Assembly: GCA_938004075.1 (NCBI GenBank) | Contig: CALKWP010000127.1 | Span: 1-50,588 of the forward strand | Source of the DNA: an uncultured Methanomassiliicoccales archaeon | GTDB lineage: Archaea; Thermoplasmatota; Thermoplasmata; SG8-5 | Reading direction: 5' to 3' | DNA: 50,588 nucleotides | Shown here: positions 1-50,588 of the stretch, one piece after another | Position numbering within the stretch: the stretch's first letter is position 1 | How the letters are laid out: each line of letters begins with the position of its first letter | The notes under the pieces: generated by a model | Seen by the model: only the letters and a program-made list of their open reading frames with translations | The model's database searches: none | What the model was told of the DNA's origin: nothing | Made by a program: the position numbers and the translations under genes

Positions 1-47
1 GAGATGGTGATTCGTGACTGGAGTTCAGACGTGTGCTCTTCCGATCT
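1..47. other. Illumina index-adapter remnant at contig end (technical artefact)
   Basis: Positions 14-47 read GTGACTGGAGTTCAGACGTGTGCTCTTCCGATCT, the standard Illumina adapter. Positions 1-13 (GAGAT + GGTGATTC) fit the preceding primer tail plus an 8-nt index. Not genomic sequence. Confidence 0.9.
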
Positions 48-696
48 CCATGATATCTTTCGCGTAGAACATGTACGCTTGGACCTGAGTGAGGTTCTGC
101 TCCCTGTGGGGCTTCCCGGACTTCCATTCAACCAGGTAATTTCGCCCATCATGAGAGAACACCAGGTCCGGCTTTGCGTATGCCTTCTTCCCGTCCAGCC
201 TGAACTCGCCGAATCCGGGCGGGTCGATGAGCCATTTCCTCCTGGCTTCTGGCTCGGAATCCTGCAGCATGGAGAGCCATCTGGAGCCATAGAATGTCCC
301 GATGCTGGTCCGTATCTGCTCATGGGCTTTCTCCCTGTCCTCCGGGGCGAAAGGTATCCCAAGCCGCTTCTCGATGAGTGGCTTGCTGGTGACCAGTATC
401 TCGAACTTCTGCACTGCCATCTGCTTCGCGATTTCTTCATCTAGAATGCAATCGTTGATTTGCAGATCCTCGAGCATCTCGGCAATGGTGCCGTGAACCG
501 AATTGCCCAGCTCGAACGGTATCTTGGAGAGGTTCTTCAGCTCCAGAATTTTCTTGCTCTCGCCGGCCGGCGCGAACCGCTTTGCATAGTACTCGTACCA
601 GTACAGGCGCAGGCAAACCCGCAGCGTGTTCATCCGGGAGTAGGACCAGCCCGGCTCCCATGAGAATGGGTATCTCTTCTGTTCCATCGGAGGCAT
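48..696 (-). CDS. PD-(D/E)XK nuclease superfamily protein (RecB/Cas4-like fold), 3' end truncated by contig end/adapter
   Basis: This is ORF 25..696, whose last codons read into the adapter. The N-terminal WSYSRMNTLRVCLRLYWYEYY resembles the S.S....CP..Y motif of PDDEXK_1 proteins. The C-terminal PDLVFSHDGRNYLVEWKSGK gives the D...(D/E)xK catalytic signature. Confidence 0.55.
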
Positions 697-787
697 CGAA
701 AAGGTATAGGCGACAGGAGATTATGCTTTGCGGTCGTTTTTCAAATAAAATGCATTATATTGATACAATTAGCAGAAACTAATTTAT

Positions 788-3700
788 ATGATATCCTGCT
801 TTATCAAAAGTAAATATACAAGTGGAGGGGCTAGTTTGTCATCATCTGTTTCCGAGTGGGCAAAGAAGAACCTGAACGCATCATTGGCTGTACTGATAGC
901 CATTTCTTTTTTGATCAGCGCGCTGCCGATTGCGCACAGCGCCATGGTGGGGGACGAGCCGGCGACGGTCATCGCGGCGAAGACGCTGACGAGGTCGGAG
1001 CCGGTGGTCATGCTCGGAAGCCAGTTCGCGACATTTGTGGCCGCTCAATACAACGTCAACAACCTTTTCCTGTGGGCTTACAGGGACGGCGCCTGGAAAC
1101 AGATGGGCTTCCAGATTGACGAGGCGAACGGCACCTTCCTAACAAGGTCCGGCGGCTCCGCAGGCCCGCACAAGCAGTTCTACATCCCGGGCAACGGGTG
1201 GATCGACAACGATGACGAGCTATGCTTCATGTCGCACGAGACCGGCGACCAAATTAACAGGCCGATAGGGGCGCCGGGGGCGAACACGACGATTCAGAGG
1301 TATGAGATAACCGTCACTGATCCACTGGACACTTCAAAGAAGGGCTGGGCTTACCTCTTCTACCACAACACCCCGCCCACATGGACATCGGCGGATTATG
1401 TCTCATGGACGGAATCCACAAGGCTAGTGAACGCTTACGGATACTCATTGGATTACTTTGACGGGCAGACCAGACAGCTGGCATTCAACGATATGCGTGT
1501 GAAGCCCAGCATCGGCGGAACCAACACCGACATTGTGGACAGGGAGAAGAAGTTCGGGCACCTGAATGTCGGCATCGACCCCCAGAGGTGCGAGTATGGC
1601 TCGAGCACCAGAGGCCTGGAGACCTATTACCCGGGCGTGCTGGACGACGACCCGAACTACCTGAACGAGTACGGCGTGAAGGACGGGCCCGTGCGGGTCA
1701 TCAAGCATATCAGGTGGGGGTTCGGCTCGGCAAATGCAATTGACACATCCGACAAGATGGGCTGGAGAGGCCAGGTGGAGTACAAGTATTACTCCAACAT
1801 GTTCACCGAGGACGAGATAATCAACGACTATAGCAACTCTGTCCTCACTTATGCATATTACAGGTCGATAGACCACACGGCCTCTGCAACGCCGATGTCC
1901 TATTACAACAGCCAGGGCGCGACCGCCACCATAAACGGCAACACCGGCGATGATAGCGTCCCGTCCGATGTCATGACATGGGATCAGGTGTCATCCGCCC
2001 GCGGTTCATATGTGACCAGGTACAAGATTGGCGCTTTCAGCGGCGTCACCGGTCTTGAGATAACGAACAAGTGGATTGACAATTCCGCCGCAACTGACAC
2101 AGACGGCACAAGGACCGGCGCGGAGGCCGGGCGCTACGGCGAGCACGGGATTTCCTGGTACTGCCCAATAGACGATTACAACTGGTACTACTCCAGGTCA
2201 TACTATTTCACTTATTTCTTACCCGCGAACAGCCCGAATGTCGGAGCCACATATGCTTCCTATGCGGATAGCCAGCTTGTGACCAACAACCCATCACCTG
2301 CGCTGCAGGCCTGGCACGCTGACAGCTACCCGCCCGTGACAGTCATAGGCACGGTGCTAGTGGGCGGCTCTTCCAACCTGGTTGTGCCGGTCTCTACAGC
2401 TGGAAACGCGGTGATAGCCGCGACCGTGAGGGATGTCGAAACAGGCAACAGCAACATCGCGTCCGCCGTATGGACTGACGGATTCGCCAACTTCCCCGGA
2501 ACTGCGATGACAGCCACTGACGGCAGCTTCAACAGCGCGAATGAGGCAGTTCGATACACCGCCAACCTGGCGACCTGGCCAGTGGGAGTTCATGAGATTC
2601 ATGTGTACGGAACGGATGCGCTGCTCAACAAGAACGAGACATCGACCGAGCATGCTACTGTCACGATACTAGATGACCTGCCGCCGCTGACCAAGGCCGG
2701 CACAGTGCGCGTCAACGGGGCGACAACACACACGGTCCTCTTCTCGGAGACCGTGCCGGTGCAACTCACCGCGACGGTGGACGACACGAATCGCGGGTTC
2801 TCCGACATAATCTCGACGGTCTGGACGCCGCAGTTCGCAGCGTTCCCGGGAACAGCCATGGGTGCAGCTGATGGCGATTACGATAATTATCTTGAAAACG
2901 TGGAAACCACACTGGACCTCCCGAGCTGGAATGCGGGAGTGTACAATGTCCATGTCTACGGCACGGATGCCGTGCCGTTGCAGAACCAGGTGTCCACGGA
3001 GAAGGCAGTCGTCACCATCATCGACGACGTCGCGCCGCTGACCACCGGGGTGCTTCTGAACGGCCAGCCATTGCTGTCGATGGGCATCACTGACGACCCG
3101 ATACTGGAGCTCACCGCCCTTGTGGACGATGCAGGGCGTGGCGGGACAACCATCGCCGGCGCCAACTACACGATTGGCGCGCAGATGTGGGGCAGTTCCG
3201 TCGTGATGGACCCGGTTAACGTGCTGGACAGCGCCACCGAGGCGTTCTCCAACGTGATCGATGTGACCGGGTGGTTCCCTGGCACTTACCTGTTCTACGT
3301 TTACGGCAGGGACGCGGTGCCCAACTGCGACAACGCCAATGCCCCGTTCGCGACGCTGATAATCACCAACGAGTTCGCGCCGGAGGTCAGGGACGTTCTG
3401 ATTGACGGAGTACCGGAGATATCAATACCGTTCTCCAACAGGGGCCTGCACACCCTCACCGCAACGCTTGACGACACGGATCGCGGCGACAACATAATCG
3501 CAGGCGCAAATCACACAGTCGGCATGGTGAACTGGCCGACGAGCATGCCAATGACGCCGGTGGGCGACCTGGACTCTCCCATCGAGGACTTCACCGCCAC
3601 TGTTGACACCGCCGGGTGGACGGTCGGATCGCATGACCTTTACGTCTACGGGTGGGACGAGGCCAACGATTGCAACGCCACCTCCCAGGCCTTCGCCAGG

Positions 3701-6700
3701 ATTGTCATTTACGATGATGTCAAGCCGAACGCTGACACCGTACGGATAAACGGCCAGGAGTTCTACGAGACCAACAATATGTTTGCCGGAACGGTCGCCG
3801 TCACCGCATGGGTTGACGACAGAACAACAGGCAACACAGTAATCGGCGGTGCGAACTTCACGGTCGGGCCGGCAAAATGGCCAGGCGCAGCAATGTTACC
3901 GGTCAACGCTCTGGACAGCGCCAGGGAGCAGTTCACCGCCACCCAGGACATCACTGGCTGGACTGCCGGAATATACTATTTCTATGCATACGGATGGGAC
4001 AGCGTCCCGAACCGCAACCCGGTCCCGGGCGCTTTCGCCACGCTCATAATCCACGACGTGATGGCGCCGACCATCAACAACATCCGCATCAACGGCACGC
4101 CGATATTCACGATAGACTATGCCAACGCGACGACGGTCGAACTCACCGCGCTCCTTGACGACACGGGGCGAGGGAACTCGGAAATAGCTGGCGCGAACTA
4201 CACGATGGGCTTCAGGGACTGGCCGAGCGCGTTGCCGATGGCTACGCGCGACGACGAGGCCTATGCGGACGTTCCCGTGGCCGGGACTGTGAGCGGCACC
4301 TACCAGAGGATTCGGGAGAATCCGGACGACGGGGTGTATCAGGATATCACTGAGGCAACGACAACCGGCCAGACGCTTTACAATTATGCATCGGGAACCG
4401 GCACGAACAAGTGGGCCTATGTCGTTGACAGCGACAGCGCGCCGATGGAAGATGCACCCAATTCGCAGACTGTGTTGACCTCAACCCAGTACACGCAGAT
4501 TAGCGCATCCGACAACAGCCGGTACACATCAATAGACCCAGGATACGATGATTATGTCAGCATAAGATGCAATCTTTACCTCGCAACTCCGCCCACGCTA
4601 TCCAGCCAGGGCATCACGCTGTCATGGGAGGGTTATGTGTCCAGAGCCGGGAATGTCAATATCTACGCCAGGAACCAGGTTGCTGGAACGTGGACGCAGG
4701 TAGTCAGCTCTGCGGCGGCTACATCTGCCGCAGGCGAATCGACAATCTCAGGCACGCTGACCGGCGTGACATGGGCTAACTACATCGCAGGCGCCAGCAA
4801 CGAGTTCATATTCCTTGTTCAATTCATGACTCGGGACCCTCTGATTGGCACAACCACCATGACCACTGACTACATCAGCGCCAACGTGCAGCACAACGTA
4901 ATCGGCCTGGAGCACCGCTGGCGCTTCGACATGGGCTCCAACCCGACCTTCTATGTTGATGCGAAGAACCCGGCCACATCGGACAGCATTTTCAAATTCC
5001 AGTATTCCACGAACGGCGGAACGGCCTGGAGCGACTTCCCCGCCAACATCCAGTACGCGCCGGGCGAGGTTGATGTGCTGAAATCGTCAACGATACCGCT
5101 GGCCACTTACTACGACACTTTCCTGGTGAGAGTTGTGACACTCAACCCCGGCCCCAACGCCGACACCTTCTCGGTGGACAGGATGTGGGCCACCGGGCAG
5201 TTCAACAACAACCCCGAGGCGGTTTACAAGGTCATCGACATCTCTAACTGGCAGCCCGGGGAGTATCAGCTTTATGTTTACGGCTGGGACAAGACGCCGC
5301 AATACAATGCCACCTCTCGAGCCTACGCTACGCTGATAATCAGCGACCACCAGGCACCGGAGGTACTGAACTTCCTGGTCGAAGGAGCTAAACAAGCCGA
5401 TGTCTGGCTGTCGCAGGGCACCATCACGCTCACGGGAACGGTGGACGATTCCCGCACCGGCAACGCGAACATCGCCTGGGGCGGGTACGCGCATGAGGAC
5501 GCGAACATGACGATAGGCGAGTACATGACCAACGACACCGCGCTGGACAGCCCGGTGGAGACATTCAACCATGTGGCCAACATCAGCGGCTGGCATGCCG
5601 GATTCAACAGGTTCTTCATGTACGGCGGCGACGCCTCCGGAATGAACAACGAGACAAAGCTGGAGAACGTTACAGTCGAGGTCAAGGACGACGTCGCCCC
5701 GGCAACGAAGGACTGGAGCACCAGGCTGGACGGCGTCACGGAGCGGTGGATAGACCCGCTGCTTACAACGACGGTGACGGTCACTGCGATCATCAACGAC
5801 ACCATGCGCGGCTGGTCGAACATAACCCGGGCCCAGTACACGGTGGGCGCGGGCAACTTCACCGGCAACTGGATGACGCCTGCTGTCGGCGGCTGGGACA
5901 ATTGCACCAAGCAGGTCACGGCCGTCATAGACGTCACGGACTGGCTGCCCGACACGTATTACATCTACGTTTACGGAACGGACTCATGGAACAACTCGCA
6001 GACGACGGTGCTCACCTATGCCATTCTGTACCTGGACAACAACGGGCCGGCAATCGAGGGGCCCTGGGCGGGGCCGACGCTGACCCTGGCGACACAGAGC
6101 CCGTACGTCTTCGTCACGGGAACATCGTTCGTCATCAAGGCCTACGGCGACGAGCGGCAGCGCGGACGCTCCGTGGTCGTCGGCGCCGAATACTTCGTGG
6201 ACACAATAGGCGCAAACGGCACCGGGACCGCGATGGCAAACGTGGGCTTCAGGTTCGACTCGGCATACGAGGGCGCCAGAGCCACAATTGACTGCTCGGC
6301 CTGGGTGCCGGGCGAGTTCCACATCTACTACATCCACTTCAAGGATGCCATGGGCGCCTGGGGCGACATGGGTTCCGTGCTGGTGATGAAGAAAGGGCCG
6401 GAATACAACATCCCTATTCAGATTGGGTGGAACCTCATCTCGCTGCCGCTGATAACGCCGAGCGGTGACCTTGCCACAATCCTTTCAGGCATTTCCTGGG
6501 ACAGGGCTTACATCTACGACCCGCTCAACCCGTATCCATGGCTATCCAACCGGAAAACCGGACTGCCGGAATTCAATGATTTCACAAATGTGGACATCAC
6601 GATGGGAATATGGGTACATGCGACCGCCGCTGGAACGCTGGCAATCTCTGGCGGAATTCCTGCTTCGCCTCAGATAATGCTTCATGCGGGCTGGAACCTC

Positions 6701-6901
6701 GTCGGATACCCGACGATGACTTCCAGGAACGCCGCTCTGGCGCTAACAGGCACTAATGCGGACATGATGGCTGTTTACGACAGCTCTTCGCCATCGCTCA
6801 TGCGGGACATAATCGGGGACTTCTCGACCGAGATCTTGCAGGCGGGAAACGGGTACTGGATACATGTGCCAGCGGATGTGGTGTGGGTCATAAACTGGTG
6901 A
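788..6901 (+). CDS. Giant secreted surface/adhesin-like protein with about 11 divergent Ig-like repeats and a C-terminal GWNL module
   Basis: Uninterrupted 2037-aa ORF. The N-terminus has a basic plus hydrophobic segment (KKNLNASLAVLIAISFLISALPIAHS). Recurrent modules of about 115 aa follow the pattern DDxxP...VNG...LTAxVDDxxRGxSxI...W..G.H...VYGxDA. The C-terminus reads GWNLISLP...GWNLVGYP...GNGYWIHV. An alternative TTG start at 836 is preceded by GGAGGGG. Confidence 0.8.
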   Translation: MISCFIKSKYTSGGASLSSSVSEWAKKNLNASLAVLIAISFLISALPIAHSAMVGDEPATVIAAKTLTRSEPVVMLGSQFATFVAAQYNVNNLFLWAYRDGAWKQMGFQIDEANGTFLTRSGGSAGPHKQFYIPGNGWIDNDDELCFMSHETGDQINRPIGAPGANTTIQRYEITVTDPLDTSKKGWAYLFYHNTPPTWTSADYVSWTESTRLVNAYGYSLDYFDGQTRQLAFNDMRVKPSIGGTNTDIVDREKKFGHLNVGIDPQRCEYGSSTRGLETYYPGVLDDDPNYLNEYGVKDGPVRVIKHIRWGFGSANAIDTSDKMGWRGQVEYKYYSNMFTEDEIINDYSNSVLTYAYYRSIDHTASATPMSYYNSQGATATINGNTGDDSVPSDVMTWDQVSSARGSYVTRYKIGAFSGVTGLEITNKWIDNSAATDTDGTRTGAEAGRYGEHGISWYCPIDDYNWYYSRSYYFTYFLPANSPNVGATYASYADSQLVTNNPSPALQAWHADSYPPVTVIGTVLVGGSSNLVVPVSTAGNAVIAATVRDVETGNSNIASAVWTDGFANFPGTAMTATDGSFNSANEAVRYTANLATWPVGVHEIHVYGTDALLNKNETSTEHATVTILDDLPPLTKAGTVRVNGATTHTVLFSETVPVQLTATVDDTNRGFSDIISTVWTPQFAAFPGTAMGAADGDYDNYLENVETTLDLPSWNAGVYNVHVYGTDAVPLQNQVSTEKAVVTIIDDVAPLTTGVLLNGQPLLSMGITDDPILELTALVDDAGRGGTTIAGANYTIGAQMWGSSVVMDPVNVLDSATEAFSNVIDVTGWFPGTYLFYVYGRDAVPNCDNANAPFATLIITNEFAPEVRDVLIDGVPEISIPFSNRGLHTLTATLDDTDRGDNIIAGANHTVGMVNWPTSMPMTPVGDLDSPIEDFTATVDTAGWTVGSHDLYVYGWDEANDCNATSQAFARIVIYDDVKPNADTVRINGQEFYETNNMFAGTVAVTAWVDDRTTGNTVIGGANFTVGPAKWPGAAMLPVNALDSAREQFTATQDITGWTAGIYYFYAYGWDSVPNRNPVPGAFATLIIHDVMAPTINNIRINGTPIFTIDYANATTVELTALLDDTGRGNSEIAGANYTMGFRDWPSALPMATRDDEAYADVPVAGTVSGTYQRIRENPDDGVYQDITEATTTGQTLYNYASGTGTNKWAYVVDSDSAPMEDAPNSQTVLTSTQYTQISASDNSRYTSIDPGYDDYVSIRCNLYLATPPTLSSQGITLSWEGYVSRAGNVNIYARNQVAGTWTQVVSSAAATSAAGESTISGTLTGVTWANYIAGASNEFIFLVQFMTRDPLIGTTTMTTDYISANVQHNVIGLEHRWRFDMGSNPTFYVDAKNPATSDSIFKFQYSTNGGTAWSDFPANIQYAPGEVDVLKSSTIPLATYYDTFLVRVVTLNPGPNADTFSVDRMWATGQFNNNPEAVYKVIDISNWQPGEYQLYVYGWDKTPQYNATSRAYATLIISDHQAPEVLNFLVEGAKQADVWLSQGTITLTGTVDDSRTGNANIAWGGYAHEDANMTIGEYMTNDTALDSPVETFNHVANISGWHAGFNRFFMYGGDASGMNNETKLENVTVEVKDDVAPATKDWSTRLDGVTERWIDPLLTTTVTVTAIINDTMRGWSNITRAQYTVGAGNFTGNWMTPAVGGWDNCTKQVTAVIDVTDWLPDTYYIYVYGTDSWNNSQTTVLTYAILYLDNNGPAIEGPWAGPTLTLATQSPYVFVTGTSFVIKAYGDERQRGRSVVVGAEYFVDTIGANGTGTAMANVGFRFDSAYEGARATIDCSAWVPGEFHIYYIHFKDAMGAWGDMGSVLVMKKGPEYNIPIQIGWNLISLPLITPSGDLATILSGISWDRAYIYDPLNPYPWLSNRKTGLPEFNDFTNVDITMGIWVHATAAGTLAISGGIPASPQIMLHAGWNLVGYPTMTSRNAALALTGTNADMMAVYDSSSPSLMRDIIGDFSTEILQAGNGYWIHVPADVVWVINW

Positions 6902-6905
6902 ATGA

Positions 6906-7409
6906 CTATTTTCGCCTTCTGCCTTTGCCGGACGCTTTGACAGGCGGCTTGCCCCGCGACAGAGCAAGAGCCAATATCACTGTGATTGCGACCACGGCGC
7001 ATATAGCCACCGCGAGGTAAATCGAATGACTAGAAACAACACCCTTCTCCGACACGAACACATTGCACTCATCCAGTGCGCTGCCCGAAACGGTGACGCG
7101 CGCAGTTCCTTCCAGTGCCCCGTTGGAGGATTCTGCCTTTACAGTGATGACATCCCCAACCTGATACCCGCCGCTCATGGAGGAGAGGTCCGCCTGGTAA
7201 TGGCCAAGCGCATCGGTTGTCGTGGATATGGTTGCATCAGTCCGGGAGTTTTTGAGGGTAACAGTGGCATTTCCTATGGTTTGGCCCCCGGAAACGCTCA
7301 CAACGCCGTATATTGCATGCGGCATGCCCTGCGCCTGCACCAAAAAATTTGCCGCTAGGCAGATGACTATGAGCAGTGAAATTGCCGGTATGACCCTTCC
7401 GAACTTCAT
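6906..7409 (-). CDS. Small membrane-anchored surface protein with a prealbumin/carboxypeptidase-regulatory-like domain
   Basis: 167 aa with signal peptide MKFGRVIPAISLLIVICLAANFLVQAQG. The motif PHAIYGVVSV...TVTLKNSRTD...TDALGHYQADL...GDVITV is paralogous to the N-termini of the neighbouring giant proteins. There is a C-terminal TM segment followed by a KGRRRK tail. Confidence 0.7.
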   Translation of the reverse strand: MKFGRVIPAISLLIVICLAANFLVQAQGMPHAIYGVVSVSGGQTIGNATVTLKNSRTDATISTTTDALGHYQADLSSMSGGYQVGDVITVKAESSNGALEGTARVTVSGSALDECNVFVSEKGVVSSHSIYLAVAICAVVAITVILALALSRGKPPVKASGKGRRRK

Positions 7410-7562
7410 GATTTCAATCCCGTAACGTGATTTCTTTATTTACATTTTTACATTGCATATTAATTGACATTCAGTGATAATGTATATATATTATATAGGT
7501 ATTCTCCGAAAATACAAAGCGGGCACTCATTTTCGGGAGCCCCAAAAATGGAGGGAGTTGAG

Positions 7563-10500
7563 ATGATAGCAGAAAAACTTAACAAGGGAATGTTAGTAAG
7601 AGTCCAGGCATTTGTCCTGGTTAGCTTGATGATTGCGGCGGGGACCATCGCCATGGCTCCGGCAGTGCTGGCCGGGAATGGTTCGGGCAAAACGACGTTC
7701 GATCTGTTCGAACCGCATGCAATCTATGGCTACGTGAAAGAGGACAGCTTCGCCCTGATGTCGGGGATTGATGTCACAGTCACGAATGACCGCACCGGCG
7801 AGTTTTTGCAGGGCACCAGCGATGCCCTTGGCAGGTATGACGTAGACCTCGCAGGCCTCACAACCGGATACCTGGCCGGCGACCTTATCGTCGTCACCAT
7901 AACCAGCGGCTACAACAGCACGACCGTTGATACGTTATTGCCGGCGCAGCGCGTTGACATAATCATGGATCTGACCGATCCGGCATCCGCAGCCAGCATT
8001 GTGCCTGCCTATGACAACACCGGCACCTGGAATGTTGACCTGACAGGAGATGACGTCCTGGTGAACAACTATGCCAGCGGCATTTACTCGGTTGATGTTT
8101 ATGTTGAGACCCCGGCGACCCCGGGCACGTTCAACCTGTGGACAACGGATTATGACCCGTTCATAGGAACATTCGCGTACACGCCGGTTGATGGCGAGGG
8201 CGTTTATTATTTCTATTCAGTGGCTACAGATTACGCGGGAAATGTCGAGGTCAAGTCCGTTGCTGACGATTCCATAATATACGATATCACAGCCCCCACA
8301 TCCACAGTAACAGGGCCACTTGCCTCCGACGCGTTCACATTCCCCCTCACTTACGATGCAGCCGACCCCGGCGCAGCCCCGAGCGGCCTTGCCTGGGTAA
8401 ACATATACTACTCGGACGATGGCGGCAACACTTGGACATTCCTGATTGATTCCTTCGGCAGCCCCCAGACAGTCACTGTCCCGGCAGATGGGACATATGA
8501 CTGGTACACTGCGGCATTCGACAATGCCGGCAACTCCGAACCAGAGCCGCCGACAGACGCGACTTTCATTGAATTCACAACCATAGTTGACACAGTGGCA
8601 CCGACCATTGGCGCAACGACCGTTGACAAGCCCTACATCAACTCCCAGGGCACGTTCGGCGGCATAACGCCCCCGGTCATGGTGACCACCGAGATTACCG
8701 ATGACAACCTGGCCGCGGGCGGCTGGGCTGTTAGGGACTACCAGCAGTGGGAAGGCACAATGTACTTCACCGTCGATATTACCAACGAGATAATGCCAGC
8801 CACTTACGGCTGGGACGGCTCCTGGTATCACCTTGACGGCGTGCTTGTGACCGCGGGAATATCGCCATTCTTCGCACCAGCAGGCGACCTGTTCGTCATG
8901 GGCGAAGTGAACGGTGCAACCATTCCGGGCGACAGCATCGGCAACAACCTCCCGACCAACTACGTCACCTTCCAACCTGACGGGACCATGCCGGTCGTGT
9001 ACTCGACCGAGGGAACGCTCGATTACTCTGATGACGTCGTCGTGGCGCCAGTTCCCGGAGACACTTTCCGCGCATACAGGTACGACGAAGGCGCAGGATA
9101 CGTCGCAACCACCGCTGTCTACACCTTCACAGTGAACCCATGGGTTTCCAACCTGACAATATCGCCGGTCCCCGATGGCCAGTATGCCGTCTGCGTATCC
9201 GCGATTGACGAAGCCGGAAACACCGCGTGGACAAACGAGACCACGCCGAACCCGGTCATCACGGTGGACAACTTCCCGCCGCAAGCGACAGCGACCGGCC
9301 CTCAGACGTCCAATGTATACACTTTCGATGTAACTTACACATGGGTCGCGGACCCGCTCCCATCCAGCGGACTTCTTAACATCACGCTTTTCTACAACAG
9401 GGAATCCGCAGGATGGATGACATACGGTACAGATCCAACACCGAATGACGGTGCATTCCCTGTTGACGTCACCCTGATTGGCGGCGATGGGACTTATGAG
9501 TGGTGCCTTGTGGCATTCGACAACACCGACAACCGCGAGGATGCAGCCATTGCCACAGAAGCAACCACCCTGGTCGACACTGCTGCTCCGACAATTGGCG
9601 CAACAACTGTCGACAAGCTATATTTCAACAACCAGGGCACGTTCGGTGGCATCGCGCCTCCGGTCATGGTGACCACCGAGATTACCGATGACAACCTGGC
9701 CGCGGGCGGCTGGGCTGTTAGGGACTACCAGCAGTGGGAAGGCACAATGTACTTCACCGTCGATATTACCAACGAGATAATGCCAGCCACTTACGGCTGG
9801 GACGGCTCCTGGTATCACCTTGACGGCGTGCTTGTGACCGCGGGAATATCGCCATTCTTCGCACCAGCAGGCGACCTGTTCGTCATGGGCGAAGTGAACG
9901 GTGCAACCATTCCGGGCGACAGCATCGGCAACAACCTCCCGACCAACTACGTCACCTTCCAACCTGACGGGACCATGCCGGTCGTGTACTCGACCGAGGG
10001 AACGCTCGATTACTCTGATGACGTCGTCGTGGCGCCAGTTCCCGGAGACACTTTCCGCGCATACAGGTACGACGAAGGCGCAGGATACGTCGCAACCACC
10101 GCTGTCTACACCTTCACAGTGAACCCATGGGTTTCCAACCTGACAATATCGCCGGTCCCCGATGGCCAGTATGCCGTCTGCGTATCCGCGATTGACGAAG
10201 CCGGAAACACCGCGTGGACCAACGAGACCACGCCGAACCCGGTCATCACGGTGGATAACTTCGCCCCGGACGCTGACGCAACGGGACCTGCTTACTCAAA
10301 CGTATACATCTTTGATATCACATACACATACGTCGCAGACCCGGCTCCCTCGAGCGGGCTTCTGAATGTTTCGCTGTGGTACAACCTTGATGGAAATGGA
10401 TGGATCTGGTTCGCTGAGTCTTCTACCTTGGACGGATTGTTCCCGGTAGATATTTCCGCCCTCGGGGACGGCGTGTACGAGTGGTTCATCGCCGCGTTCG

Positions 10501-13500
10501 ACATGGCTGAGAACCACGAGGCGCTCCTGTTCACGGCAGAGGCGACAACCGTTGTTGACACAGTTCCCCCGGTCATCGGAACCACCGGAGCTGACCTTCT
10601 CTACATCAACAACATGGGAACTTACGGCGGAACGGCTCCGCCAGTCTGGATATCCACTGAGGTATGGGATGACCACATCGCTGCCGCTGCATGGGCGATA
10701 AGAGACTACCAGCAGTGGGAAGGCACGATGTACTTCAGCGTCGACATCACCGACGATGTGAAGAACGATGCCATGCCAGCGATGTACACATGGGACGGCT
10801 CATGGTACCACATCGACGGCGCGCTCGTCACAGTGAGCGCATCCCCCTACAGCTGGGGCGATGACTTGTTCGTCATGGGTGAAGTCAACGGCGCGAGCGT
10901 CCCGGGCGACGAGCTCGGCAATGCTCTCCCAACACACTATGCGACATTCCAGCCTGACGGCACATATCAGGGAGTCTACTCTACCGAGGGCACTTTTGAT
11001 TATTCCGATGATGTGGAAGTCGTCCCGGTTGGCGGCGAGACATTCCGCGCCTACAGATACGACGAAGGCGCGGGATATATCGCGACAGCAGCAGTTTCAA
11101 CCTATGTGGCCGGCAACGACTGGGTGGTGCTGACGATTTCGCCGGTGCCAGAGGGGCAGTACGCTGTTTGCGTCTCTGCTATGGACATGGCAGGAGCGAC
11201 CGCATGGACCAATGAGACGAGTGGCAACCCGGTGATCACCGTGGATAACACACAGCCGATGCTGAACATAGCAATGGAATTCACTGGAGACCAGAACGGC
11301 AACGGCTTCCTCAACACTGGCGATTGGTTCCTCATCTGGGTGAACGTCACCGACCTGAACGAGGATGCGACCACCATGCCTATCGTAGATGCCGATGAGA
11401 AACTCCTTCCTGACCAGCCAATGGATGGTTGGACATATTACGGTCTGGGCGTATGGGAATTCACCTACATCATCCAGGGGCCCGAATTCACGACTTCTAA
11501 CATCGACGTGAGCTTCAGGGATCTTGCCGGCAACCTTATCGACATGCCTAACGCGCTTGTATACGACATCTATGGTGAGGTCGCAGTGAACTACAATGCC
11601 GGCTGGAACCTCCTTGGCATACCGGTACTCGACCCCTACCTGAACGGCGCCCCATTGGATGAGGCAAATGACCTCGCCGTTGCTGGCGCATTGATGGTCT
11701 CAAAGTGGAACTTCGCAACTCAGAGGTACATCAACTACATCCCCGGATTCCACACCCCGGCGGACCCGCAGAACTTCGCGATCGTCGAGGACGAGGCCTA
11801 CTGGGCATGGATGCCCACCGGCGGAAGTTTCGCCGTCAGTGGCCTCAACCCGGGCGGAAGGAACGTTGCGGTCGACGGCCCCGGCTGGAACATGATCTCC
11901 TACATGGACCCAGTGAATGTCGGCGATGTTGAGACCGACTGGGCGCCATATGTGAGCTGCGGACCGGTGGATGACATAGCATACTACGATGGCACCACTT
12001 TCATCCACTACATATTGCCTGGAACGGTAATGGAACTGACCCCGAGCCGCGGATACTTCGTCTGGAGCGACTTCCCGACGAACATCATGTACAATGCAGC
12101 AGCCTGGAACACCAACACCGGAATCGGATACCCGACCATACAAGCAGCCATAGACAATGCGAACCCATACGACACAATAAACGTGGAATCCGGAATCTAC
12201 TACGAGCAGCTTGTCATTACCAAGCCGCTGACCCTTCAGGGTTCGGGTTCCGGAATCTTCTCGGCAGGGATGGGAAACACTATTGACAAAACGACTCCAA
12301 CTGAAGTAACGACAATTGACGCATCTTCAAGCGGAGGACCGATAATCAACCCGGGTTTCCCTTGGGTAGGCAGCGCAATTGCCATACTGTCCAATGATGT
12401 GACCATTTCCGGATTCGAGGTCAGCAACTCGAACACAGCAGGAGTGTTCGTTTATTATGCAGAGGATTGTCACATCAGCGATGTAAGAGCCACCTACAAC
12501 AACGATGGTGTTGTCTTATTCCACAGTGATTACAATGTGGTTGACAGTTGCGAGGCATCCTCCAATCTCAACTATGGCATATGGCTGGAATTCTCATCAG
12601 ACAATGATATCATTAACAACATGCTTGATTCGAATGACCTTGGTATCAACCTATACGCGGAATCCCCAGGCTTTTGCAATTACAACACTATCCTCGGCAA
12701 CACAATTCAGAACCACGACTTTAGTGCAATATTTATTGAAGGAGATTCGAATGAGGTTTATCAGAACCGCATTTTATACAATTTCTTTGGCGTCCAGGTC
12801 TGGGGCGATTGGAACACAATCGCAAAGAACTCCTTCATCGGCAATTACCATCAAGGAGAAGACGCCTATGGAACGAGCACCTGGAACCTGCCCCTCCCGG
12901 ACGGCGGCAACTACTGGGACATCTGGACATCGCCCGATGATAACGGTGACGGCATTGTGGATGTACCGTACAATTCCTTTAGCTTCATGGACAATTTCCC
13001 CTGGACCACCGAGAACGGGTGGGAGAGCTACGTGCCGGTTGATTTCACTGTCGTAAACACAGATACTGGAGAAGGATTCGCCACTATCCAGGCAGCCATC
13101 GACCACCCCCACACCCTAGACGGCCACACCATCACGGTGGCGGCAGGCCAATACTACGAAGATGTGGTCGTTGACAAGCAGCTTACGATACAGGGGGCCG
13201 GAGCGACCTTCAGCGAGATATATCCAACGGGCGAATCGGCTTTCGATGTGCGGGCGGATTATGTCACGATAAGCGGATTCTTCATGCAAGGCAACCCCTG
13301 CATAATCGTCGGGGCTGATAGCGTCTCTCACAACCATATAACCATCACCGAAAACACTCTCAACGGCGGCCATATCTATCTTGACGGTGTCTGGGACTCA
13401 ACAATCTCGAACAACATAATCGAAGGGAGCGGCTGGGGCATTTACCTGACTGCCTACGAGTTCTATGGCACAACAACCTGCGGGAACATCCAGATAATCG

Positions 13501-13817
13501 ACAACTACATTGGAGGTAGCATGGTGGGCATCGAATTGCACGATGCGACGGGTGGCGGCATTGTCATTCAGGGAAACACATTCCGGTACATTTCCTACAC
13601 CAGCATCTGGGCATATGGTGTGTTCCCAGGTGGCCCTATTTGGATAACCATGAACAATTTCATGGACAACCCGTTCAACGGACATGCCATTAGCGATGAC
13701 TTTTTCACAAACGTCTTCTGGGATCAGAATTTCTGGGAAGGCATAGTGGGCCCTTACATCCCAACAGGATGCGTCACACAGGGCGACTACAACCCGGCAC
13801 CGGCTCCATGGCCGTAA
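7563..13817 (+). CDS. Giant surface protein: prealbumin-like N-domain, three supermodules of about 330 aa, GWNL module, two NosD-like right-handed beta-helix domains
   Basis: The ORF is open from 7464. ATG 7563 is preceded by GGAGGG, and ATG 7548 is also possible; an AT-rich TATA-like stretch lies at about 7485-7500. The signal/anchor is MLVRVQAFVLVSLMIAAGTIAMAPAVLAG. PHAIYGYV module. The supermodule TVDTVAPTIGATTVDK...YRYDEGAGYVAT...VITVDN occurs three times. The C-terminus has PbH1-like repeats (IQAAIDNANPYDTINVESGIYYEQLVITKPLTLQG; a second copy IQAAIDHPHTLDGHTITVAAGQYYEDVVVDKQLTIQG). Confidence 0.8.
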   Translation: MIAEKLNKGMLVRVQAFVLVSLMIAAGTIAMAPAVLAGNGSGKTTFDLFEPHAIYGYVKEDSFALMSGIDVTVTNDRTGEFLQGTSDALGRYDVDLAGLTTGYLAGDLIVVTITSGYNSTTVDTLLPAQRVDIIMDLTDPASAASIVPAYDNTGTWNVDLTGDDVLVNNYASGIYSVDVYVETPATPGTFNLWTTDYDPFIGTFAYTPVDGEGVYYFYSVATDYAGNVEVKSVADDSIIYDITAPTSTVTGPLASDAFTFPLTYDAADPGAAPSGLAWVNIYYSDDGGNTWTFLIDSFGSPQTVTVPADGTYDWYTAAFDNAGNSEPEPPTDATFIEFTTIVDTVAPTIGATTVDKPYINSQGTFGGITPPVMVTTEITDDNLAAGGWAVRDYQQWEGTMYFTVDITNEIMPATYGWDGSWYHLDGVLVTAGISPFFAPAGDLFVMGEVNGATIPGDSIGNNLPTNYVTFQPDGTMPVVYSTEGTLDYSDDVVVAPVPGDTFRAYRYDEGAGYVATTAVYTFTVNPWVSNLTISPVPDGQYAVCVSAIDEAGNTAWTNETTPNPVITVDNFPPQATATGPQTSNVYTFDVTYTWVADPLPSSGLLNITLFYNRESAGWMTYGTDPTPNDGAFPVDVTLIGGDGTYEWCLVAFDNTDNREDAAIATEATTLVDTAAPTIGATTVDKLYFNNQGTFGGIAPPVMVTTEITDDNLAAGGWAVRDYQQWEGTMYFTVDITNEIMPATYGWDGSWYHLDGVLVTAGISPFFAPAGDLFVMGEVNGATIPGDSIGNNLPTNYVTFQPDGTMPVVYSTEGTLDYSDDVVVAPVPGDTFRAYRYDEGAGYVATTAVYTFTVNPWVSNLTISPVPDGQYAVCVSAIDEAGNTAWTNETTPNPVITVDNFAPDADATGPAYSNVYIFDITYTYVADPAPSSGLLNVSLWYNLDGNGWIWFAESSTLDGLFPVDISALGDGVYEWFIAAFDMAENHEALLFTAEATTVVDTVPPVIGTTGADLLYINNMGTYGGTAPPVWISTEVWDDHIAAAAWAIRDYQQWEGTMYFSVDITDDVKNDAMPAMYTWDGSWYHIDGALVTVSASPYSWGDDLFVMGEVNGASVPGDELGNALPTHYATFQPDGTYQGVYSTEGTFDYSDDVEVVPVGGETFRAYRYDEGAGYIATAAVSTYVAGNDWVVLTISPVPEGQYAVCVSAMDMAGATAWTNETSGNPVITVDNTQPMLNIAMEFTGDQNGNGFLNTGDWFLIWVNVTDLNEDATTMPIVDADEKLLPDQPMDGWTYYGLGVWEFTYIIQGPEFTTSNIDVSFRDLAGNLIDMPNALVYDIYGEVAVNYNAGWNLLGIPVLDPYLNGAPLDEANDLAVAGALMVSKWNFATQRYINYIPGFHTPADPQNFAIVEDEAYWAWMPTGGSFAVSGLNPGGRNVAVDGPGWNMISYMDPVNVGDVETDWAPYVSCGPVDDIAYYDGTTFIHYILPGTVMELTPSRGYFVWSDFPTNIMYNAAAWNTNTGIGYPTIQAAIDNANPYDTINVESGIYYEQLVITKPLTLQGSGSGIFSAGMGNTIDKTTPTEVTTIDASSSGGPIINPGFPWVGSAIAILSNDVTISGFEVSNSNTAGVFVYYAEDCHISDVRATYNNDGVVLFHSDYNVVDSCEASSNLNYGIWLEFSSDNDIINNMLDSNDLGINLYAESPGFCNYNTILGNTIQNHDFSAIFIEGDSNEVYQNRILYNFFGVQVWGDWNTIAKNSFIGNYHQGEDAYGTSTWNLPLPDGGNYWDIWTSPDDNGDGIVDVPYNSFSFMDNFPWTTENGWESYVPVDFTVVNTDTGEGFATIQAAIDHPHTLDGHTITVAAGQYYEDVVVDKQLTIQGAGATFSEIYPTGESAFDVRADYVTISGFFMQGNPCIIVGADSVSHNHITITENTLNGGHIYLDGVWDSTISNNIIEGSGWGIYLTAYEFYGTTTCGNIQIIDNYIGGSMVGIELHDATGGGIVIQGNTFRYISYTSIWAYGVFPGGPIWITMNNFMDNPFNGHAISDDFFTNVFWDQNFWEGIVGPYIPTGCVTQGDYNPAPAPWP
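8673..9232 (+). repeat. Copy 1 of a 560-bp perfectly identical intragenic repeat (period 987 bp)
   Basis: By direct reading, 8673-9232 is identical to 9660-10219. The first mismatch is 9233 against 10220, and the flanks are only about 70-85% identical. Confidence 0.85.
9660..10219 (+). repeat. Copy 2 of the 560-bp perfectly identical intragenic repeat
   Basis: See copy 1. The offset is exactly 987 bp (329 codons), so the reading frame is preserved. Confidence 0.85.
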
Positions 13818-13863
13818 GCGAATCGCATTTAGAAGACACCACTACTTTAGACAGAGGGCTAAG

Positions 13864-16533
13864 ATGGGCAGCAACAAGCAACCGGCACAGGCAACCGCGA
13901 TAATAATCGCGATATCACTAGTCGTGCTGTTGCTGCTCCAAGGCGCTTCCGTAACTGGCAAGGCCCCGTCAAAACCCTCCATCAGACCCAGCCCTCATGC
14001 AGTCTACGGATATGTCTACTGGCCGAATGGAACTCTTGACACAACGGTATCGCTTCCGGTTACCATCACCAACAACCGTACGCACCAGAAAGGCGTGGTC
14101 TATGTGGATATTGTGCCAGGCGGCTTGCCGGACGGGACGTACCAGGTGGACCTGGCAAATGTCGCCTTCTACCCGAGCGGTTTCCTGTCCACCGACATAA
14201 TCTATGTCAATTGCACCTACACCGGCATGTGGGCGCATAACCAGACCACGGCAGGCGGAGTGATGTCCACCTGCAACCTGCGCATGGTCGCGCTGCCGTT
14301 CGGCCCGAAGGCCATTGCGAAGGCGGCCGGCGGGACTGTCTCCAGCGCGGACGGGCGGATAAGCCTGGAAGTACCGGCAAATTCAATGCCTTCGGATAAG
14401 GTGATTTGGGGGCTCAATACCGTCAATGAAAGGCATGGCGCGCTGGAATCCCTCAACATGATGCCGAATGGGCTGACTTTCGCGCCATCAGCAACCCTGA
14501 AATGGTCCTACGAAGGGATTGACATTGGCAGGATTCCCGCCGAGACGCTTGCGGTATTCACTTCCGACAACGGCCCATGGGAGAAACTGCCTTGCTATGT
14601 CGACACTCTCAACAAGCAGGTCGTTGCACAGGTCAGCCACTTCTCTAACTTCTCCCTCGGAGGAGCATCCGTGTTCGGCGAGCAGACAGGCCAGATCATC
14701 GTATTCCCCGGCACATTGGATGCGCCGATACTGGATATAACCCTCATCAACAGCGACCTGGTGGCCGATGACATGCTGGAATTCATGAACATAGAATCGA
14801 ATTCCACTAGCGATGCCGATATCGCAGGTATAAGCATCTGGAACGACCTTGATGATAACCAGCTCATCGATGGCGGGGATGCACTCATAGCCGGGCCACT
14901 TTTCGCCGGGAGCGCGAACTTCACGCTATCTGTCAATATACCAGCGGACACTACTCTGAACCTGCTTTTGACCGTGGATGTTTCAGCAACGGCCGCTGCC
15001 AACAATCTCCTGGACCTCAGGATCCCGGCATTCGGGGTTGGATTGGCCAACGCAGGGCTCTCTGAAGAGGCAATAGACCCGGCAGGCAACATCATGGTCG
15101 GCTCCAATATCGCTGACCCGCATGTTGTTTATGGGTATGTCAGGAACATACTCGGTCCGCTTCCAAATGTATGGGTCAATCTCACGAACAACATGACCGG
15201 CATGACCGAGAACCTGATGACCGATTCTCTTGGCAGATACGACATCAACATCGGCCTGATGCCGGGCGGTTACTCTGACGGCGACGAGATATTCATCGTT
15301 GCCAACGACACGCTGGGGCAGACCGGGTGGAATGTCACATATGTGGATGTAGGATACTTCGGCGAGAGATGCGATATTTACATCGGGAAAGGGCCGATCG
15401 CAAGCGATGAGACGCCGGCAAACGGCAGCATGATATTCGACATTTATCAGAACATCACCGTGAACATCACCGGCAACCTGGCCATAGACCCCGGCACGAT
15501 AATCCTGGAAGTGGAGGGCGTCAACTACACCTGGGGAGACGCGAACCTCAGCTTCCTTAATAACACGCTCACGTTCAACACATCGGGAACGGTGGGCGCC
15601 TGGACCGACGGCCAGATTGTAAATGCCACCCTTTGGCAGGCCAATGACACGGCCGGGAATTCGCTCCAGAACTCCCCTTACACCTGGTGGTTCCTGGTGA
15701 GCCTCGGCGTGGTTGAGGACGCGCCGGACATCAGGGTGCACAAGGCCGGGGCGGACATCAACATCACCTGGGCGCCAATAATCAATGCAACTTCGTACAA
15801 TATTTACAGGTCGCTGGCGGTGGATGGCACCGGATTCAATTTCACAGTTCCAATCGGGACCGTTTCAGAGCTATATTTCATCGACGCGGGCTCCCTGGCT
15901 GACGGGAACAATTACTCTTACATAGTCAGGGGGAACTGCGTCGGGGGCGAGGGGCCCAAGTCCAACATAGGGTGGAAGCTGAGGAAACAGCTGGTGGAGA
16001 ACGCCGCCACCACAGACATAAACTGGATCGCGCTGCCCTACAACTCCGACCTCAAGTTCGCTCAGGACCTCATCAACGACCTTGGCGGTGCAGCCAACGT
16101 GAATTCGATATCCCGGTGGGTTGCCTCGACCCAGTCTTACCAGAACAAGCTGCCGGTCGGAGGAGCGAACTGGCCCATCACGCCGGGAGAGGGCCTCCTG
16201 GTCAATATGAAGGCCAGCATCATCTATACTATTGTCGGTTCCTATAACAACACGACAATGATCAGCCTCATCGAGAATGCAGCCACCACAGACATAAACT
16301 GGATCGCGCTTCCCTACCATTCGCAGTTGAAATTCGCGCAGGACCTGATCACCAATCTCGGCGGTGCTGCCAACATCAATTCCATATCAAGATGGGTGGC
16401 GACCACCCAGTCGTACCAGAACAAGCTCCCGGTTGGGGGGGCGAACTGGCCCATCATTCCGGGTGACGCCATCCTGGTCAATGTCAAGCTGACAATAACA
16501 GATTACAGTATGGGGCCTGTCCAATACCCATAA
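13864..16533 (+). CDS. Secreted surface protein with two prealbumin-like modules and a C-terminal 2 x 92-aa repeat
   Basis: 889-aa ORF with a GAGGG-like SD before the ATG. Signal/anchor AIIIAISLVVLLLLQGASV. PHAVYGYVYW... and DPHVVYGYVRN... modules. The tandem unit ENAATTDINWIALPY.S.LKFAQDLI..LGGAAN.NSISRWVA.TQSYQNKLPVGGANWPI.PG occupies 15997-16272 and 16273 to about 16500. Confidence 0.8.
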   Translation: MGSNKQPAQATAIIIAISLVVLLLLQGASVTGKAPSKPSIRPSPHAVYGYVYWPNGTLDTTVSLPVTITNNRTHQKGVVYVDIVPGGLPDGTYQVDLANVAFYPSGFLSTDIIYVNCTYTGMWAHNQTTAGGVMSTCNLRMVALPFGPKAIAKAAGGTVSSADGRISLEVPANSMPSDKVIWGLNTVNERHGALESLNMMPNGLTFAPSATLKWSYEGIDIGRIPAETLAVFTSDNGPWEKLPCYVDTLNKQVVAQVSHFSNFSLGGASVFGEQTGQIIVFPGTLDAPILDITLINSDLVADDMLEFMNIESNSTSDADIAGISIWNDLDDNQLIDGGDALIAGPLFAGSANFTLSVNIPADTTLNLLLTVDVSATAAANNLLDLRIPAFGVGLANAGLSEEAIDPAGNIMVGSNIADPHVVYGYVRNILGPLPNVWVNLTNNMTGMTENLMTDSLGRYDINIGLMPGGYSDGDEIFIVANDTLGQTGWNVTYVDVGYFGERCDIYIGKGPIASDETPANGSMIFDIYQNITVNITGNLAIDPGTIILEVEGVNYTWGDANLSFLNNTLTFNTSGTVGAWTDGQIVNATLWQANDTAGNSLQNSPYTWWFLVSLGVVEDAPDIRVHKAGADINITWAPIINATSYNIYRSLAVDGTGFNFTVPIGTVSELYFIDAGSLADGNNYSYIVRGNCVGGEGPKSNIGWKLRKQLVENAATTDINWIALPYNSDLKFAQDLINDLGGAANVNSISRWVASTQSYQNKLPVGGANWPITPGEGLLVNMKASIIYTIVGSYNNTTMISLIENAATTDINWIALPYHSQLKFAQDLITNLGGAANINSISRWVATTQSYQNKLPVGGANWPIIPGDAILVNVKLTITDYSMGPVQYP

Positions 16534-16550
16534 TTGAAGGAGAGGAAACA

Positions 16551-19500
16551 ATGAAAGCAAACGAGAACAAGTGCGCCAGAAACATAATCGCCTACGGCAT
16601 AGTGATATGCATGATCACAACCGTATTGCCTTTCCCAGCATTGCTGGGCGAGGAAGTGGGCGATGGATTGCTCGCAGATAATTATGCAGTGGCAGGCTGG
16701 AGCACCGTTGGCGTCGGTTCCGTTCTTGACTCTCCCGAGGACGGCACAAGTGCCCTGGGCGCCGGGGTTAGGTCATGGGTGCTGGACCGCTCAAATGAAA
16801 TTGCCACCGAGTCACAGATAACCGGACAGGACCCGCCGCCAGGCGGCATCTTCCAAACCACCGATTTTGTTGACGACGGCACCGGAACAATCGGGCGGTC
16901 ATGGGTTGACCATGGATTCCTGATTGACTGTGCCGGATTCCCCACGCAATTCAGGAAAACCGCGCCATTCGAGGAGCTTATAATCGAGATTGGCAAGGAG
17001 ACAGCGAACGGCGGTTACACAGCATCCTGCGACCTGGTCATAAACAATGACCATCAGATTGGAGATCTGCCCACCAACGGCGGCTTTGTACCGCTCCACA
17101 AGATTGGCGGCATGTACGGCACCGGCGTTTCCGGCGTCGATTACTTCGACGCCGCAAGGACTTCGGCCACCGTGACAACTCTAGCATGGCCAGCCCACCC
17201 GGATGAGTGGGGAAATGTTTACGGTTACAGGGTTTTCAGGAACTCGACATCCGAGCCATGGCATGCGATTGCAAACCTCACGGGGGGCAGCGGAACAACC
17301 GGTTACACTGACAGCACTTGCCAGGCGGATGCTGCTTACAATTATCAGATTAGCATACTTTACAGAGGAATGCAGGGCGGTCTGCAGAACGCCGCAACCG
17401 CTGTCGAGAGCCTTTACAGGTCCTACGCGGTCGCATCCCTGTCGCTTCTGTCCGTGACTCCCACGCCCGCGGACGGAGCCGTCGGCCAACCTGTTGCCAC
17501 AGCATATTCGCTGGAGTTCTCCAGGGCCATGAACACTGCGGTCGGCAATGTGACCATAAATCCCGCACCAGCGGCTGCCGGCGCATGGGCCTGGGAATCC
17601 GACATCTGGTACAACTACACCGGAGCGGCGTGGAACGAGCTGACAAGATATTACCTGAATCTCACTGACTTCAAGGACCTTTCCGGCAACGGCATCACAG
17701 GCGACGCGAACTTCAATTTCACGACCGGCGATTTCACGGCGCCGACTTCGAACGTCACTGGCCCGGCAACCGCCAACACCCTCACATTCAATGTAACGTA
17801 TATCTATAATGACCCCAGCGGAGTGACTTCGGTCGAACTGTATTACACAACGAACGGAGGCCTGCTATGGACATTGGCCAAAACAAGCAGCACGCCGAAC
17901 GGCACCTTCTCATACGTCACAGTGCCGGCAGACGGCCTCTATGGCTGGTACACACTGGCCACGGATGCTTCGGCTAACTCTGAACCGGCCCCTGGCATCG
18001 GGACCGTGGAATTTGTGACCCTTGTGGACACTGTCCTGCCTCTCATAGGCAGCACCACTGCCGACAAACTATTCATCAACAATCGCGGCACCCACGGCGG
18101 CACCGCACCGCCAGTCAGCGTCACAACCAACGTGACGGATGAGACCATGCTGGCAATGGCCGCCTGGGGAATTCGCAACGAGAACGCCAACCCCAACGGC
18201 ACCATTTACTTCCAGGTGGACATCAGCAACGACACGATGCCCAGCACCCAGCAGTGGGACGGCATGTGGTACTTCGTCGACGGCGTCCTTGTGACTGCGG
18301 GCATGTGCCCGGACTGGTTCGTGACCGAGATATTCGTCATGGGCGAGCTGAACGGCGCAAGCGCTGGCAACCAGCCCCTCGGTTACGTGCTTCCGAGCCA
18401 TTACATCCTGTACGATATGACTGGCATTTACCAGGGCATCTACGCCACATTGGGAACTCCCCAGTTCTACGATGATTTGCTGGTTGTCCCTCTGGGAGGC
18501 GACACCTTCCGGCCATACAGGTACGACGAGGGCGTGGGTTATGTGGCGACCGCATCGTTCCAGACATACACGCCGCCATTCGACTGGCTGAACCTGACAA
18601 TTGCTCCGATACCGGACGGCAGGTACACCGTGGCCGTAACGGCTTTCGACACCGCGCAGAACGTGTACTGGACCAACGAGGCGCAGGGCAACCCGGTTAT
18701 CAACGTTGACACAGTCGCCCCGAACATAACGGCAACCGTCCCGACAGACATGGCAACAGCCGTTGCCCTGAACCAGGATATAGTCATCACTTTCAGCGAG
18801 ACCATGGACAATGCAACCGTGACATACACGGTCACTCCAAACCCCGGCAATCTTGTTGGAGTATGGAGTGCCGGTAACACCGTGCTGACGATCACCCATG
18901 ACGATTTCGCCGAGCTGACACTCTACACAGCCGAGGTGACCGTGGGCAAGGACCCAACAGGAAACAACCTGGCCGCAGGCATTGCGCCGAACCCGTGGAC
19001 ATTCACCACGGGCGACTTCACCCAACCGACCAGCAGCGTGAATGCGATTGCTCCATACTGGCAGACAGTAACCCCACTGGCAATCACAGGAACAGCCGGC
19101 GACGCGCTTTCAACCGTTGCCACGGTCGAACTCTGGTACAGGTACGCCGCTGACAATATCACCTGGGACGTGTGGACGCTCTTCGGAACGGATGCTGCGG
19201 CACCATGGGAGTGGGATTTCTCCTTCCCCGGCGGAAACGGATATTACGAGTTCTATTCAAGAGCCACAGACACGGCAGGCAATTACGAGGACGCGCCACT
19301 GGCCGCAGACACTCTATCCGCCTACGACAGCGCGTCCCCGACAAGCGCCGTGAATGCCATCTCACCATACTGGCTTGCAGCACAGCCACTCACAATCACT
19401 GCGACAGCTACTGACCTGACCGATGGGGTTACCGCAGTGGAACTGTGGTACCGCTTCGCCGCTGACAACGCAACCTGGGGCGCTTGGGCCAACTTCGGGA

Positions 19501-22500
19501 CGCTGAATGCAGCTCCCTGGTCCTGGAACTTCACATTCCCGGACGGCGACGGATACTACGAGCTCTACACAAGGGCCAGTGATGCAGCCGATAACTACGA
19601 AAGCGCGCCAGCCGATGCTGATGCGATATGCGGTTATGATACGGTTAATCCGACCAGCAGCATTGACGCGATATCGCCTTACTGGCAGACATCATCGCCA
19701 ATCAACCTCTCTGCCCAGGGCTCCGACAGCCTGTCAGGCCTAGCATATCTAGATGCCTGGTACAGGTTTGCGCCGGACAACGCAACCTGGACCGCCTGGA
19801 TATTCATAGGCTCTGACCCCACTGCGCCTTACGGAGGGGACTTCAACTTCCCGAACGGCAACGGATATTACGAATTCTATTCAAGAGCCACTGACCTGGC
19901 AGGGAACAATGAGGATATTCCAGCCACAGCCGGCGCGCTGTGTGCATTTGACAGTGATCTACCAATGAGCAATGTGGATGCGATAACGCCATACTGGCAC
20001 ACAACGATGCCGCTCACGGCCACAGCCACAGTGACCGAGGCTCTTTCCGGCATCACATACGTGGAATTCTGGTACAGCCACTCTGCGGATAACATCACAT
20101 TCGGCGCTTACGGCCTGTTCGGCACGGATAACGCCGCGCCCTGGTCCTGGGACTTCGACTTCCCGAGCGGGAATGGATATTACAGGTTCCACTCAAGAGC
20201 CGCAGATCTGGCGGGCAATTATGAGGACGCACCCGCAACAGCCGACGCGATATGCGCCTACGACACAGTCAACCCGACGAGCAGCGTGGATCCAATAGCT
20301 CCATACTGGCAGAACGCATCGCCTCTGATACTGACGGCGACCGCAACCGACATCACGGACGGCATTGCGCAAGTGGAACTCTGGTACCGGTTCGCATCTG
20401 ACAACTCGACATGGGGAGCATGGTCTCTCTTCGGCACGGACAACGCATCGCCCTGGTCCTGGCCATTCACCTCCCCGGATGGAGATGGCTATTACGAGTT
20501 CTACACTAGGGCCACAGACGGCGCTGGCAATTACGAGGATGCGGCAATTTCCGCAGACGCGGCATGCGGTTATGACAGCATCATGCCAATAAGCAGCGCA
20601 GATGCAATCTCCCCGTACTGGCAGACCGCCTCTCCGCTTAACGGGACAGCGACCGCCTCTGACTCTCTCTCGGGCATGGAATCCCTGGAACTCTGGTTCA
20701 GGTTCTCTGTAGATAATGCAACATGGGGCGCATGGACCTATTACGGAACGGATGATGCGGCACCATGGTACGCGAACTTCTTCTTCCCGAACGGCAACGG
20801 ATATTACGAGTTCTACACAATCGCGATAGACAATGCAGGTAACTCCGAGGTTGCGCCTGCGATGGCAGACGCAATATGCGGATTCGACAGCGCGCTCCCG
20901 ATAAGCAGCATAGATGCGATTGCTCCGTACTGGCAGACCGTGAGTTCGCTGAACATCACGGCAACCGCCAGCGCCCTATCCGGCGTCGACACCGTGGAAC
21001 TCTGGTACCGCTTCGCTGTGGATAATTCCACATGGGGCGCATGGACGCTCTTCGGCACGGACAATGCCGCGCCATGGTCCTGGGAATTCACATTCCCTGA
21101 TGGAAACGGATACTATGAGTTCTACTCTAGGGCAACCGATACTGCCACGAACTACGAAGATGCGCCGGCAACTGCAGACGAGATTTGCGCTTACGACACA
21201 ATCGCGCCATCCAGCGAGATGAATGAAGTTCTGGGCTACTGGATATGGATAGGGCCTCTGTGGATGACCGCCACCGCGAACGACACGCTTTCCGGATTGG
21301 CGGACGTTGAATTATGGTACAGATTCTCTGCGGACAACGCGACCTGGGGCGCCTGGACCCTCGGAACGGCCCACGTTGCGCTGTGGAACTGGGATTTCGC
21401 CTTTCCCGAAGGCAACGGTTACTACGAGTTCTACACCAGGGCAACTGACATCGCGGGCAATTACGAGGACGCGCCAATCTCCGCCGATGCGATTTGCGGC
21501 TACGACACGGTAGACCCAACCAGCAGCACAGAAACAATCGCGCCGTACTGGCAGACATCATCGCCGCTGACTATCAACGCCACCGCGAATGATGGGCTGT
21601 CCGGGCTGGCAAGCGTCGAACTCTGGTACAGGCACTCCGCTGATAATATGACCTGGGGCGCCTGGACCCTGTTCGGAACGGACAATGCCGCGCCATGGTC
21701 CTGGGGCTTCGACTTCCCGGACGGTAACGGTTATTACGAGTTCTACACCAGGGCAACTGATGATGCCACGAACTACGAGGATGCGCCGGCTTCCGCTGAC
21801 GTGGTCTGCGCATTCAGCAGCTCGGCCCCCATAAGCAGCGTCGACGCAATCGCGCCGTACTGGCAGACAGCGTCTCCCTTGGCCGTAACGGCAACTGCCA
21901 GCGCCCTCTCCGGCGTTGACACCGTGGAACTATGGTACAGGTTCTCCGCAAACAATGGGACATGGGGCGCCTGGACGCTCTTCGGAACGGACGATGCCGC
22001 ACCATGGTCCTGGATATTCAATTTCCCGAATGGCAATGGTTATTACCAGTTCTACACCAGGGCACGGGACACAGCCACCAACTACGAGGCTGCGCCTGCC
22101 TCGGCAGACAGGGCATGCGCATTCGATAATGCCGCGCCCACAAGCACTGCAAGCGCAATAACCCCATACTGGCGCACAGCATCGCCGGTAACAGTGACGG
22201 CCACCGCAAGCGACATTACCGACGGCGTTGCGACAGTTGAACTGTGGTACAGGTATTCTACCGATAATGCGACCTGGGGCGCCTGGACCCTCTTCGGAAC
22301 CGATAACGCGGCGCCCTGGTCCTGGAACTTCGGTTTCCCCGGTGGCAACGGATATTATGAATTCTATTCAAGAGCATACGACGCTGCAGGCAATTATGAG
22401 AATGCCCCCGGCGCAAGGGACTCGCTCTGCGCCTTCGACAGTGCGGCCCCGGCAAGCACCGTGGACTCAATCATCCCCTACTGGCAGACCTCATCTCCGC

Positions 22501-38781: not shown

Positions 38782-38823
38782 TTCGTCACTCACATCATGA
38801 TCAATCGAATGCCTGGGCGGTTT

Positions 38824-39029
38824 GCGGGATAATGTAATTTGAGGTTGCATTATCCCGCCTCCGGCGAGGCATCATACGTCGCTCCCGTCAAATCTAACAA
38901 AAGATTGTTCTCGCTCCAGGTCTGCGCTTCGCTAACATACGGCTGTGTGCCCTACGACGATATAACGTTCTCATGTGCTTTGTGAATAAACGTGTTTGGC
39001 GGTTACGCCCGCCCTTGCGCCCCTCCGCT
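38824..39029 (+). repeat. Structured repeat element, copy 0 (3' portion only: hairpin 2, conserved core, variant-1 3' arm)
   Basis: An 11-bp hairpin GCGGGATAATG/CATTATCCCGC (38824-58) is followed by CTCCGGCGAGGCATCA. After that come an identical run of about 50 nt (38910-38959 = 46152-46201) and one of about 42 nt (to 39029), both shared with copy A. The copy lies immediately downstream of dphB at the compositional boundary. Confidence 0.8.
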
Positions 39030-39229
39030 TCCAACGAATTTGCTTCGCTCATTCGCCTGAATTTTCTCGCCATGCTCGAAAATGACCCCCTTTCTGCGGA
39101 AAGCCCGCATGCTCGGGGCGCCTTGAATACTTTGGGCCGATGCAATCATACTTATTTAAATTGTCCATTGGAAGGGGTGCTGTCCATCGCGAAGTCGGCA
39201 TCATAAGGTATACGCCTCCGTCTGTGAAG

Positions 39230-40135
39230 TCAGGGGTCATTTTTTCCTTCCGCATTTCCTTGAGTAATTAAGTTCCTCTCTTTTCGCCTTTTTATATACA
39301 AATTGAAAAAGGCGAACGTTTCGATAGATACCCCGATAATTATAAGACAAAAGGACAAAATATAATTACCCTCGTTGAAATACCACAACATTACCCCCAT
39401 TGTCCAAATAATTCCACCGATTATTAAATATAATATAAACAGATGGGAAACCTCTAATTTTTTTCTTTCTTGTTCAGTTGTCACCTTTATATCTTGTTTG
39501 CTTGATTTCTTACCAGGAATGTCTTTATCCTTCAGTTCTTTTAATTCTTTTATACGATATCCCCTCTGCTGTGCGAATGAAAGGAACCAATGAGTACTAG
39601 TAAATAAAATATTTCGTAATAATATGATGAGTGGAATGAATATTGCAACTAAGAACACTATAGGGGTCCAACCTCCGACAATAGGCAGTAGCCAGTATCC
39701 AATTATCACCGAGCAGAACAAACAACCATAGAAGAATATCCAAGCAATAATTGCAGACAATAACTGACCTGGAACTCTGTTGTGCTTCCCGTGTATTGTG
39801 ACGAACCTAATTATTTCGTTAAAATACTCAAGATTTGCCTCTTCATTCCCTGCGAAGAGGGATTTGTTAATGAGTTCTTTAAGGACATTAATGTCTTGAC
39901 AGGCTTCAAGTCCCGGTTCCATTGCAAGTAGTATAAAGCTATATGCGATTAGGTAACTTAACATAATCTCAAATGGATAATCCAAACCGAATAACAGAAA
40001 ATAGATTGCTGGTAGGATAAAGCCAAGAAAGAAAAGGATATAAAATGCCTTGCTTATGCGGTCTCCCTTAGTCCAGATTATTTGCGATATCTCTCTGAAA
40101 TGAGATTCATCTTCTAAAGGGTATTCCTTGTTCAT
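39230..40135 (-). CDS. Polytopic membrane protein, putative immunity partner of the Rhs toxin
   Basis: About 300 aa with at least 6 hydrophobic segments. ATG 40133-40135 overlaps the Rhs TAA by one base (TAATG), which implies translational coupling. AT-rich. The immunity role is inferred from position only. Confidence 0.6.
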   Translation of the reverse strand: MNKEYPLEDESHFREISQIIWTKGDRISKAFYILFFLGFILPAIYFLLFGLDYPFEIMLSYLIAYSFILLAMEPGLEACQDINVLKELINKSLFAGNEEANLEYFNEIIRFVTIHGKHNRVPGQLLSAIIAWIFFYGCLFCSVIIGYWLLPIVGGWTPIVFLVAIFIPLIILLRNILFTSTHWFLSFAQQRGYRIKELKELKDKDIPGKKSSKQDIKVTTEQERKKLEVSHLFILYLIIGGIIWTMGVMLWYFNEGNYILSFCLIIIGVSIETFAFFNLYIKRRKERNLITQGNAEGKNDP

Positions 40136-43100
40136 TACAAACAACCTGCTTGTCTAAGACGCCAAGCTCCATATAATCCAGAGATTAATATCCCTATCAA
40201 GGGCAATATAGTTCCCCAAGAGATAAATTTAAGTCCCATAAAAGCGCTTTTTGCTATTACCTGCCACCAAGGAAGTGATTGTATCCATTTGATACTAATC
40301 CAAACGAATATACTCAATGCAATGCCTGCAAATGCCCATATATCACTGAAAATGGCTGCGGTAATTGTACTCCATTTCCACACGGTCATTAAATTGTAAG
40401 ACAAGCTTTCTATGAAAGAAAGTTTTGCAGCAATACCAATTGCGGAAAAGAACATATTTATAAAAAACATAGACCATTTTAAAGCACATAGGCCTGCAAA
40501 ACTAAGCAATCCAGTCGGGTCCACTCGATTAACTGGATTCCATCCAACATATGCATACATATTGGGGCCATCCACCATTCCTGCCGGGTCCTGCTGCATG
40601 AACCTCCCGATGTCGGGCGAATATGCCCTGGCGCGGTAGTGGTACAGCCCGCTTTCAGCGTCATATTGCCGACCGGTGAACTGGTGCGGGTTGTAAACGA
40701 GTTCGTTGCGAACCAACGCCTCCCCGAAGGGCGTGTAGCGGTACGTGTTGACCACATTCTCGCCCGAGTCAATAAGTTCTGAAACGCTGCCCAGCCCATC
40801 ATACAGATAATAATACTTCACCCCGTCGATTGAGATGCTGATCGGATGGTCCACGAATATGAGCTTACCCCCGCCGCAACCGCTGCCGCACTTCTGGCCG
40901 CAAGCGCTGGCAGAAGGATGTGTGAATCTCACGAGCTTGTTGTCCCACAGCTCGTAGACCACACTCTCGCCGTCGTAGAGATAGGTGAGGTTGACCACTC
41001 CGGCCTTGCTGACCCTGCGCCCGTCCAGGGCGTAGCCGTATGTTGTGGCGCGGGTATCAACGAGGCTCGGGCTGGTTGAGGGGGCGCTGTTCAGCGTGAC
41101 CGGTCCTTCTCCAACCGAATTTTGCTCGTCACCGCCGCCTCCGCCCCCGACAGTGCCCACCGAGACCAGCATGTTCTGTTTTTGGCCGTTGAGGAAGGTG
41201 GATTGGTAGCCGTAGTATGTATCTCCTTCGACCATATTTCCGTTGTTGTCGTAGATGTAGGTTGTGGTGCCGGATTGCAGCAATTTGTTTTCATCGTCAT
41301 ATACTGACGTTGTAGTTTGACTGCCGCCACTTGAAATCTGGATGGTCGCAATCATGTTGTTGCGGAGGTCATACTGGTACTGTGTTTTGCTGCCGTCCGG
41401 ATAACTCACTCCGATCAGCCGGTTTTCAGCGTCGTATGCATAATTTGTGGTTGCGCCATTTGCCTCTTTTACACTTATACGGTTCGCGTTGTAATTGTAC
41501 CCGTATGTGAAACTCGAAATGATTTGCCCATTTGACTTGACATTCTCTATCTTTGTGAGTACATTCGATTTGGCATATGACTGATATATCTTTGTCCCGG
41601 TCGGATAAGTGGTCTGGACAAGTTGGCCAATGGCATCGTACACATAAGTTGTAATGCCACCGCCAGGAGCGATTACTGATTTTAAACGATTGAGGGCATC
41701 ATAGGTGTAGGTGGTGATCAATCCGAATTGGTCGGTCATTGATATTATGTTTCCATTTTCATCGTACTGGTATGTGATTATATACTGCTGAGAAAGGACA
41801 CCTTCGTCAACAAAAACCCAGGTTTCCCTAGTAACCCGGCCCAATAAGTCAAATTCTTTATTCTGGACAGAAAGTCTTGGGGGTGTGGGCATTTGGGGTC
41901 TTGGTGGGTATATGTATATTTCGTAGTTTGGCGGATAATTGTAACCCTGCCTCTCATTCTGTGTAATCTGGTATGTTATATAGACTGTAATATCGCCGGG
42001 CATTCCCATCTTGGTCACTCTGTTCAATGCATCATATGTGTATGATGTGTTCTGGTCGTTCGCATCTATATATTCAATAAGATTGCCGACCTCGTCATAG
42101 GCCCATGAGTATGTGGAACCCAATGGCGATGTTTCGCTGATTTTTCTGCCCAGCAGGTCATATCCATATTGCCATGTTGAATCTAAGTCTCCGTCATATT
42201 GACTGACGCTCACAAGGTTGCCAATGGAATCATATGAATATCTCGTGTCAGAACCAGCCGCTCCTAATTCCCTAACGCGATTTCCTAGACTATTATACTC
42301 ATAGATTGTCTCATAGTTCATCCGGTCAATGCGTTTTGTCATTCTACCTTCTGCATCATATTGATACCTGATGGCCAGGTTATAGGGGCAATATTCTTCG
42401 ATTATCCTGCCAAGTGCATCATATGTATTTGCCCAGAAGTTGCCAAGTTTATCTTGTTTCTTTATCATGTTGCCGCTGGCATCGTATGTGTAAATATCGA
42501 AAAAGCCCAGCGCATCCGTGATTTTGACAACTCTGTCCATCGCATCATATTCATAATTGGTAATTGCACCGCGCTTGTCTGTTTCTTTAATCAGATGTCC
42601 TTTCACATATTCAAAGGATTTTGTTTTAAGAAGGGCATCTCTCTCAGTTAATTTATTACCGAATACATCATAAGTGTACGTTGTGACCGCCGCATTTCTA
42701 TCAGTAAAACTAAGAAGATTTCCCATAGCATCATATGTATATGATTCAATATTATTCAACGAATCTATCGTTTGAGTCATTCTGCCAAGCGCGTCGTATG
42801 TGTATTGAGTTACGAATCCTCTTGCATCGGTCATTGAAACCTTCTGATTAATGGTGTTATATGAGAAGAATGTGTGGTAGCCCAGAGCGTCAGTTTGTTC
42901 GACGATGTTTCCATGAGCATCATATGTGTATGTAGAAATTCCACCATTCGCACTCGTTTGAGACGTCATGAGGCCATTTGAACTGAACACATATGATGAA
43001 GTATACCCTTCTGAATTGGTTAGACTCAATGGGTTGTTGTTCGCGTCATAGACATAATTGGTTTCTTCACCATTTTTATCAACGGTTTTGATTGGAATAG

Positions 43101-45792
43101 AAAGATAGAGGTTAGGTGTGGCAAAGGTGCTATACACCGTACCTGTTTTTTTGGTTAAGGGATCTTCCCTCTCTATCAGATTCCCAACGGCATCATATTT
43201 GCTTTTCCAGCTAAATCCGCGAGCGTCAGTTTCAAGTTCGGGTTTTAAATCTTTATTAAATGTGATGCTGGTTGAGGTTGTATCGGGGTTAATTATCTTT
43301 ACTGCTGCACCATTTGAATCAAATATTCTTTTTGTCGATTGAGTGTTTGCATTTAATGTCGTGGTTGTGTGACCGGGGTAAACATAAGTGGCTTCATATT
43401 CTACGTAGTACTGGGTTTTCTGTCCTGAATCAAAATAATATTCACCGACGGTGCATTTGGAAATCTTAGAGCACCAATCTGAAGTAGAAGTATATTGATA
43501 TTCTTTGTACAGGCCCAATGGGTTTATAGTCATCACCATTTTGTGTATGGTTGCTGGAGTTAGGATATTATATGAATATCTATATTCGTTGTTCATCGCA
43601 TCTTTTCGGGTTCTTAAATTTCCATTAATATCATAGGTATACGTGTTGGTCCTTCCGGCCGGATCCACTACTGATGTAATTAGATTGCCAGTATAAATCA
43701 AATTAAGATATAACCCAGAATCATCCTCTACTTTAATCAGCCTATAATTACCATCATATGACATGTGAAGTGAGTTGCCGTTTTTGTCTACTATTTCATT
43801 CAGTAAACCTTGTGAACTAAATACCTTTACGCTACCATCTGTAAATCTCAAATTGTAAAAAGTGCCAGCACTAATTATATCTATATTAACACCGGGTGGA
43901 GATGAATATGCACCATTTCCCAAGCTTTCAAATTCGTAAAAGCTTCCATCTCCTGCAATGAAATCCACAAATCCAGTTCTAAATTGTAATTTTTCACCGT
44001 AGTTGAATTGCCAACCATACCCGAATGGTCCATTAATTTCCGAGTTTAAACTATTATAAATTCGTTCCAGTTTTATTGTATGCCCTAATGCTTTGAGCTC
44101 GATATCCAGACTTGTCACCGCGAGATTGCCATTAACCTGATTGATGCCGTCCTGATACTCGTTCCAAGCTACTTTACCTTTGGAACCCACGATGTTTTTT
44201 ATTCTGGGGTCGTAGTTGCTAGACCTTTCGCCGGGAATTTCATCGTCCGATGTTCCTAAGATGCCGTCCTGACCAGCTCTTTCAAATATCATATCTTTGT
44301 CTTTGTCTTGCCAGCCATCATAGAGGCCGTCTTGGCTTGTGTCAGATAGGTAATTTGCTGTCGTGACATCATCAACAATTATTTTTGCATAATTAATATT
44401 AATCTGACCGCCGTTTGATGAAGTGAATTTAAATGGTATGGATATTGTTGTGGCAGCACTGTTTGTATAATACTTGAAGATGTATTCGTTCATTGCTCCT
44501 CGGATTGAACCCAGCCTTAATGTCGCAGTAAAGGGCATTATTGCCCTCCAATCGATGGTGCCATCATTGCCAACATCTAATTGTAAATCATTGATTGGAA
44601 GAGTTGTGCCTGATGCAGGGGTCAGTTCAATCACGGCATTTTGAATAAGGTAATTATTAAACGATGAAACAGTAAACGATAATGTTGTAATGGTGGATGG
44701 GTTGGTTGATATGCCTGTAATCGGATTGAAAGCTGTTTTTGTTAATTCAGTAACGGCATTTGTAACGGGCTGTGTGTCTTCGCTTAGATCTGTGAGCCCG
44801 TCACCGTCGCTATCCGACTGGCTTGCGTCTGCCTGGGTGTAAACACTGAAATGTTCAACATATGCCCACACATAGCCATCATCTTGGTTTATGCCAGTAT
44901 ATTCTCCATTTTCCCAATCCGTTACAACTACCCAATTATCGCCGACCTGTCTGTACATTCTCAAACATTCGCTGGTCAGCGTTGCCGGAACATTTTCAGT
45001 GATTGGCATCTTAATTATTGCTTTAAATTCGGTTGACGTATCAACGTTTATGTCAATATATTCTCCAGTTGAAACACTAAAATTACCGCTGGTTGATTCT
45101 ACGGTCGGGACAATGTTATCTTCTCCGGAATAATCGACAGCAACTGTTACTCCGAGGTCATTGTCTGTGGCGATGACATCCGGGGTCATGTCAATCGCGA
45201 AATTGTCCGTGTTGTAAATCATCGGTTCGGCATCGCTGATGTCTGGAATCAAATCACAATCAATGTCAGCGGTTAATGCTAATGAACCGGAGCGGACCCA
45301 TGAAAAAGAAACAATTCCTTCGCCCGCAACCATGTCCAGATTGGGCGCAACTGGCCACGGTGCAGCCCCACCGTATCTTGGAGATGTGAATGAAATACCA
45401 TGATCTGAACTGCCTGCATACCAGTATTTGTTATCGTGCCAGGCTTCCTCGATCCACGACACATAGATTATTCCGGTGGTCTCATCAATAGAGACCTGGG
45501 GCCAATGAGAATTTAATTCGGAATAACTAATCTGAACGGGGGAATTCCATGCGTGCCCAGGAATTTGGGAACCAATATCATTTTTATAAAATACTTCAGC
45601 TTGCGTGGATATATCATTTTTAATTAATTGGCTATAGACCATGTGAGTATTTCCATTCTCATCAATGAGCGTATCCTGCTGTATAATCATCCCCTCTGAG
45701 CCACGGGCTGCTGCCGCAGGCTGGAATACCATAGCCATCATCGTCAAAACACACAATACCGATATTGTCACGGTTAATAACTTATTTTTCAT
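40135..45792 (-). CDS. Rhs/YD-repeat polymorphic toxin (1885 aa) with a hydrophobic C-terminal tip
   Basis: The protein contains, in order:
- signal peptide MKNKLLTVTISVLCVLTMMAMVFQPAAAA
- Asp-box-like SSDHGISF
- Ca-binding-like DSDGDGLTDLSED
- dozens of YD repeats (YTYDxxGNL, YxYDAxGR...)
- Rhs core end YRARAYSPDIGRFMQQDPAGMVDGPNMYAYVGWNPVNRVDPTGL
- a C-terminal region of about 120 aa with 4 hydrophobic helices. Confidence 0.9.
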   Translation of the reverse strand: MKNKLLTVTISVLCVLTMMAMVFQPAAAARGSEGMIIQQDTLIDENGNTHMVYSQLIKNDISTQAEVFYKNDIGSQIPGHAWNSPVQISYSELNSHWPQVSIDETTGIIYVSWIEEAWHDNKYWYAGSSDHGISFTSPRYGGAAPWPVAPNLDMVAGEGIVSFSWVRSGSLALTADIDCDLIPDISDAEPMIYNTDNFAIDMTPDVIATDNDLGVTVAVDYSGEDNIVPTVESTSGNFSVSTGEYIDINVDTSTEFKAIIKMPITENVPATLTSECLRMYRQVGDNWVVVTDWENGEYTGINQDDGYVWAYVEHFSVYTQADASQSDSDGDGLTDLSEDTQPVTNAVTELTKTAFNPITGISTNPSTITTLSFTVSSFNNYLIQNAVIELTPASGTTLPINDLQLDVGNDGTIDWRAIMPFTATLRLGSIRGAMNEYIFKYYTNSAATTISIPFKFTSSNGGQININYAKIIVDDVTTANYLSDTSQDGLYDGWQDKDKDMIFERAGQDGILGTSDDEIPGERSSNYDPRIKNIVGSKGKVAWNEYQDGINQVNGNLAVTSLDIELKALGHTIKLERIYNSLNSEINGPFGYGWQFNYGEKLQFRTGFVDFIAGDGSFYEFESLGNGAYSSPPGVNIDIISAGTFYNLRFTDGSVKVFSSQGLLNEIVDKNGNSLHMSYDGNYRLIKVEDDSGLYLNLIYTGNLITSVVDPAGRTNTYTYDINGNLRTRKDAMNNEYRYSYNILTPATIHKMVMTINPLGLYKEYQYTSTSDWCSKISKCTVGEYYFDSGQKTQYYVEYEATYVYPGHTTTTLNANTQSTKRIFDSNGAAVKIINPDTTSTSITFNKDLKPELETDARGFSWKSKYDAVGNLIEREDPLTKKTGTVYSTFATPNLYLSIPIKTVDKNGEETNYVYDANNNPLSLTNSEGYTSSYVFSSNGLMTSQTSANGGISTYTYDAHGNIVEQTDALGYHTFFSYNTINQKVSMTDARGFVTQYTYDALGRMTQTIDSLNNIESYTYDAMGNLLSFTDRNAAVTTYTYDVFGNKLTERDALLKTKSFEYVKGHLIKETDKRGAITNYEYDAMDRVVKITDALGFFDIYTYDASGNMIKKQDKLGNFWANTYDALGRIIEEYCPYNLAIRYQYDAEGRMTKRIDRMNYETIYEYNSLGNRVRELGAAGSDTRYSYDSIGNLVSVSQYDGDLDSTWQYGYDLLGRKISETSPLGSTYSWAYDEVGNLIEYIDANDQNTSYTYDALNRVTKMGMPGDITVYITYQITQNERQGYNYPPNYEIYIYPPRPQMPTPPRLSVQNKEFDLLGRVTRETWVFVDEGVLSQQYIITYQYDENGNIISMTDQFGLITTYTYDALNRLKSVIAPGGGITTYVYDAIGQLVQTTYPTGTKIYQSYAKSNVLTKIENVKSNGQIISSFTYGYNYNANRISVKEANGATTNYAYDAENRLIGVSYPDGSKTQYQYDLRNNMIATIQISSGGSQTTTSVYDDENKLLQSGTTTYIYDNNGNMVEGDTYYGYQSTFLNGQKQNMLVSVGTVGGGGGGDEQNSVGEGPVTLNSAPSTSPSLVDTRATTYGYALDGRRVSKAGVVNLTYLYDGESVVYELWDNKLVRFTHPSASACGQKCGSGCGGGKLIFVDHPISISIDGVKYYYLYDGLGSVSELIDSGENVVNTYRYTPFGEALVRNELVYNPHQFTGRQYDAESGLYHYRARAYSPDIGRFMQQDPAGMVDGPNMYAYVGWNPVNRVDPTGLLSFAGLCALKWSMFFINMFFSAIGIAAKLSFIESLSYNLMTVWKWSTITAAIFSDIWAFAGIALSIFVWISIKWIQSLPWWQVIAKSAFMGLKFISWGTILPLIGILISGLYGAWRLRQAGCL

Positions 45793-45840
45793 GTTAATTC
45801 CCCGCTATTAATTTCATTGCTTGAATATTCAAACCTAGGT

Positions 45841-45861
45841 TATAAAGGTTTTGTGAGATTA
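45841..45861 (-). promoter_or_regulatory. Putative archaeal BRE/TATA promoter of cassette 1 (conserved cassette promoter motif)
   Basis: The minus strand reads ATCTCACAAAACCTTTATAACCTAGG, about 50 nt upstream of the Rhs ATG. The same CTCACAAAA + TATA arrangement recurs at 48245-48267 and 50421-50440. Confidence 0.5.
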
Positions 45862-45880
45862 CTCATATTTTCTGTACTAA

Positions 45881-46272
45881 CGACCGCCAAACACTACGGA
45901 TTATTTGCACATTAAAAACGGGCACACAGCCTTAGCCAGTAGACGCTTGCCCCAAGTGAATGCACAAGCCCGGATATAAGGCTTGTGTTCACACTCCCCG
46001 TCCCTTCGTTGTACTCGTGATTGCTCACCGTAACGTTTGGAAGATGGTGGTTCGCAACCGTGCGGTTTCCTGGATTAGCGTCATTGAGAGGACAGAAACC
46101 TCCGGCGAGGCATCACGAGGGCCTATCGTCGCATACATCAAAAAATAGCTCTCGCTCCAGGTCTGCGCTTCGCTAACATACGGCTGTGTGCCCTACGACG
46201 GTAAAACGGTATCATGTGCATATGCTCCGAAACGTGTTTGGCGGTTACGCCCGCCCTTGCGCCCCTCCGCTG
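45881..46272 (+). repeat. Structured repeat element, copy A (variant-1 5' arm, core with two hairpins, variant-1 3' arm)
   Basis: The 5' arm 45882-45950 is complementary to the 3' arm. Paired blocks are CGACCGCCAAACAC / GTGTTTGGCGGT at 46235-46, GGGCACACAGCC at 45921-32 / GGCTGTGTGCCC at 46183-94, and TGCACAT / ATGTGCA. Hairpin 1 is at 45964-45988 and hairpin 2 at 46065-46101. The conserved block GGCGAGGCATCACGAGGGCCTATCG is at 46105-46129. Confidence 0.85.
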
Positions 46273-46443
46273 GCCCCTGGCTACGCCAACCCGCCTGCTC
46301 AAGGCGCTTGGATTATTTGAAAATAATCGAAATTAATGCATTGCTAATAATCCATTCCGATGATGCCGTTCGTTATCAGGCGCACGTACACTGATGAATT
46401 GCTCTCATCCACAACGATAAGATATCCGCATCCGTCCGTGAAT

Positions 46444-46899
46444 TCAGGGGTCATGGGGTTCTTCCTCGGTTATTGATAGAATTATGGAAGGGGGATATAA
46501 TGGTGGCGGAACTCTGGCCATCATATGATTTTGAACATAACAAGAGGATAATAGTGTGAAAACATAAATTAATGAAATCCATGTAAATAAGGCGACGACA
46601 GTACTAATCACTAGTATAATTAGAGAAAGATTGGAGGCTTTATTTCTGTATACTTCATTTGATGAATAATAATGCATATTTATTCCTATACCAAAACCTC
46701 CGATTACTGTGACACTAATTATTATCAAATATGGGTGTATAATGAACGGAAGCACAAAGGGAATAAAAAGAGAAATAAGAACAATAATTAATGAAAAAGC
46801 CAGTGACATAATATCAATCCAATTAACTTGATGTTCTTCGTTATAATCGAAGCTGACAGGTTTTAATGATTTGATATCGCTCCTATTTAAAAGCGGCAT
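46444..46899 (-). CDS. Small polytopic membrane protein, putative immunity partner of the orphan Rhs tip
   Basis: ATG 46899 is preceded by GGAGGG 8 nt upstream. The ORF-track start at 46941 overlaps the upstream gene by 26 nt. There are 4 hydrophobic segments. The last codons and 25 nt of 3' flank are conserved with the 39230 gene. Confidence 0.6.
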   Translation of the reverse strand: MPLLNRSDIKSLKPVSFDYNEEHQVNWIDIMSLAFSLIIVLISLFIPFVLPFIIHPYLIIISVTVIGGFGIGINMHYYSSNEVYRNKASNLSLIILVISTVVALFTWISLIYVFTLLSSCYVQNHMMARVPPPLYPPSIILSITEEEPHDP

Positions 46900-46915
46900 A
46901 ATCTTGACCCTCCAT

Positions 46916-48103
46916 TCAACCACATGTATAGGTCGTTCCAAGGCCTTTCAAATACCACCAAAACAGGTTACACCAGGTATATGCGGTATATCCCGAATAG
47001 AAACGAATATCGCGTCCTACGCGATTTGCAACTTTGTCACATTGAGATTGGGCAGGTGTGTTTGTTTTTAATACTTTCACATCAAAATATTCCTTTGTAT
47101 CTGTAATCTTTTGAGTATAATAATTGGAAAGACCACAAAGATTAATCATTGATGCTGACCAAAGGCAATGTTGATATTTATCATTTTTTCCACCATCTGG
47201 ATCAGATGCCCCATGCGCGGTAATTCCGGCATTAACGGCACACATATTATACGCACATATAAAATAAAATAAAGTGATTGAAATAAGGCTTAACAACAAC
47301 ATTCCGCTCGGATCTACCATGTTGGTGGGGTTATTCCCGACATACGCGTACATATTCGCCCCGTCCACCATCCCGGCCGGGTCCTGCTGCATGAACCGCC
47401 CGATACTAGGCGAATATGCCCTTGCTCGGTAATGATAGAGGCCACTTTCTTTATCAAATTGTCTCCCAGTAAACTGGTACGGATTGTAAACCGTTTCCTC
47501 CTTTACCAACACACTCCCGAAAGGTGAGTACCTGTAGAAATTGACAATAGTCTCATTGGCGTCAATGATCTCAGTAACGCTGCCTAAACCGTCGTATAGA
47601 TAAAAGTACTTAACACTATCAACTATAATTTTAATGGGGTGGTCCACAAAACTGGAGGTAGTGAACCTCACTAGCATATTGTCCCACATCTCGTAAATCA
47701 CGTTCTCGCCATCGTAGAGGTATTTCATGTCCACGTGGCCGGCTTTTCCGACTCTCCTGCCATCGAGCGCGTAGCCATAGGATGTGGCCGGGGTGGTGTC
47801 GTCCTGTGGTTCAGATGGTGCTGTACTGCTCATTGTAACCGGTTCTTCTCCCGCAGACTGCTGTTCATCGCCACCGCCTCCGCCGCCAATCGTTCCGACG
47901 GATATGAGCCCGTTCACCTTGTAGCCGTCCAGGAAAGTGGATTCCGTCAGTCGATTTTTCCTTGGAGATTTATAAAAGATGTATGACTCTCCGTCATCTG
48001 TTCTGATGACGTCGTTCGAAAATGTCCAGCTCATATAAACTGATAATGTATCCTGGTTTACATGGATGTAATACCAACCACCTTCAATAATCTCAATGGT
48101 CAT
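46916..48103 (-). CDS. Orphan Rhs C-terminal module (core end plus distinct toxin tip), 395 aa
   Basis: It is homologous to the last part of the full Rhs (STFLDGYKVNGLISVGTIGGGGGGDEQ...YGYALDGRRVGKAG...YRARAYSPSIGRFMQQDPAGMVDGANMYAYVGNNPTNMVDPSGM). After DPSGM comes an unrelated Cys-rich tip of 125 aa. The N-terminal roughly 50 aa are not Rhs-like. Confidence 0.85.
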   Translation of the reverse strand: MTIEIIEGGWYYIHVNQDTLSVYMSWTFSNDVIRTDDGESYIFYKSPRKNRLTESTFLDGYKVNGLISVGTIGGGGGGDEQQSAGEEPVTMSSTAPSEPQDDTTPATSYGYALDGRRVGKAGHVDMKYLYDGENVIYEMWDNMLVRFTTSSFVDHPIKIIVDSVKYFYLYDGLGSVTEIIDANETIVNFYRYSPFGSVLVKEETVYNPYQFTGRQFDKESGLYHYRARAYSPSIGRFMQQDPAGMVDGANMYAYVGNNPTNMVDPSGMLLLSLISITLFYFICAYNMCAVNAGITAHGASDPDGGKNDKYQHCLWSASMINLCGLSNYYTQKITDTKEYFDVKVLKTNTPAQSQCDKVANRVGRDIRFYSGYTAYTWCNLFWWYLKGLGTTYTCG

Positions 48104-48244
48104 GCTCTTCCTCGCTGATGGAGGGAATGACCCCGGTGATATAAAAAGCTAGCGGGTTTTGGGTCAGTATATCATTCCCTCCCATTTTTTGATGTGCGGT
48201 ACAATGCTGATTCCCCTAAATTTTCACATATTGATAGGTAAACT

Positions 48245-48267
48245 AGGTAATAAATATTTTGTGAGAT
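48245..48267 (-). promoter_or_regulatory. Putative BRE/TATA promoter of cassette 2
   Basis: The minus strand reads ATCTCACAAAATATTTATTACCTAGTT, the same motif and order as at 45841-45861, about 150 nt upstream of ATG 48103. Confidence 0.45.
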
Positions 48268-48311
48268 CTCTCCTATAACTCTCTATTGTTATTATGTTAA
48301 AAATGGATATT

Positions 48312-48622
48312 ACGACCGCCAAACACTACGGATTAAATGCACATTAGAAACGGGCACACAGCCTTAGCCAGTAGACGCTTGCCCCAAGTGAATGCGAAAG
48401 GCAGATAATAAGCCTTTCGTCCCTGCTCCCCGTGCCTGCGTTGTACTTGTCATCGCTCGCTGCGCTCGCAACCGTGCGGAAACCTGTCTTTACGGCGCTG
48501 GCAGGTCGGTTTCCTTCGGCGAGGCATCACGAGGGCCTATCGGCGATAATAACAAAAGATTGCTCTCGGCCCAGCTTCGCTACGGAGTGCCCTACGGAAT
48601 AACGACGAGGGATGGCCTACGA
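48312..48622 (+). repeat. Structured repeat element, copy B (variant-1 5' arm, core, variant-2 3' arm)
   Basis: The 5' 84 nt are about 96% identical to copy A. Hairpin 1 is CGAAAGGC/GCCTTTCG (48395-48419) and hairpin 2 is GGAAACC/GGTTTCC (48478-48514). The conserved 25-mer is at 48518-48542. The 3' arm (GGAGTGCCC at 48584-92, AGGGATGGC at 48608-16) differs from variant 1. Confidence 0.85.
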
Positions 48623-48970
48623 TATTTTTTGTAGCTGATCTAAAGTTATAACTCCTGTAAATACATGCTTACCATATATCACTGTTGGGGTAATTTTGAT
48701 GCCTTTTAATTTAGCATGTATATTGTCCCAAAAACTTGCCTTATCATAAATTACTAATTTCAAACCCTGGTGTTTCGCGAAATCCTCAATGAGTTTCTTT
48801 ACCTTGACTTCATCATCGGATAGCCATTTGTGGATGGAAGTAATGAGTTGTTCATTATATCCGCCGATGCTGCGACGATTGCGAACTTCTTTGATATGTT
48901 CTAAAGGTCGTGTATCTGTCTGGATGTGTTTTTTTGTATGCAGAAACAATTCAATCTTTTTTGGTATCAT
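48617..48970 (-). CDS. Small hypothetical protein (possible thioredoxin-like fold without CxxC)
   Basis: 117-aa AT-rich ORF. The C-terminal LKLVIYDKASFWDNIHAKLKGIKITPTVIYGKHVF resembles the beta-alpha-beta...PT..beta layout of glutaredoxin/thioredoxin-fold proteins but has no redox cysteines. The fold assignment is weak. Confidence 0.5.
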   Translation of the reverse strand: MIPKKIELFLHTKKHIQTDTRPLEHIKEVRNRRSIGGYNEQLITSIHKWLSDDEVKVKKLIEDFAKHQGLKLVIYDKASFWDNIHAKLKGIKITPTVIYGKHVFTGVITLDQLQKIS

Positions 48971-49034
48971 TCATCGCCCTCATAAATAAAGGAAAAGGAG
49001 GGCGATAGGGATATATTTTCGCCCTCATTTAAGA

Positions 49035-50336
49035 TTACAGTCCTATACCGCAGAAAGCAGGATTGTAGCAAAACAGGTTATTTGCACAACACGGCTCGCT
49101 CGGATCGCTTGTATCTAATAGGGTGGCTACAATTTTTCCACTTTCTATTCTTGAACCCATCGCCTCCCAACCGTAATAGGTTCCAATGTTTGGTTGCCCG
49201 GAGTCAATAATTGCTGTTATTTCAGTTTCATTGTTTATTGAGTCGTAGTGCGTAAAAGCATAATTTCCTGGGCTATATATAGAATACTGGAAGAACTGGT
49301 TTAATTCACCATTATTGACCAGGAACGTTGTCAGGAATCGATTGTTCTCTGGTGTTATTGTTATTACACCATTATAATTTATCTCAAGAATACTGTACTC
49401 GAAATGTTGTCTTGTGCTGAGGATCTCAAGAGTTGCCTGTACATACTGTCCTTCGTAGTCTGTAACGGTAAATTGCTCCACTCTTTTGTGCCCATTTTCA
49501 GAAATTATTGTCGAACTAGCCACAAAATCCGATTGTTGGGTATGATCCGCACCCCACATAGAAAATTCATTCGTGTATGGGTTCAGCGAGAAACCTATCT
49601 CGGGCGTTGTGATAACCTTAATCATAATTGTTTGGGAAGCAAGGTCACTCTGCCTCGTTGCACTAAGATAAAATACGGGATTTGTGGTTGTATCAAGTGG
49701 TATTATTGCACTCTCACTCAACTGCACGTTACCTCCTGGTACCGCAGTAACTATTGTTGGCGGCAGGCCTCCAGCAAAGCCCCATCCTTCTGGTATTGTT
49801 GATTCATCTACAGATACAGTGAATACATCTCCAAAGAGCATTTCATTTTTTAGAAAGACTGGCACACTAATTGAAGTTCCCGGTGTTGCTCCAACCGCAA
49901 TCAAACATCTGTGAAATTCATTGTTGTTTTCATCAACTTCCGTTATAAGATTGGTAGTATCAGCAATTGCCTCAAAATTTACCTGGTGTGTGTTAAGGGC
50001 AACAATGGTAGTTTCAATTGCTTTTATTTCTCCTGCTCTAATTGGCGGCTCTACCCATAATTGATATGTTTCAGTTGCCTCTTGCCAAAAGCCAGATAGT
50101 TCTGCATAATGAAGCTCAGCCCAAAATCCATGTTGCACCGATGCTTCACCAATATTCTCCACTGTTACAGTAACCGGTAGAGAATCACCCGTTTCTACGG
50201 GATACACCCAACCAATTCCCCTCACAATTAGGTCTGGTTGTCCTTGTTTTGCCTGAACACTTGATGGTAGAACCATCATTCCACTCAAAAAAACCATGCT
50301 CACAATTATTATTGCTCCAATTCGTGTTTTCTCCAT
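49035..50336 (-). CDS. Secreted CARDB-like domain protein with a Cys-rich C-terminus
   Basis: Signal peptide MEKTRIGAIIIVSMVFLSGMMVLPSSVQA. PDLIVRGIGWVYPVETGDSLPVTVTVENIGEAS matches the CARDB-type motif DL.V......G....V.V.N.G. The C-terminus is EPCCANNLFCYNPAFCGIGL. Confidence 0.7.
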   Translation of the reverse strand: MEKTRIGAIIIVSMVFLSGMMVLPSSVQAKQGQPDLIVRGIGWVYPVETGDSLPVTVTVENIGEASVQHGFWAELHYAELSGFWQEATETYQLWVEPPIRAGEIKAIETTIVALNTHQVNFEAIADTTNLITEVDENNNEFHRCLIAVGATPGTSISVPVFLKNEMLFGDVFTVSVDESTIPEGWGFAGGLPPTIVTAVPGGNVQLSESAIIPLDTTTNPVFYLSATRQSDLASQTIMIKVITTPEIGFSLNPYTNEFSMWGADHTQQSDFVASSTIISENGHKRVEQFTVTDYEGQYVQATLEILSTRQHFEYSILEINYNGVITITPENNRFLTTFLVNNGELNQFFQYSIYSPGNYAFTHYDSINNETEITAIIDSGQPNIGTYYGWEAMGSRIESGKIVATLLDTSDPSEPCCANNLFCYNPAFCGIGL

Positions 50337-50420
50337 GTTATTCCTCCTCCTGTTTCATCGGTGTTCATATCCGTTTCGATGCGTGGTTATGAAACCTAGA
50401 GTTCAAAAAGTTCTTCATAT

Positions 50421-50440
50421 GATAAATAACTTTTGTGAGA
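50421..50440 (-). promoter_or_regulatory. Putative BRE/TATA promoter of cassette 3
   Basis: The minus strand reads TCTCACAAAAGTTATTTATC, about 85 nt upstream of ATG 50336. It shares the CTCACAAAA + TATA layout of the other two cassettes. Confidence 0.4.
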
Positions 50441-50481
50441 AAACTTAAGATACTTTTAAGTACTCTGCGAAAAAGATTGAT

Positions 50482-50588
50482 ACGACAGCCATCCCTTAAC
50501 CGTTTCGTATTAACCGGGCACTCCTCCGCTACACCAAGTGAATGCGAAAGGCAGGATTTAAGCTTTTCGTCCATGCTCCCCGTGTCTG
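50482..50588 (+). repeat. Structured repeat element, copy C (variant-2 5' arm plus start of core; cut by window end)
   Basis: GCCATCCCT (50488-96) and GGGCACTCC (50516-24) are exact complements of copy B 3' arm blocks. They are followed by the conserved CCAAGTGAATGC and hairpin 1 CGAAAGGC/GCTTTTCG (50545-69), which has one G-T pair on the + strand. Confidence 0.8.

Follow-up and report, generated by a model that had tools for sequence, protein, structure and literature searches.

Folded elements separate gene cassettes in Methanomassiliicoccales-like archaea and may be sites for an IS200/IS605-type transposase

Introduction

Toward the end of a 50,588-nucleotide stretch of DNA from an uncultured Methanomassiliicoccales archaeon (hereafter the window), a GC-rich repeat recurs between AT-rich genes of unrelated kinds. 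This arrangement raises the question of what the repeat is and how the genes between its copies came to be lined up. Here, we find that the repeat belongs to a previously undescribed family of folded elements standing between gene cassettes. We see about an even chance that it serves as the junction element between cassettes in a chromosomal array of gene cassettes, in which a Y1 (HUH) transposase takes the place of a tyrosine integrase.

Results

Copies of the element in the window

The initial annotation had reported four copies of the repeat, and all four were confirmed at their places on the plus strand. Together with the cassettes that they delimit, they are as follows (slashes in sequences below mark the junction).

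38807-39029, plus strand: element copy 0, a "minimal" variant; its GAATGC start lies 25 nt past the diphthine synthase stop codon
38807-45957: cassette 1
39230-40144, minus strand: 304-aa multi-pass membrane protein of cassette 1, no Pfam match
40135-45792, minus strand: 1885-aa RHS/YD-repeat polymorphic toxin of cassette 1 (RHS_repeat, E = 2.4e-90; DUF6531)
45880-45957, plus strand: 78-nt "type I" right-end module of cassette 1, final letters CCCCAAGT; predicted junction between 45957 and 45958
45958-46310, plus strand: element A, full length, with a TATA-like loop in hairpin 1 and a GC-rich 3' extension
46444-48103, minus strand: genes of cassette 2
46444-46941, minus strand: 165-aa membrane protein of cassette 2
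46916-48103, minus strand: 395-aa orphan RHS C-terminal toxin module of cassette 2, 70% identical to 40544-40843 of the main RHS gene
48312-48389, plus strand: type I right-end module of cassette 2; predicted junction between 48389 and 48390
48390-48622, plus strand: element B, with a short 3' extension
48617-50336, minus strand: genes of cassette 3
48617-48970, minus strand: 117-aa protein of cassette 3
49035-50336, minus strand: 433-aa secreted CARDB-domain protein of cassette 3
50482-50539, plus strand: "type II" right-end module of cassette 3 (...CGGGCACTCCTCCGCTACACCAAGT); predicted junction between 50539 and 50540
50540-50588, plus strand: start of element C, with GAATGC and hairpin 1 (one G-T pair), cut by the window end

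Judged by its position, the 304-aa membrane protein is the putative immunity protein of the RHS toxin. The element core measures 214 nt, or 390-430 nt with extensions, and the overall range is 200-430 nt; its conserved blocks are CCAAGTGAATGC, CTCCCCGT, AACCGTGCG, and CTCCGGCGAGGCATCAC. In element A, hairpin 1 (45963-45987), a middle hairpin (46021-46057), and hairpin 2 (46064-46100) are followed by GGCGAGGCATCA (46104-46115), a 3' helix, and then the extension, while GGCTGTGTGCCC and GTGTTTGGCGG form pairs with 45880-45957. Only in this copy are the long-range inverted repeats CCGCCAAACAC and GGGCACACAGCC complete. Hairpins 1 and 2 of element B lie at 48395-48419 and 48478-48514. Two motifs, GGCGAGGCATCA (at 38863, 46104, and 48518) and CCAAGTGAATGC (at 45952, 48384, and 50534), each occur three times, compared to 0.3-0.4 occurrences expected by chance.

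Most of the sequence blocks described in the initial annotation proved accurate. The 84-nt 5' block differs at three positions between copies A and B (~96% identity), copies 0 and A have long identical 3' runs in common, and the contrast in composition holds, with a G+C content of 0.52-0.56 in the elements, 0.40-0.42 in the cassette interiors, and 0.56 in the host core. The shared 25-mer was correctly placed at 48518-48542, while its other occurrence begins one base earlier than annotated (46104-46128 and not 46105). Copy 0, however, had been taken for a 3' part only, which was wrong; it is a recurrent variant, found as the same type in locus L120, with the layout GAATGC-CTGGGCGG-hairpin-CTCCGGCGAG-GCATCA. 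Its 11-bp hairpin (38824-38858) is followed by CTCCGGCGAGGCATCA (38859-38874) and by the 3' extension that it has in common with copy A.

No integrase or recombinase gene was found among the window genes, including the 38 kb upstream of the array, and the window, whose end falls within the array, has no Y1 transposase gene (tnpA). The far end, which carries the IS200-type transposase in related loci, lies beyond the window. The sole tRNA of the window lies 8 kb from the array; this distance and the lack of an integrase led us to reject a tRNA or integrase att-site duplication. A small protein gene, suggested by 62- and 80-aa open reading frames through copies A and B, was rejected as well, because indel lengths do not keep to multiples of three and the stem changes are compensatory.

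Covariation and strand bias of the fold

Hairpins 1 and 2 were found as first described, and their compensatory changes persisted when further copies were added. Among 13 copies from five genomes, 96.4% of the paired cells could pair, as compared to 85% in shuffles, and none of 500 shuffles equaled this value; 13 of the 32 pairs had changed on both sides, and sliding the partner by 1-3 columns lowered pairing to 35-46%. In 218 distinct copies, hairpin 1 was 87% paired with 160 double-change cells and hairpin 2 was 88% paired with 321. Four helices are backed by covariation and were recovered independently by mutual information. RNAalifold run on the HMM-column alignment lost the variable hairpins, and per-hairpin folds and mutual information were used instead. 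The covariation across hundreds of copies, together with indels that are not multiples of three, bears out the proposal that selection acts on a folded single strand and not on a peptide.

The fold is biased toward one strand. G-U/G-T pairs point to the plus strand (219 versus 57 in the middle hairpin; overall GU:AC ratio, 2.3), and copy A folded as RNA gives z = -3.9 on the plus strand versus -2.2 on the minus strand. Copy 0 forms one long imperfect hairpin (z = -6.3 on plus, -3.6 on minus). Because the minimal variant folds in this way, its hairpin may not be the positional homologue of hairpin 2. Rfam returned no match to the element at gathering score in the whole window and none at E ≤ 10 in 38700-50588. 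This result, along with a size and sequence unlike attC, agrees with the initial view that the element fits no known class of noncoding RNA or attC site.

One-directional arrays in related genomes

A search beyond the window, as the initial annotation had proposed, recovered 245 copies of the element in 83 fetched loci from Thermoplasmata and Methanomassiliicoccales metagenome-assembled genomes and metagenomes. All copies within a locus lie on one strand (83 of 83 loci), spaced 0.5-2.5 kb apart in arrays of up to 11 copies, and open reading frames of at least 80 aa within the arrays run mostly opposite to the element (185 versus 71 on the element strand). Such one-directional arrays recur in every related locus, in line with the idea that the element punctuates an AT-rich cassette array. 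Plasmids, phages, and viral contigs gave no element match, and a literature search found no description of these arrays.

The cargo comprises HicAB, RelE, PIN, and MazE-like toxin-antitoxin pairs and small proteins of the membrane or secreted kind, to which the window adds an RHS toxin locus; this cargo is typical of mobile cassettes. Among 92 pairs of homologous cassettes, the neighbors were non-homologous on the left in 21 and on the right in 35. For homologous cassettes with differing neighbors, no shared core variants were found on either side, and the core comparison was uninformative as to which flanking element travels with a cassette, as both cores stood at background similarity. Element variants are genome-specific. 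No excision or insertion polymorphism or cassette-sized indel was detected among near-identical arrays of the fetched set, and the host-proximal first elements are truncated at differing points.

The cassette junction and the terminal region

The boundary between cassettes presumably lies at AAGT/GAATGC, as mapped from array ends and module boundaries only. At the array end in about nine independent loci, the final cassette closes with ...C(C/T)AAGT/, after which a conserved terminal region (CACGCxCTCCCAT...ATATCAGCTAACATACCCCG...CAGACGAGGCTTGT) replaces GAATGC. The type I module at 45880-45957 shares 96% identity with both 48312-48389 and L120:8567-8644, and its BLAST matches to both stop exactly at the T of AAGT; in L120, the module is followed by the terminal region in place of GAATGC. 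The lone cassette of L065 has GTGAATGC at its left bound and CCAAGT/ at its right bound. Every internal and terminal junction is preceded by AAGT, and the host-proximal ends, often truncated, by AATC or AATCGT. The junctions read showed no flanking duplication.

On the left end of a cassette, a hairpin whose stems differ between copies begins 6 nt past the junction. The type II module also ends cassettes in L008, L011, L132, and other loci. Many right ends consist of 15-25 nt of 5' untranslated region with no hairpin. A crossover in or near hairpin 2, suggested by the single-cassette locus L004 and by the ends of BLAST blocks, was dropped because hairpin 2 is intact in the arrays; the block ends merely follow the variable stems.

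A Y1 transposase gene at array ends

In about ten related loci, the arrays have host genes on one side and a Y1_Tnp gene on the other, past the terminal region (L006/L124, L014/L125, L068, L030, L119-122, L123, L128/129, L130/131, and L132/133). Its place is invariably the 3' end of the array, and all eight homologues that were looked up are found there. The transposase link for the array of the window rests on these loci, among them L120, which shows synteny with the window; there, DCD-HAD-Trm5-Dph5 precede the array and tnpA follows it. No array end with flanking sequence carries an integrase. An end fragment in L081 contains motifs that we take to resemble a tyrosine-recombinase C terminus; it was discarded as an integrase, having no Pfam match and no relative in other loci.

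The proteins match NCBIfam NF033573 at 114-120 bits (cut-off 55), their HUH histidines H62 and H64 and catalytic tyrosine Y125 are invariant, and among solved structures the Sulfolobus and ISHp608 TnpA proteins are the nearest. At 59-86% identity, the tnpA genes are diverged orthologues that occupy the same relative position at different genomic loci. In L124, tnpA lies 14 nt from the neighboring host gene, a packing unlike that of a recently moved insertion sequence. Across loci, tnpA points in either direction and is found as far as 4.8 kb past the last recognizable element.

Putative expression signals on the gene strand

Hairpin 1 loops are TATA-like in 59% of cases versus 10% for hairpin 2 loops, and the leftward open reading frame has its start codon a median of 46 nt from the junction. 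The TATA-like loop is so placed that it may serve as a promoter for the neighboring cassette. The gene strand of the element also has a T-rich run.

Discussion

Comparison with known systems

The arrays resemble integrons in several respects. Chromosomal integrons have one-directional arrays, a cargo rich in toxin-antitoxin pairs, species-specific sites, and structure conserved above sequence. Likewise, unrelated cassettes of one to three genes here form co-oriented arrays in which each cassette ends in a site, the site folds on one strand with its structure conserved above its sequence, toxin-antitoxin pairs and small unknown proteins make up the cargo, site variants are homogeneous within a genome, and a special terminal site lies beside the enzyme gene. 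In contrast to integrons, the arrays adjoin no IntI-type tyrosine recombinase gene, and the enzyme linked to them, an HUH Y1 transposase, has no kinship with tyrosine recombinases. Moreover, the site is branched and 200-430 nt long, whereas attC sites measure ~57-141 nt and have both R''-L''/L'-R' boxes and a GTTRRRY core; a comparison with the attC consensus by eye showed neither boxes nor core in our element. Finally, each site apparently has its own outward promoter, while integrons rely on one Pc promoter.

With the single-strand "peel and paste" transposons of the IS200/IS605 group (IS608, ISDra2), the arrays share a strand-specific structure and the lack of terminal inverted repeats, and the transposase at array ends in related loci is of the same family (NF033573; Pfam PF01797) with its conserved HUH and tyrosine residues. 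A possible further parallel is the boundary, which at internal and terminal junctions, though not at host-proximal ends, directly follows one tetranucleotide, with a hairpin close by and no target duplication in the junctions read. The tetranucleotide is AAGT here and TTAC in IS608. TnpA proteins of this group normally bind short, sequence-conserved hairpins at both ends. By contrast, the units described here have no sequence-conserved subterminal hairpins at both ends; their stems vary between copies, and many lack a right-end hairpin. They carry cargo genes and no tnpA or tnpB of their own, they lie head to tail in arrays that have just one tnpA, located at one end, and that gene is seemingly fixed in place as diverged orthologues and not multi-copy.

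REP/REPIN sequences and their RAYTs, which are domesticated IS200-like transposases, also combine a single-copy, vertically inherited Y1 transposase with many tetranucleotide-tagged imperfect palindromes thought to be its substrate. However, the proteins found here score 24-30 bits against the RAYT model NF047646 (cut-off 80), and REPs are 20-40 nt long, scattered over the genome, and cargo-free, while our elements are about ten times longer, clustered, and separate cassettes. Cassettes 1 and 2 are laid out as in RHS/polymorphic-toxin loci, with a full RHS gene and a membrane protein followed by an orphan C-terminal module and its partner. In RHS loci, however, such modules are swapped through homologous recombination inside the rhs coding region, a process that neither uses nor accounts for the GC-rich structured element, and here the element also separates unrelated cassettes in the window and in every other locus. 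The uniform direction and the lack of terminal inverted repeats with target-site duplication are unlike MITEs, which lie in either direction.

A proposed cassette platform and its alternatives

We infer that TnpA is the catalyst, that AAGT/G is the cleavage position, that the substrate is single-stranded DNA, and that the element has a promoter role. An integron-like cassette platform, with a folded plus-strand site processed by the Y1 transposase at AAGT/GAATGC, appears to us an evenly balanced proposition. A cassette would run from GAATGC, at the foot of the long branched plus-strand hairpin, through one to three minus-strand genes to a right-end module ending in C(C/T)AAGT, and within an array the right end of one cassette would abut the hairpin of the next. 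On the gene strand, the element could supply a T-rich stop signal to the cassette on its right and, through the hairpin 1 loop, which is TATA-like and lies ~20 nt away from the junction, a promoter to the cassette on its left. The plus strand, folded as single-stranded DNA, would be the transposase nicking site; nicks at two successive junctions might release a cassette circle with one rebuilt site, which could integrate anew 3' of any AAGT junction, with the conserved terminal site beside tnpA as the likeliest target. Such events would explain tandem one-directional arrays.

Some observations count against such a platform. Stem variability, a 200-430-nt site, and many cassettes with no right-end hairpin depart from usual TnpA sites. 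The heavy G-U use of the middle hairpin is more RNA-like than DNA-like. The window itself has no tnpA, and the orientation and distance of tnpA vary elsewhere. No excision or insertion polymorphism was seen among near-identical arrays of the fetched set, homologous cassettes with differing neighbors have no core variants in common, the junction is mapped from array ends and module boundaries only, and host-proximal elements are truncated.

The main alternative, which we consider unlikely, is that the element is a gene for a structured noncoding RNA of ~170-400 nt, transcribed from the plus strand antisense to the cassette genes, that regulates, insulates, or guides; the link to the transposase would be indirect, or the RNA would act with it. 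Such an RNA would account for the multi-helix architecture with conserved junction sequences and a conserved internal loop, for the many plus-strand G-U pairs (above all in the middle hairpin), for the stronger plus-strand RNA fold of copy A, and for a size and complexity far above those of known TnpA binding sites. However, no conserved plus-strand promoter was found in the sequence upstream of the element, and numerous copies have the start of a cassette gene 15-60 nt from the core, which would force a full-length RNA to begin within that gene. Transcription might begin at a bidirectional promoter, the palindromic hairpin 1 around its TATA-like loop, yet hairpin 1 covaries and would lie outside an RNA starting in its own loop. 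Rfam has no match, and an RNA gene leaves array polarity, the AAGT junction, and the terminal site beside tnpA unexplained.

A further alternative, in our view a decidedly doubtful one, is that the element is a passive expression module (terminator or insulator plus promoter) with no dedicated cassette recombination. It would have spread by homologous recombination and gene conversion or by MITE/PATE-like insertion into intergenic spaces of pre-existing islands, and the IS200 gene at the array end would be an ordinary hairpin-preferring insertion. The TATA-like loop and the gene-strand T-rich run fit this idea, as do genome-specific variants, which suggest concerted evolution, and near-identical arrays with no cassette-sized indel. 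But a promoter or terminator has no need of four covarying, strand-biased helices, random insertion would not yield one direction in 83 of 83 loci nor a defined terminal junction, and the position and divergence of the tnpA orthologues, with the 14-nt spacing in L124, speak against an ordinary insertion.

A divergent integron or other tyrosine- or serine-recombinase system, in which the repeats would act as attC-like or att sites and the integrase would lie beyond the sampled DNA, is very improbable: the array direction, cargo, species-specific sites, conserved structure, and the L081 fragment would suit it, but integrases are absent from the 38 kb upstream in the window and from flanked array ends, the L081 fragment stands alone, the element differs from attC in size and, as judged by eye, in motifs, and the archaeal integron paper names neither Thermoplasmata nor Methanomassiliicoccales (PMC9668308).

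Implications

Returning to the transposase-served platform, it is conceivable, if somewhat short of an even chance, that Methanomassiliicoccales/Thermoplasmata archaea independently invented the integron principle. In that case, a domesticated IS200-type HUH transposase would capture, store, and reshuffle promoter-linked cassettes through a large folded single-stranded DNA site nicked and joined at AAGT/GAATGC, with entry at the terminal site beside tnpA. Even if this mechanism is wrong, the element constitutes a structured nucleic-acid family that is large, well supported, and missing from Rfam, its copies numbering in the hundreds, and it is a practical marker of flexible genome regions and assembly breaks in the lineage. 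If the platform is real, it would represent a second, non-homologous route to integron-like gene capture, archaeal and based on single-strand HUH chemistry, and would add to RAYTs a new case of a domesticated transposase. As a compact, sequence-tagged means of inserting single-strand DNA, it might be of use as a tool, and it would explain how these archaea assemble AT-rich accessory islands with toxins, toxin-antitoxin pairs, and surface proteins.

A cassette array in the AT-rich part of the window

At a G+C content of 0.56, the host core of the window closes with the genes for dCTP deaminase, a HAD hydrolase, Trm5/TYW2 and diphthine synthase (stop at 38781), a set that identifies the genome as archaeal. 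After 38.8 kb and up to the end of the window, the G+C content falls to 0.40-0.42, and all sizeable genes lie on the - strand. We found the four copies of a GC-rich repeat element (G+C 0.52-0.56) where the initial annotation had placed them, between the gene groups.

Elements and gene groups of the AT-rich stretch
38807-39029, + strand: element copy 0
First gene group, - strand: 304-aa membrane protein and 1885-aa RHS toxin
45958-46310, + strand: element copy A
Second gene group, - strand: 165-aa membrane protein and 395-aa orphan RHS C-terminal module
48390-48622, + strand: element copy B
Third gene group, - strand: 117-aa protein and 433-aa CARDB protein
50540-window end, + strand: element copy C

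The reported 96% identity of the 5' block between copies A and B was confirmed, and the other shared blocks are present as well. The 25-mer also exists, although its coordinate in copy A had been off by one base. The element had not been recognized as any known noncoding RNA, and Rfam returned no match at the gathering score and none at E <= 10. Read as an analogue of an integron, the stretch divides into three cassettes (38807-45957, 45958-48389, and 48390-50539), with a fourth beginning at 50540. Over 300 nt, the orphan C-terminal module in cassette 2 (47337-47636) is 70% identical to the part of the full cassette 1 RHS gene where core passes into toxin (40544-40843); such similarity is the usual substrate of toxin-tip swapping via homologous recombination, here across two cassettes.

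Outside the array, the window carries a block of huge proteins that probably belong to the cell surface. Two giant ORFs of 3062 aa (16551-25739, repeats 19045-23074) and 2117 aa (7464-13817, repeats 8487-11261) contain tandem coding repeats: ~11 units (309-312 nt each, 60-74% identical) in one, and three ~987-nt units in the other, two of the latter being 90-100% identical. Two more ORFs belong to this block, 788-6901 (2037 aa) and 13864-16533 (889 aa), the second having no Pfam match. At 26040-26951, a 303-aa protein containing a small GTPase domain of the Ras/Roc/Arf type adjoins a P-type cation ATPase, and a similar Ras/Arf-like gene lies close to the array at the related locus L123.

Distribution and organization of the element family

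In an exact-pattern scan of one genome per species, true copies were found only in the Thermoplasmata/Methanomassiliicoccales MAGs VMTD01, CAYHBA01, UBA147, and UBA280, apart from one further copy on an 8-kb contig binned as Anaerolineales. This contig (locus L009; DHFN01000049.1, "Anaerolineales bacterium UBA4823", 8093 nt) holds three copies of the kind that is typical of the archaeal arrays and was probably mis-binned into a bacterial MAG. A second pattern matched 101 metagenome stretches and had no match in the viral contigs scanned with it.

A profile of the 214-nt core detected 245 copies, distributed over 83 loci. No locus has copies on both strands; the spacing is 0.5-2.5 kb, and up to 11 copies occur in 12 kb. 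ORFs of at least 80 aa inside the arrays lie mostly opposite the element strand (185 versus 71 on the same strand), and the most frequent cassette contents are HicA/HicB, RelE/ParE-like, PIN, MazE/AbrB-like, and small membrane proteins. Homologous cassettes are found beside nonhomologous neighbors. Such arrays recur across loci, and the AT-rich part of the window is therefore one example of a widespread type of cassette array.

Fold of the element and its strand

The two hairpins with compensatory changes that had been proposed for the element were both found. In an alignment of 13 copies from 5 genomes, 96.4% of cells pair as compared to 85% in shuffles, and 0 of 500 shuffles reached the observed value. 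Both sides were altered in 13 of the 32 pairs, and sliding the partner by 1 to 3 columns lowered pairing to 35-46%. Among 218 distinct copies, hairpin 1 (profile 15-37) was 87% paired with 160 double-change cells and hairpin 2 (117-151) was 88% paired with 321, while the base of hairpin 2 (CTCG..CCG / CGG..CGAG) was 98% paired with the pair numbering shifted by one column. Mutual information over the same copies, calculated without a structural prior, recovered hairpin 1, the middle hairpin at 72-109, hairpin 2 (whose bulged base is conserved), and a helix on the 3' side that pairs 171-175 with 206-210 around a small hairpin. The predicted, invariant pairing of GTGAATGC with GCATCAC would close the whole fold. 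Copy 0 represents a minimal site, GAATGC-CTGGGCGG-hairpin-CTCCGGCGAG-GCATCA, forming one long bulged hairpin that starts at the junction (z = -6.3).

The middle hairpin has 219 G-U pairs when read on the + strand versus 57 on the - strand, and the GU:AC ratio across all proposed pairs is 2.3. This wobble bias favors the + strand, and thus the folded strand, as RNA or single-stranded DNA, is antisense to the cassette genes. Indels in the element are not multiples of three.

Probable promoter and possible stop signal on the gene strand

In many copies, the start codon of the left cassette gene is only 15-60 nt from the core (median of 46 nt over 188 junctions), and one common flank, ...GGCCACTCCTCCGCTACG, corresponds on the - strand to GGAGG and then a GTG start codon. 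The A/T-rich loop of hairpin 1, on the - strand for example TTTATATA or TTATAT, is TATA-like in 59% of distinct loops as compared to 10% for hairpin 2. It lies ~20 nt from ACTTGG, and ~20 nt is the usual archaeal TATA-to-start distance. Thus, the TATA-like loop and the close start codons suggest that the element very probably carries the promoter of the neighboring cassette. On the other side of the element, a T-rich run (CTTTTGTT on the - strand) could serve as the stop for the cassette there.

Array ends and junctions

The upstream neighbors of arrays are ordinary host genes (in the window, diphthine synthase; in other loci, ornithine carbamoyltransferase, aIF6, a phosphoglycerate mutase-like gene, or thiC), and the first element at this end is 5'-truncated or of the "minimal" type. 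The downstream end has a sharp boundary: the final cassette closes with ...C(C/T)AAGT in about nine independent loci, and a conserved terminal region follows in place of GAATGC. This region consists of CACGC(A/T)CTCCCAT, an A/T-rich stretch, and then ATATCAGCTAACATACCCCG...CAGACGAGGCTTGT...GTATGTTAGCT; it lies on the element strand and contains a long inverted repeat. The 78-nt module preceding copies A and B shares 96% identity with the final module of the related locus L120, and both matches end exactly at the T of AAGT (45957 and 48389). At L065, a solitary cassette has GTGAATGC as its left border and CCAAGT| as its right border.

The motif CCCxGCCCT(T/A)ACAGGCA(A/G)GG...AATCGT precedes the first element in L065 (6640-6700) and L079 (element-oriented copy, 4560-4652) and resembles ACCCCGCCCTTACAGACGAGG, which is part of the terminal region downstream; arrays may lie between two copies of a platform site. 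Upstream of the lone L065 cassette, the 3' end (CCCTTCTCCCGCAC) of a tRNA-like gene (about 6262-6347) is repeated ~170 nt downstream (about 6520), a pattern resembling the scar that an integrative element leaves. The L120 island also contains a tRNA-like sequence (8868-8990, - strand), which has a long variable arm. The sole tRNA of the window, tRNA-Thr(TGT) at 30435-30511 (-), is located 8 kb away from the array and does not serve as an attachment site.

A Y1 transposase gene at the end of related arrays

A gene for an IS200/IS605-type Y1 transposase (tnpA) follows the terminal region, in some cases with a DUF4258/MazE-like pair in between. The transposase matches Pfam PF01797 and NCBIfam NF033573 (114-120 bits) and falls under the RAYT cut-off. 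The gene was initially found in four array loci. Eight homologs were looked up (59-100% identical), and all those with enough flank adjoin an array or terminal region. Its position is always the array 3' end, in either orientation. The HUH histidines and the tyrosine are invariant, and the nearest solved structures are Sulfolobus and ISHp608 TnpA. L120 and the window are syntenic; L120 has, in this order, DCD-HAD-Trm5-Dph5, an array of different cassettes, tnpA, and host genes, and the window array most likely has the same ending beyond base 50588.

In several genomes, the immediate neighbors of tnpA are a toxin-like gene of the DUF4258 family and a MazE/MqsA-like gene for a 110-aa zinc-ribbon protein; their order varies, and they may stabilize or regulate the platform. 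A promoter-like motif, AATACTTTC-N(15-20)-TTTATATACC, is found upstream of tnpA and the adjacent toxin-antitoxin genes.

Features beside tnpA in related loci
L124 8931-9470: DUF4258 and MazE/MqsA-like genes
L125 2633-3173: DUF4258 and MazE/MqsA-like genes
L132 1374-1912: DUF4258 and MazE/MqsA-like genes
L133 721-1259: DUF4258 and MazE/MqsA-like genes
L068: DUF4258 and MazE/MqsA-like genes; promoter-like motif
L120 9790-9960: promoter-like motif
L014 3040-3110: promoter-like motif
L006 5660-5740 and 6320-6380: promoter-like motif

The assemblies of L118, L125, L132, and L133 end 0.7-3 kb upstream of tnpA, at or just past the terminal region or the last element. Short-read assemblies are probably fragmented by the repeats, and arrays are therefore likely to be under-represented in MAGs.

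Discussion

Y1 HUH transposases act on folded single-stranded DNA, cut at a fixed tetranucleotide beside a hairpin, and move circular single-stranded intermediates (see PMC5027513, PMC3597680). Similarly, the array sites have a strand-specific fold and a boundary at AAGT, 6 nt before the hairpin foot. The uniform direction of the arrays and their head-to-tail stacking also match such an action, the latter because every cassette ends in the same AAGT, the would-be target. We infer catalysis, the cleavage position, and the mobility of the cassettes. With IS200/IS605 chemistry, the folded strand would be the template of the lagging strand, and cutting after AAGT would be strand-specific and form a covalent 5'-phosphotyrosine link.

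The array site greatly exceeds known TnpA sites in size and variability. Each genome has its own core variants, which do not move together with cassettes, the first elements of arrays are ragged, and no cassette-sized indels were found between near-identical arrays. The main rival explanation is a structured + strand RNA, perhaps transcribed from the palindromic hairpin 1 by way of a bidirectional promoter. The many G-U pairs of the middle hairpin would suit RNA, and such a transcript could coexist with a role of the element as DNA.

We found no description of such arrays in the paper library searched for archaeal integrons, IS200 with cassettes, archaeal RAYTs, HUH integron-like systems, and Thermoplasmatota islands. 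The Y1 transposase, the cassette array, and the folded site each have known analogs, and a system combining all three was not found described. Given the match of the array features to Y1 HUH action, we read the system as an integron analog, in which a domesticated IS200-type transposase would run integron-like cassette arrays.

Follow-up and report, generated by a model that had tools for sequence, protein, structure and literature searches.

WapA of Bacillus subtilis is a Sec-dependent, cell-wall-associated YD-repeat toxin that acts in a contact-dependent manner and is encoded next to its immunity gene; WapA tips are tRNases that act in the cytoplasm, and the immunity proteins are soluble. 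For Methanosarcina acetivorans, Rhs polymorphic toxins have been reported from comparative genomics together with cassettes and immunity genes (Zhang 2012, PMC3482391). Rhs toxin loci were predicted in many archaea (Makarova 2019, cited in PMC8416519), and PMC8416519 names DNases and RNases as the most frequent toxin moieties in archaea. Tse5 (PA2684), which forms a pair with Tsi5 in Pseudomonas aeruginosa, is a T6SS-delivered, pore-forming Rhs protein with aspartyl-protease self-cleavage, and its encapsulated hydrophobic fragment of ~15 kDa, Tse5-CT, inserts from outside into the cytoplasmic membrane and depolarises the target (PMC10684867). Tox-WTIP is a two-helix Rhs tip of proteobacteria that is marked by the signatures RxxR and Wx[ST]IP and has no assigned immunity protein (PMC3482391).

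Here, an Rhs locus was analyzed in a window of 50,588 nucleotides, by which we mean the whole stretch of archaeal DNA under study; all features of the window given with coordinates below lie on its minus strand. We propose, with a probability of about 0.62, that the locus represents a functional archaeal polymorphic-toxin unit, in which a cocoon-borne tip would damage membranes, most likely by forming a pore, and the partner protein would provide immunity.

The full-length Rhs/YD-repeat protein of 1885 aa (40135..45792) was identified as an ORF with Pfam, TIGR and PDB matches, and because the ORF spans 5.6 kb and the family E-values go down to 1e-90, chance was excluded as an explanation of its Rhs features. 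A putative archaeal promoter and leader (45793..45851) was read from the sequence, with a BRE/TATA-like CAAAACCTTTATAACC at 45851-45836 and a GGGG Shine-Dalgarno-like motif ~8 nt 5' of the ATG at 45792; the same promoter block (repeat D12) is also present upstream of the orphan cassette described below. The N-terminus, MKNKLLTVTISVLCVLTMMAMVFQPAAAA followed by RG, resembles a signal peptide (aa 1-29, 45706..45792) with a Lys-rich n-region, a 19-residue h-region and an AxA c-region, and cutting is predicted after AAA. Its h-region has a Kyte-Doolittle value of 2.44 and a crude Hessa sum of -2.3 on a position-independent scale. Among the seven close homologues, six (P0003-P0005 and P0007-P0009) keep the leader and one lacks its N-terminus. 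The leader suggests Sec export of the Rhs protein.

The leader is followed by a clade-specific N-terminal region (aa 30-547, 44152..45705) that is 51-68% identical in the seven homologues and for which no family was found in the Pfam scan. This region harbors the Asp-box-like sequence SSDHGISF (aa 128-135), a motif only with no BNR match in Pfam, and the Ca-binding-like DxDxDG sequence DSDGDG (aa 327-332); D327, D329, D331, G332, D335, E338 and D339 are invariant across eight clade members. The AF2 model of the region was confident only at aa ~345-478, where Foldseek matches were to the BcsB carbohydrate-binding jelly-roll (E 2e-4), hinting at a possible jelly-roll-like beta-sandwich.

Further downstream, DUF6531 (aa 548-621, 43930..44151; PF20148, E 4.2e-11), the plug-type N-terminal domain of Rhs proteins, precedes the YD-repeat shell (aa ~622-1685, 40738..43929). 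The shell was matched by Pfam RHS_repeat (E 2.4e-90, 14 stretches), TIGR01643 (E 2.5e-70, 8 stretches) and NF041261, and the best PDB sequence matches were solved Rhs proteins (8h8b, 2.4e-57; Tse5, 8cp6, 2.1e-43); teneurin-like chains also appear among the PDB matches. The Rhs-associated core, an aspartyl autoprotease plug (aa 1686-1762, 40507..40737; TIGR03696, E 1.6e-25), closes at L1762 with PVNRVDPTGL (aa 1753-1762). Alignment to the core ends of 8h8a/8h8b, TccC3 and Tse5 revealed that both catalytic Asp residues (D1735 and D1758) are present at a distance of 23 residues, which agrees with the spacing in those cores; where 8h8a reads DPTG, the 8h8b construct, which retains its toxin, has APTG. 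Homology shows that the protein is an Rhs cocoon: DUF6531 forms the plug, YD repeats make up the shell, and the core is an aspartyl protease predicted to cut after DPTGL. The preliminary description had named the 1885-aa Rhs/YD protein with its shell, a signal peptide, the Asp-box-like and Ca-binding-like motifs and the canonical core end, all of which hold at the sequence level; HMM support for RHS/YD and the Rhs core is overwhelming.

Behind the core lies the C-terminal tip (aa 1763-1885, 40138..40506), previously described as ~120 aa of hydrophobic helices with no recognisable enzymatic motif. The tip is Trp-rich (10 of its 123 aa), carries a net charge of +6 and shows 3-4 hydrophobic windows, and AF2 returned an all-helical model of five helices with low confidence (pLDDT 53). 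Neither Pfam nor the PDB yielded a match, and similarity to Tse5-CT, Tox-WTIP or colicins was not detected, defining the tip as a new family; family and motif searches found no enzymatic or known binding motif. Exhaustive HMMER searches over 1.84e9 proteins retrieved five remote homologues, with hosts of 59-61% GC: three short ORFs, one copy that forms the end of a 2451-aa Rhs protein, and one that belongs to an orphan fragment. Cys1769, Cys1884 and a TxWxW motif are conserved in the family, the specific conserved residues being F1782, G1786, T1803, W1805, W1807, W1842 and C1884. We infer that the tip inserts into membranes or forms a pore.

The partner protein (39230..40135), predicted from its ORF, hydrophobicity and homologues to be the immunity protein, has 301 aa and six TM helices, and its start codon and the stop codon of the Rhs gene overlap (TAATG), in agreement with the polytopic partner initially described. 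On the same position-independent scale, the tip helices gave crude Hessa sums of +1.9 to +2.9 and the partner helices gave -0.1 to -2.3. The conserved partner core (aa 1-~205, 39521..40135) consists of four TM helices and a long loop and is homologous to genes following the remote tips. The C-terminal extension (39233..39520), a Lys-rich linker with two TM helices, is lineage-specific and missing from the homologues in loci L014 and L015. The family, in which W21, G24, D25, E87, E98 and Y104 are listed as conserved polar residues, had no match in Pfam or the PDB.

In every tip-homologue locus opened (L014, L015 and L016), the next gene encodes a homologue of partner aa ~6-213 (pairwise E 5e-20 for L015/L016, 217 aa, and 7e-18 for L014, 208 aa), and L015 carries two tip-partner pairs in tandem. 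In addition, a block of 1080 nt containing the Rhs core end, the tip and the partner core (39526..40605) shares ~98.4% DNA identity with L006, a second Rhs locus from a metagenome, whereas the flanks share only 65% (shell) and 72% (C-terminal third of the partner, which lies outside the exchanged block). Tip and partner core thus appear to be one recombination module that moves between Rhs scaffolds. The toxin-immunity arrangement proposed earlier from gene order is supported beyond adjacency, because partner homologues follow remote tips and a 98%-identical block is set in a 65-72% background.

The seven closest Rhs homologues are 50-60% identical to the protein, and two of them carry Thermoplasmatota MAG names, by which the host of the window probably belongs to that phylum. 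Within this clade leader, N-terminal region and shell are 50-68% identical, while the tips are unrelated: that of P0004 is TM-rich (88 aa) and that of P0003 soluble (158 aa). Partners of other tips of the clade are likewise membrane-anchored.

The island consists of an array of cassettes set apart by a structured element of ~210 nt, the most novel item around the Rhs gene. That the Rhs gene is embedded in a cassette array had been noted before, and a second, orphan Rhs fragment with a membrane ORF was found at 46444-48103. The orphan C-terminal fragment (46916..48103, 395 aa; TIGR03696, E 6.5e-29) comprises a shell end, a core domain (DPSGM) and a different tip with one TM helix and DUF6973, which scored 27.4 bits (cut-off 27) in a scan of the tip alone. 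Its end is overlapped by the gene of a 165-aa membrane protein (46444..46941, 2-3 TM helices) with no family match, the predicted immunity protein of the orphan tip. The spacer element lies directly upstream of each ORF in the array and is a multi-helix structure with long invariant single-stranded stretches and strong covariation; no Rfam match was obtained. One copy, recognized as a conserved repeat, lies between the orphan and Rhs cassettes (45880..46330, core 46160-45952). Repeat comparison identified a second copy upstream of the orphan cassette (48312..48600) and a partial one at the window edge, upstream of a CARDB cassette (50511..50588). A terminal truncated variant is located between the partner gene and dph5 (38795..39133), at a junction shared with related genomes (in locus L010 at 11590-11708 and 13226-13396). 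IntI was not seen in the array flanks examined.

For the proposed toxin unit, the following course of action can be envisaged. The Sec-type leader would export the Rhs protein, which may be held at the cell surface by its N-terminal region (Ca-binding-like motif and jelly-roll), or this region may bind the target. The 123-residue helical tip would be cut off and then carried inside the shell. Upon contact with a neighbouring cell lacking an outer membrane, the tip would partition into the exposed cytoplasmic membrane and damage it, most likely through an ion-conducting pore or a proteolipid defect; the membrane potential would then break down, as it does with Tse5-CT. The marginal hydrophobicity of the tip helices could allow passage through SecYEG without trapping in the producer membrane, and the conserved Cys pair at the two tip ends may become linked by an extracellular disulfide. 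The partner, probably co-translated and predicted to be an almost fully buried six-helix protein with N-in/C-in topology, would guard producer and kin in the plane of the membrane, where it would either bind the tip or exclude it. As a counterpoint, the hydrophobic C-terminus of a Sec-exported protein might stay in the membrane of the producer.

Other explanations were weighed against this reading. The tip might be a membrane-acting toxin that does not form pores but blocks, for example, an essential membrane protein or lipid carrier, with the partner as decoy or competitor. Conserved specific residues in the tip, beyond generic hydrophobicity, and conserved polar residues in the partner family would fit, but with no enzymatic or known binding motif found in the tip, and its size and composition akin to those of membrane-active peptides, this is rather unlikely. 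Archaeal surface proteins are commonly anchored by a C-terminal membrane segment, and a Sec-type leader is combined with a hydrophobic C-terminus here; YD shells are likewise known from adhesion proteins that are not toxins, as the teneurin-like PDB matches illustrate. The tip might accordingly anchor a teneurin-like shell on the producer surface for adhesion or recognition, with the partner as co-anchor or assembly factor. However, the intact autoprotease motif directly before the tip would sever such an anchor, the tip family also occurs in orphan fragments and in tandem tip-partner cassettes without a shell, tips are swapped between scaffolds, and by score the tip helices are poorer stop-transfer segments than the partner helices, which makes anchoring quite improbable. 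T6SS Rhs effectors have Eag chaperones, an example of the dedicated helpers that hydrophobic parts of effectors often require, and the strict coupling of the tip and partner genes would suit a partner that serves in export, insertion or maturation of the tip rather than in immunity. The helpers known so far, though, are soluble proteins that attach to N-terminal helices, whereas the partner also follows orphan tips without shell or leader, the pattern of an immunity gene, and the recombination block keeps the tip with the partner core, as expected for cognate specificity; a helper role is therefore very doubtful.

A mis-assembly of bacterial DNA onto an archaeal contig was considered as well, given that GC drops from ~0.57 to ~0.42 at 39 kb and that the close homologue P0006, on a 3.9-kb contig, is labelled as a Peribacteraceae MAG protein. 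An archaeal host, as assumed in the preliminary description, is supported because the archaeal genes for RaSEA, Trm5b and Dph5 adjoin the island. The dph5-to-array junction with its spacer at 38795-39133 is identical in kind in independent JGI and Logan assemblies of close relatives, and homologous Rhs genes lie beside archaeal genes (e.g. L40e, PolB, RadA-like) in three other contigs. Moreover, other arrays with the same element adjoin PolD, aEF-1alpha and archaeal DnaG, the promoter region looks archaeal, and the nearest bacterial Rhs protein is only ~27% identical. A mis-join, already judged a possible refutation at the outset, is extremely improbable.

The novelty implied at first was overstated, as archaeal Rhs loci (PMC3482391; PMC8416519) and the pore-forming tip of Tse5 (PMC10684867) are known, while the tip and partner families are new. 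The locus resembles those of M. acetivorans and other archaea in its archaeal host, RHS-repeat stalk or shell, variable C-terminal toxins, standalone cassettes and adjacent immunity genes; those loci were predicted by comparative genomics. It differs in forming a separate clade (seven relatives, 50-60%) with its own leader and an N-terminal region of ~520 aa, and in a tip that is a membrane-helix module, unlike the DNase and RNase moieties given as most frequent for archaeal toxins. With Tse5 it shares a homologous shell (8cp6) and a hydrophobic C-terminal fragment after an aspartyl-protease core. Unlike the T6SS-delivered Tse5, it carries a Sec-type leader, and the Pfam scan found no PAAR or VgrG-related domain; its tip is without sequence similarity to any PDB chain and its partner is a six-helix protein of 301 aa from a new family. 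Like Tox-WTIP, the tip is a small, non-enzymatic, highly hydrophobic C-terminal module on an RHS-repeat toxin, but it has 4-5 helices, no RxxR and a conserved partner as predicted immunity protein; its WGTILP is not conserved among relatives. Like WapA, the protein is a predicted signal-peptide-dependent Rhs/YD toxin of an organism without an outer membrane; its C-terminal toxin is variable, and an immunity gene, here a predicted one, lies alongside. Unlike with WapA, the host is archaeal and tip and partner are both predicted membrane proteins. The surrounding array is similar to chromosomal and archaeal integrons (Ghaly 2022, PMC9668308) in that a repeated structured site delimits each of its short, co-oriented cassettes; these are mostly of unknown function, secreted or membrane, or toxin-antitoxin cassettes, and the region varies between related genomes. 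In contrast to the single hairpin of integron attC, the site of the array comprises several helices over ~210 nt and sits immediately 5' of each ORF. Taken together, tip and partner represent a new predicted toxin/antidote pair within an already known kind of microbial weapon.

The 1885-aa ORF at 40135-45792 (-) had been described from its sequence as an Rhs protein with a long YD-repeat shell, and profile searches bear this out. The shell matches Pfam RHS_repeat (PF05593, E 2.4e-90) in 14 stretches, NCBIfam YD_repeat_2x (TIGR01643, E 2.5e-70) and solved Rhs structures in the PDB, Tse5 included (8h8b, 8qja, 7q97 and 8cp6, E 1e-43 to 1e-57). Ahead of the shell lies a plug-type DUF6531 domain (PF20148, aa 548-621, E 4.2e-11, over the cut-off), and the RHS-associated core was located at aa 1686-1762 (TIGR03696, E 1.6e-25). 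The core ends in the expected PVNRVDPTGL (aa 1753-1762), which was aligned residue by residue with solved cores, placing D1735 and D1758 at their conserved Asp positions. The 8h8b construct, in which the toxin is retained, carries APTG where 8h8a carries DPTG. With this motif present, autoproteolytic release of the C-terminal fragment is predicted.

The leader (MKNKLLTVTISVLCVLTMMAMVFQPAAAA/RG) resembles a Sec signal peptide of the cleavable type and is followed by a clade-specific region; both are shared by the close relatives with an intact N-terminus, in agreement with the signal peptide proposed in the preliminary description. The Asp-box-like and DxDxDG motifs noted there were also recovered, the latter being invariant across the clade. 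No Pfam family was assigned to the N-terminal 547 residues. AF2 modeling of the N-terminal 560 aa from a shallow alignment (pLDDT 45) was confident only for residues ~345-478, which form a jelly-roll-like domain with weak matches to BcsB-type jelly rolls. Neither a PAAR or related domain in the Rhs protein (Pfam, NCBIfam) nor T6SS genes within the window were found.

A search of 5.8e9 proteins yielded seven close relatives of the Rhs protein (50-60% identity), two of which carry Thermoplasmatota or Thermoplasmata MAG names; bacterial Rhs proteins came after them, at 24-31% identity. Scanning GTDB representative genomes with the Rhs sequence returned only bacterial MAG Rhs genes, 27-29% identical. 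Three homologous Rhs loci adjoin archaeal genes, among them L40e, GyrB and IleRS at locus L009 and PolB and a RadA-like gene at locus L007. By its archaeal neighbors, the Thermoplasmatota-named relatives and the distance to bacterial Rhs proteins, this is an archaeal Rhs clade rather than a recent bacterial import. The archaeal origin claimed for the protein is further upheld by the hallmark genes that border the island, encoding archaeosine RaSEA (34784-35779), Trm5b (36973-37977) and the diphthine synthase Dph5 (37987-38781). Going by the names of the Rhs homologues only, the host probably belongs to the Thermoplasmatota; exact-sequence look-ups of the Rhs protein, Dph5 and the orphan Rhs fragment described below gave no match.

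At ~39 kb, the GC content drops from ~0.57 to ~0.42 and stays low through to the window end. In genomes with a Dph5 at least 90% identical, synteny is kept to the end of dph5, beyond which other genes (PIN and others) are found. Since these relatives hold different genes past dph5, the Rhs island is accessory. Integration at a tRNA gene was ruled out, as the sole tRNA (30435-30511) lies 8 kb away. Half of the window is taken up by four very large co-oriented ORFs (788-25739 (+); 2037, 2117, 889 and 3062 aa), two of them with Ig-like (Big_5, Big_13) and NosD/beta-helix domains and two without a Pfam family; presumably these are giant surface proteins that belong to the core genome of the host (GC ~0.57).

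Following L1762, the tip comprises 123 residues (aa 1763-1885) with ten Trp, many Ser, Ala and Gly, a net charge of +6 and three to four hydrophobic windows. Neither Pfam (searched to E 10), NCBIfam nor the PDB gave a match, and the picture of a non-enzymatic tip of hydrophobic helices is retained. A word-indexed search with the tip returned nothing, and relatives surfaced only in an exhaustive HMMER search of 1.84e9 representatives, in which five homologues with 30-35% identity were obtained (E 6e-10 to 9e-4). Two of them form the C-terminus of a longer product, in one case a 2451-aa Rhs protein and in the other a 388-aa orphan fragment; the other three are short ORFs (~110 aa). F1782, G1786, T1803, W1805 and C1884 are invariant in the family alignment; W1807 is invariant in the six-row alignment and substituted in the seventh sequence of the larger one. 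A second cysteine, C1769, is present in every family member that reaches that far. The structure prediction proposed earlier as a check (AF2, six-row alignment) gave an all-helical tip with five helices, though at a pLDDT of only 53, so that the helical character stands at low confidence. Crude, position-independent hydrophobicity sums were +1.9 to +2.9 for the tip helices, -0.1 to -2.3 for the helices of the partner and -2.3 for the signal peptide. This suggests, and does not prove, that the tip is able to pass the Sec channel and insert later.

The partner ORF (39230-40135 (-), 301 aa) begins with an ATG that overlaps the Rhs stop codon as TAATG. Its product has six hydrophobic helices and, judged from its Lys/Arg-rich loops by the positive-inside rule, would have an N-in/C-in topology in which the loops on the outer side are very short. 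The family has no Pfam or PDB match. Among 5.8e9 proteins, a single close homologue was detected (P0002, 83% identity), encoded on a metagenomic contig of 3.5 kb (L006), where it immediately follows an Rhs C-terminus that carries the same tip. Remote homologues show the same order: at locus L014, the 2451-aa Rhs protein is followed by a 208-aa homologue of partner residues 15-198 (E 7e-18), and at loci L015 and L016 a 217-aa homologue (E 5e-20) follows the tip. At L015 there then come a second ORF with core remnant and tip and a second partner homologue. Homologous tips are thus followed by homologous partners at all four loci, which, together with the TAATG overlap, agrees with the toxin-immunity arrangement first proposed for the gene pair. 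By genomic criteria only, the gene directly downstream of the Rhs gene is the predicted cognate immunity gene. The conserved core of the partner spans aa 1 to ~205 with four helices; the remaining ~95 C-terminal residues of the protein are lineage-specific and add two helices.

At L015 (370-2746) and L016, the tip-partner pairs are decayed orphans in a tandem arrangement, and in one remote pair a stop codon separates the Rhs core remnant from a Gly/Pro-rich linker ahead of the tip. In the window and in L006, the tip directly follows the cleavage site without a linker.

Comparison of the window with L006 revealed the limits of the module. DNA identity amounts to 65% in the Rhs shell, 98.4% in a block of 1080 nt from ~40605 to ~39526, and 72% in the C-terminal third of the partner, with a sharp identity switch at the border between core and tip. 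The block contains exactly the core end, the tip (98.1%) and partner residues 1-197 (98.3%). Because purifying selection cannot account for a nucleotide identity of 98% between flanks of 65% and 72%, the tip and the partner core were exchanged together, which is what a cognate toxin-immunity module would lead one to expect. This natural recombination event marks the limits of the functional tip-partner module. The C-terminal extension of the partner (39233-39520 (-)), a Lys-rich linker with two TM helices, lies outside the exchanged block and has no counterpart in remote homologues; it could have been left over from the resident locus or have arisen by fusion with it.

Four unrelated tips were found on this one scaffold family, namely those of the window Rhs protein, of the window orphan and of the close relatives P0003 and P0004. 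The tip of P0004 (88 aa) is unrelated and contains many Trp, Cys and TM segments; the protein encoded after it (166 aa) has two to three TM helices. In P0003, the tip (158 aa) is soluble, and the 170-aa protein encoded next has a single TM helix at its N-terminus. Every tip partner seen in the clade is membrane-anchored, which fits toxins acting at or in the membrane from outside, whereas nucleases are said to dominate among archaeal polymorphic toxins (PMC8416519).

The orphan in the window (46916-48103 (-)) is an Rhs C-terminal fragment in which the core is followed by one TM helix and DUF6973, at 27.4 bits against a Pfam cut-off of 27; no mention of DUF6973 was found in the literature search. 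Its end is overlapped by a 165-aa membrane ORF (46444-46941 (-)), so that the Rhs locus also holds an orphan toxin/immunity cassette (46444-48103). This cassette lies upstream of the full-length Rhs gene, unlike the usual downstream place in bacteria, and forms an array unit of its own with its own spacer-element copy and promoter-like block. A further cassette, at 48617-50336 (-), codes for a secreted CARDB protein of 433 aa, Cys-rich at its C-terminus (...CCANNLFCYNPAFCGIGL), and then for a thioredoxin-like protein of 117 aa. The array of L007 (19777-21628) holds an equally long homologue of the CARDB gene, in that case with a gene for 169 aa behind it. CARDB and the gene that follows may form a separate secreted peptide or redox pair.

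Each cassette of the island, and of similar arrays on archaeal metagenome contigs, is preceded by a conserved multi-helix spacer element of ~210 nt with the core GATGCCTCGCCGGAG...GCATTCACTTGG. Copies lie at 45880-46330 (-), 48312-48600 (-) and, as a partial copy, 50511-50588 (-), with a shortened terminal variant at 38795-39133 (-). Six copies were found in L007, and several lie downstream of dph5 in the related loci L010-L013, between unrelated cassettes. A pattern scan of metagenomes added 25 loci (L017-L041), in some of which as many as nine copies lie within 8 kb; some of the loci adjoin PolD, aEF-1alpha, archaeal DnaG or LonB. In 54 distinct copies, the consensus structure comprises 26 pairs, 16 of them with compensatory changes. 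Pairing was kept in 98.6% of cells, compared to 36-46% when the partners were slid, and the covariation score of 0.403 (slid controls, at most 0.107) was reached in none of 500 shuffles. A U-G pair is kept in 52 of the 54 copies, which identifies the cassette-sense strand as the folded strand. A further covarying helix lies ~45 nt upstream, and the next ORF starts 6-140 nt after the element. The array cassettes mainly encode proteins without known function that carry N-terminal TM segments; PIN, HicB, MazE, DUF4258, SLATT_5, CARDB, fn3 and beta-helix proteins occur as well.

The dph5-side copy (38795-38913 (-)) and its counterpart in L010 (11590-11708) represent a distinct terminal variant, in which a different hairpin (GCGGGATAATG..CATTATCCCGC) follows GATGCCTCGCCGGAG and covaries between the same-position copies of the two related genomes. 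As this variant is shared at dph5, the array seems to be anchored at the dph5 3' end in this lineage. At the same site, L010 (10889-18492) and L011-L013 (Dph5 at least 90% identical) hold different cassettes with the same spacer between them, including PIN with a small ORF, small membrane proteins, an Rce1-like protein and an ABC/FtsX set. About 1.4 kb past the last spacer copy in this region there is a Y1 transposase gene of the IS200 type, and an IS110 transposase was found within the array of L007.

Rfam gave no match in the island, spacer included, even at E up to 1. Integrons have an IntI tyrosine recombinase and attC sites, single hairpins with R/L core boxes, whereas the spacer is longer and multi-helical; no integrase was seen in the array flanks examined, most contigs being short or truncated. 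A classical attC/integron identity was considered and not adopted, and group II introns, omega or bridge RNAs and C/D-box RNAs were each left without support. The spacer may act as a recombination site, as a leader or as a processing RNA. We tentatively propose, with a probability of about 0.35 for the proposal as a whole, that the Rhs-immunity unit is one cassette of an undescribed archaeal gene-cassette system. In such a system, the variable region would be anchored beside dph5 in this lineage, whereas related archaea known from metagenomes would have their arrays elsewhere. Its co-oriented cassettes would encode Rhs toxins and orphan tips as well as TA modules and small proteins that are secreted or membrane-bound. 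The ~210-nt spacer, absent from Rfam, would be a functional analogue of attC that is structurally unrelated to it, serving as shuffling site, as expression-controlling leader or processing RNA, or as both.

Homology shows an Rhs cocoon that has an autoprotease motif, tips that vary, and a gene pair that is conserved. The Rhs protein would be exported by Sec and its tip encapsulated, cleaved and delivered to the exposed membrane of a neighboring cell, which it may permeabilize, and the partner would protect within the plane of the membrane. Less probably, the tip might be a C-terminal anchor or a membrane toxin that does not form pores; that the partner is a helper protein, or the island a mis-assembly, was considered unlikely. 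Since the cytoplasmic membrane is exposed where there is no outer membrane, Sec-secreted cocoons with membrane-acting tips are perhaps a preferred archaeal design; this design, which may pair a membrane-acting tip with a membrane-embedded immunity protein, is worth testing. The locus offers a compact, testable case of an archaeal polymorphic toxin with a complete Rhs scaffold, in which the 123-residue non-enzymatic payload and the predicted immunity protein each represent a new family. Conserved residues suited to mutagenesis are those of the TxWxW motif and the terminal Cys pair of the tip, and W21, G24, D25, E87, E98 and Y104 of the partner. The spacer element and cassette arrays may constitute a new archaeal platform on which genes are shuffled or regulated.

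In Methanosarcina acetivorans, polymorphic toxins of the RHS type, together with their cassettes and immunity genes, have been described in a study that noted such systems to be rare in archaea (Zhang et al., 2012; PMC3482391). According to PMC8416519, such toxins were predicted in many archaea (Makarova et al., 2019), and archaeal polymorphic toxins have been predicted for more than a decade with none characterized. In view of these reports, the latter as cited there, archaeal Rhs toxins are a kind already known. New here are the archaeal Rhs clade, the tip family, the partner family and a documented module exchange; no paper tying Thermoplasmatota to Rhs toxins was found in the literature search.

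T6SS Rhs effectors such as Tse5, RhsA and Tre23 carry an N-terminal PAAR, VgrG-binding or prePAAR/TM delivery module, which was not detected in the Rhs protein of the window. Another hydrophobic Rhs tip is Tox-WTIP (PMC3482391), defined by two TM helices and the signatures RxxR and Wx[ST]IP. The window tip has no RxxR, and its WGTILP (aa 1859-1864) is one residue longer than Wx[ST]IP and not conserved in the family alignment. Against all PDB chains, the tip gave no match with phmmer at E up to 10 or with a profile up to 1; the resulting lack of detected homology to Tse5-CT is a weak negative, as the place of the Tse5-CT chain among the PDB sequences is assumed. By sequence, the tip conforms to neither family. 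In mechanism, the closest worked example for the proposed tip is Tse5, the encapsulated C-terminal fragment of which forms ion-selective pores, acting from the periplasmic side (PMC10684867).

Follow-up and report, generated by a model that had tools for sequence, protein, structure and literature searches.

The segment that precedes the large rhs gene in the direction of transcription, within the 50,588-nucleotide stretch of DNA analysed here (hereafter the window), is probably an orphan Rhs toxin/immunity module, the remainder of a second, tandem Rhs operon whose full-length gene was deleted. Its label as an orphan Rhs C-terminal toxin with an immunity gene is correct, and the module is of a known kind; the structured-repeat cassette array that surrounds it is undescribed. 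The host is archaeal, since the window encodes dph5 and RaSEA, an archaeosine radical SAM protein, each with a score above its curated cut-off, and Rhs polymorphic toxins have been considered rare in archaea (PMC3482391).

Architecture of the orphan gene and its partner

The main rhs gene (40135-45792, minus strand; 1885 aa) runs from a signal-like N-terminus, with a hydrophobic segment at aa 5-23 in a simple hydropathy scan, through DUF6531, 14 RHS repeat stretches (PF05593, 295.9 bits over the 14 stretches; TIGR01643, 230.4 bits) and the Rhs core to DPTGL and a 123-aa tip. The orphan rhs C-terminal ORF (46916-48103, minus strand) is uninterrupted over its 395 aa and consists, all on the minus strand, of a head of non-Rhs sequence (aa 1-40, 48103-47984), a vestigial YD repeat, YIFYKSPRKNRLTE (aa 41-54, 47983-47942), the DPSGM-terminated end of the Rhs core (aa 55-268, 47941-47300) and the tip (aa 269-395, 47299-46919). 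Apart from YIFYKSPRKNRLTE, no significant match to the RHS/YD-repeat models PF05593 and TIGR01643 was found in the orphan. The Rhs-associated core with its DPxGL-type end is present in both proteins, as DPTGL in the main one and DPSGM in the orphan, and TIGR03696 (Rhs_assc_core, cut-off 32.5) scores 100.3 bits on orphan aa 192-268 and 89.4 bits on the main protein. Two Asp residues of the orphan, D241 and D264, are nearly invariant (at least 90% in alignment A2), and this pair, 23 residues apart, may be equivalent to the catalytic pair of TccC3.

Rhs and TcC C-terminal regions in the PDB match orphan aa 107-270 (E = 5.5e-19), a stretch that corresponds in the TcB-TcC/Rhs cocoons (8h8a, 6h6e, 4igl) to the shell's C-terminal end plus the autoprotease region. 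Unlike these cocoons, the orphan has about one fifth of a shell and would be unable to encapsulate its tip; relative to P0002, it has lost approximately 70 aa of shell as well as a Cys/Gly loop. Its N-terminus shows neither a signal peptide nor a TM segment, a simple hydropathy scan finding no hydrophobic segment in aa 1-60. Lacking both an export signal and a shell, the orphan therefore could not deliver its own toxin. The model of the full-length protein has a pLDDT of 61.3, with values of 50-70 over the tip, and an exact-sequence look-up of the orphan matched no other contig.

The orphan tip (127 aa with seven Cys, containing KYQHCLWSA) has a single N-terminal hydrophobic helix followed by a helical, Cys-bearing domain, and is unrelated to the 123-aa main tip, which has at least three strongly hydrophobic segments. 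AF2 models of the orphan tip are all-helical and of low confidence (pLDDT 52.7 for the tip alone). Pfam DUF6973 (PF22322) matches aa 296-366 with 24.1 bits (E = 3e-5), below its gathering cut-off of 27, and is taken as a lead only; a literature search on DUF6973 found nothing. An exhaustive HMMER search of 1.84 billion representatives identified one other 50%-identity cluster of tip relatives, P0109, with 39% identity; four further matches were inspected and discarded as low-complexity repeat proteins, and P0113 and P0114 were listed as weak matches (E about 4e-4). A word-index homology search returned nothing for either tip, and no match in a PDB sequence search covered the orphan tip.

The orphan partner, a candidate immunity protein (46444-46941, minus strand), is 165 aa long if read from a TTG codon and 151 aa if, as is likelier, translation starts with the ATG at 46899; at least two strong TM segments are present, and the end of the coding sequence (..EEPHDP and stop) falls within a conserved junction. 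The partner of the main gene (39230-40144, minus strand; 304 aa, at least five TM segments), an unrelated multi-TM protein, ends with ..GKNDP and stop in the same junction. A small 3-TM ORF likewise follows P0109 but has no detectable homology to the orphan partner; the small multi-TM protein in the window is presumed to be the cognate immunity protein of the orphan tip.

The core block shared with the main gene

A BLASTP comparison aligns aa 54-272 of the orphan with aa 1530-1769 of the main protein (E = 6e-92, 60% identity), with nothing significant beyond these limits, and the homology ends exactly at DPSGM (47300-47314) and DPTGL (40507-40521), leaving the tips outside. The shared block, a putative crossover substrate (orphan 47300-47944, minus strand; main 40507-41218), carries GGGGGGDEQ at 47861-47887 in the orphan and at 41122-41148 in the main gene. 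Its GC content is 0.51 in the orphan and 0.58 in the main gene, as compared to 0.37 in both tips, 0.37 in the head and 0.41 in the remainder of the main gene. These comparisons bear out the initial annotation in describing a GC-richer block that is limited to the core end, holds GGGGGGDEQ and the DP(T/S)G(L/M) motif, and gives way to unrelated tips, each with a different membrane partner. Its estimate of about 80% DNA identity proved too high: the aligned columns agree at 67%, ungapped sub-blocks reach 70-73%, and no exact match is longer than 22 nt. A Cys/Gly-rich segment of the main gene (40864-40920), which had been regarded as an insertion, instead marks a deletion in the orphan, because nearly all relatives, their orphans included, have the segment, and it is missing only from the window orphan and P0009.

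Probable relics of a second operon upstream of the orphan

A copy of the main gene's putative promoter and 5' UTR lies upstream of the orphan (48203-48266, minus strand; repeat families D12 and D17) and contains the promoter-like BRE/TATA motif TCTCACAAAATATTTAT (48266-48250, minus strand). The motif, TCTCACAAAA-NN-TTTAT, is also found upstream of the main gene (45858-45842) and of the next cassette (50440-50424); its TATA-like boxes lie at 48250-48256 before the orphan and at 45842-45848 before the main gene, and from the archaeal BRE/TATA consensus we infer that it acts as a promoter. The orphan-side copy of the 5' UTR ends with GGGGAATCAGC-ATT (48216-48203) and the main counterpart with GGGGAATTAAC-ATG (45803-45790). 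Next comes the 3' relic of an immunity gene, ..ITGVIPSISEEEHDH and stop (48093-48147, minus strand), of approximately 55 nt, which closes with the junction GAGGAAGAGCATGACCATTGA, and it is this junction that carries the orphan's ATG. Because the promoter and 5' UTR copy ends in ATT and an immunity remnant follows, the orphan's upstream motif reads as a relic of a main-type operon. The conserved cassette promoter proposed earlier corresponds to this promoter-like motif before the orphan, the main gene and the next cassette, but at the orphan it seems to be a leftover with an ATT start.

Heads and junctions recur elsewhere in the window. Behind the orphan partner there is a head remnant, MTPEFTDGCGYLIVVDESNSSVYVRLITNGIIGMDY and stop (46344-46454, minus strand), which has its own ATG overlapping the partner's stop codon (ATGACCCCTGA), breaks off where heads usually join the Rhs core, and is 81-90% identical to the heads of the orphans in locus L001. 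A second remnant, MTPDFTDGGVYLMM.. (39200-39240, minus strand), lies behind the main partner, and repeat family D15 pairs 39203-39251 with 46417-46465 at 80% identity. The head/junction module is conserved after every immunity gene in the lineage: two unrelated immunity proteins, the TM protein here and one of L001 with a NosD beta-helix, close with ..EEPHDP and stop, and the same junction GAGGAAGAGCATGACCATTGA precedes P0002 in locus L024. The orphan's head, once described as a non-Rhs head of about 50 aa, is indeed non-Rhs for approximately 40 aa before the vestigial YD repeat begins, but it is not an N-terminal domain peculiar to this protein. The reading frame is preserved in ten heads from five loci, where every indel is a multiple of 3, and synonymous codon differences, 284 in frame, fall to 162 and 115 when the other two frames are read; the junction/head module is apparently translated.

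We suggest that a second Rhs operon once stood in tandem with the main one, on its upstream side, and that a deletion then took its full-length rhs gene plus most of its first immunity gene, leaving behind the promoter and 5' UTR (ATT), the 55-nt immunity relic, the head-bearing orphan and its immunity gene. The relic promoter would transcribe the orphan and its partner, and the cell would in this way retain immunity to that toxin type. The module would also stay a possible donor of tip and immunity, by a 5' crossover in the GC-rich core block and a 3' crossover in the conserved junction/head, the latter forming a second conserved boundary that would let both be swapped together by double crossover. 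Because the blocks are 67% identical, such exchange must be rare in the window genome. In favour of this reading, the orphan and main cassettes have both flanks in common: the 3' tail of the structured element described below, with the promoter, is 81-85% identical between them, and the head with the 5' part of the element 80-100% (families D2, D4, D15-D17). Against it, the deletion scenario draws on about 120 nt of relic sequence, and these flanks are more alike than the core blocks (67%). The flanks may have been homogenised as a repeat family, or the Rhs content may have been replaced later, and the history may be more complex.

A structured element and a co-oriented cassette array

It is possible, if tentative, that the orphan and the main operon are two cassettes of an undescribed archaeal array, in which a structured element would serve either as a cis-acting leader or processing RNA of a new class, ahead of each cassette, or as a recombination substrate for cassette shuffling, and head-bearing short Rhs proteins would be expressed units and not dead fragments. 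One copy of this element separates the orphan cassette from the main rhs gene (45910-46214, minus strand; nhmmer E = 1.8e-81, with covariation), with a further conserved 5' extension to about 46300, and a second lies upstream of the orphan cassette (48342-48627, minus strand; nhmmer E = 5.6e-69, with covariation). A third, cut by the window end (50516-50587, minus strand), lies upstream of a CARDB/Trx-like cassette (CARDB ORF 49035-50336, Trx-like ORF 48617-48970) that in turn lies upstream of the orphan cassette. A terminal, decayed copy (38858-38975, minus strand; nhmmer E = 3.5e-20; families D4 and D16) marks where the low-GC array meets the host genome, facing the convergent dph5 gene (37987-38781, plus strand).

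The element is approximately 250-300 nt long, its core extending from GAUGCCUCGCCGGAG to GCAUUCACUUGG, and it has a covarying multi-helix fold with long invariant single-stranded motifs, U-G pairs that favour the sense strand, and the promoter motif adjoining it. A long-range helix (GGGCACAC/GTGTGCCC) obtained by folding one copy was dropped, as it is not kept across copies. Searches gave 137 matches, complete or partial, across 34 sequence sources; the copies separate cassettes in Thermoplasmata/Methanomassiliicoccales MAGs, including the lineages VMTD01, CAYHBA01 and UBA147, all co-oriented, and in each of the 103 adjacent pairs both copies share a strand, the median spacer being 566 nt. Modules in such arrays have one or two genes (toxin-antitoxin pairs, surface proteins, Rhs toxins), and the cassettes encode PIN, MazE/AbrB, HicA and ParE, a content usual for chromosomal integrons. 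At loci L038 and L009, the first array element is roughly 600-750 nt from a tRNA-Phe gene; the start of the window's own array falls beyond the contig. Arrays finish in decayed copies beside convergent housekeeping genes. A fixed 'half-site' at array ends, of the kind left by att-type crossover, was rejected, since terminal copies stop at varying positions or carry a variant 3' hairpin, and the element was likewise unsupported as an IS200/IS605 right end or guide-RNA scaffold, there being a few conserved tail classes instead of arbitrary flanks 3' of CACTTGG and no tnpB nearby. The single IS200 Y1 transposase (tnpA) near one array start looks incidental.

With Rfam 15, nothing reached the gathering threshold anywhere in the window, and 38700-50588 had no match at E <= 1; no copy of the element was found in viral contigs, and no described equivalent of the cassette array was found in the literature. 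If the array is new, it would be a tractable lead on how these archaea organise, express or shuffle accessory and conflict genes.

Tip exchange and the role of the orphan

Recombination of a bacterial rhs orphan has been demonstrated in Salmonella Typhimurium LT2, where the homology is 95% identical over 522 bp (PMC3967940). Like the enterobacterial rhs-CT/rhsI orphans (Salmonella STM0292; E. coli Rhs; PMC3967940, PMC3150448), the window orphan is truncated with the core end kept, has a different C-terminal toxin and a small immunity gene of its own, and loses homology at the DPxGL-type motif. Unlike them, it has an archaeal host, lies upstream of the main gene and is 67% rather than 95% identical to it, and the 3' side of each module is delimited by another conserved block, the junction/head. 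Bacterial rhs orphans are usually without initiation signals (PMC3967940), whereas the window orphan starts with an ATG, its head is conserved and apparently translated, and a promoter-like motif stands upstream. The Rhs toxin/immunity cassettes of Methanosarcina acetivorans (Zhang et al. 2012, PMC3482391) belong to another archaeal lineage than the Thermoplasmatota/Methanomassiliicoccales-like one seen here, and their report does not describe the head/junction module, the Cys/Gly loop of the core or the structured-repeat array.

The Salmonella precedent and the shared block that ends exactly at DPxG(L/M) would suit an active reservoir, in which the orphan regularly swaps the main tip by homologous recombination in the GC-rich block and switches the toxin type within the population, as the initial annotation had proposed for such orphans. 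Further supporting such exchange in the lineage, the main shell in L001 is 85% identical to window positions 44233-40510 and diverges exactly at DPxGL to a different tip, and the L001 main gene and its own orphans are identical over tracts of 173 nt and 77 nt. The shared core block, by these alignments, really is a site of tip exchange in the lineage, and a Thermoplasmatota clade runs the full Rhs system, which comprises a main gene with arrays of orphans as well as replacement of tips and gene conversion; the latter two are visible in L001 and not in the window genome. For the window we consider regular swapping unlikely, and the reservoir role is doubtful because the blocks are 67% identical with exact matches of at most 22 nt, versus the near-identical Salmonella homology. 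The order of genes also argues against it. In the classical layout, seen in L001, L002, L026 and L027, the main gene is followed by its immunity gene and then by orphan/immunity pairs, with orphans downstream of the full-length pair in L001, L002 and L026; in the window the orphan is upstream of the main gene. A crossover between the direct repeats would join the main tip to a head-shell fragment and lose the 5' 4.6 kb of the main gene; since the orphan is upstream, a simple crossover would therefore not arm the main gene. No joints between main gene and orphan were seen in source-like Logan contigs of X1 (anaerobic digester; at least 99% match), at a word depth of about 2, which is too low to exclude recombinant junctions. 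A 2414-nt 'skip' in X3 was rejected as a genome rearrangement, as it joins two copies of the structured element by repeat similarity. An orphan of this kind need not be an active reservoir, when its homology is too diverged and its 'own promoter' looks like a leftover.

Head-bearing short Rhs proteins might alternatively form a functional class, being translated and then either freeing the tip by self-cleavage at DPSGM or being themselves loaded or exported with the aid of the head; the orphan would then be an independent toxin gene and not a fragment. The preserved frame of the heads and its excess of synonymous differences would be expected of such a class, the junction itself supplies ATG and GAGG-type sequences, the orphan has its promoter-like motif, and at L024 a head-bearing orphan comes first in the array, after the housekeeping pst/phoU operon, with no main gene. 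The L024 array and the protein-level constraint on the head are more easily reconciled with a stand-alone function than with a pure relic. Nonetheless, the orphan's N-terminus is without a signal peptide or TM segment, heads meet the shell at varying YD-repeat positions and have independent internal deletions, as fragments would show, several heads have no ATG at the equivalent position, the head is modelled with low confidence as a hairpin, and the frame may persist merely for translational coupling to immunity genes. We therefore regard a functional class as quite unlikely and continue to favour the remainder of a deleted tandem operon.

In integrons, attC sites are 57-141 nt long with R''/L''/L'/R' boxes, and an IntI integrase is encoded beside the array. 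Sedentary chromosomal integrons (Vibrio VCR) resemble the present array in having co-oriented, short, toxin-antitoxin-rich cassettes and, separating them, a repeat that is conserved inside each array and has a conserved secondary structure, and the complete co-orientation, the PIN, MazE/AbrB, HicA and ParE content, the array starts near tRNA-Phe and the decayed copies at array ends could all be taken to mean that the orphan and main operons are mobile cassettes captured site-specifically at the structured repeat, their position and promoter resulting from insertion. We find this very unlikely. The repeat, at 250-300 nt with invariant single-stranded motifs, is unlike attC and has no R/L box architecture; its structure favours the sense strand, and it ends directly before downstream start codons. 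No integrase or other recombinase was found near arrays among the best 25 of 81 families from 82 neighbouring ORFs, the elements are mosaics such as ordinary homologous recombination would give, and other Rhs loci of the clade are without the element.

That the orphan is a non-functional, decaying pseudogene, as the loss of shell and Cys/Gly loop and the mutated start codon of the former main gene upstream might suggest, is highly improbable, given that both ORFs, of 395 and 165 aa, run without interruption, that the Rhs core motifs remain intact, and that fragments of the tip and its partner are present, 97-99% conserved, in unrelated sediment metagenomes.

Results and discussion

Positions 1-38850 of the window have a GC content of ~57% and carry archaeal housekeeping genes, among them dph5 (diphthine synthase) and RaSEA (archaeosine radical SAM protein), each scoring above its curated cut-off, together with a Trm5b-type gene and a dCTP deaminase gene. 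From 38858 to the window end, GC drops to ~42% and every gene lies on the minus strand, in the order of transcription first a CARDB protein (50336-49035) with a thioredoxin-like ORF (48970-48617), then the orphan rhs ORF (48103-46916) with its partner (46941-46444), and last the main rhs gene (45792-40135) with its own partner (40144-39230). On the plus strand of the host region (788-25739), four very large ORFs of 2037, 2117, 889, and 3062 aa follow one another; they show no signals beyond Ig-like (Big_5) and NosD/beta-helix, or none at all, and are probably giant surface proteins. The 2117-aa protein (7464-13817) carries a NosD/beta-helix domain.

The main protein has a signal-like N-terminus, a DUF6531 domain, 14 RHS repeat stretches, and an Rhs-associated core, the last of which is the orphan's only such domain (100.3 bits). 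Rhs/TcC shells of solved structure align at their C-terminal end with orphan residues 107-270, and no export signal was found in the orphan protein. A single strong BLASTP alignment (E = 6e-92, 60% identity) joins orphan residues 54-272 to main residues 1530-1769. The shared block begins at STFL(D/N)G, includes GGGGGGDEQ, and ends at DPSGM (orphan) or DPTGL (main protein). Past these motifs no alignment was obtained, confirming that the relationship is restricted to the core end and that unrelated tips are each followed by a different membrane partner, the two partners being mutually unrelated multi-TM proteins. In the orphan tip a single hydrophobic helix precedes a helical domain that has seven cysteines, and the main tip is about three hydrophobic helices; the initial annotation had described the former as Cys-rich and the latter as a hydrophobic 4-helix tip. 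The sole family signal of the orphan tip is a DUF6973 match below threshold, and an exhaustive search of 1.84 billion representatives yielded P0109 (39% identity) as the one true relative; it too is an orphan within an array, and a small 3-TM protein follows it. No relatives of the main tip were detectable by search. From this architecture and known Rhs biology (PMC3482391, PMC3150448), toxin and immunity roles are predicted. The locus is a genuine orphan Rhs toxin and putative immunity module, of a known kind in an unusual host; its lineage-specific features are the junction/head module, a location before the main gene in the direction of transcription, and a promoter that reads as a relic.

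The shared block is, as had been noted, richer in GC (0.58 in the main gene, 0.51 in the orphan) than the tips (0.37), the orphan's N-terminal head (0.37), or the remainder of the main gene (0.41). Since a comparable enrichment (0.54-0.59) is seen in all related loci examined, it is a family property rather than a peculiarity of this pair. DNA identity across the block, estimated earlier at about 80%, is lower at 67% of aligned columns (70-73% in ungapped sub-blocks), with a longest exact match of 22 nt. A Cys/Gly-rich segment (main gene, 40864-40920) had been taken for an extra insertion in the main gene; it is instead kept in almost all relatives, their orphans included, and was lost from the window's orphan and from its relative P0009. 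In the archaeal clade the Rhs core end has such a loop as an insertion (e.g., HPSASACGQKCGSGCGGGK or HPVKSGSCGSCGSCG), at equivalent positions in proteins P0002-P0024; the loop may bind metal or form disulfides.

Origin of the orphan and its head

The motif TCTCACAAAA-NN-TTTAT(A/T)A, similar to an archaeal BRE/TATA and possibly active as a promoter, precedes the main ATG by ~50 nt, the orphan ATG by ~150 nt, and the CARDB ATG by ~90 nt. The orphan had been credited with this cassette promoter, and a promoter-like motif is indeed present, but the region reads as a relic. 3' of the motif it is a copy of the main gene's 5'UTR as far as GGGGAAT(C/T)A(G/A)C, with ATT at the position of the main gene's ATG; ~55 nt after the ATT lies a 55-nt remnant of an immunity gene 3' end (..ITGVIPSISEEEHDH*, vs ..SIILSITEEEPHDP* in the orphan's partner), which continues into the junction that includes the orphan's ATG. 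As both flanks of the orphan cassette are also paralogous to those of the main cassette (repeat families D2, D4, D9, and D15-D17), we read the orphan as what probably remains of a second Rhs operon after deletion of its full-length gene and its first immunity gene. The flanks are 80-100% identical and the Rhs blocks only 67%, so either the flanks are homogenised as members of a repeat family or the Rhs content was exchanged later.

The head (48103-47984, minus strand) is non-Rhs, as first described, but is not specific to the orphan. Its 40 residues recur N-terminally in the closest relatives, P0002-P0009, joined to the shell at varying YD-repeat positions, and head sequence also follows both partner genes in the window, as a stopped remnant after the orphan's partner (46454-46344) and a short one after the main gene's partner (39240-39200), both on the minus strand. 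Each head begins within a conserved junction, GAGGAAGA(A/G)C(CC)CATGACC..TGA (also given as GAGGAAGAxCCCCATGACCCCTGA), in which the ATG and the stop codon of the immunity gene before it overlap, and head and junction follow every immunity gene of the Rhs clade (window, L001, L024, L025, and L026). That unrelated immunity proteins, TM here and NosD beta-helix in L001, both end in ..EEPHDP* is explained by their last codons belonging to the junction. Across ten heads from five loci the reading frame is kept, all indels are multiples of three, and synonymous codon differences number 284 in frame vs 162 and 115 in the other frames (~2x), which argues that the heads are probably translated. The simplest reading is that head and core form one conserved spacer between variable tip-plus-immunity modules; such a spacer would supply a homology arm on either side of each module and would couple translation of successive genes. 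A role for the head within the protein itself is also conceivable; AF2 models it, with low confidence, as a hairpin.

Tip exchange in related loci

The closest homologues of the orphan are dozens of 'RHS repeat-associated' proteins of 240-520 aa, many from Thermoplasmatota MAGs. Their loci are classical arrays in which a main gene and its immunity gene precede orphan/immunity pairs, with two orphans in L001, at least seven in L002, and orphans also in L026 and L027. After some orphans, the gene in the immunity position encodes a NosD/right-handed beta-helix protein (L001, 5788-6912; L025, 3059-4225; L002, 13063-14964). L024 (5057-7728) has P0002, an orphan-type rhs gene of 484 aa, directly after a pst/phoU operon. 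P0002 has the same junction and an AT-rich upstream region of its own, and is followed by an immunity-like gene and then a further head-orphan; on that side of L024 there is no full-length rhs gene.

The initial annotation had proposed that the orphan is a reservoir of replacement tips, and this mechanism is supported for the clade. L001 is closely related to the window's locus: its main shell is 85% identical to window 44233-40510 up to exactly the DPxGL codons, so one of the two lineages has had its tip replaced. The L001 main gene (~3011-3725) also shares perfect tracts of 173 and 77 nt with its two orphans (4832-5545 and 7008-7695) amid blocks that are otherwise 79-85% identical, a signature of recent gene conversion. 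The block is therefore a real exchange substrate in the clade. For the window's own pair the mechanism is doubtful. No perfect long tract is present, and whereas a Salmonella orphan shown to recombine is 95% identical to its main gene over 522 bp (PMC3967940), this pair reaches only 67%. Moreover, because the orphan lies upstream, a single direct-repeat crossover would delete the 5' 4.6 kb of the main gene rather than arm it. A 2017 anaerobic-digester metagenome (X1) contains the island at ≥99% identity, and at its word depth of ~2, in short contigs only, no main/orphan joints were seen; a search for RNA runs turned up none. In three 2025 sediment metagenomes, pieces of the orphan tip and partner (46912-47150 and 46385-46663) and of the structured element described below recur almost unchanged.

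A structured repeat separates gene cassettes

More surprising than the orphan module is an array of cassettes set apart by a structured repeat. The 'cassette promoter' adjoins a larger conserved element of ~250-300 nt, with invariant motifs (GATGCCTCGCCGGAG, CGCACGG, ACGGGGAG, and GCATTCACTTGG) and covarying helices, of which the window has four copies, all on the minus strand: 46214-45910, 48627-48342, 50587-50516 (cut by the contig end), and a decayed terminal copy at the host DNA junction (38975-38858). Rfam gave no match even at E ≤ 1, and no description was found in the searchable literature, an absence that does not prove novelty. Pattern scans and a profile search gave 137 matches, counting partial as well as full copies, across 34 sequence sources (loci L004-L023 and L028-L048); most of these sources are Thermoplasmata/Methanomassiliicoccales MAGs or metagenome contigs. 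The viral collection had zero copies, and other Rhs loci of the clade had none. In each of the 103 adjacent pairs both copies share a strand, and the spacers (median 566 nt) contain one or two co-oriented ORFs (PIN, MazE/AbrB, HicA, ParE, Ig-like/fn3 surface, and small TM proteins). The low-GC island of the window forms the terminal part of one of these arrays.

A consensus fold from a 30-sequence alignment has 32 pairs, 15 of which show compensatory changes; 94.9% of cells are paired, vs 82% in shuffles (0/500 reach the observed value) and 31-47% with partners slid. A predominant U-G pair points to the sense strand, and compact cassettes have the invariant 3' end (GCAUUCACUUGG) 10-25 nt upstream of the next start codon. 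Copies are mosaics of common sub-modules, the pattern expected from recombination among them. Our preferred guess is that the element is a cis-acting structured RNA, either a leader or inter-cistronic, and is at the same time a substrate for homologous recombination. An integron-like role at the DNA level is also conceivable; no integrase was seen near arrays among the best 25 of 81 families listed for 82 neighbouring ORFs, and an IS200-type Y1 transposase (tnpA; L038, 889-1416) beside one array start looks incidental. A co-oriented tRNA-Phe gene of 89 nt, probably with an intron, lies ~600-750 nt upstream of the first array element in L038 (2045-2133) and L009 (4724-4812). Terminal copies in L005 (2631-2860) and L007 (1890-2160) lack a downstream ORF and carry a longer hairpin ending GCA(T/C)ACC instead of the usual 3' hairpin and GCATTCACTTGG. 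Three copies with cassettes between them also lie on the 8-kb contig L013 (DHFN01000049.1, labelled Anaerolineales bacterium UBA4823), which is probably an archaeal contig mis-binned as a bacterium.

Follow-up and report, generated by a model that had tools for sequence, protein, structure and literature searches.

Cassette-specific complementary arms and conserved folded cores in a probable mobile gene cassette array of Thermoplasmata archaea

Among dedicated platforms that accumulate and reshuffle single genes, integrons are, to our knowledge, the only one that is well understood. Their attC sites have conserved R''/L''-L'/R' ends and a variable centre, and each site folds on itself. In Archaea, integrons are rare and of the bacterial type. 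Archaeal integrons have been described by Ghaly et al. (2022; PMC9668308). The window analyzed here, a stretch of 50,588 nt from a Thermoplasmata archaeon, ends in an array (38.8-50.6 kb) with an integron-like layout of which we could find no earlier description; on balance, we read it as the proximal end of a chromosomal mobile gene cassette array of a type found in Thermoplasmata archaea. Like sedentary chromosomal integrons and CALINs (clusters of attC sites without an integrase), such arrays are long, run in one direction and hold small cassettes, most of them with a single gene and with toxin-antitoxin genes well represented; genomes share cassettes and reorder them, gene-less cassettes occur, and the junctions contain foldable imperfect inverted repeats, in which the strand that folds is the one that does not code for the cassette genes. 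Unlike integrons, they have sites of 300-420 nt (57-141 nt in attC) with a conserved centre and variable flanks, the reverse of attC; neither an IntI gene nor an attI site lies beside the array, and the cassettes seem to carry their own promoters.

The array abuts the 3' end of a housekeeping gene, dph5. GC content is ~0.56 up to dph5 and 0.39-0.47 past it, so that an AT-rich array of foreign composition sits in a GC-rich chromosome. Between one cassette and the next lies a conserved, structured core of ~200-300 nt, which runs from CCAAGTGAATGC (the L anchor) through hairpin Pa, the CTCCCCGTCC box, a mid region, CGCAACCGTGCG, hairpin Pb and CTCCGGCGAGGCATCAC to, further on, CTCCAG. A 5' arm precedes the core and a 3' arm follows it. 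The window holds four copies of this element (E0, A, B and C), all on the + strand, and three cassettes:

37987-38781, + strand: dph5 (diphthine synthase)
38796-39007, + strand: E0, whole; compressed to an L-anchor-like remnant, a Pb-type hairpin, CTCCGGCGAGGCATCA and a variant 1 3' arm
38796-38919, + strand: E0 core, the array start, beginning 15 nt past the dph5 stop codon
38920-39007, + strand: E0 3' arm (variant 1), an arm of cassette 1, partner of the 5' arm at 45878-45949
39008-45877, - strand: cassette 1, with RHS toxin, membrane protein and small conserved ORF
39049-39255, - strand: small conserved ORF of cassette 1
45878-46249, + strand: A, whole
45878-45949, + strand: A 5' arm (variant 1), an arm of cassette 1
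45950-46160, + strand: A core
46161-46249, + strand: A 3' arm (variant 1), an arm of cassette 2, partner of the B 5' arm
46250-48309, - strand: cassette 2, with orphan RHS C-terminal module and membrane protein
48310-48621, + strand: B, whole
48310-48381, + strand: B 5' arm (variant 1), an arm of cassette 2
48382-48574, + strand: B core
48575-48621, + strand: B 3' arm (variant 2), an arm of cassette 3, partner of the C 5' arm
48622-50481, - strand: cassette 3, with CARDB protein and thioredoxin-like protein
50482-50588, + strand: C, the part inside the window
50482-50533, + strand: C 5' arm (variant 2), an arm of cassette 3
50534-50588, + strand: start of the C core

Copy A displays the full order: L anchor CCCCAAGTGAATGC (45950-45963), Pa with its AT-rich loop (45962-45988), box CTCCCCGTCC (45994-46003), mid region, CGCAACCGTGCG, Pb (46064-46101), CTCCGGCGAGGCATCAC (46100-46116) and the terminal CTCCAG (46155-46160). 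The box of B reads CTCCCCGTGC (48426-48435), and CTTCGGCGAGGCATCA lies at 48514-48529; C shows the L anchor, Pa and box CTCCCCGTGT (50576-50585), and the window ends within the repeat, 3 nt past the CTCCCCGT box of this copy. E0 proceeds from the L-anchor-like CAATCGAATGC through CTGGGCGGTTTGCG, the Pb-type hairpin (38824-38858) and CTCCGGCGAGGCATCA (38859-38874) to CTCGCTCCAG (38910-38919), without the Pa hairpin and the CTCCCCGT box.

The core is a fold as well as a sequence. In 61 non-redundant cores, Pa and Pb covary, pairing being kept through compensatory changes, and in the conserved helix under Pb G.U outnumbers A.C pairs 28 to 3, an excess that places the fold on the + strand. The Pa loop always contains a TATA-like AT-rich motif, and many 3' arms are followed by a tract rich in A, which reads as a T-tract on the gene strand. 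The core matched no Rfam family at gathering or permissive E-values; a scan of the window and 59 kb of related arrays returned tRNAs only, with no hit over any core, in the window not even at E <= 10. We also considered SRP RNA, RNase P RNA, group I/II introns and ribozymes, and set them aside. A host ncRNA gene as a single-copy integration target was also abandoned: the single-copy pattern matches in soil contigs are chance hits in GC-rich coding sequence. We do not claim the long-range pairings that we built by hand (box/ACGGGG and L anchor/GCATCAC), which lie in invariant columns where covariation offers no test.

If the two arms of a junction need not pair with each other, what do they pair with? 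Duplex energies of the window arms, scored against 200 shuffles, give a consistent answer. The 3' arm of A pairs with its own 5' arm (-65.6 kcal/mol, z -7.7) and equally with the 5' arm of B (-66.5 kcal/mol, z -7.7), and the E0 3' arm pairs with the A 5' arm (-59.2 kcal/mol, z -6.6). The 3' arm of B is at background with its own 5' arm (-24.0 kcal/mol, z -0.4) and reaches only z -1.6 with the A 5' arm, but forms 30 bp, including GGAGTGCCC with GGGCACTCC and AGGGATGGC with GCCATCCCT, with the 5' arm of C (-45.1 kcal/mol, z -6.5). As a rule, the arm that follows a core finds its partner in the arm ahead of the next core, at the other end of the same cassette. The best partner is the same-cassette arm in 59 of 84 cases (18.4 expected) and the junction's own arm in 7; energies are -55/-62 kcal/mol with the next-cassette arm vs -42/-49 with the own arm and -39/-45 with others. 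In 126 cassettes elsewhere, matched arms score -45.9 and mismatched pairs -31.2 (Mann-Whitney p 5e-35), and the helix begins 0-3 nt from the L anchor and directly after CTCCAG. Arm helices are almost purely Watson-Crick (1909 bp, with isolated mismatches of only 2 G.T and 4 A.C), and arm sequences are unrelated between cassettes. Assigning a strand from the arms was given up: the energetic preference for the minus strand is as large in control pairs as in real ones, and wobble pairs are too scarce. Thus, arms move with the cassette and not with the junction: in L008, an arm homologous to the B 3' arm (which in the window overlaps the stop codon of the 117-aa gene) precedes a cassette homologous to cassette 3 (52% identical).

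Under this rule, each "element" consists of the 5' arm of the left cassette, a core and the 3' arm of the right cassette, and hybrid junctions are the norm. The earlier note had recognized B as a hybrid of variants 1 and 2 and C as opening with the partner of the B 3' arm, as the z values above bear out (-6.5 vs -0.4 for B's own arms). Its arm length of about 70-90 nt holds for variant 1 (~72-90 nt, 44-48 bp paired) and not for variant 2 (~48-52 nt); A does fold on itself, as it had noted, but solely because cassettes 1 and 2 both carry variant 1 arms. Its scheme of a single variant 2/variant 2 circle entering a resident variant 1/variant 1 element proves too narrow, hybrid junctions being normal across loci. 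Nor is a variant 1 arm predicted beyond the window: the 3' arm of C should match the 5' arm of whichever cassette comes next, and the array should end in a terminal junction of the AAGTCAC...CCCCGCCC/TAACAGACGAGG type.

This pairing separates the junctions from attC, in which the two halves of one site fold together; here own-arm pairing is at background, and the two arms of a junction come from different cassettes, which puts the exchange point in the middle of the site and not at its edge. Modules of Acinetobacter plasmids bounded by pdif (XerC/XerD) sites are likewise discrete, have inverted symmetry around each module and pass between replicons without a module-encoded recombinase, yet pdif sites are 28 bp long and the same at each boundary, whereas these arrays have cassette-unique inverted parts with a large direct-repeat core between them. 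Could the arms instead serve RNA? A long transcript might fold with the arms as processing stems, like archaeal rRNA stems or bulge-helix-bulge sites, and release or circularise cassette RNAs, the core being a structured RNA. Covarying core hairpins, G.U pairs on one strand and stems that enclose whole cassettes would fit. Near-pure Watson-Crick arm helices are unlike RNA helices, however; the 5' arm contains the promoter-like TATA boxes, which would leave gene transcripts one arm short; and the folded strand is antisense to the genes, while cassette shuffling between genomes would go unexplained. We regard processing at the RNA level as improbable.

What do the cassettes carry? Cassette 1 encodes an RHS-repeat toxin (40135-45792, 1885 aa; Pfam RHS_repeat 2.4e-90, DUF6531) and a 304-aa membrane protein (39230-40144) that is probably its immunity protein. 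Cassette 2 encodes a 165-aa membrane protein (46444-46941) and, at 46916-48103, a 395-aa orphan RHS C-terminal module that shares 60% identity with the end of the cassette 1 RHS core. The pair resembles rhs loci with orphan C-terminal toxin/immunity modules, in that a full RHS gene with an immunity-like gene adjoins an orphan with its own partner; unlike in rhs loci, full gene and orphan occupy separate cassettes, each bracketed by arms and cores. Cassette 3 encodes a CARDB-domain surface protein (49035-50336, 433 aa) and the thioredoxin-like protein of 117 aa (48617-48970). As the same junction elements flank unrelated genes, the RHS genes are cargo and do not account for the repeats.

Inverted repeats that bracket each cassette invite comparison with small cut-and-paste transposons and MITEs: the arms would be terminal inverted repeats of elements that repeatedly targeted a pre-existing, tandemly repeated core, and a CGCT(AC)G-like motif does occur on both core-proximal sides. 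Such elements should leave target-site duplications, but no cassette-specific one is seen (direct-repeat p 0.13 vs 1e-21 for complementarity), and the arms, unrelated in sequence, offer no common transposase binding site and no shared terminal repeat. These two features largely refute the idea. Cassettes were found in arrays only, in pattern scans that are blind to dispersed copies without a core; cassettes contain no transposase, and homologues of the CARDB gene on larger contigs (L105-L111) lie outside arrays, with neither cores nor arms. We give cut-and-paste transposition hardly any credence.

The wider behavior of the arrays emerges from 102 related loci in Thermoplasmata/Methanomassiliicoccales MAGs and metagenomes, comprising 227 junction cores and 137 cassettes. 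Cores have one orientation within every locus and reach 10 per 12 kb; the median cassette is ~640 nt long. The longest ORF of a cassette is antisense to the core in 113 cases and sense in 6 (thus antisense in 113 of 119 gene-bearing cassettes) and absent in 18, some cassettes consisting of arms only. Toxin-antitoxin genes abound (ParE/RelE, PIN, HicA/B, MazE, RHH). The same cassettes, with their arms, recur in other genomes beside different neighbours. Turnover of cassettes among relatives, which the earlier note had made a test of its reading, is seen at dph5 itself: the close relatives L112 and L117 have different cassettes there, and the more distant L113 and L115 have no array. Contigs of the closest dph5 relatives are all 4-5 kb long; among the loci fetched none is near-identical to the window, and exact-protein look-up of three window genes gave no match. 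The element had no match in IMG/VR (pattern scan), PLSDB or INPHARED, as would not be expected of an integrated virus or plasmid.

Where do cassettes part company? In six near-identical sequence pairs, the sequence switches sharply inside the core: at the CTCCCCGTCC box in L032/L075, L015/L102, L086/window A and an internal duplication in L012, and at the CCAAGTGAATGC L anchor in L055/L098 and L085/L102. These motifs are short and conserved (10 and 12 nt, respectively). Joins made at repeats by metagenome assembly could mimic some switch points. Together, switch points, sharing and turnover support cassettes recombining through the core. Several observations sit less easily with a cassette model: switch points fall at two places flanking Pa and not at one, arrays begin raggedly, their first cores being cut short at varying positions, and strong conservation over 200-300 nt goes far beyond what known recombinases need.

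Must there be dedicated machinery at all? The core could be a repeated intergenic element, for instance a small structured RNA gene or a terminator/promoter unit, in which case homologous recombination between its many direct copies would loop out, reinsert and shuffle the contents and the arms would have a separate local function. Cores are direct repeats of 200-300 nt with long identical stretches per genome, good substrates for such exchange; breakpoints occur at more than one place, no recombinase lies nearby, and the TATA-like motif in the Pa loop and the A-rich tract after many 3' arms suit a promoter/terminator unit. Core segments, moreover, are mosaic and genome-specific, resembling gene conversion, and assort approximately independently of arms between genomes, as concerted evolution or homologous recombination would have it. 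(Linkage of core segments with arms over all junction pairs was set aside, being confounded by genome-specific core homogenisation.) Recombination between cores does not explain private complementary arm pairs that abut core boundaries, strict array polarity or the persistence of gene-less, arm-only units; switch points fall at two short conserved motifs and not randomly in the longest identical stretches; and an RNA gene would sit poorly with the Rfam result. We consider this explanation unlikely. The earlier note's recombination inside the core is supported by the switch points and by cassette sharing, but site-specific exchange is not separated from homologous recombination between cores.

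A cassette consists of a cassette-specific 3' arm, one to three opposite-strand genes, apparently with their own TATA-like promoter, and a complementary 5' arm. If a dedicated enzyme does move the cassettes, we envisage the following. Strand exchange between L anchor and box, in the 5' part of the core, would release a cassette and insert it; the free form would be a circle bearing a single intact site, made up of 5' arm, core and 3' arm. The two arms, being matched, would anneal to a long stem, which would close off the folded core and display it. The whole would resemble an attC site of very large size and would probably be recognized in single-stranded form, as the folded + strand. Exchange in the core would make every array junction a hybrid, as in attL and attR, and, since each cassette has arms of its own, these could also see to it that the sites brought together are those on either side of one cassette. 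The circular and empty-site products that the earlier note anticipated were not seen: the fetched contigs include no circular single-cassette contig and no exact filled/empty pair. The enzyme would presumably act in trans, a Y1/HUH IS200-type transposase and a tyrosine recombinase being the candidates. The nearby recombinase that the note expected did not materialize: a Pfam scan of all large window ORFs found no Phage_integrase and no recombinase in the 50.6 kb, and none stands consistently beside arrays elsewhere. A tyrosine recombinase as the general partner was rejected, as only L002 of ~100 related loci has one within a few kb of the array start.

A Y1 enzyme raises a different prospect: the cassettes might be cargo-carrying, non-autonomous relatives of IS200/IS605 (PATE-like), moved single-stranded by "peel and paste", with the unit ending in Pa, a CTCC cleavage/target motif ~9 nt on, and insertion 3' of CTCC yielding head-to-tail arrays. 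IS200/IS605 and PATE elements share with the arrays folded, hairpin-bearing ends that are strand-specific, a motif a few nt 3' of the hairpin where cleavage may occur, and insertion into a fixed short motif that leaves no target duplication; here, too, the core fold is strand-specific and all units face one way. E0 joins its hairpin directly to CTCC/GGCGAGG, and other array starts join theirs to (C)TCC/CCGT. At the array borders, TnpA genes (Pfam Y1_Tnp) lie 1-3 kb past the last box, near the distal end of four arrays (CAY3, L012, L066 and the family-2 contig L027), and another is found in L111:

L012:3130-3576: array-linked TnpA

Three of the four arrays share a syntenic flank, so independent observations are few. 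The dph5 3' flank of array-less relatives carries a solo IS200-type right end (3e-25), and the window array itself seems to start within a remnant of such an end, at a GAATGC motif. Against common descent, IS ends and core have no significant similarity: blastn of tnpA flanks against window junctions gave 8-15 nt (E >= 0.05), and nhmmer with the core profile found nothing in tnpA flanks. The window has no TnpA, and breakpoints occur also at the L anchor. Unlike the arrays, IS200/IS605 elements have no long complementary arms linking their ends, and they form dispersed copies where we see tandem arrays with unrelated cargo genes. We therefore doubt that the cassettes are themselves IS200/IS605 relatives and rate this as distinctly unlikely.

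Returning to a dedicated exchange system, we tentatively suggest, short of calling it probable, that the arrays may represent a new class of archaeal gene capture, in which the core of a 300-420 nt folded site is the substrate of a putative strand-transfer enzyme, possibly a domesticated Y1/HUH transposase, and the complementary arms serve as address labels by which the two ends of a cassette are brought together; such a system would differ in mechanism from integrons and play the same evolutionary role in Thermoplasmata. Were this true, widespread arrays with their own large junctions and arm pairs would amount to a second way of capturing genes, arrived at independently, and would explain hypervariable islands and broken assemblies in such genomes. 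The core motifs and the arm rule would then provide a sequence handle for finding the enzyme, and one that reads a long programmable stem beside a conserved fold might attract interest as a tool.

Two observations concern the array ends. An apparent inverted core fragment at the array end was dismissed as an 11-nt chance match. At the start, E0, which lies beyond the range of the earlier note, is a fourth, truncated copy; its orthologue at L112:2610-2700 retains the hairpin stem, with compensatory changes.

The left 38.8 kb of the window, with a GC content of 0.54-0.59, codes for archaeal housekeeping genes (among them those for a P-type ATPase, tRNA-Thr, an ABC transporter, dCTP deaminase and Trm5) and giant surface proteins. 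Two predicted giants, at 7464-13817 and 16551-25739 (2117 and 3062 aa), are both made of long in-frame tandem repeats: ~987-nt units at 8487-11261 in one, with 100% identity over 241 nt between some copies, and at least 11 units of 309-312 nt at 19045-23074 in the other, at 60-74% identity. From 38.8 kb to the window end, GC drops to 0.39-0.47, all sizeable genes lie on the minus strand, and the gene groups are set apart by four structured repeat copies, here called junctions; in a full junction, a core of ~195-210 nt stands between a 5' arm and a 3' arm. Three cassettes, the first of a Thermoplasmata cassette array, lie in the window:

37987-38781, dph5 (diphthine synthase)
38796-39007, plus strand, junction E0
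E0 to A, cassette 1: RHS toxin of 1885 aa with a membrane partner
45878-46249, plus strand, junction A
A to B, cassette 2: orphan RHS C-terminal module, likewise with a partner
48310-48621, plus strand, junction B
B to C, cassette 3: CARDB surface protein and thioredoxin-like protein
50482 to window end, plus strand, junction C

The RHS core end of the cassette 1 toxin (40544-40843) recurs in the cassette 2 orphan (47337-47636; 70% in DNA, 60% in protein over 267 aa); this main-plus-orphan rhs arrangement is classic, but in the window the two parts make up different cassettes, each flanked by arms. After the immunity-like gene, both RHS cassettes carry a small minus-strand ORF starting MTP(D/E)FTDG (39049-39255 and about 46395-46460), and ~100 nt around it are also kept where the first cassette begins in three related loci (L008, L009, L112). 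In all three window cassettes, TTTTGTGAGA (read on the gene strand, TCTCACAAAA) adjoins a TATA-like box between the 5' arm and the first gene (45849-45858, 48257-48266, 50432-50441); the motif looks like a putative promoter element common to the three, and was not seen at the equivalent position in L008 and CAY3, another related locus.

Arm duplex energies, scored against shuffled controls, bear out the earlier note's view of copy B as a hybrid with a variant-1 5' arm and a variant-2 3' arm: its 3' arm pairs with its own 5' arm at only -24.0 kcal/mol (z -0.4) and with that of C at -45.1 kcal/mol (z -6.5), so that B is a hybrid and the arm with which C opens is indeed the one complementary to B's 3' arm. 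The 3' arm of E0 pairs with the 5' arm of A (-59.2 kcal/mol, z -6.6), and that of A with the 5' arm of B (-66.5 kcal/mol, z -7.7) and with its own (-65.6 kcal/mol, z -7.7). E0, A and B share one rule: the 3' arm matches the 5' arm at the far side of the following cassette. Copy A can fold on itself for the sole reason that the two cassettes beside it (1 and 2, both of RHS type) have the same arm variant. The v1-core-v2 hybrid is there, as had been proposed, but is not peculiar to the window, since every junction in an array is a hybrid by the same rule; nor does this rule imply the variant-1 3' arm predicted past the window end.

The arm-variant observation is real and more general than the earlier note stated. 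In the first 14 related loci, the best partner of a junction's 3' arm was the 5' arm of the junction that follows (mean -55 kcal/mol on the plus and -62 on the minus strand), compared with -42/-49 for its own 5' arm and -39/-45 for unrelated arms. Across 126 cassettes, same-cassette pairs average -45.9 kcal/mol versus -31.2 with arms of other contigs (p 5e-35); the same-cassette arm ranked top in 59 of 84 tests (18.4 expected) and the own-junction arm in 7 (18.2 expected). In these 126 cassettes the arm helix starts 0-3 nt from the L anchor (the left end of the core) and directly after CTCCAG (its right end), and therefore abuts the core at both sides. Core-adjacent complementarity is cassette-specific (p 1e-21); core-adjacent direct repeats are not (p 0.13), and there is therefore no target-site duplication. 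The arm helices are nearly pure Watson-Crick (1909 bp; isolated mismatches, 2 G.T and 4 A.C), and for this reason look like DNA inverted repeats, unlike an RNA helix. Every junction is thus the 5' arm of the left cassette, a conserved folded core and the 3' arm of the right cassette. A GC-rich module (CGCCCGCCCTTSCGCYCCTCCGCTG...TGGCTRCGCCAACCC...TGCTC) lies 3' of the 3' arm in some cassettes only, irrespective of arm variant (window 39007-39029 and 46249-46310; also L001, L010 and L003).

How widespread is the core? When one genome per species was scanned for its pattern, matches turned up in MAGs of Thermoplasmata/Methanomassiliicoccales, with several on each contig, and a metagenome scan added 90 stretches; once chance matches in GC-rich soil contigs were taken out, 227 cores in 102 loci were counted. 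Within any locus the cores are all on one strand, with a maximum of 10 per 12 kb. They form two sequence families (~212-245 nt and ~260-295 nt), which have in common CCAAGTGA, C(T/A)CCCCGTCCCTTCGTTG.ACTCGTG, CCGTGCG, CTCCGGCGAGGCATC and other motifs. The core had no match in Rfam, IMG/VR, PLSDB or INPHARED, and a literature search returned no described system matching it, only classical IntI/attC integrons, archaeal ones included. One locus with typical arrays, L008 (DHFN01000049.1), is assigned to a bacterial MAG (Anaerolineales UBA4823), and is therefore probably a binning error; L006 (DEXG01000003.1; Phycisphaerales UBA3190) matched the scan pattern, perhaps by chance, since no core came up there in profile searches.

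Among 61 non-redundant family-1 cores, pairing in two hairpins, Pa and Pb, is kept via many double changes (up to 33 of the 61 sequences at one pair), and all Pa variants have an AT-rich, TATA-like loop. An invariant helix lies under Pb, CTCG..CCG.G.G[Pb]C.CCGG.CGAG; its excess of G.U over A.C pairs (28 versus 3) places the fold on the plus strand, opposite to the one that codes for the cassette genes. Taken whole, copy A gives a better fold than its shuffles on both strands (z about -4).

Where in the junction are cassettes exchanged? In six pairs of near-identical sequences (97-100%), divergence sets in abruptly inside the core: four switch at the CTCCCCGTCC box, immediately 3' of Pa (L032/L075, L015/L102, an internal duplication in L012, L086/window A), and two at the L anchor, immediately 5' of Pa (L055/L098, L085/L102). 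At several array starts a different hairpin is fused straight to the box, and in window E0 the hairpin is joined to CTCCGGCGAGG, which has CTCC in common with the box. These switch points and joins fit exchange within the core's 5' part, in line with the earlier proposal of recombination inside the core, although some of the switch points could instead be products of assembly across repeats. Two further caveats apply: the hot spots number two rather than one, and from genome to genome the segments of the core are homogenised and assort without regard to the arms.

Measured from the right anchor of one junction to the L anchor of the following one, the median length is 637 nt (10th-90th percentile 276-1152). 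Of 137 cassettes, 113 have their longest ORF antisense to the core and 6 have it in sense, while 18 have none. Among the proteins, Pfam finds ParE/RelE, PIN, HicA/HicB, MazE/AbrB and RHH members, as well as GrpB, MBL-fold, NYN, DsrE and thioredoxin-like ones. Arm-only units occur (e.g. L012:386-505); this gene-less ~120-nt "cassette", a long imperfect hairpin alone with a T-arm-like GGGGTTCGAAGCCTC segment inside, is conserved across two metagenomes (also L020, about 1130-1225). Identical or similar cassettes recur with their arms across genomes, with changed neighbours (CAY3/L007, CAY3/L012, CAY3/L009, L004/L014, window cassette 3/L008). Non-array homologues of the cassette 3 pair (CARDB and small protein) lie in two unrelated contigs, L105:10001-13364 and L110:163-2993, followed in both by a tyrosine recombinase gene and preceded in L105 by a Cdc6/Orc1 gene; these neighbours suggest that the pair is carried by an integrative element as well.

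In keeping with the earlier idea of cassette integration, relatives differ at the dph5 locus. In the closest found, L112 (dph5 93% identical), the array also directly follows dph5, and a HicA/HicB cassette and an RHH gene precede a junction orthologous to E0, with identical hairpin loop, compensatory stem changes and the same v1 3' arm; the first 100 nt of cassette 1 are the same as in the window. L117 (88%) has no canonical core within 3 kb and other small minus-strand genes instead. The array is absent from L113 (79%) and L115/L116 (75%), which retain the upstream gene order and have a tRNA or RPA-like gene, preceded by a solo IS200-type right end. Other arrays start after argF, eIF6 or apgM, the first core being truncated at varying points.

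Most likely this is an integron-like capture system in which cassettes are exchanged through the core; a circular cassette would bear a self-complementary site of 300-420 nt. Judged by the features that define integrons, it is not one: IntI and attC architecture are missing here, and exchange is mid-site. The folded form would be either single-stranded DNA or RNA.

Which enzyme might act on the core? A recombinase was predicted nearby, but the window encodes neither recombinase nor transposase; elsewhere, a tyrosine recombinase lies 2.3 kb from one array start (L002), the only such case among the fetched loci. IS200-type Y1 transposase genes lie 1-3 kb past a conserved terminal junction (AAGTCACGC...CATACCCCGCCC|TAACAGACGAGG) in CAY3, L012 and L066, which have one tRNA-Phe flank in common, and the family-2 contig L027 also has such a gene. 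IS200-type ends have no significant similarity to the core. L012:3130-4320 holds two IS200-type tnpA genes in tandem, of which one is intact and the other partial; behind each lies a structured right end of ~200 nt, and this end occurs solo, directly after dph5, in array-less relatives (L115:10795-11120, L113:10795-10870). As a lead, the window array seems to begin within a remnant of an IS200-type end.

The three nearest dph5 relatives (93, 88 and 86% identical) are on contigs of 3.9-4.9 kb and more distant ones on contigs of 27-144 kb, consistent with assembly breaks in the repeat-rich array after dph5 in this lineage. In L064 (6264-6512), the tRNA-Leu 3' end (TCCCTTCTCCCGCAC) is duplicated ~150 nt downstream, the signature of an integrative element at the tRNA; shortly after it comes an array with a single cassette, ~5 kb long and with v1-type arms.
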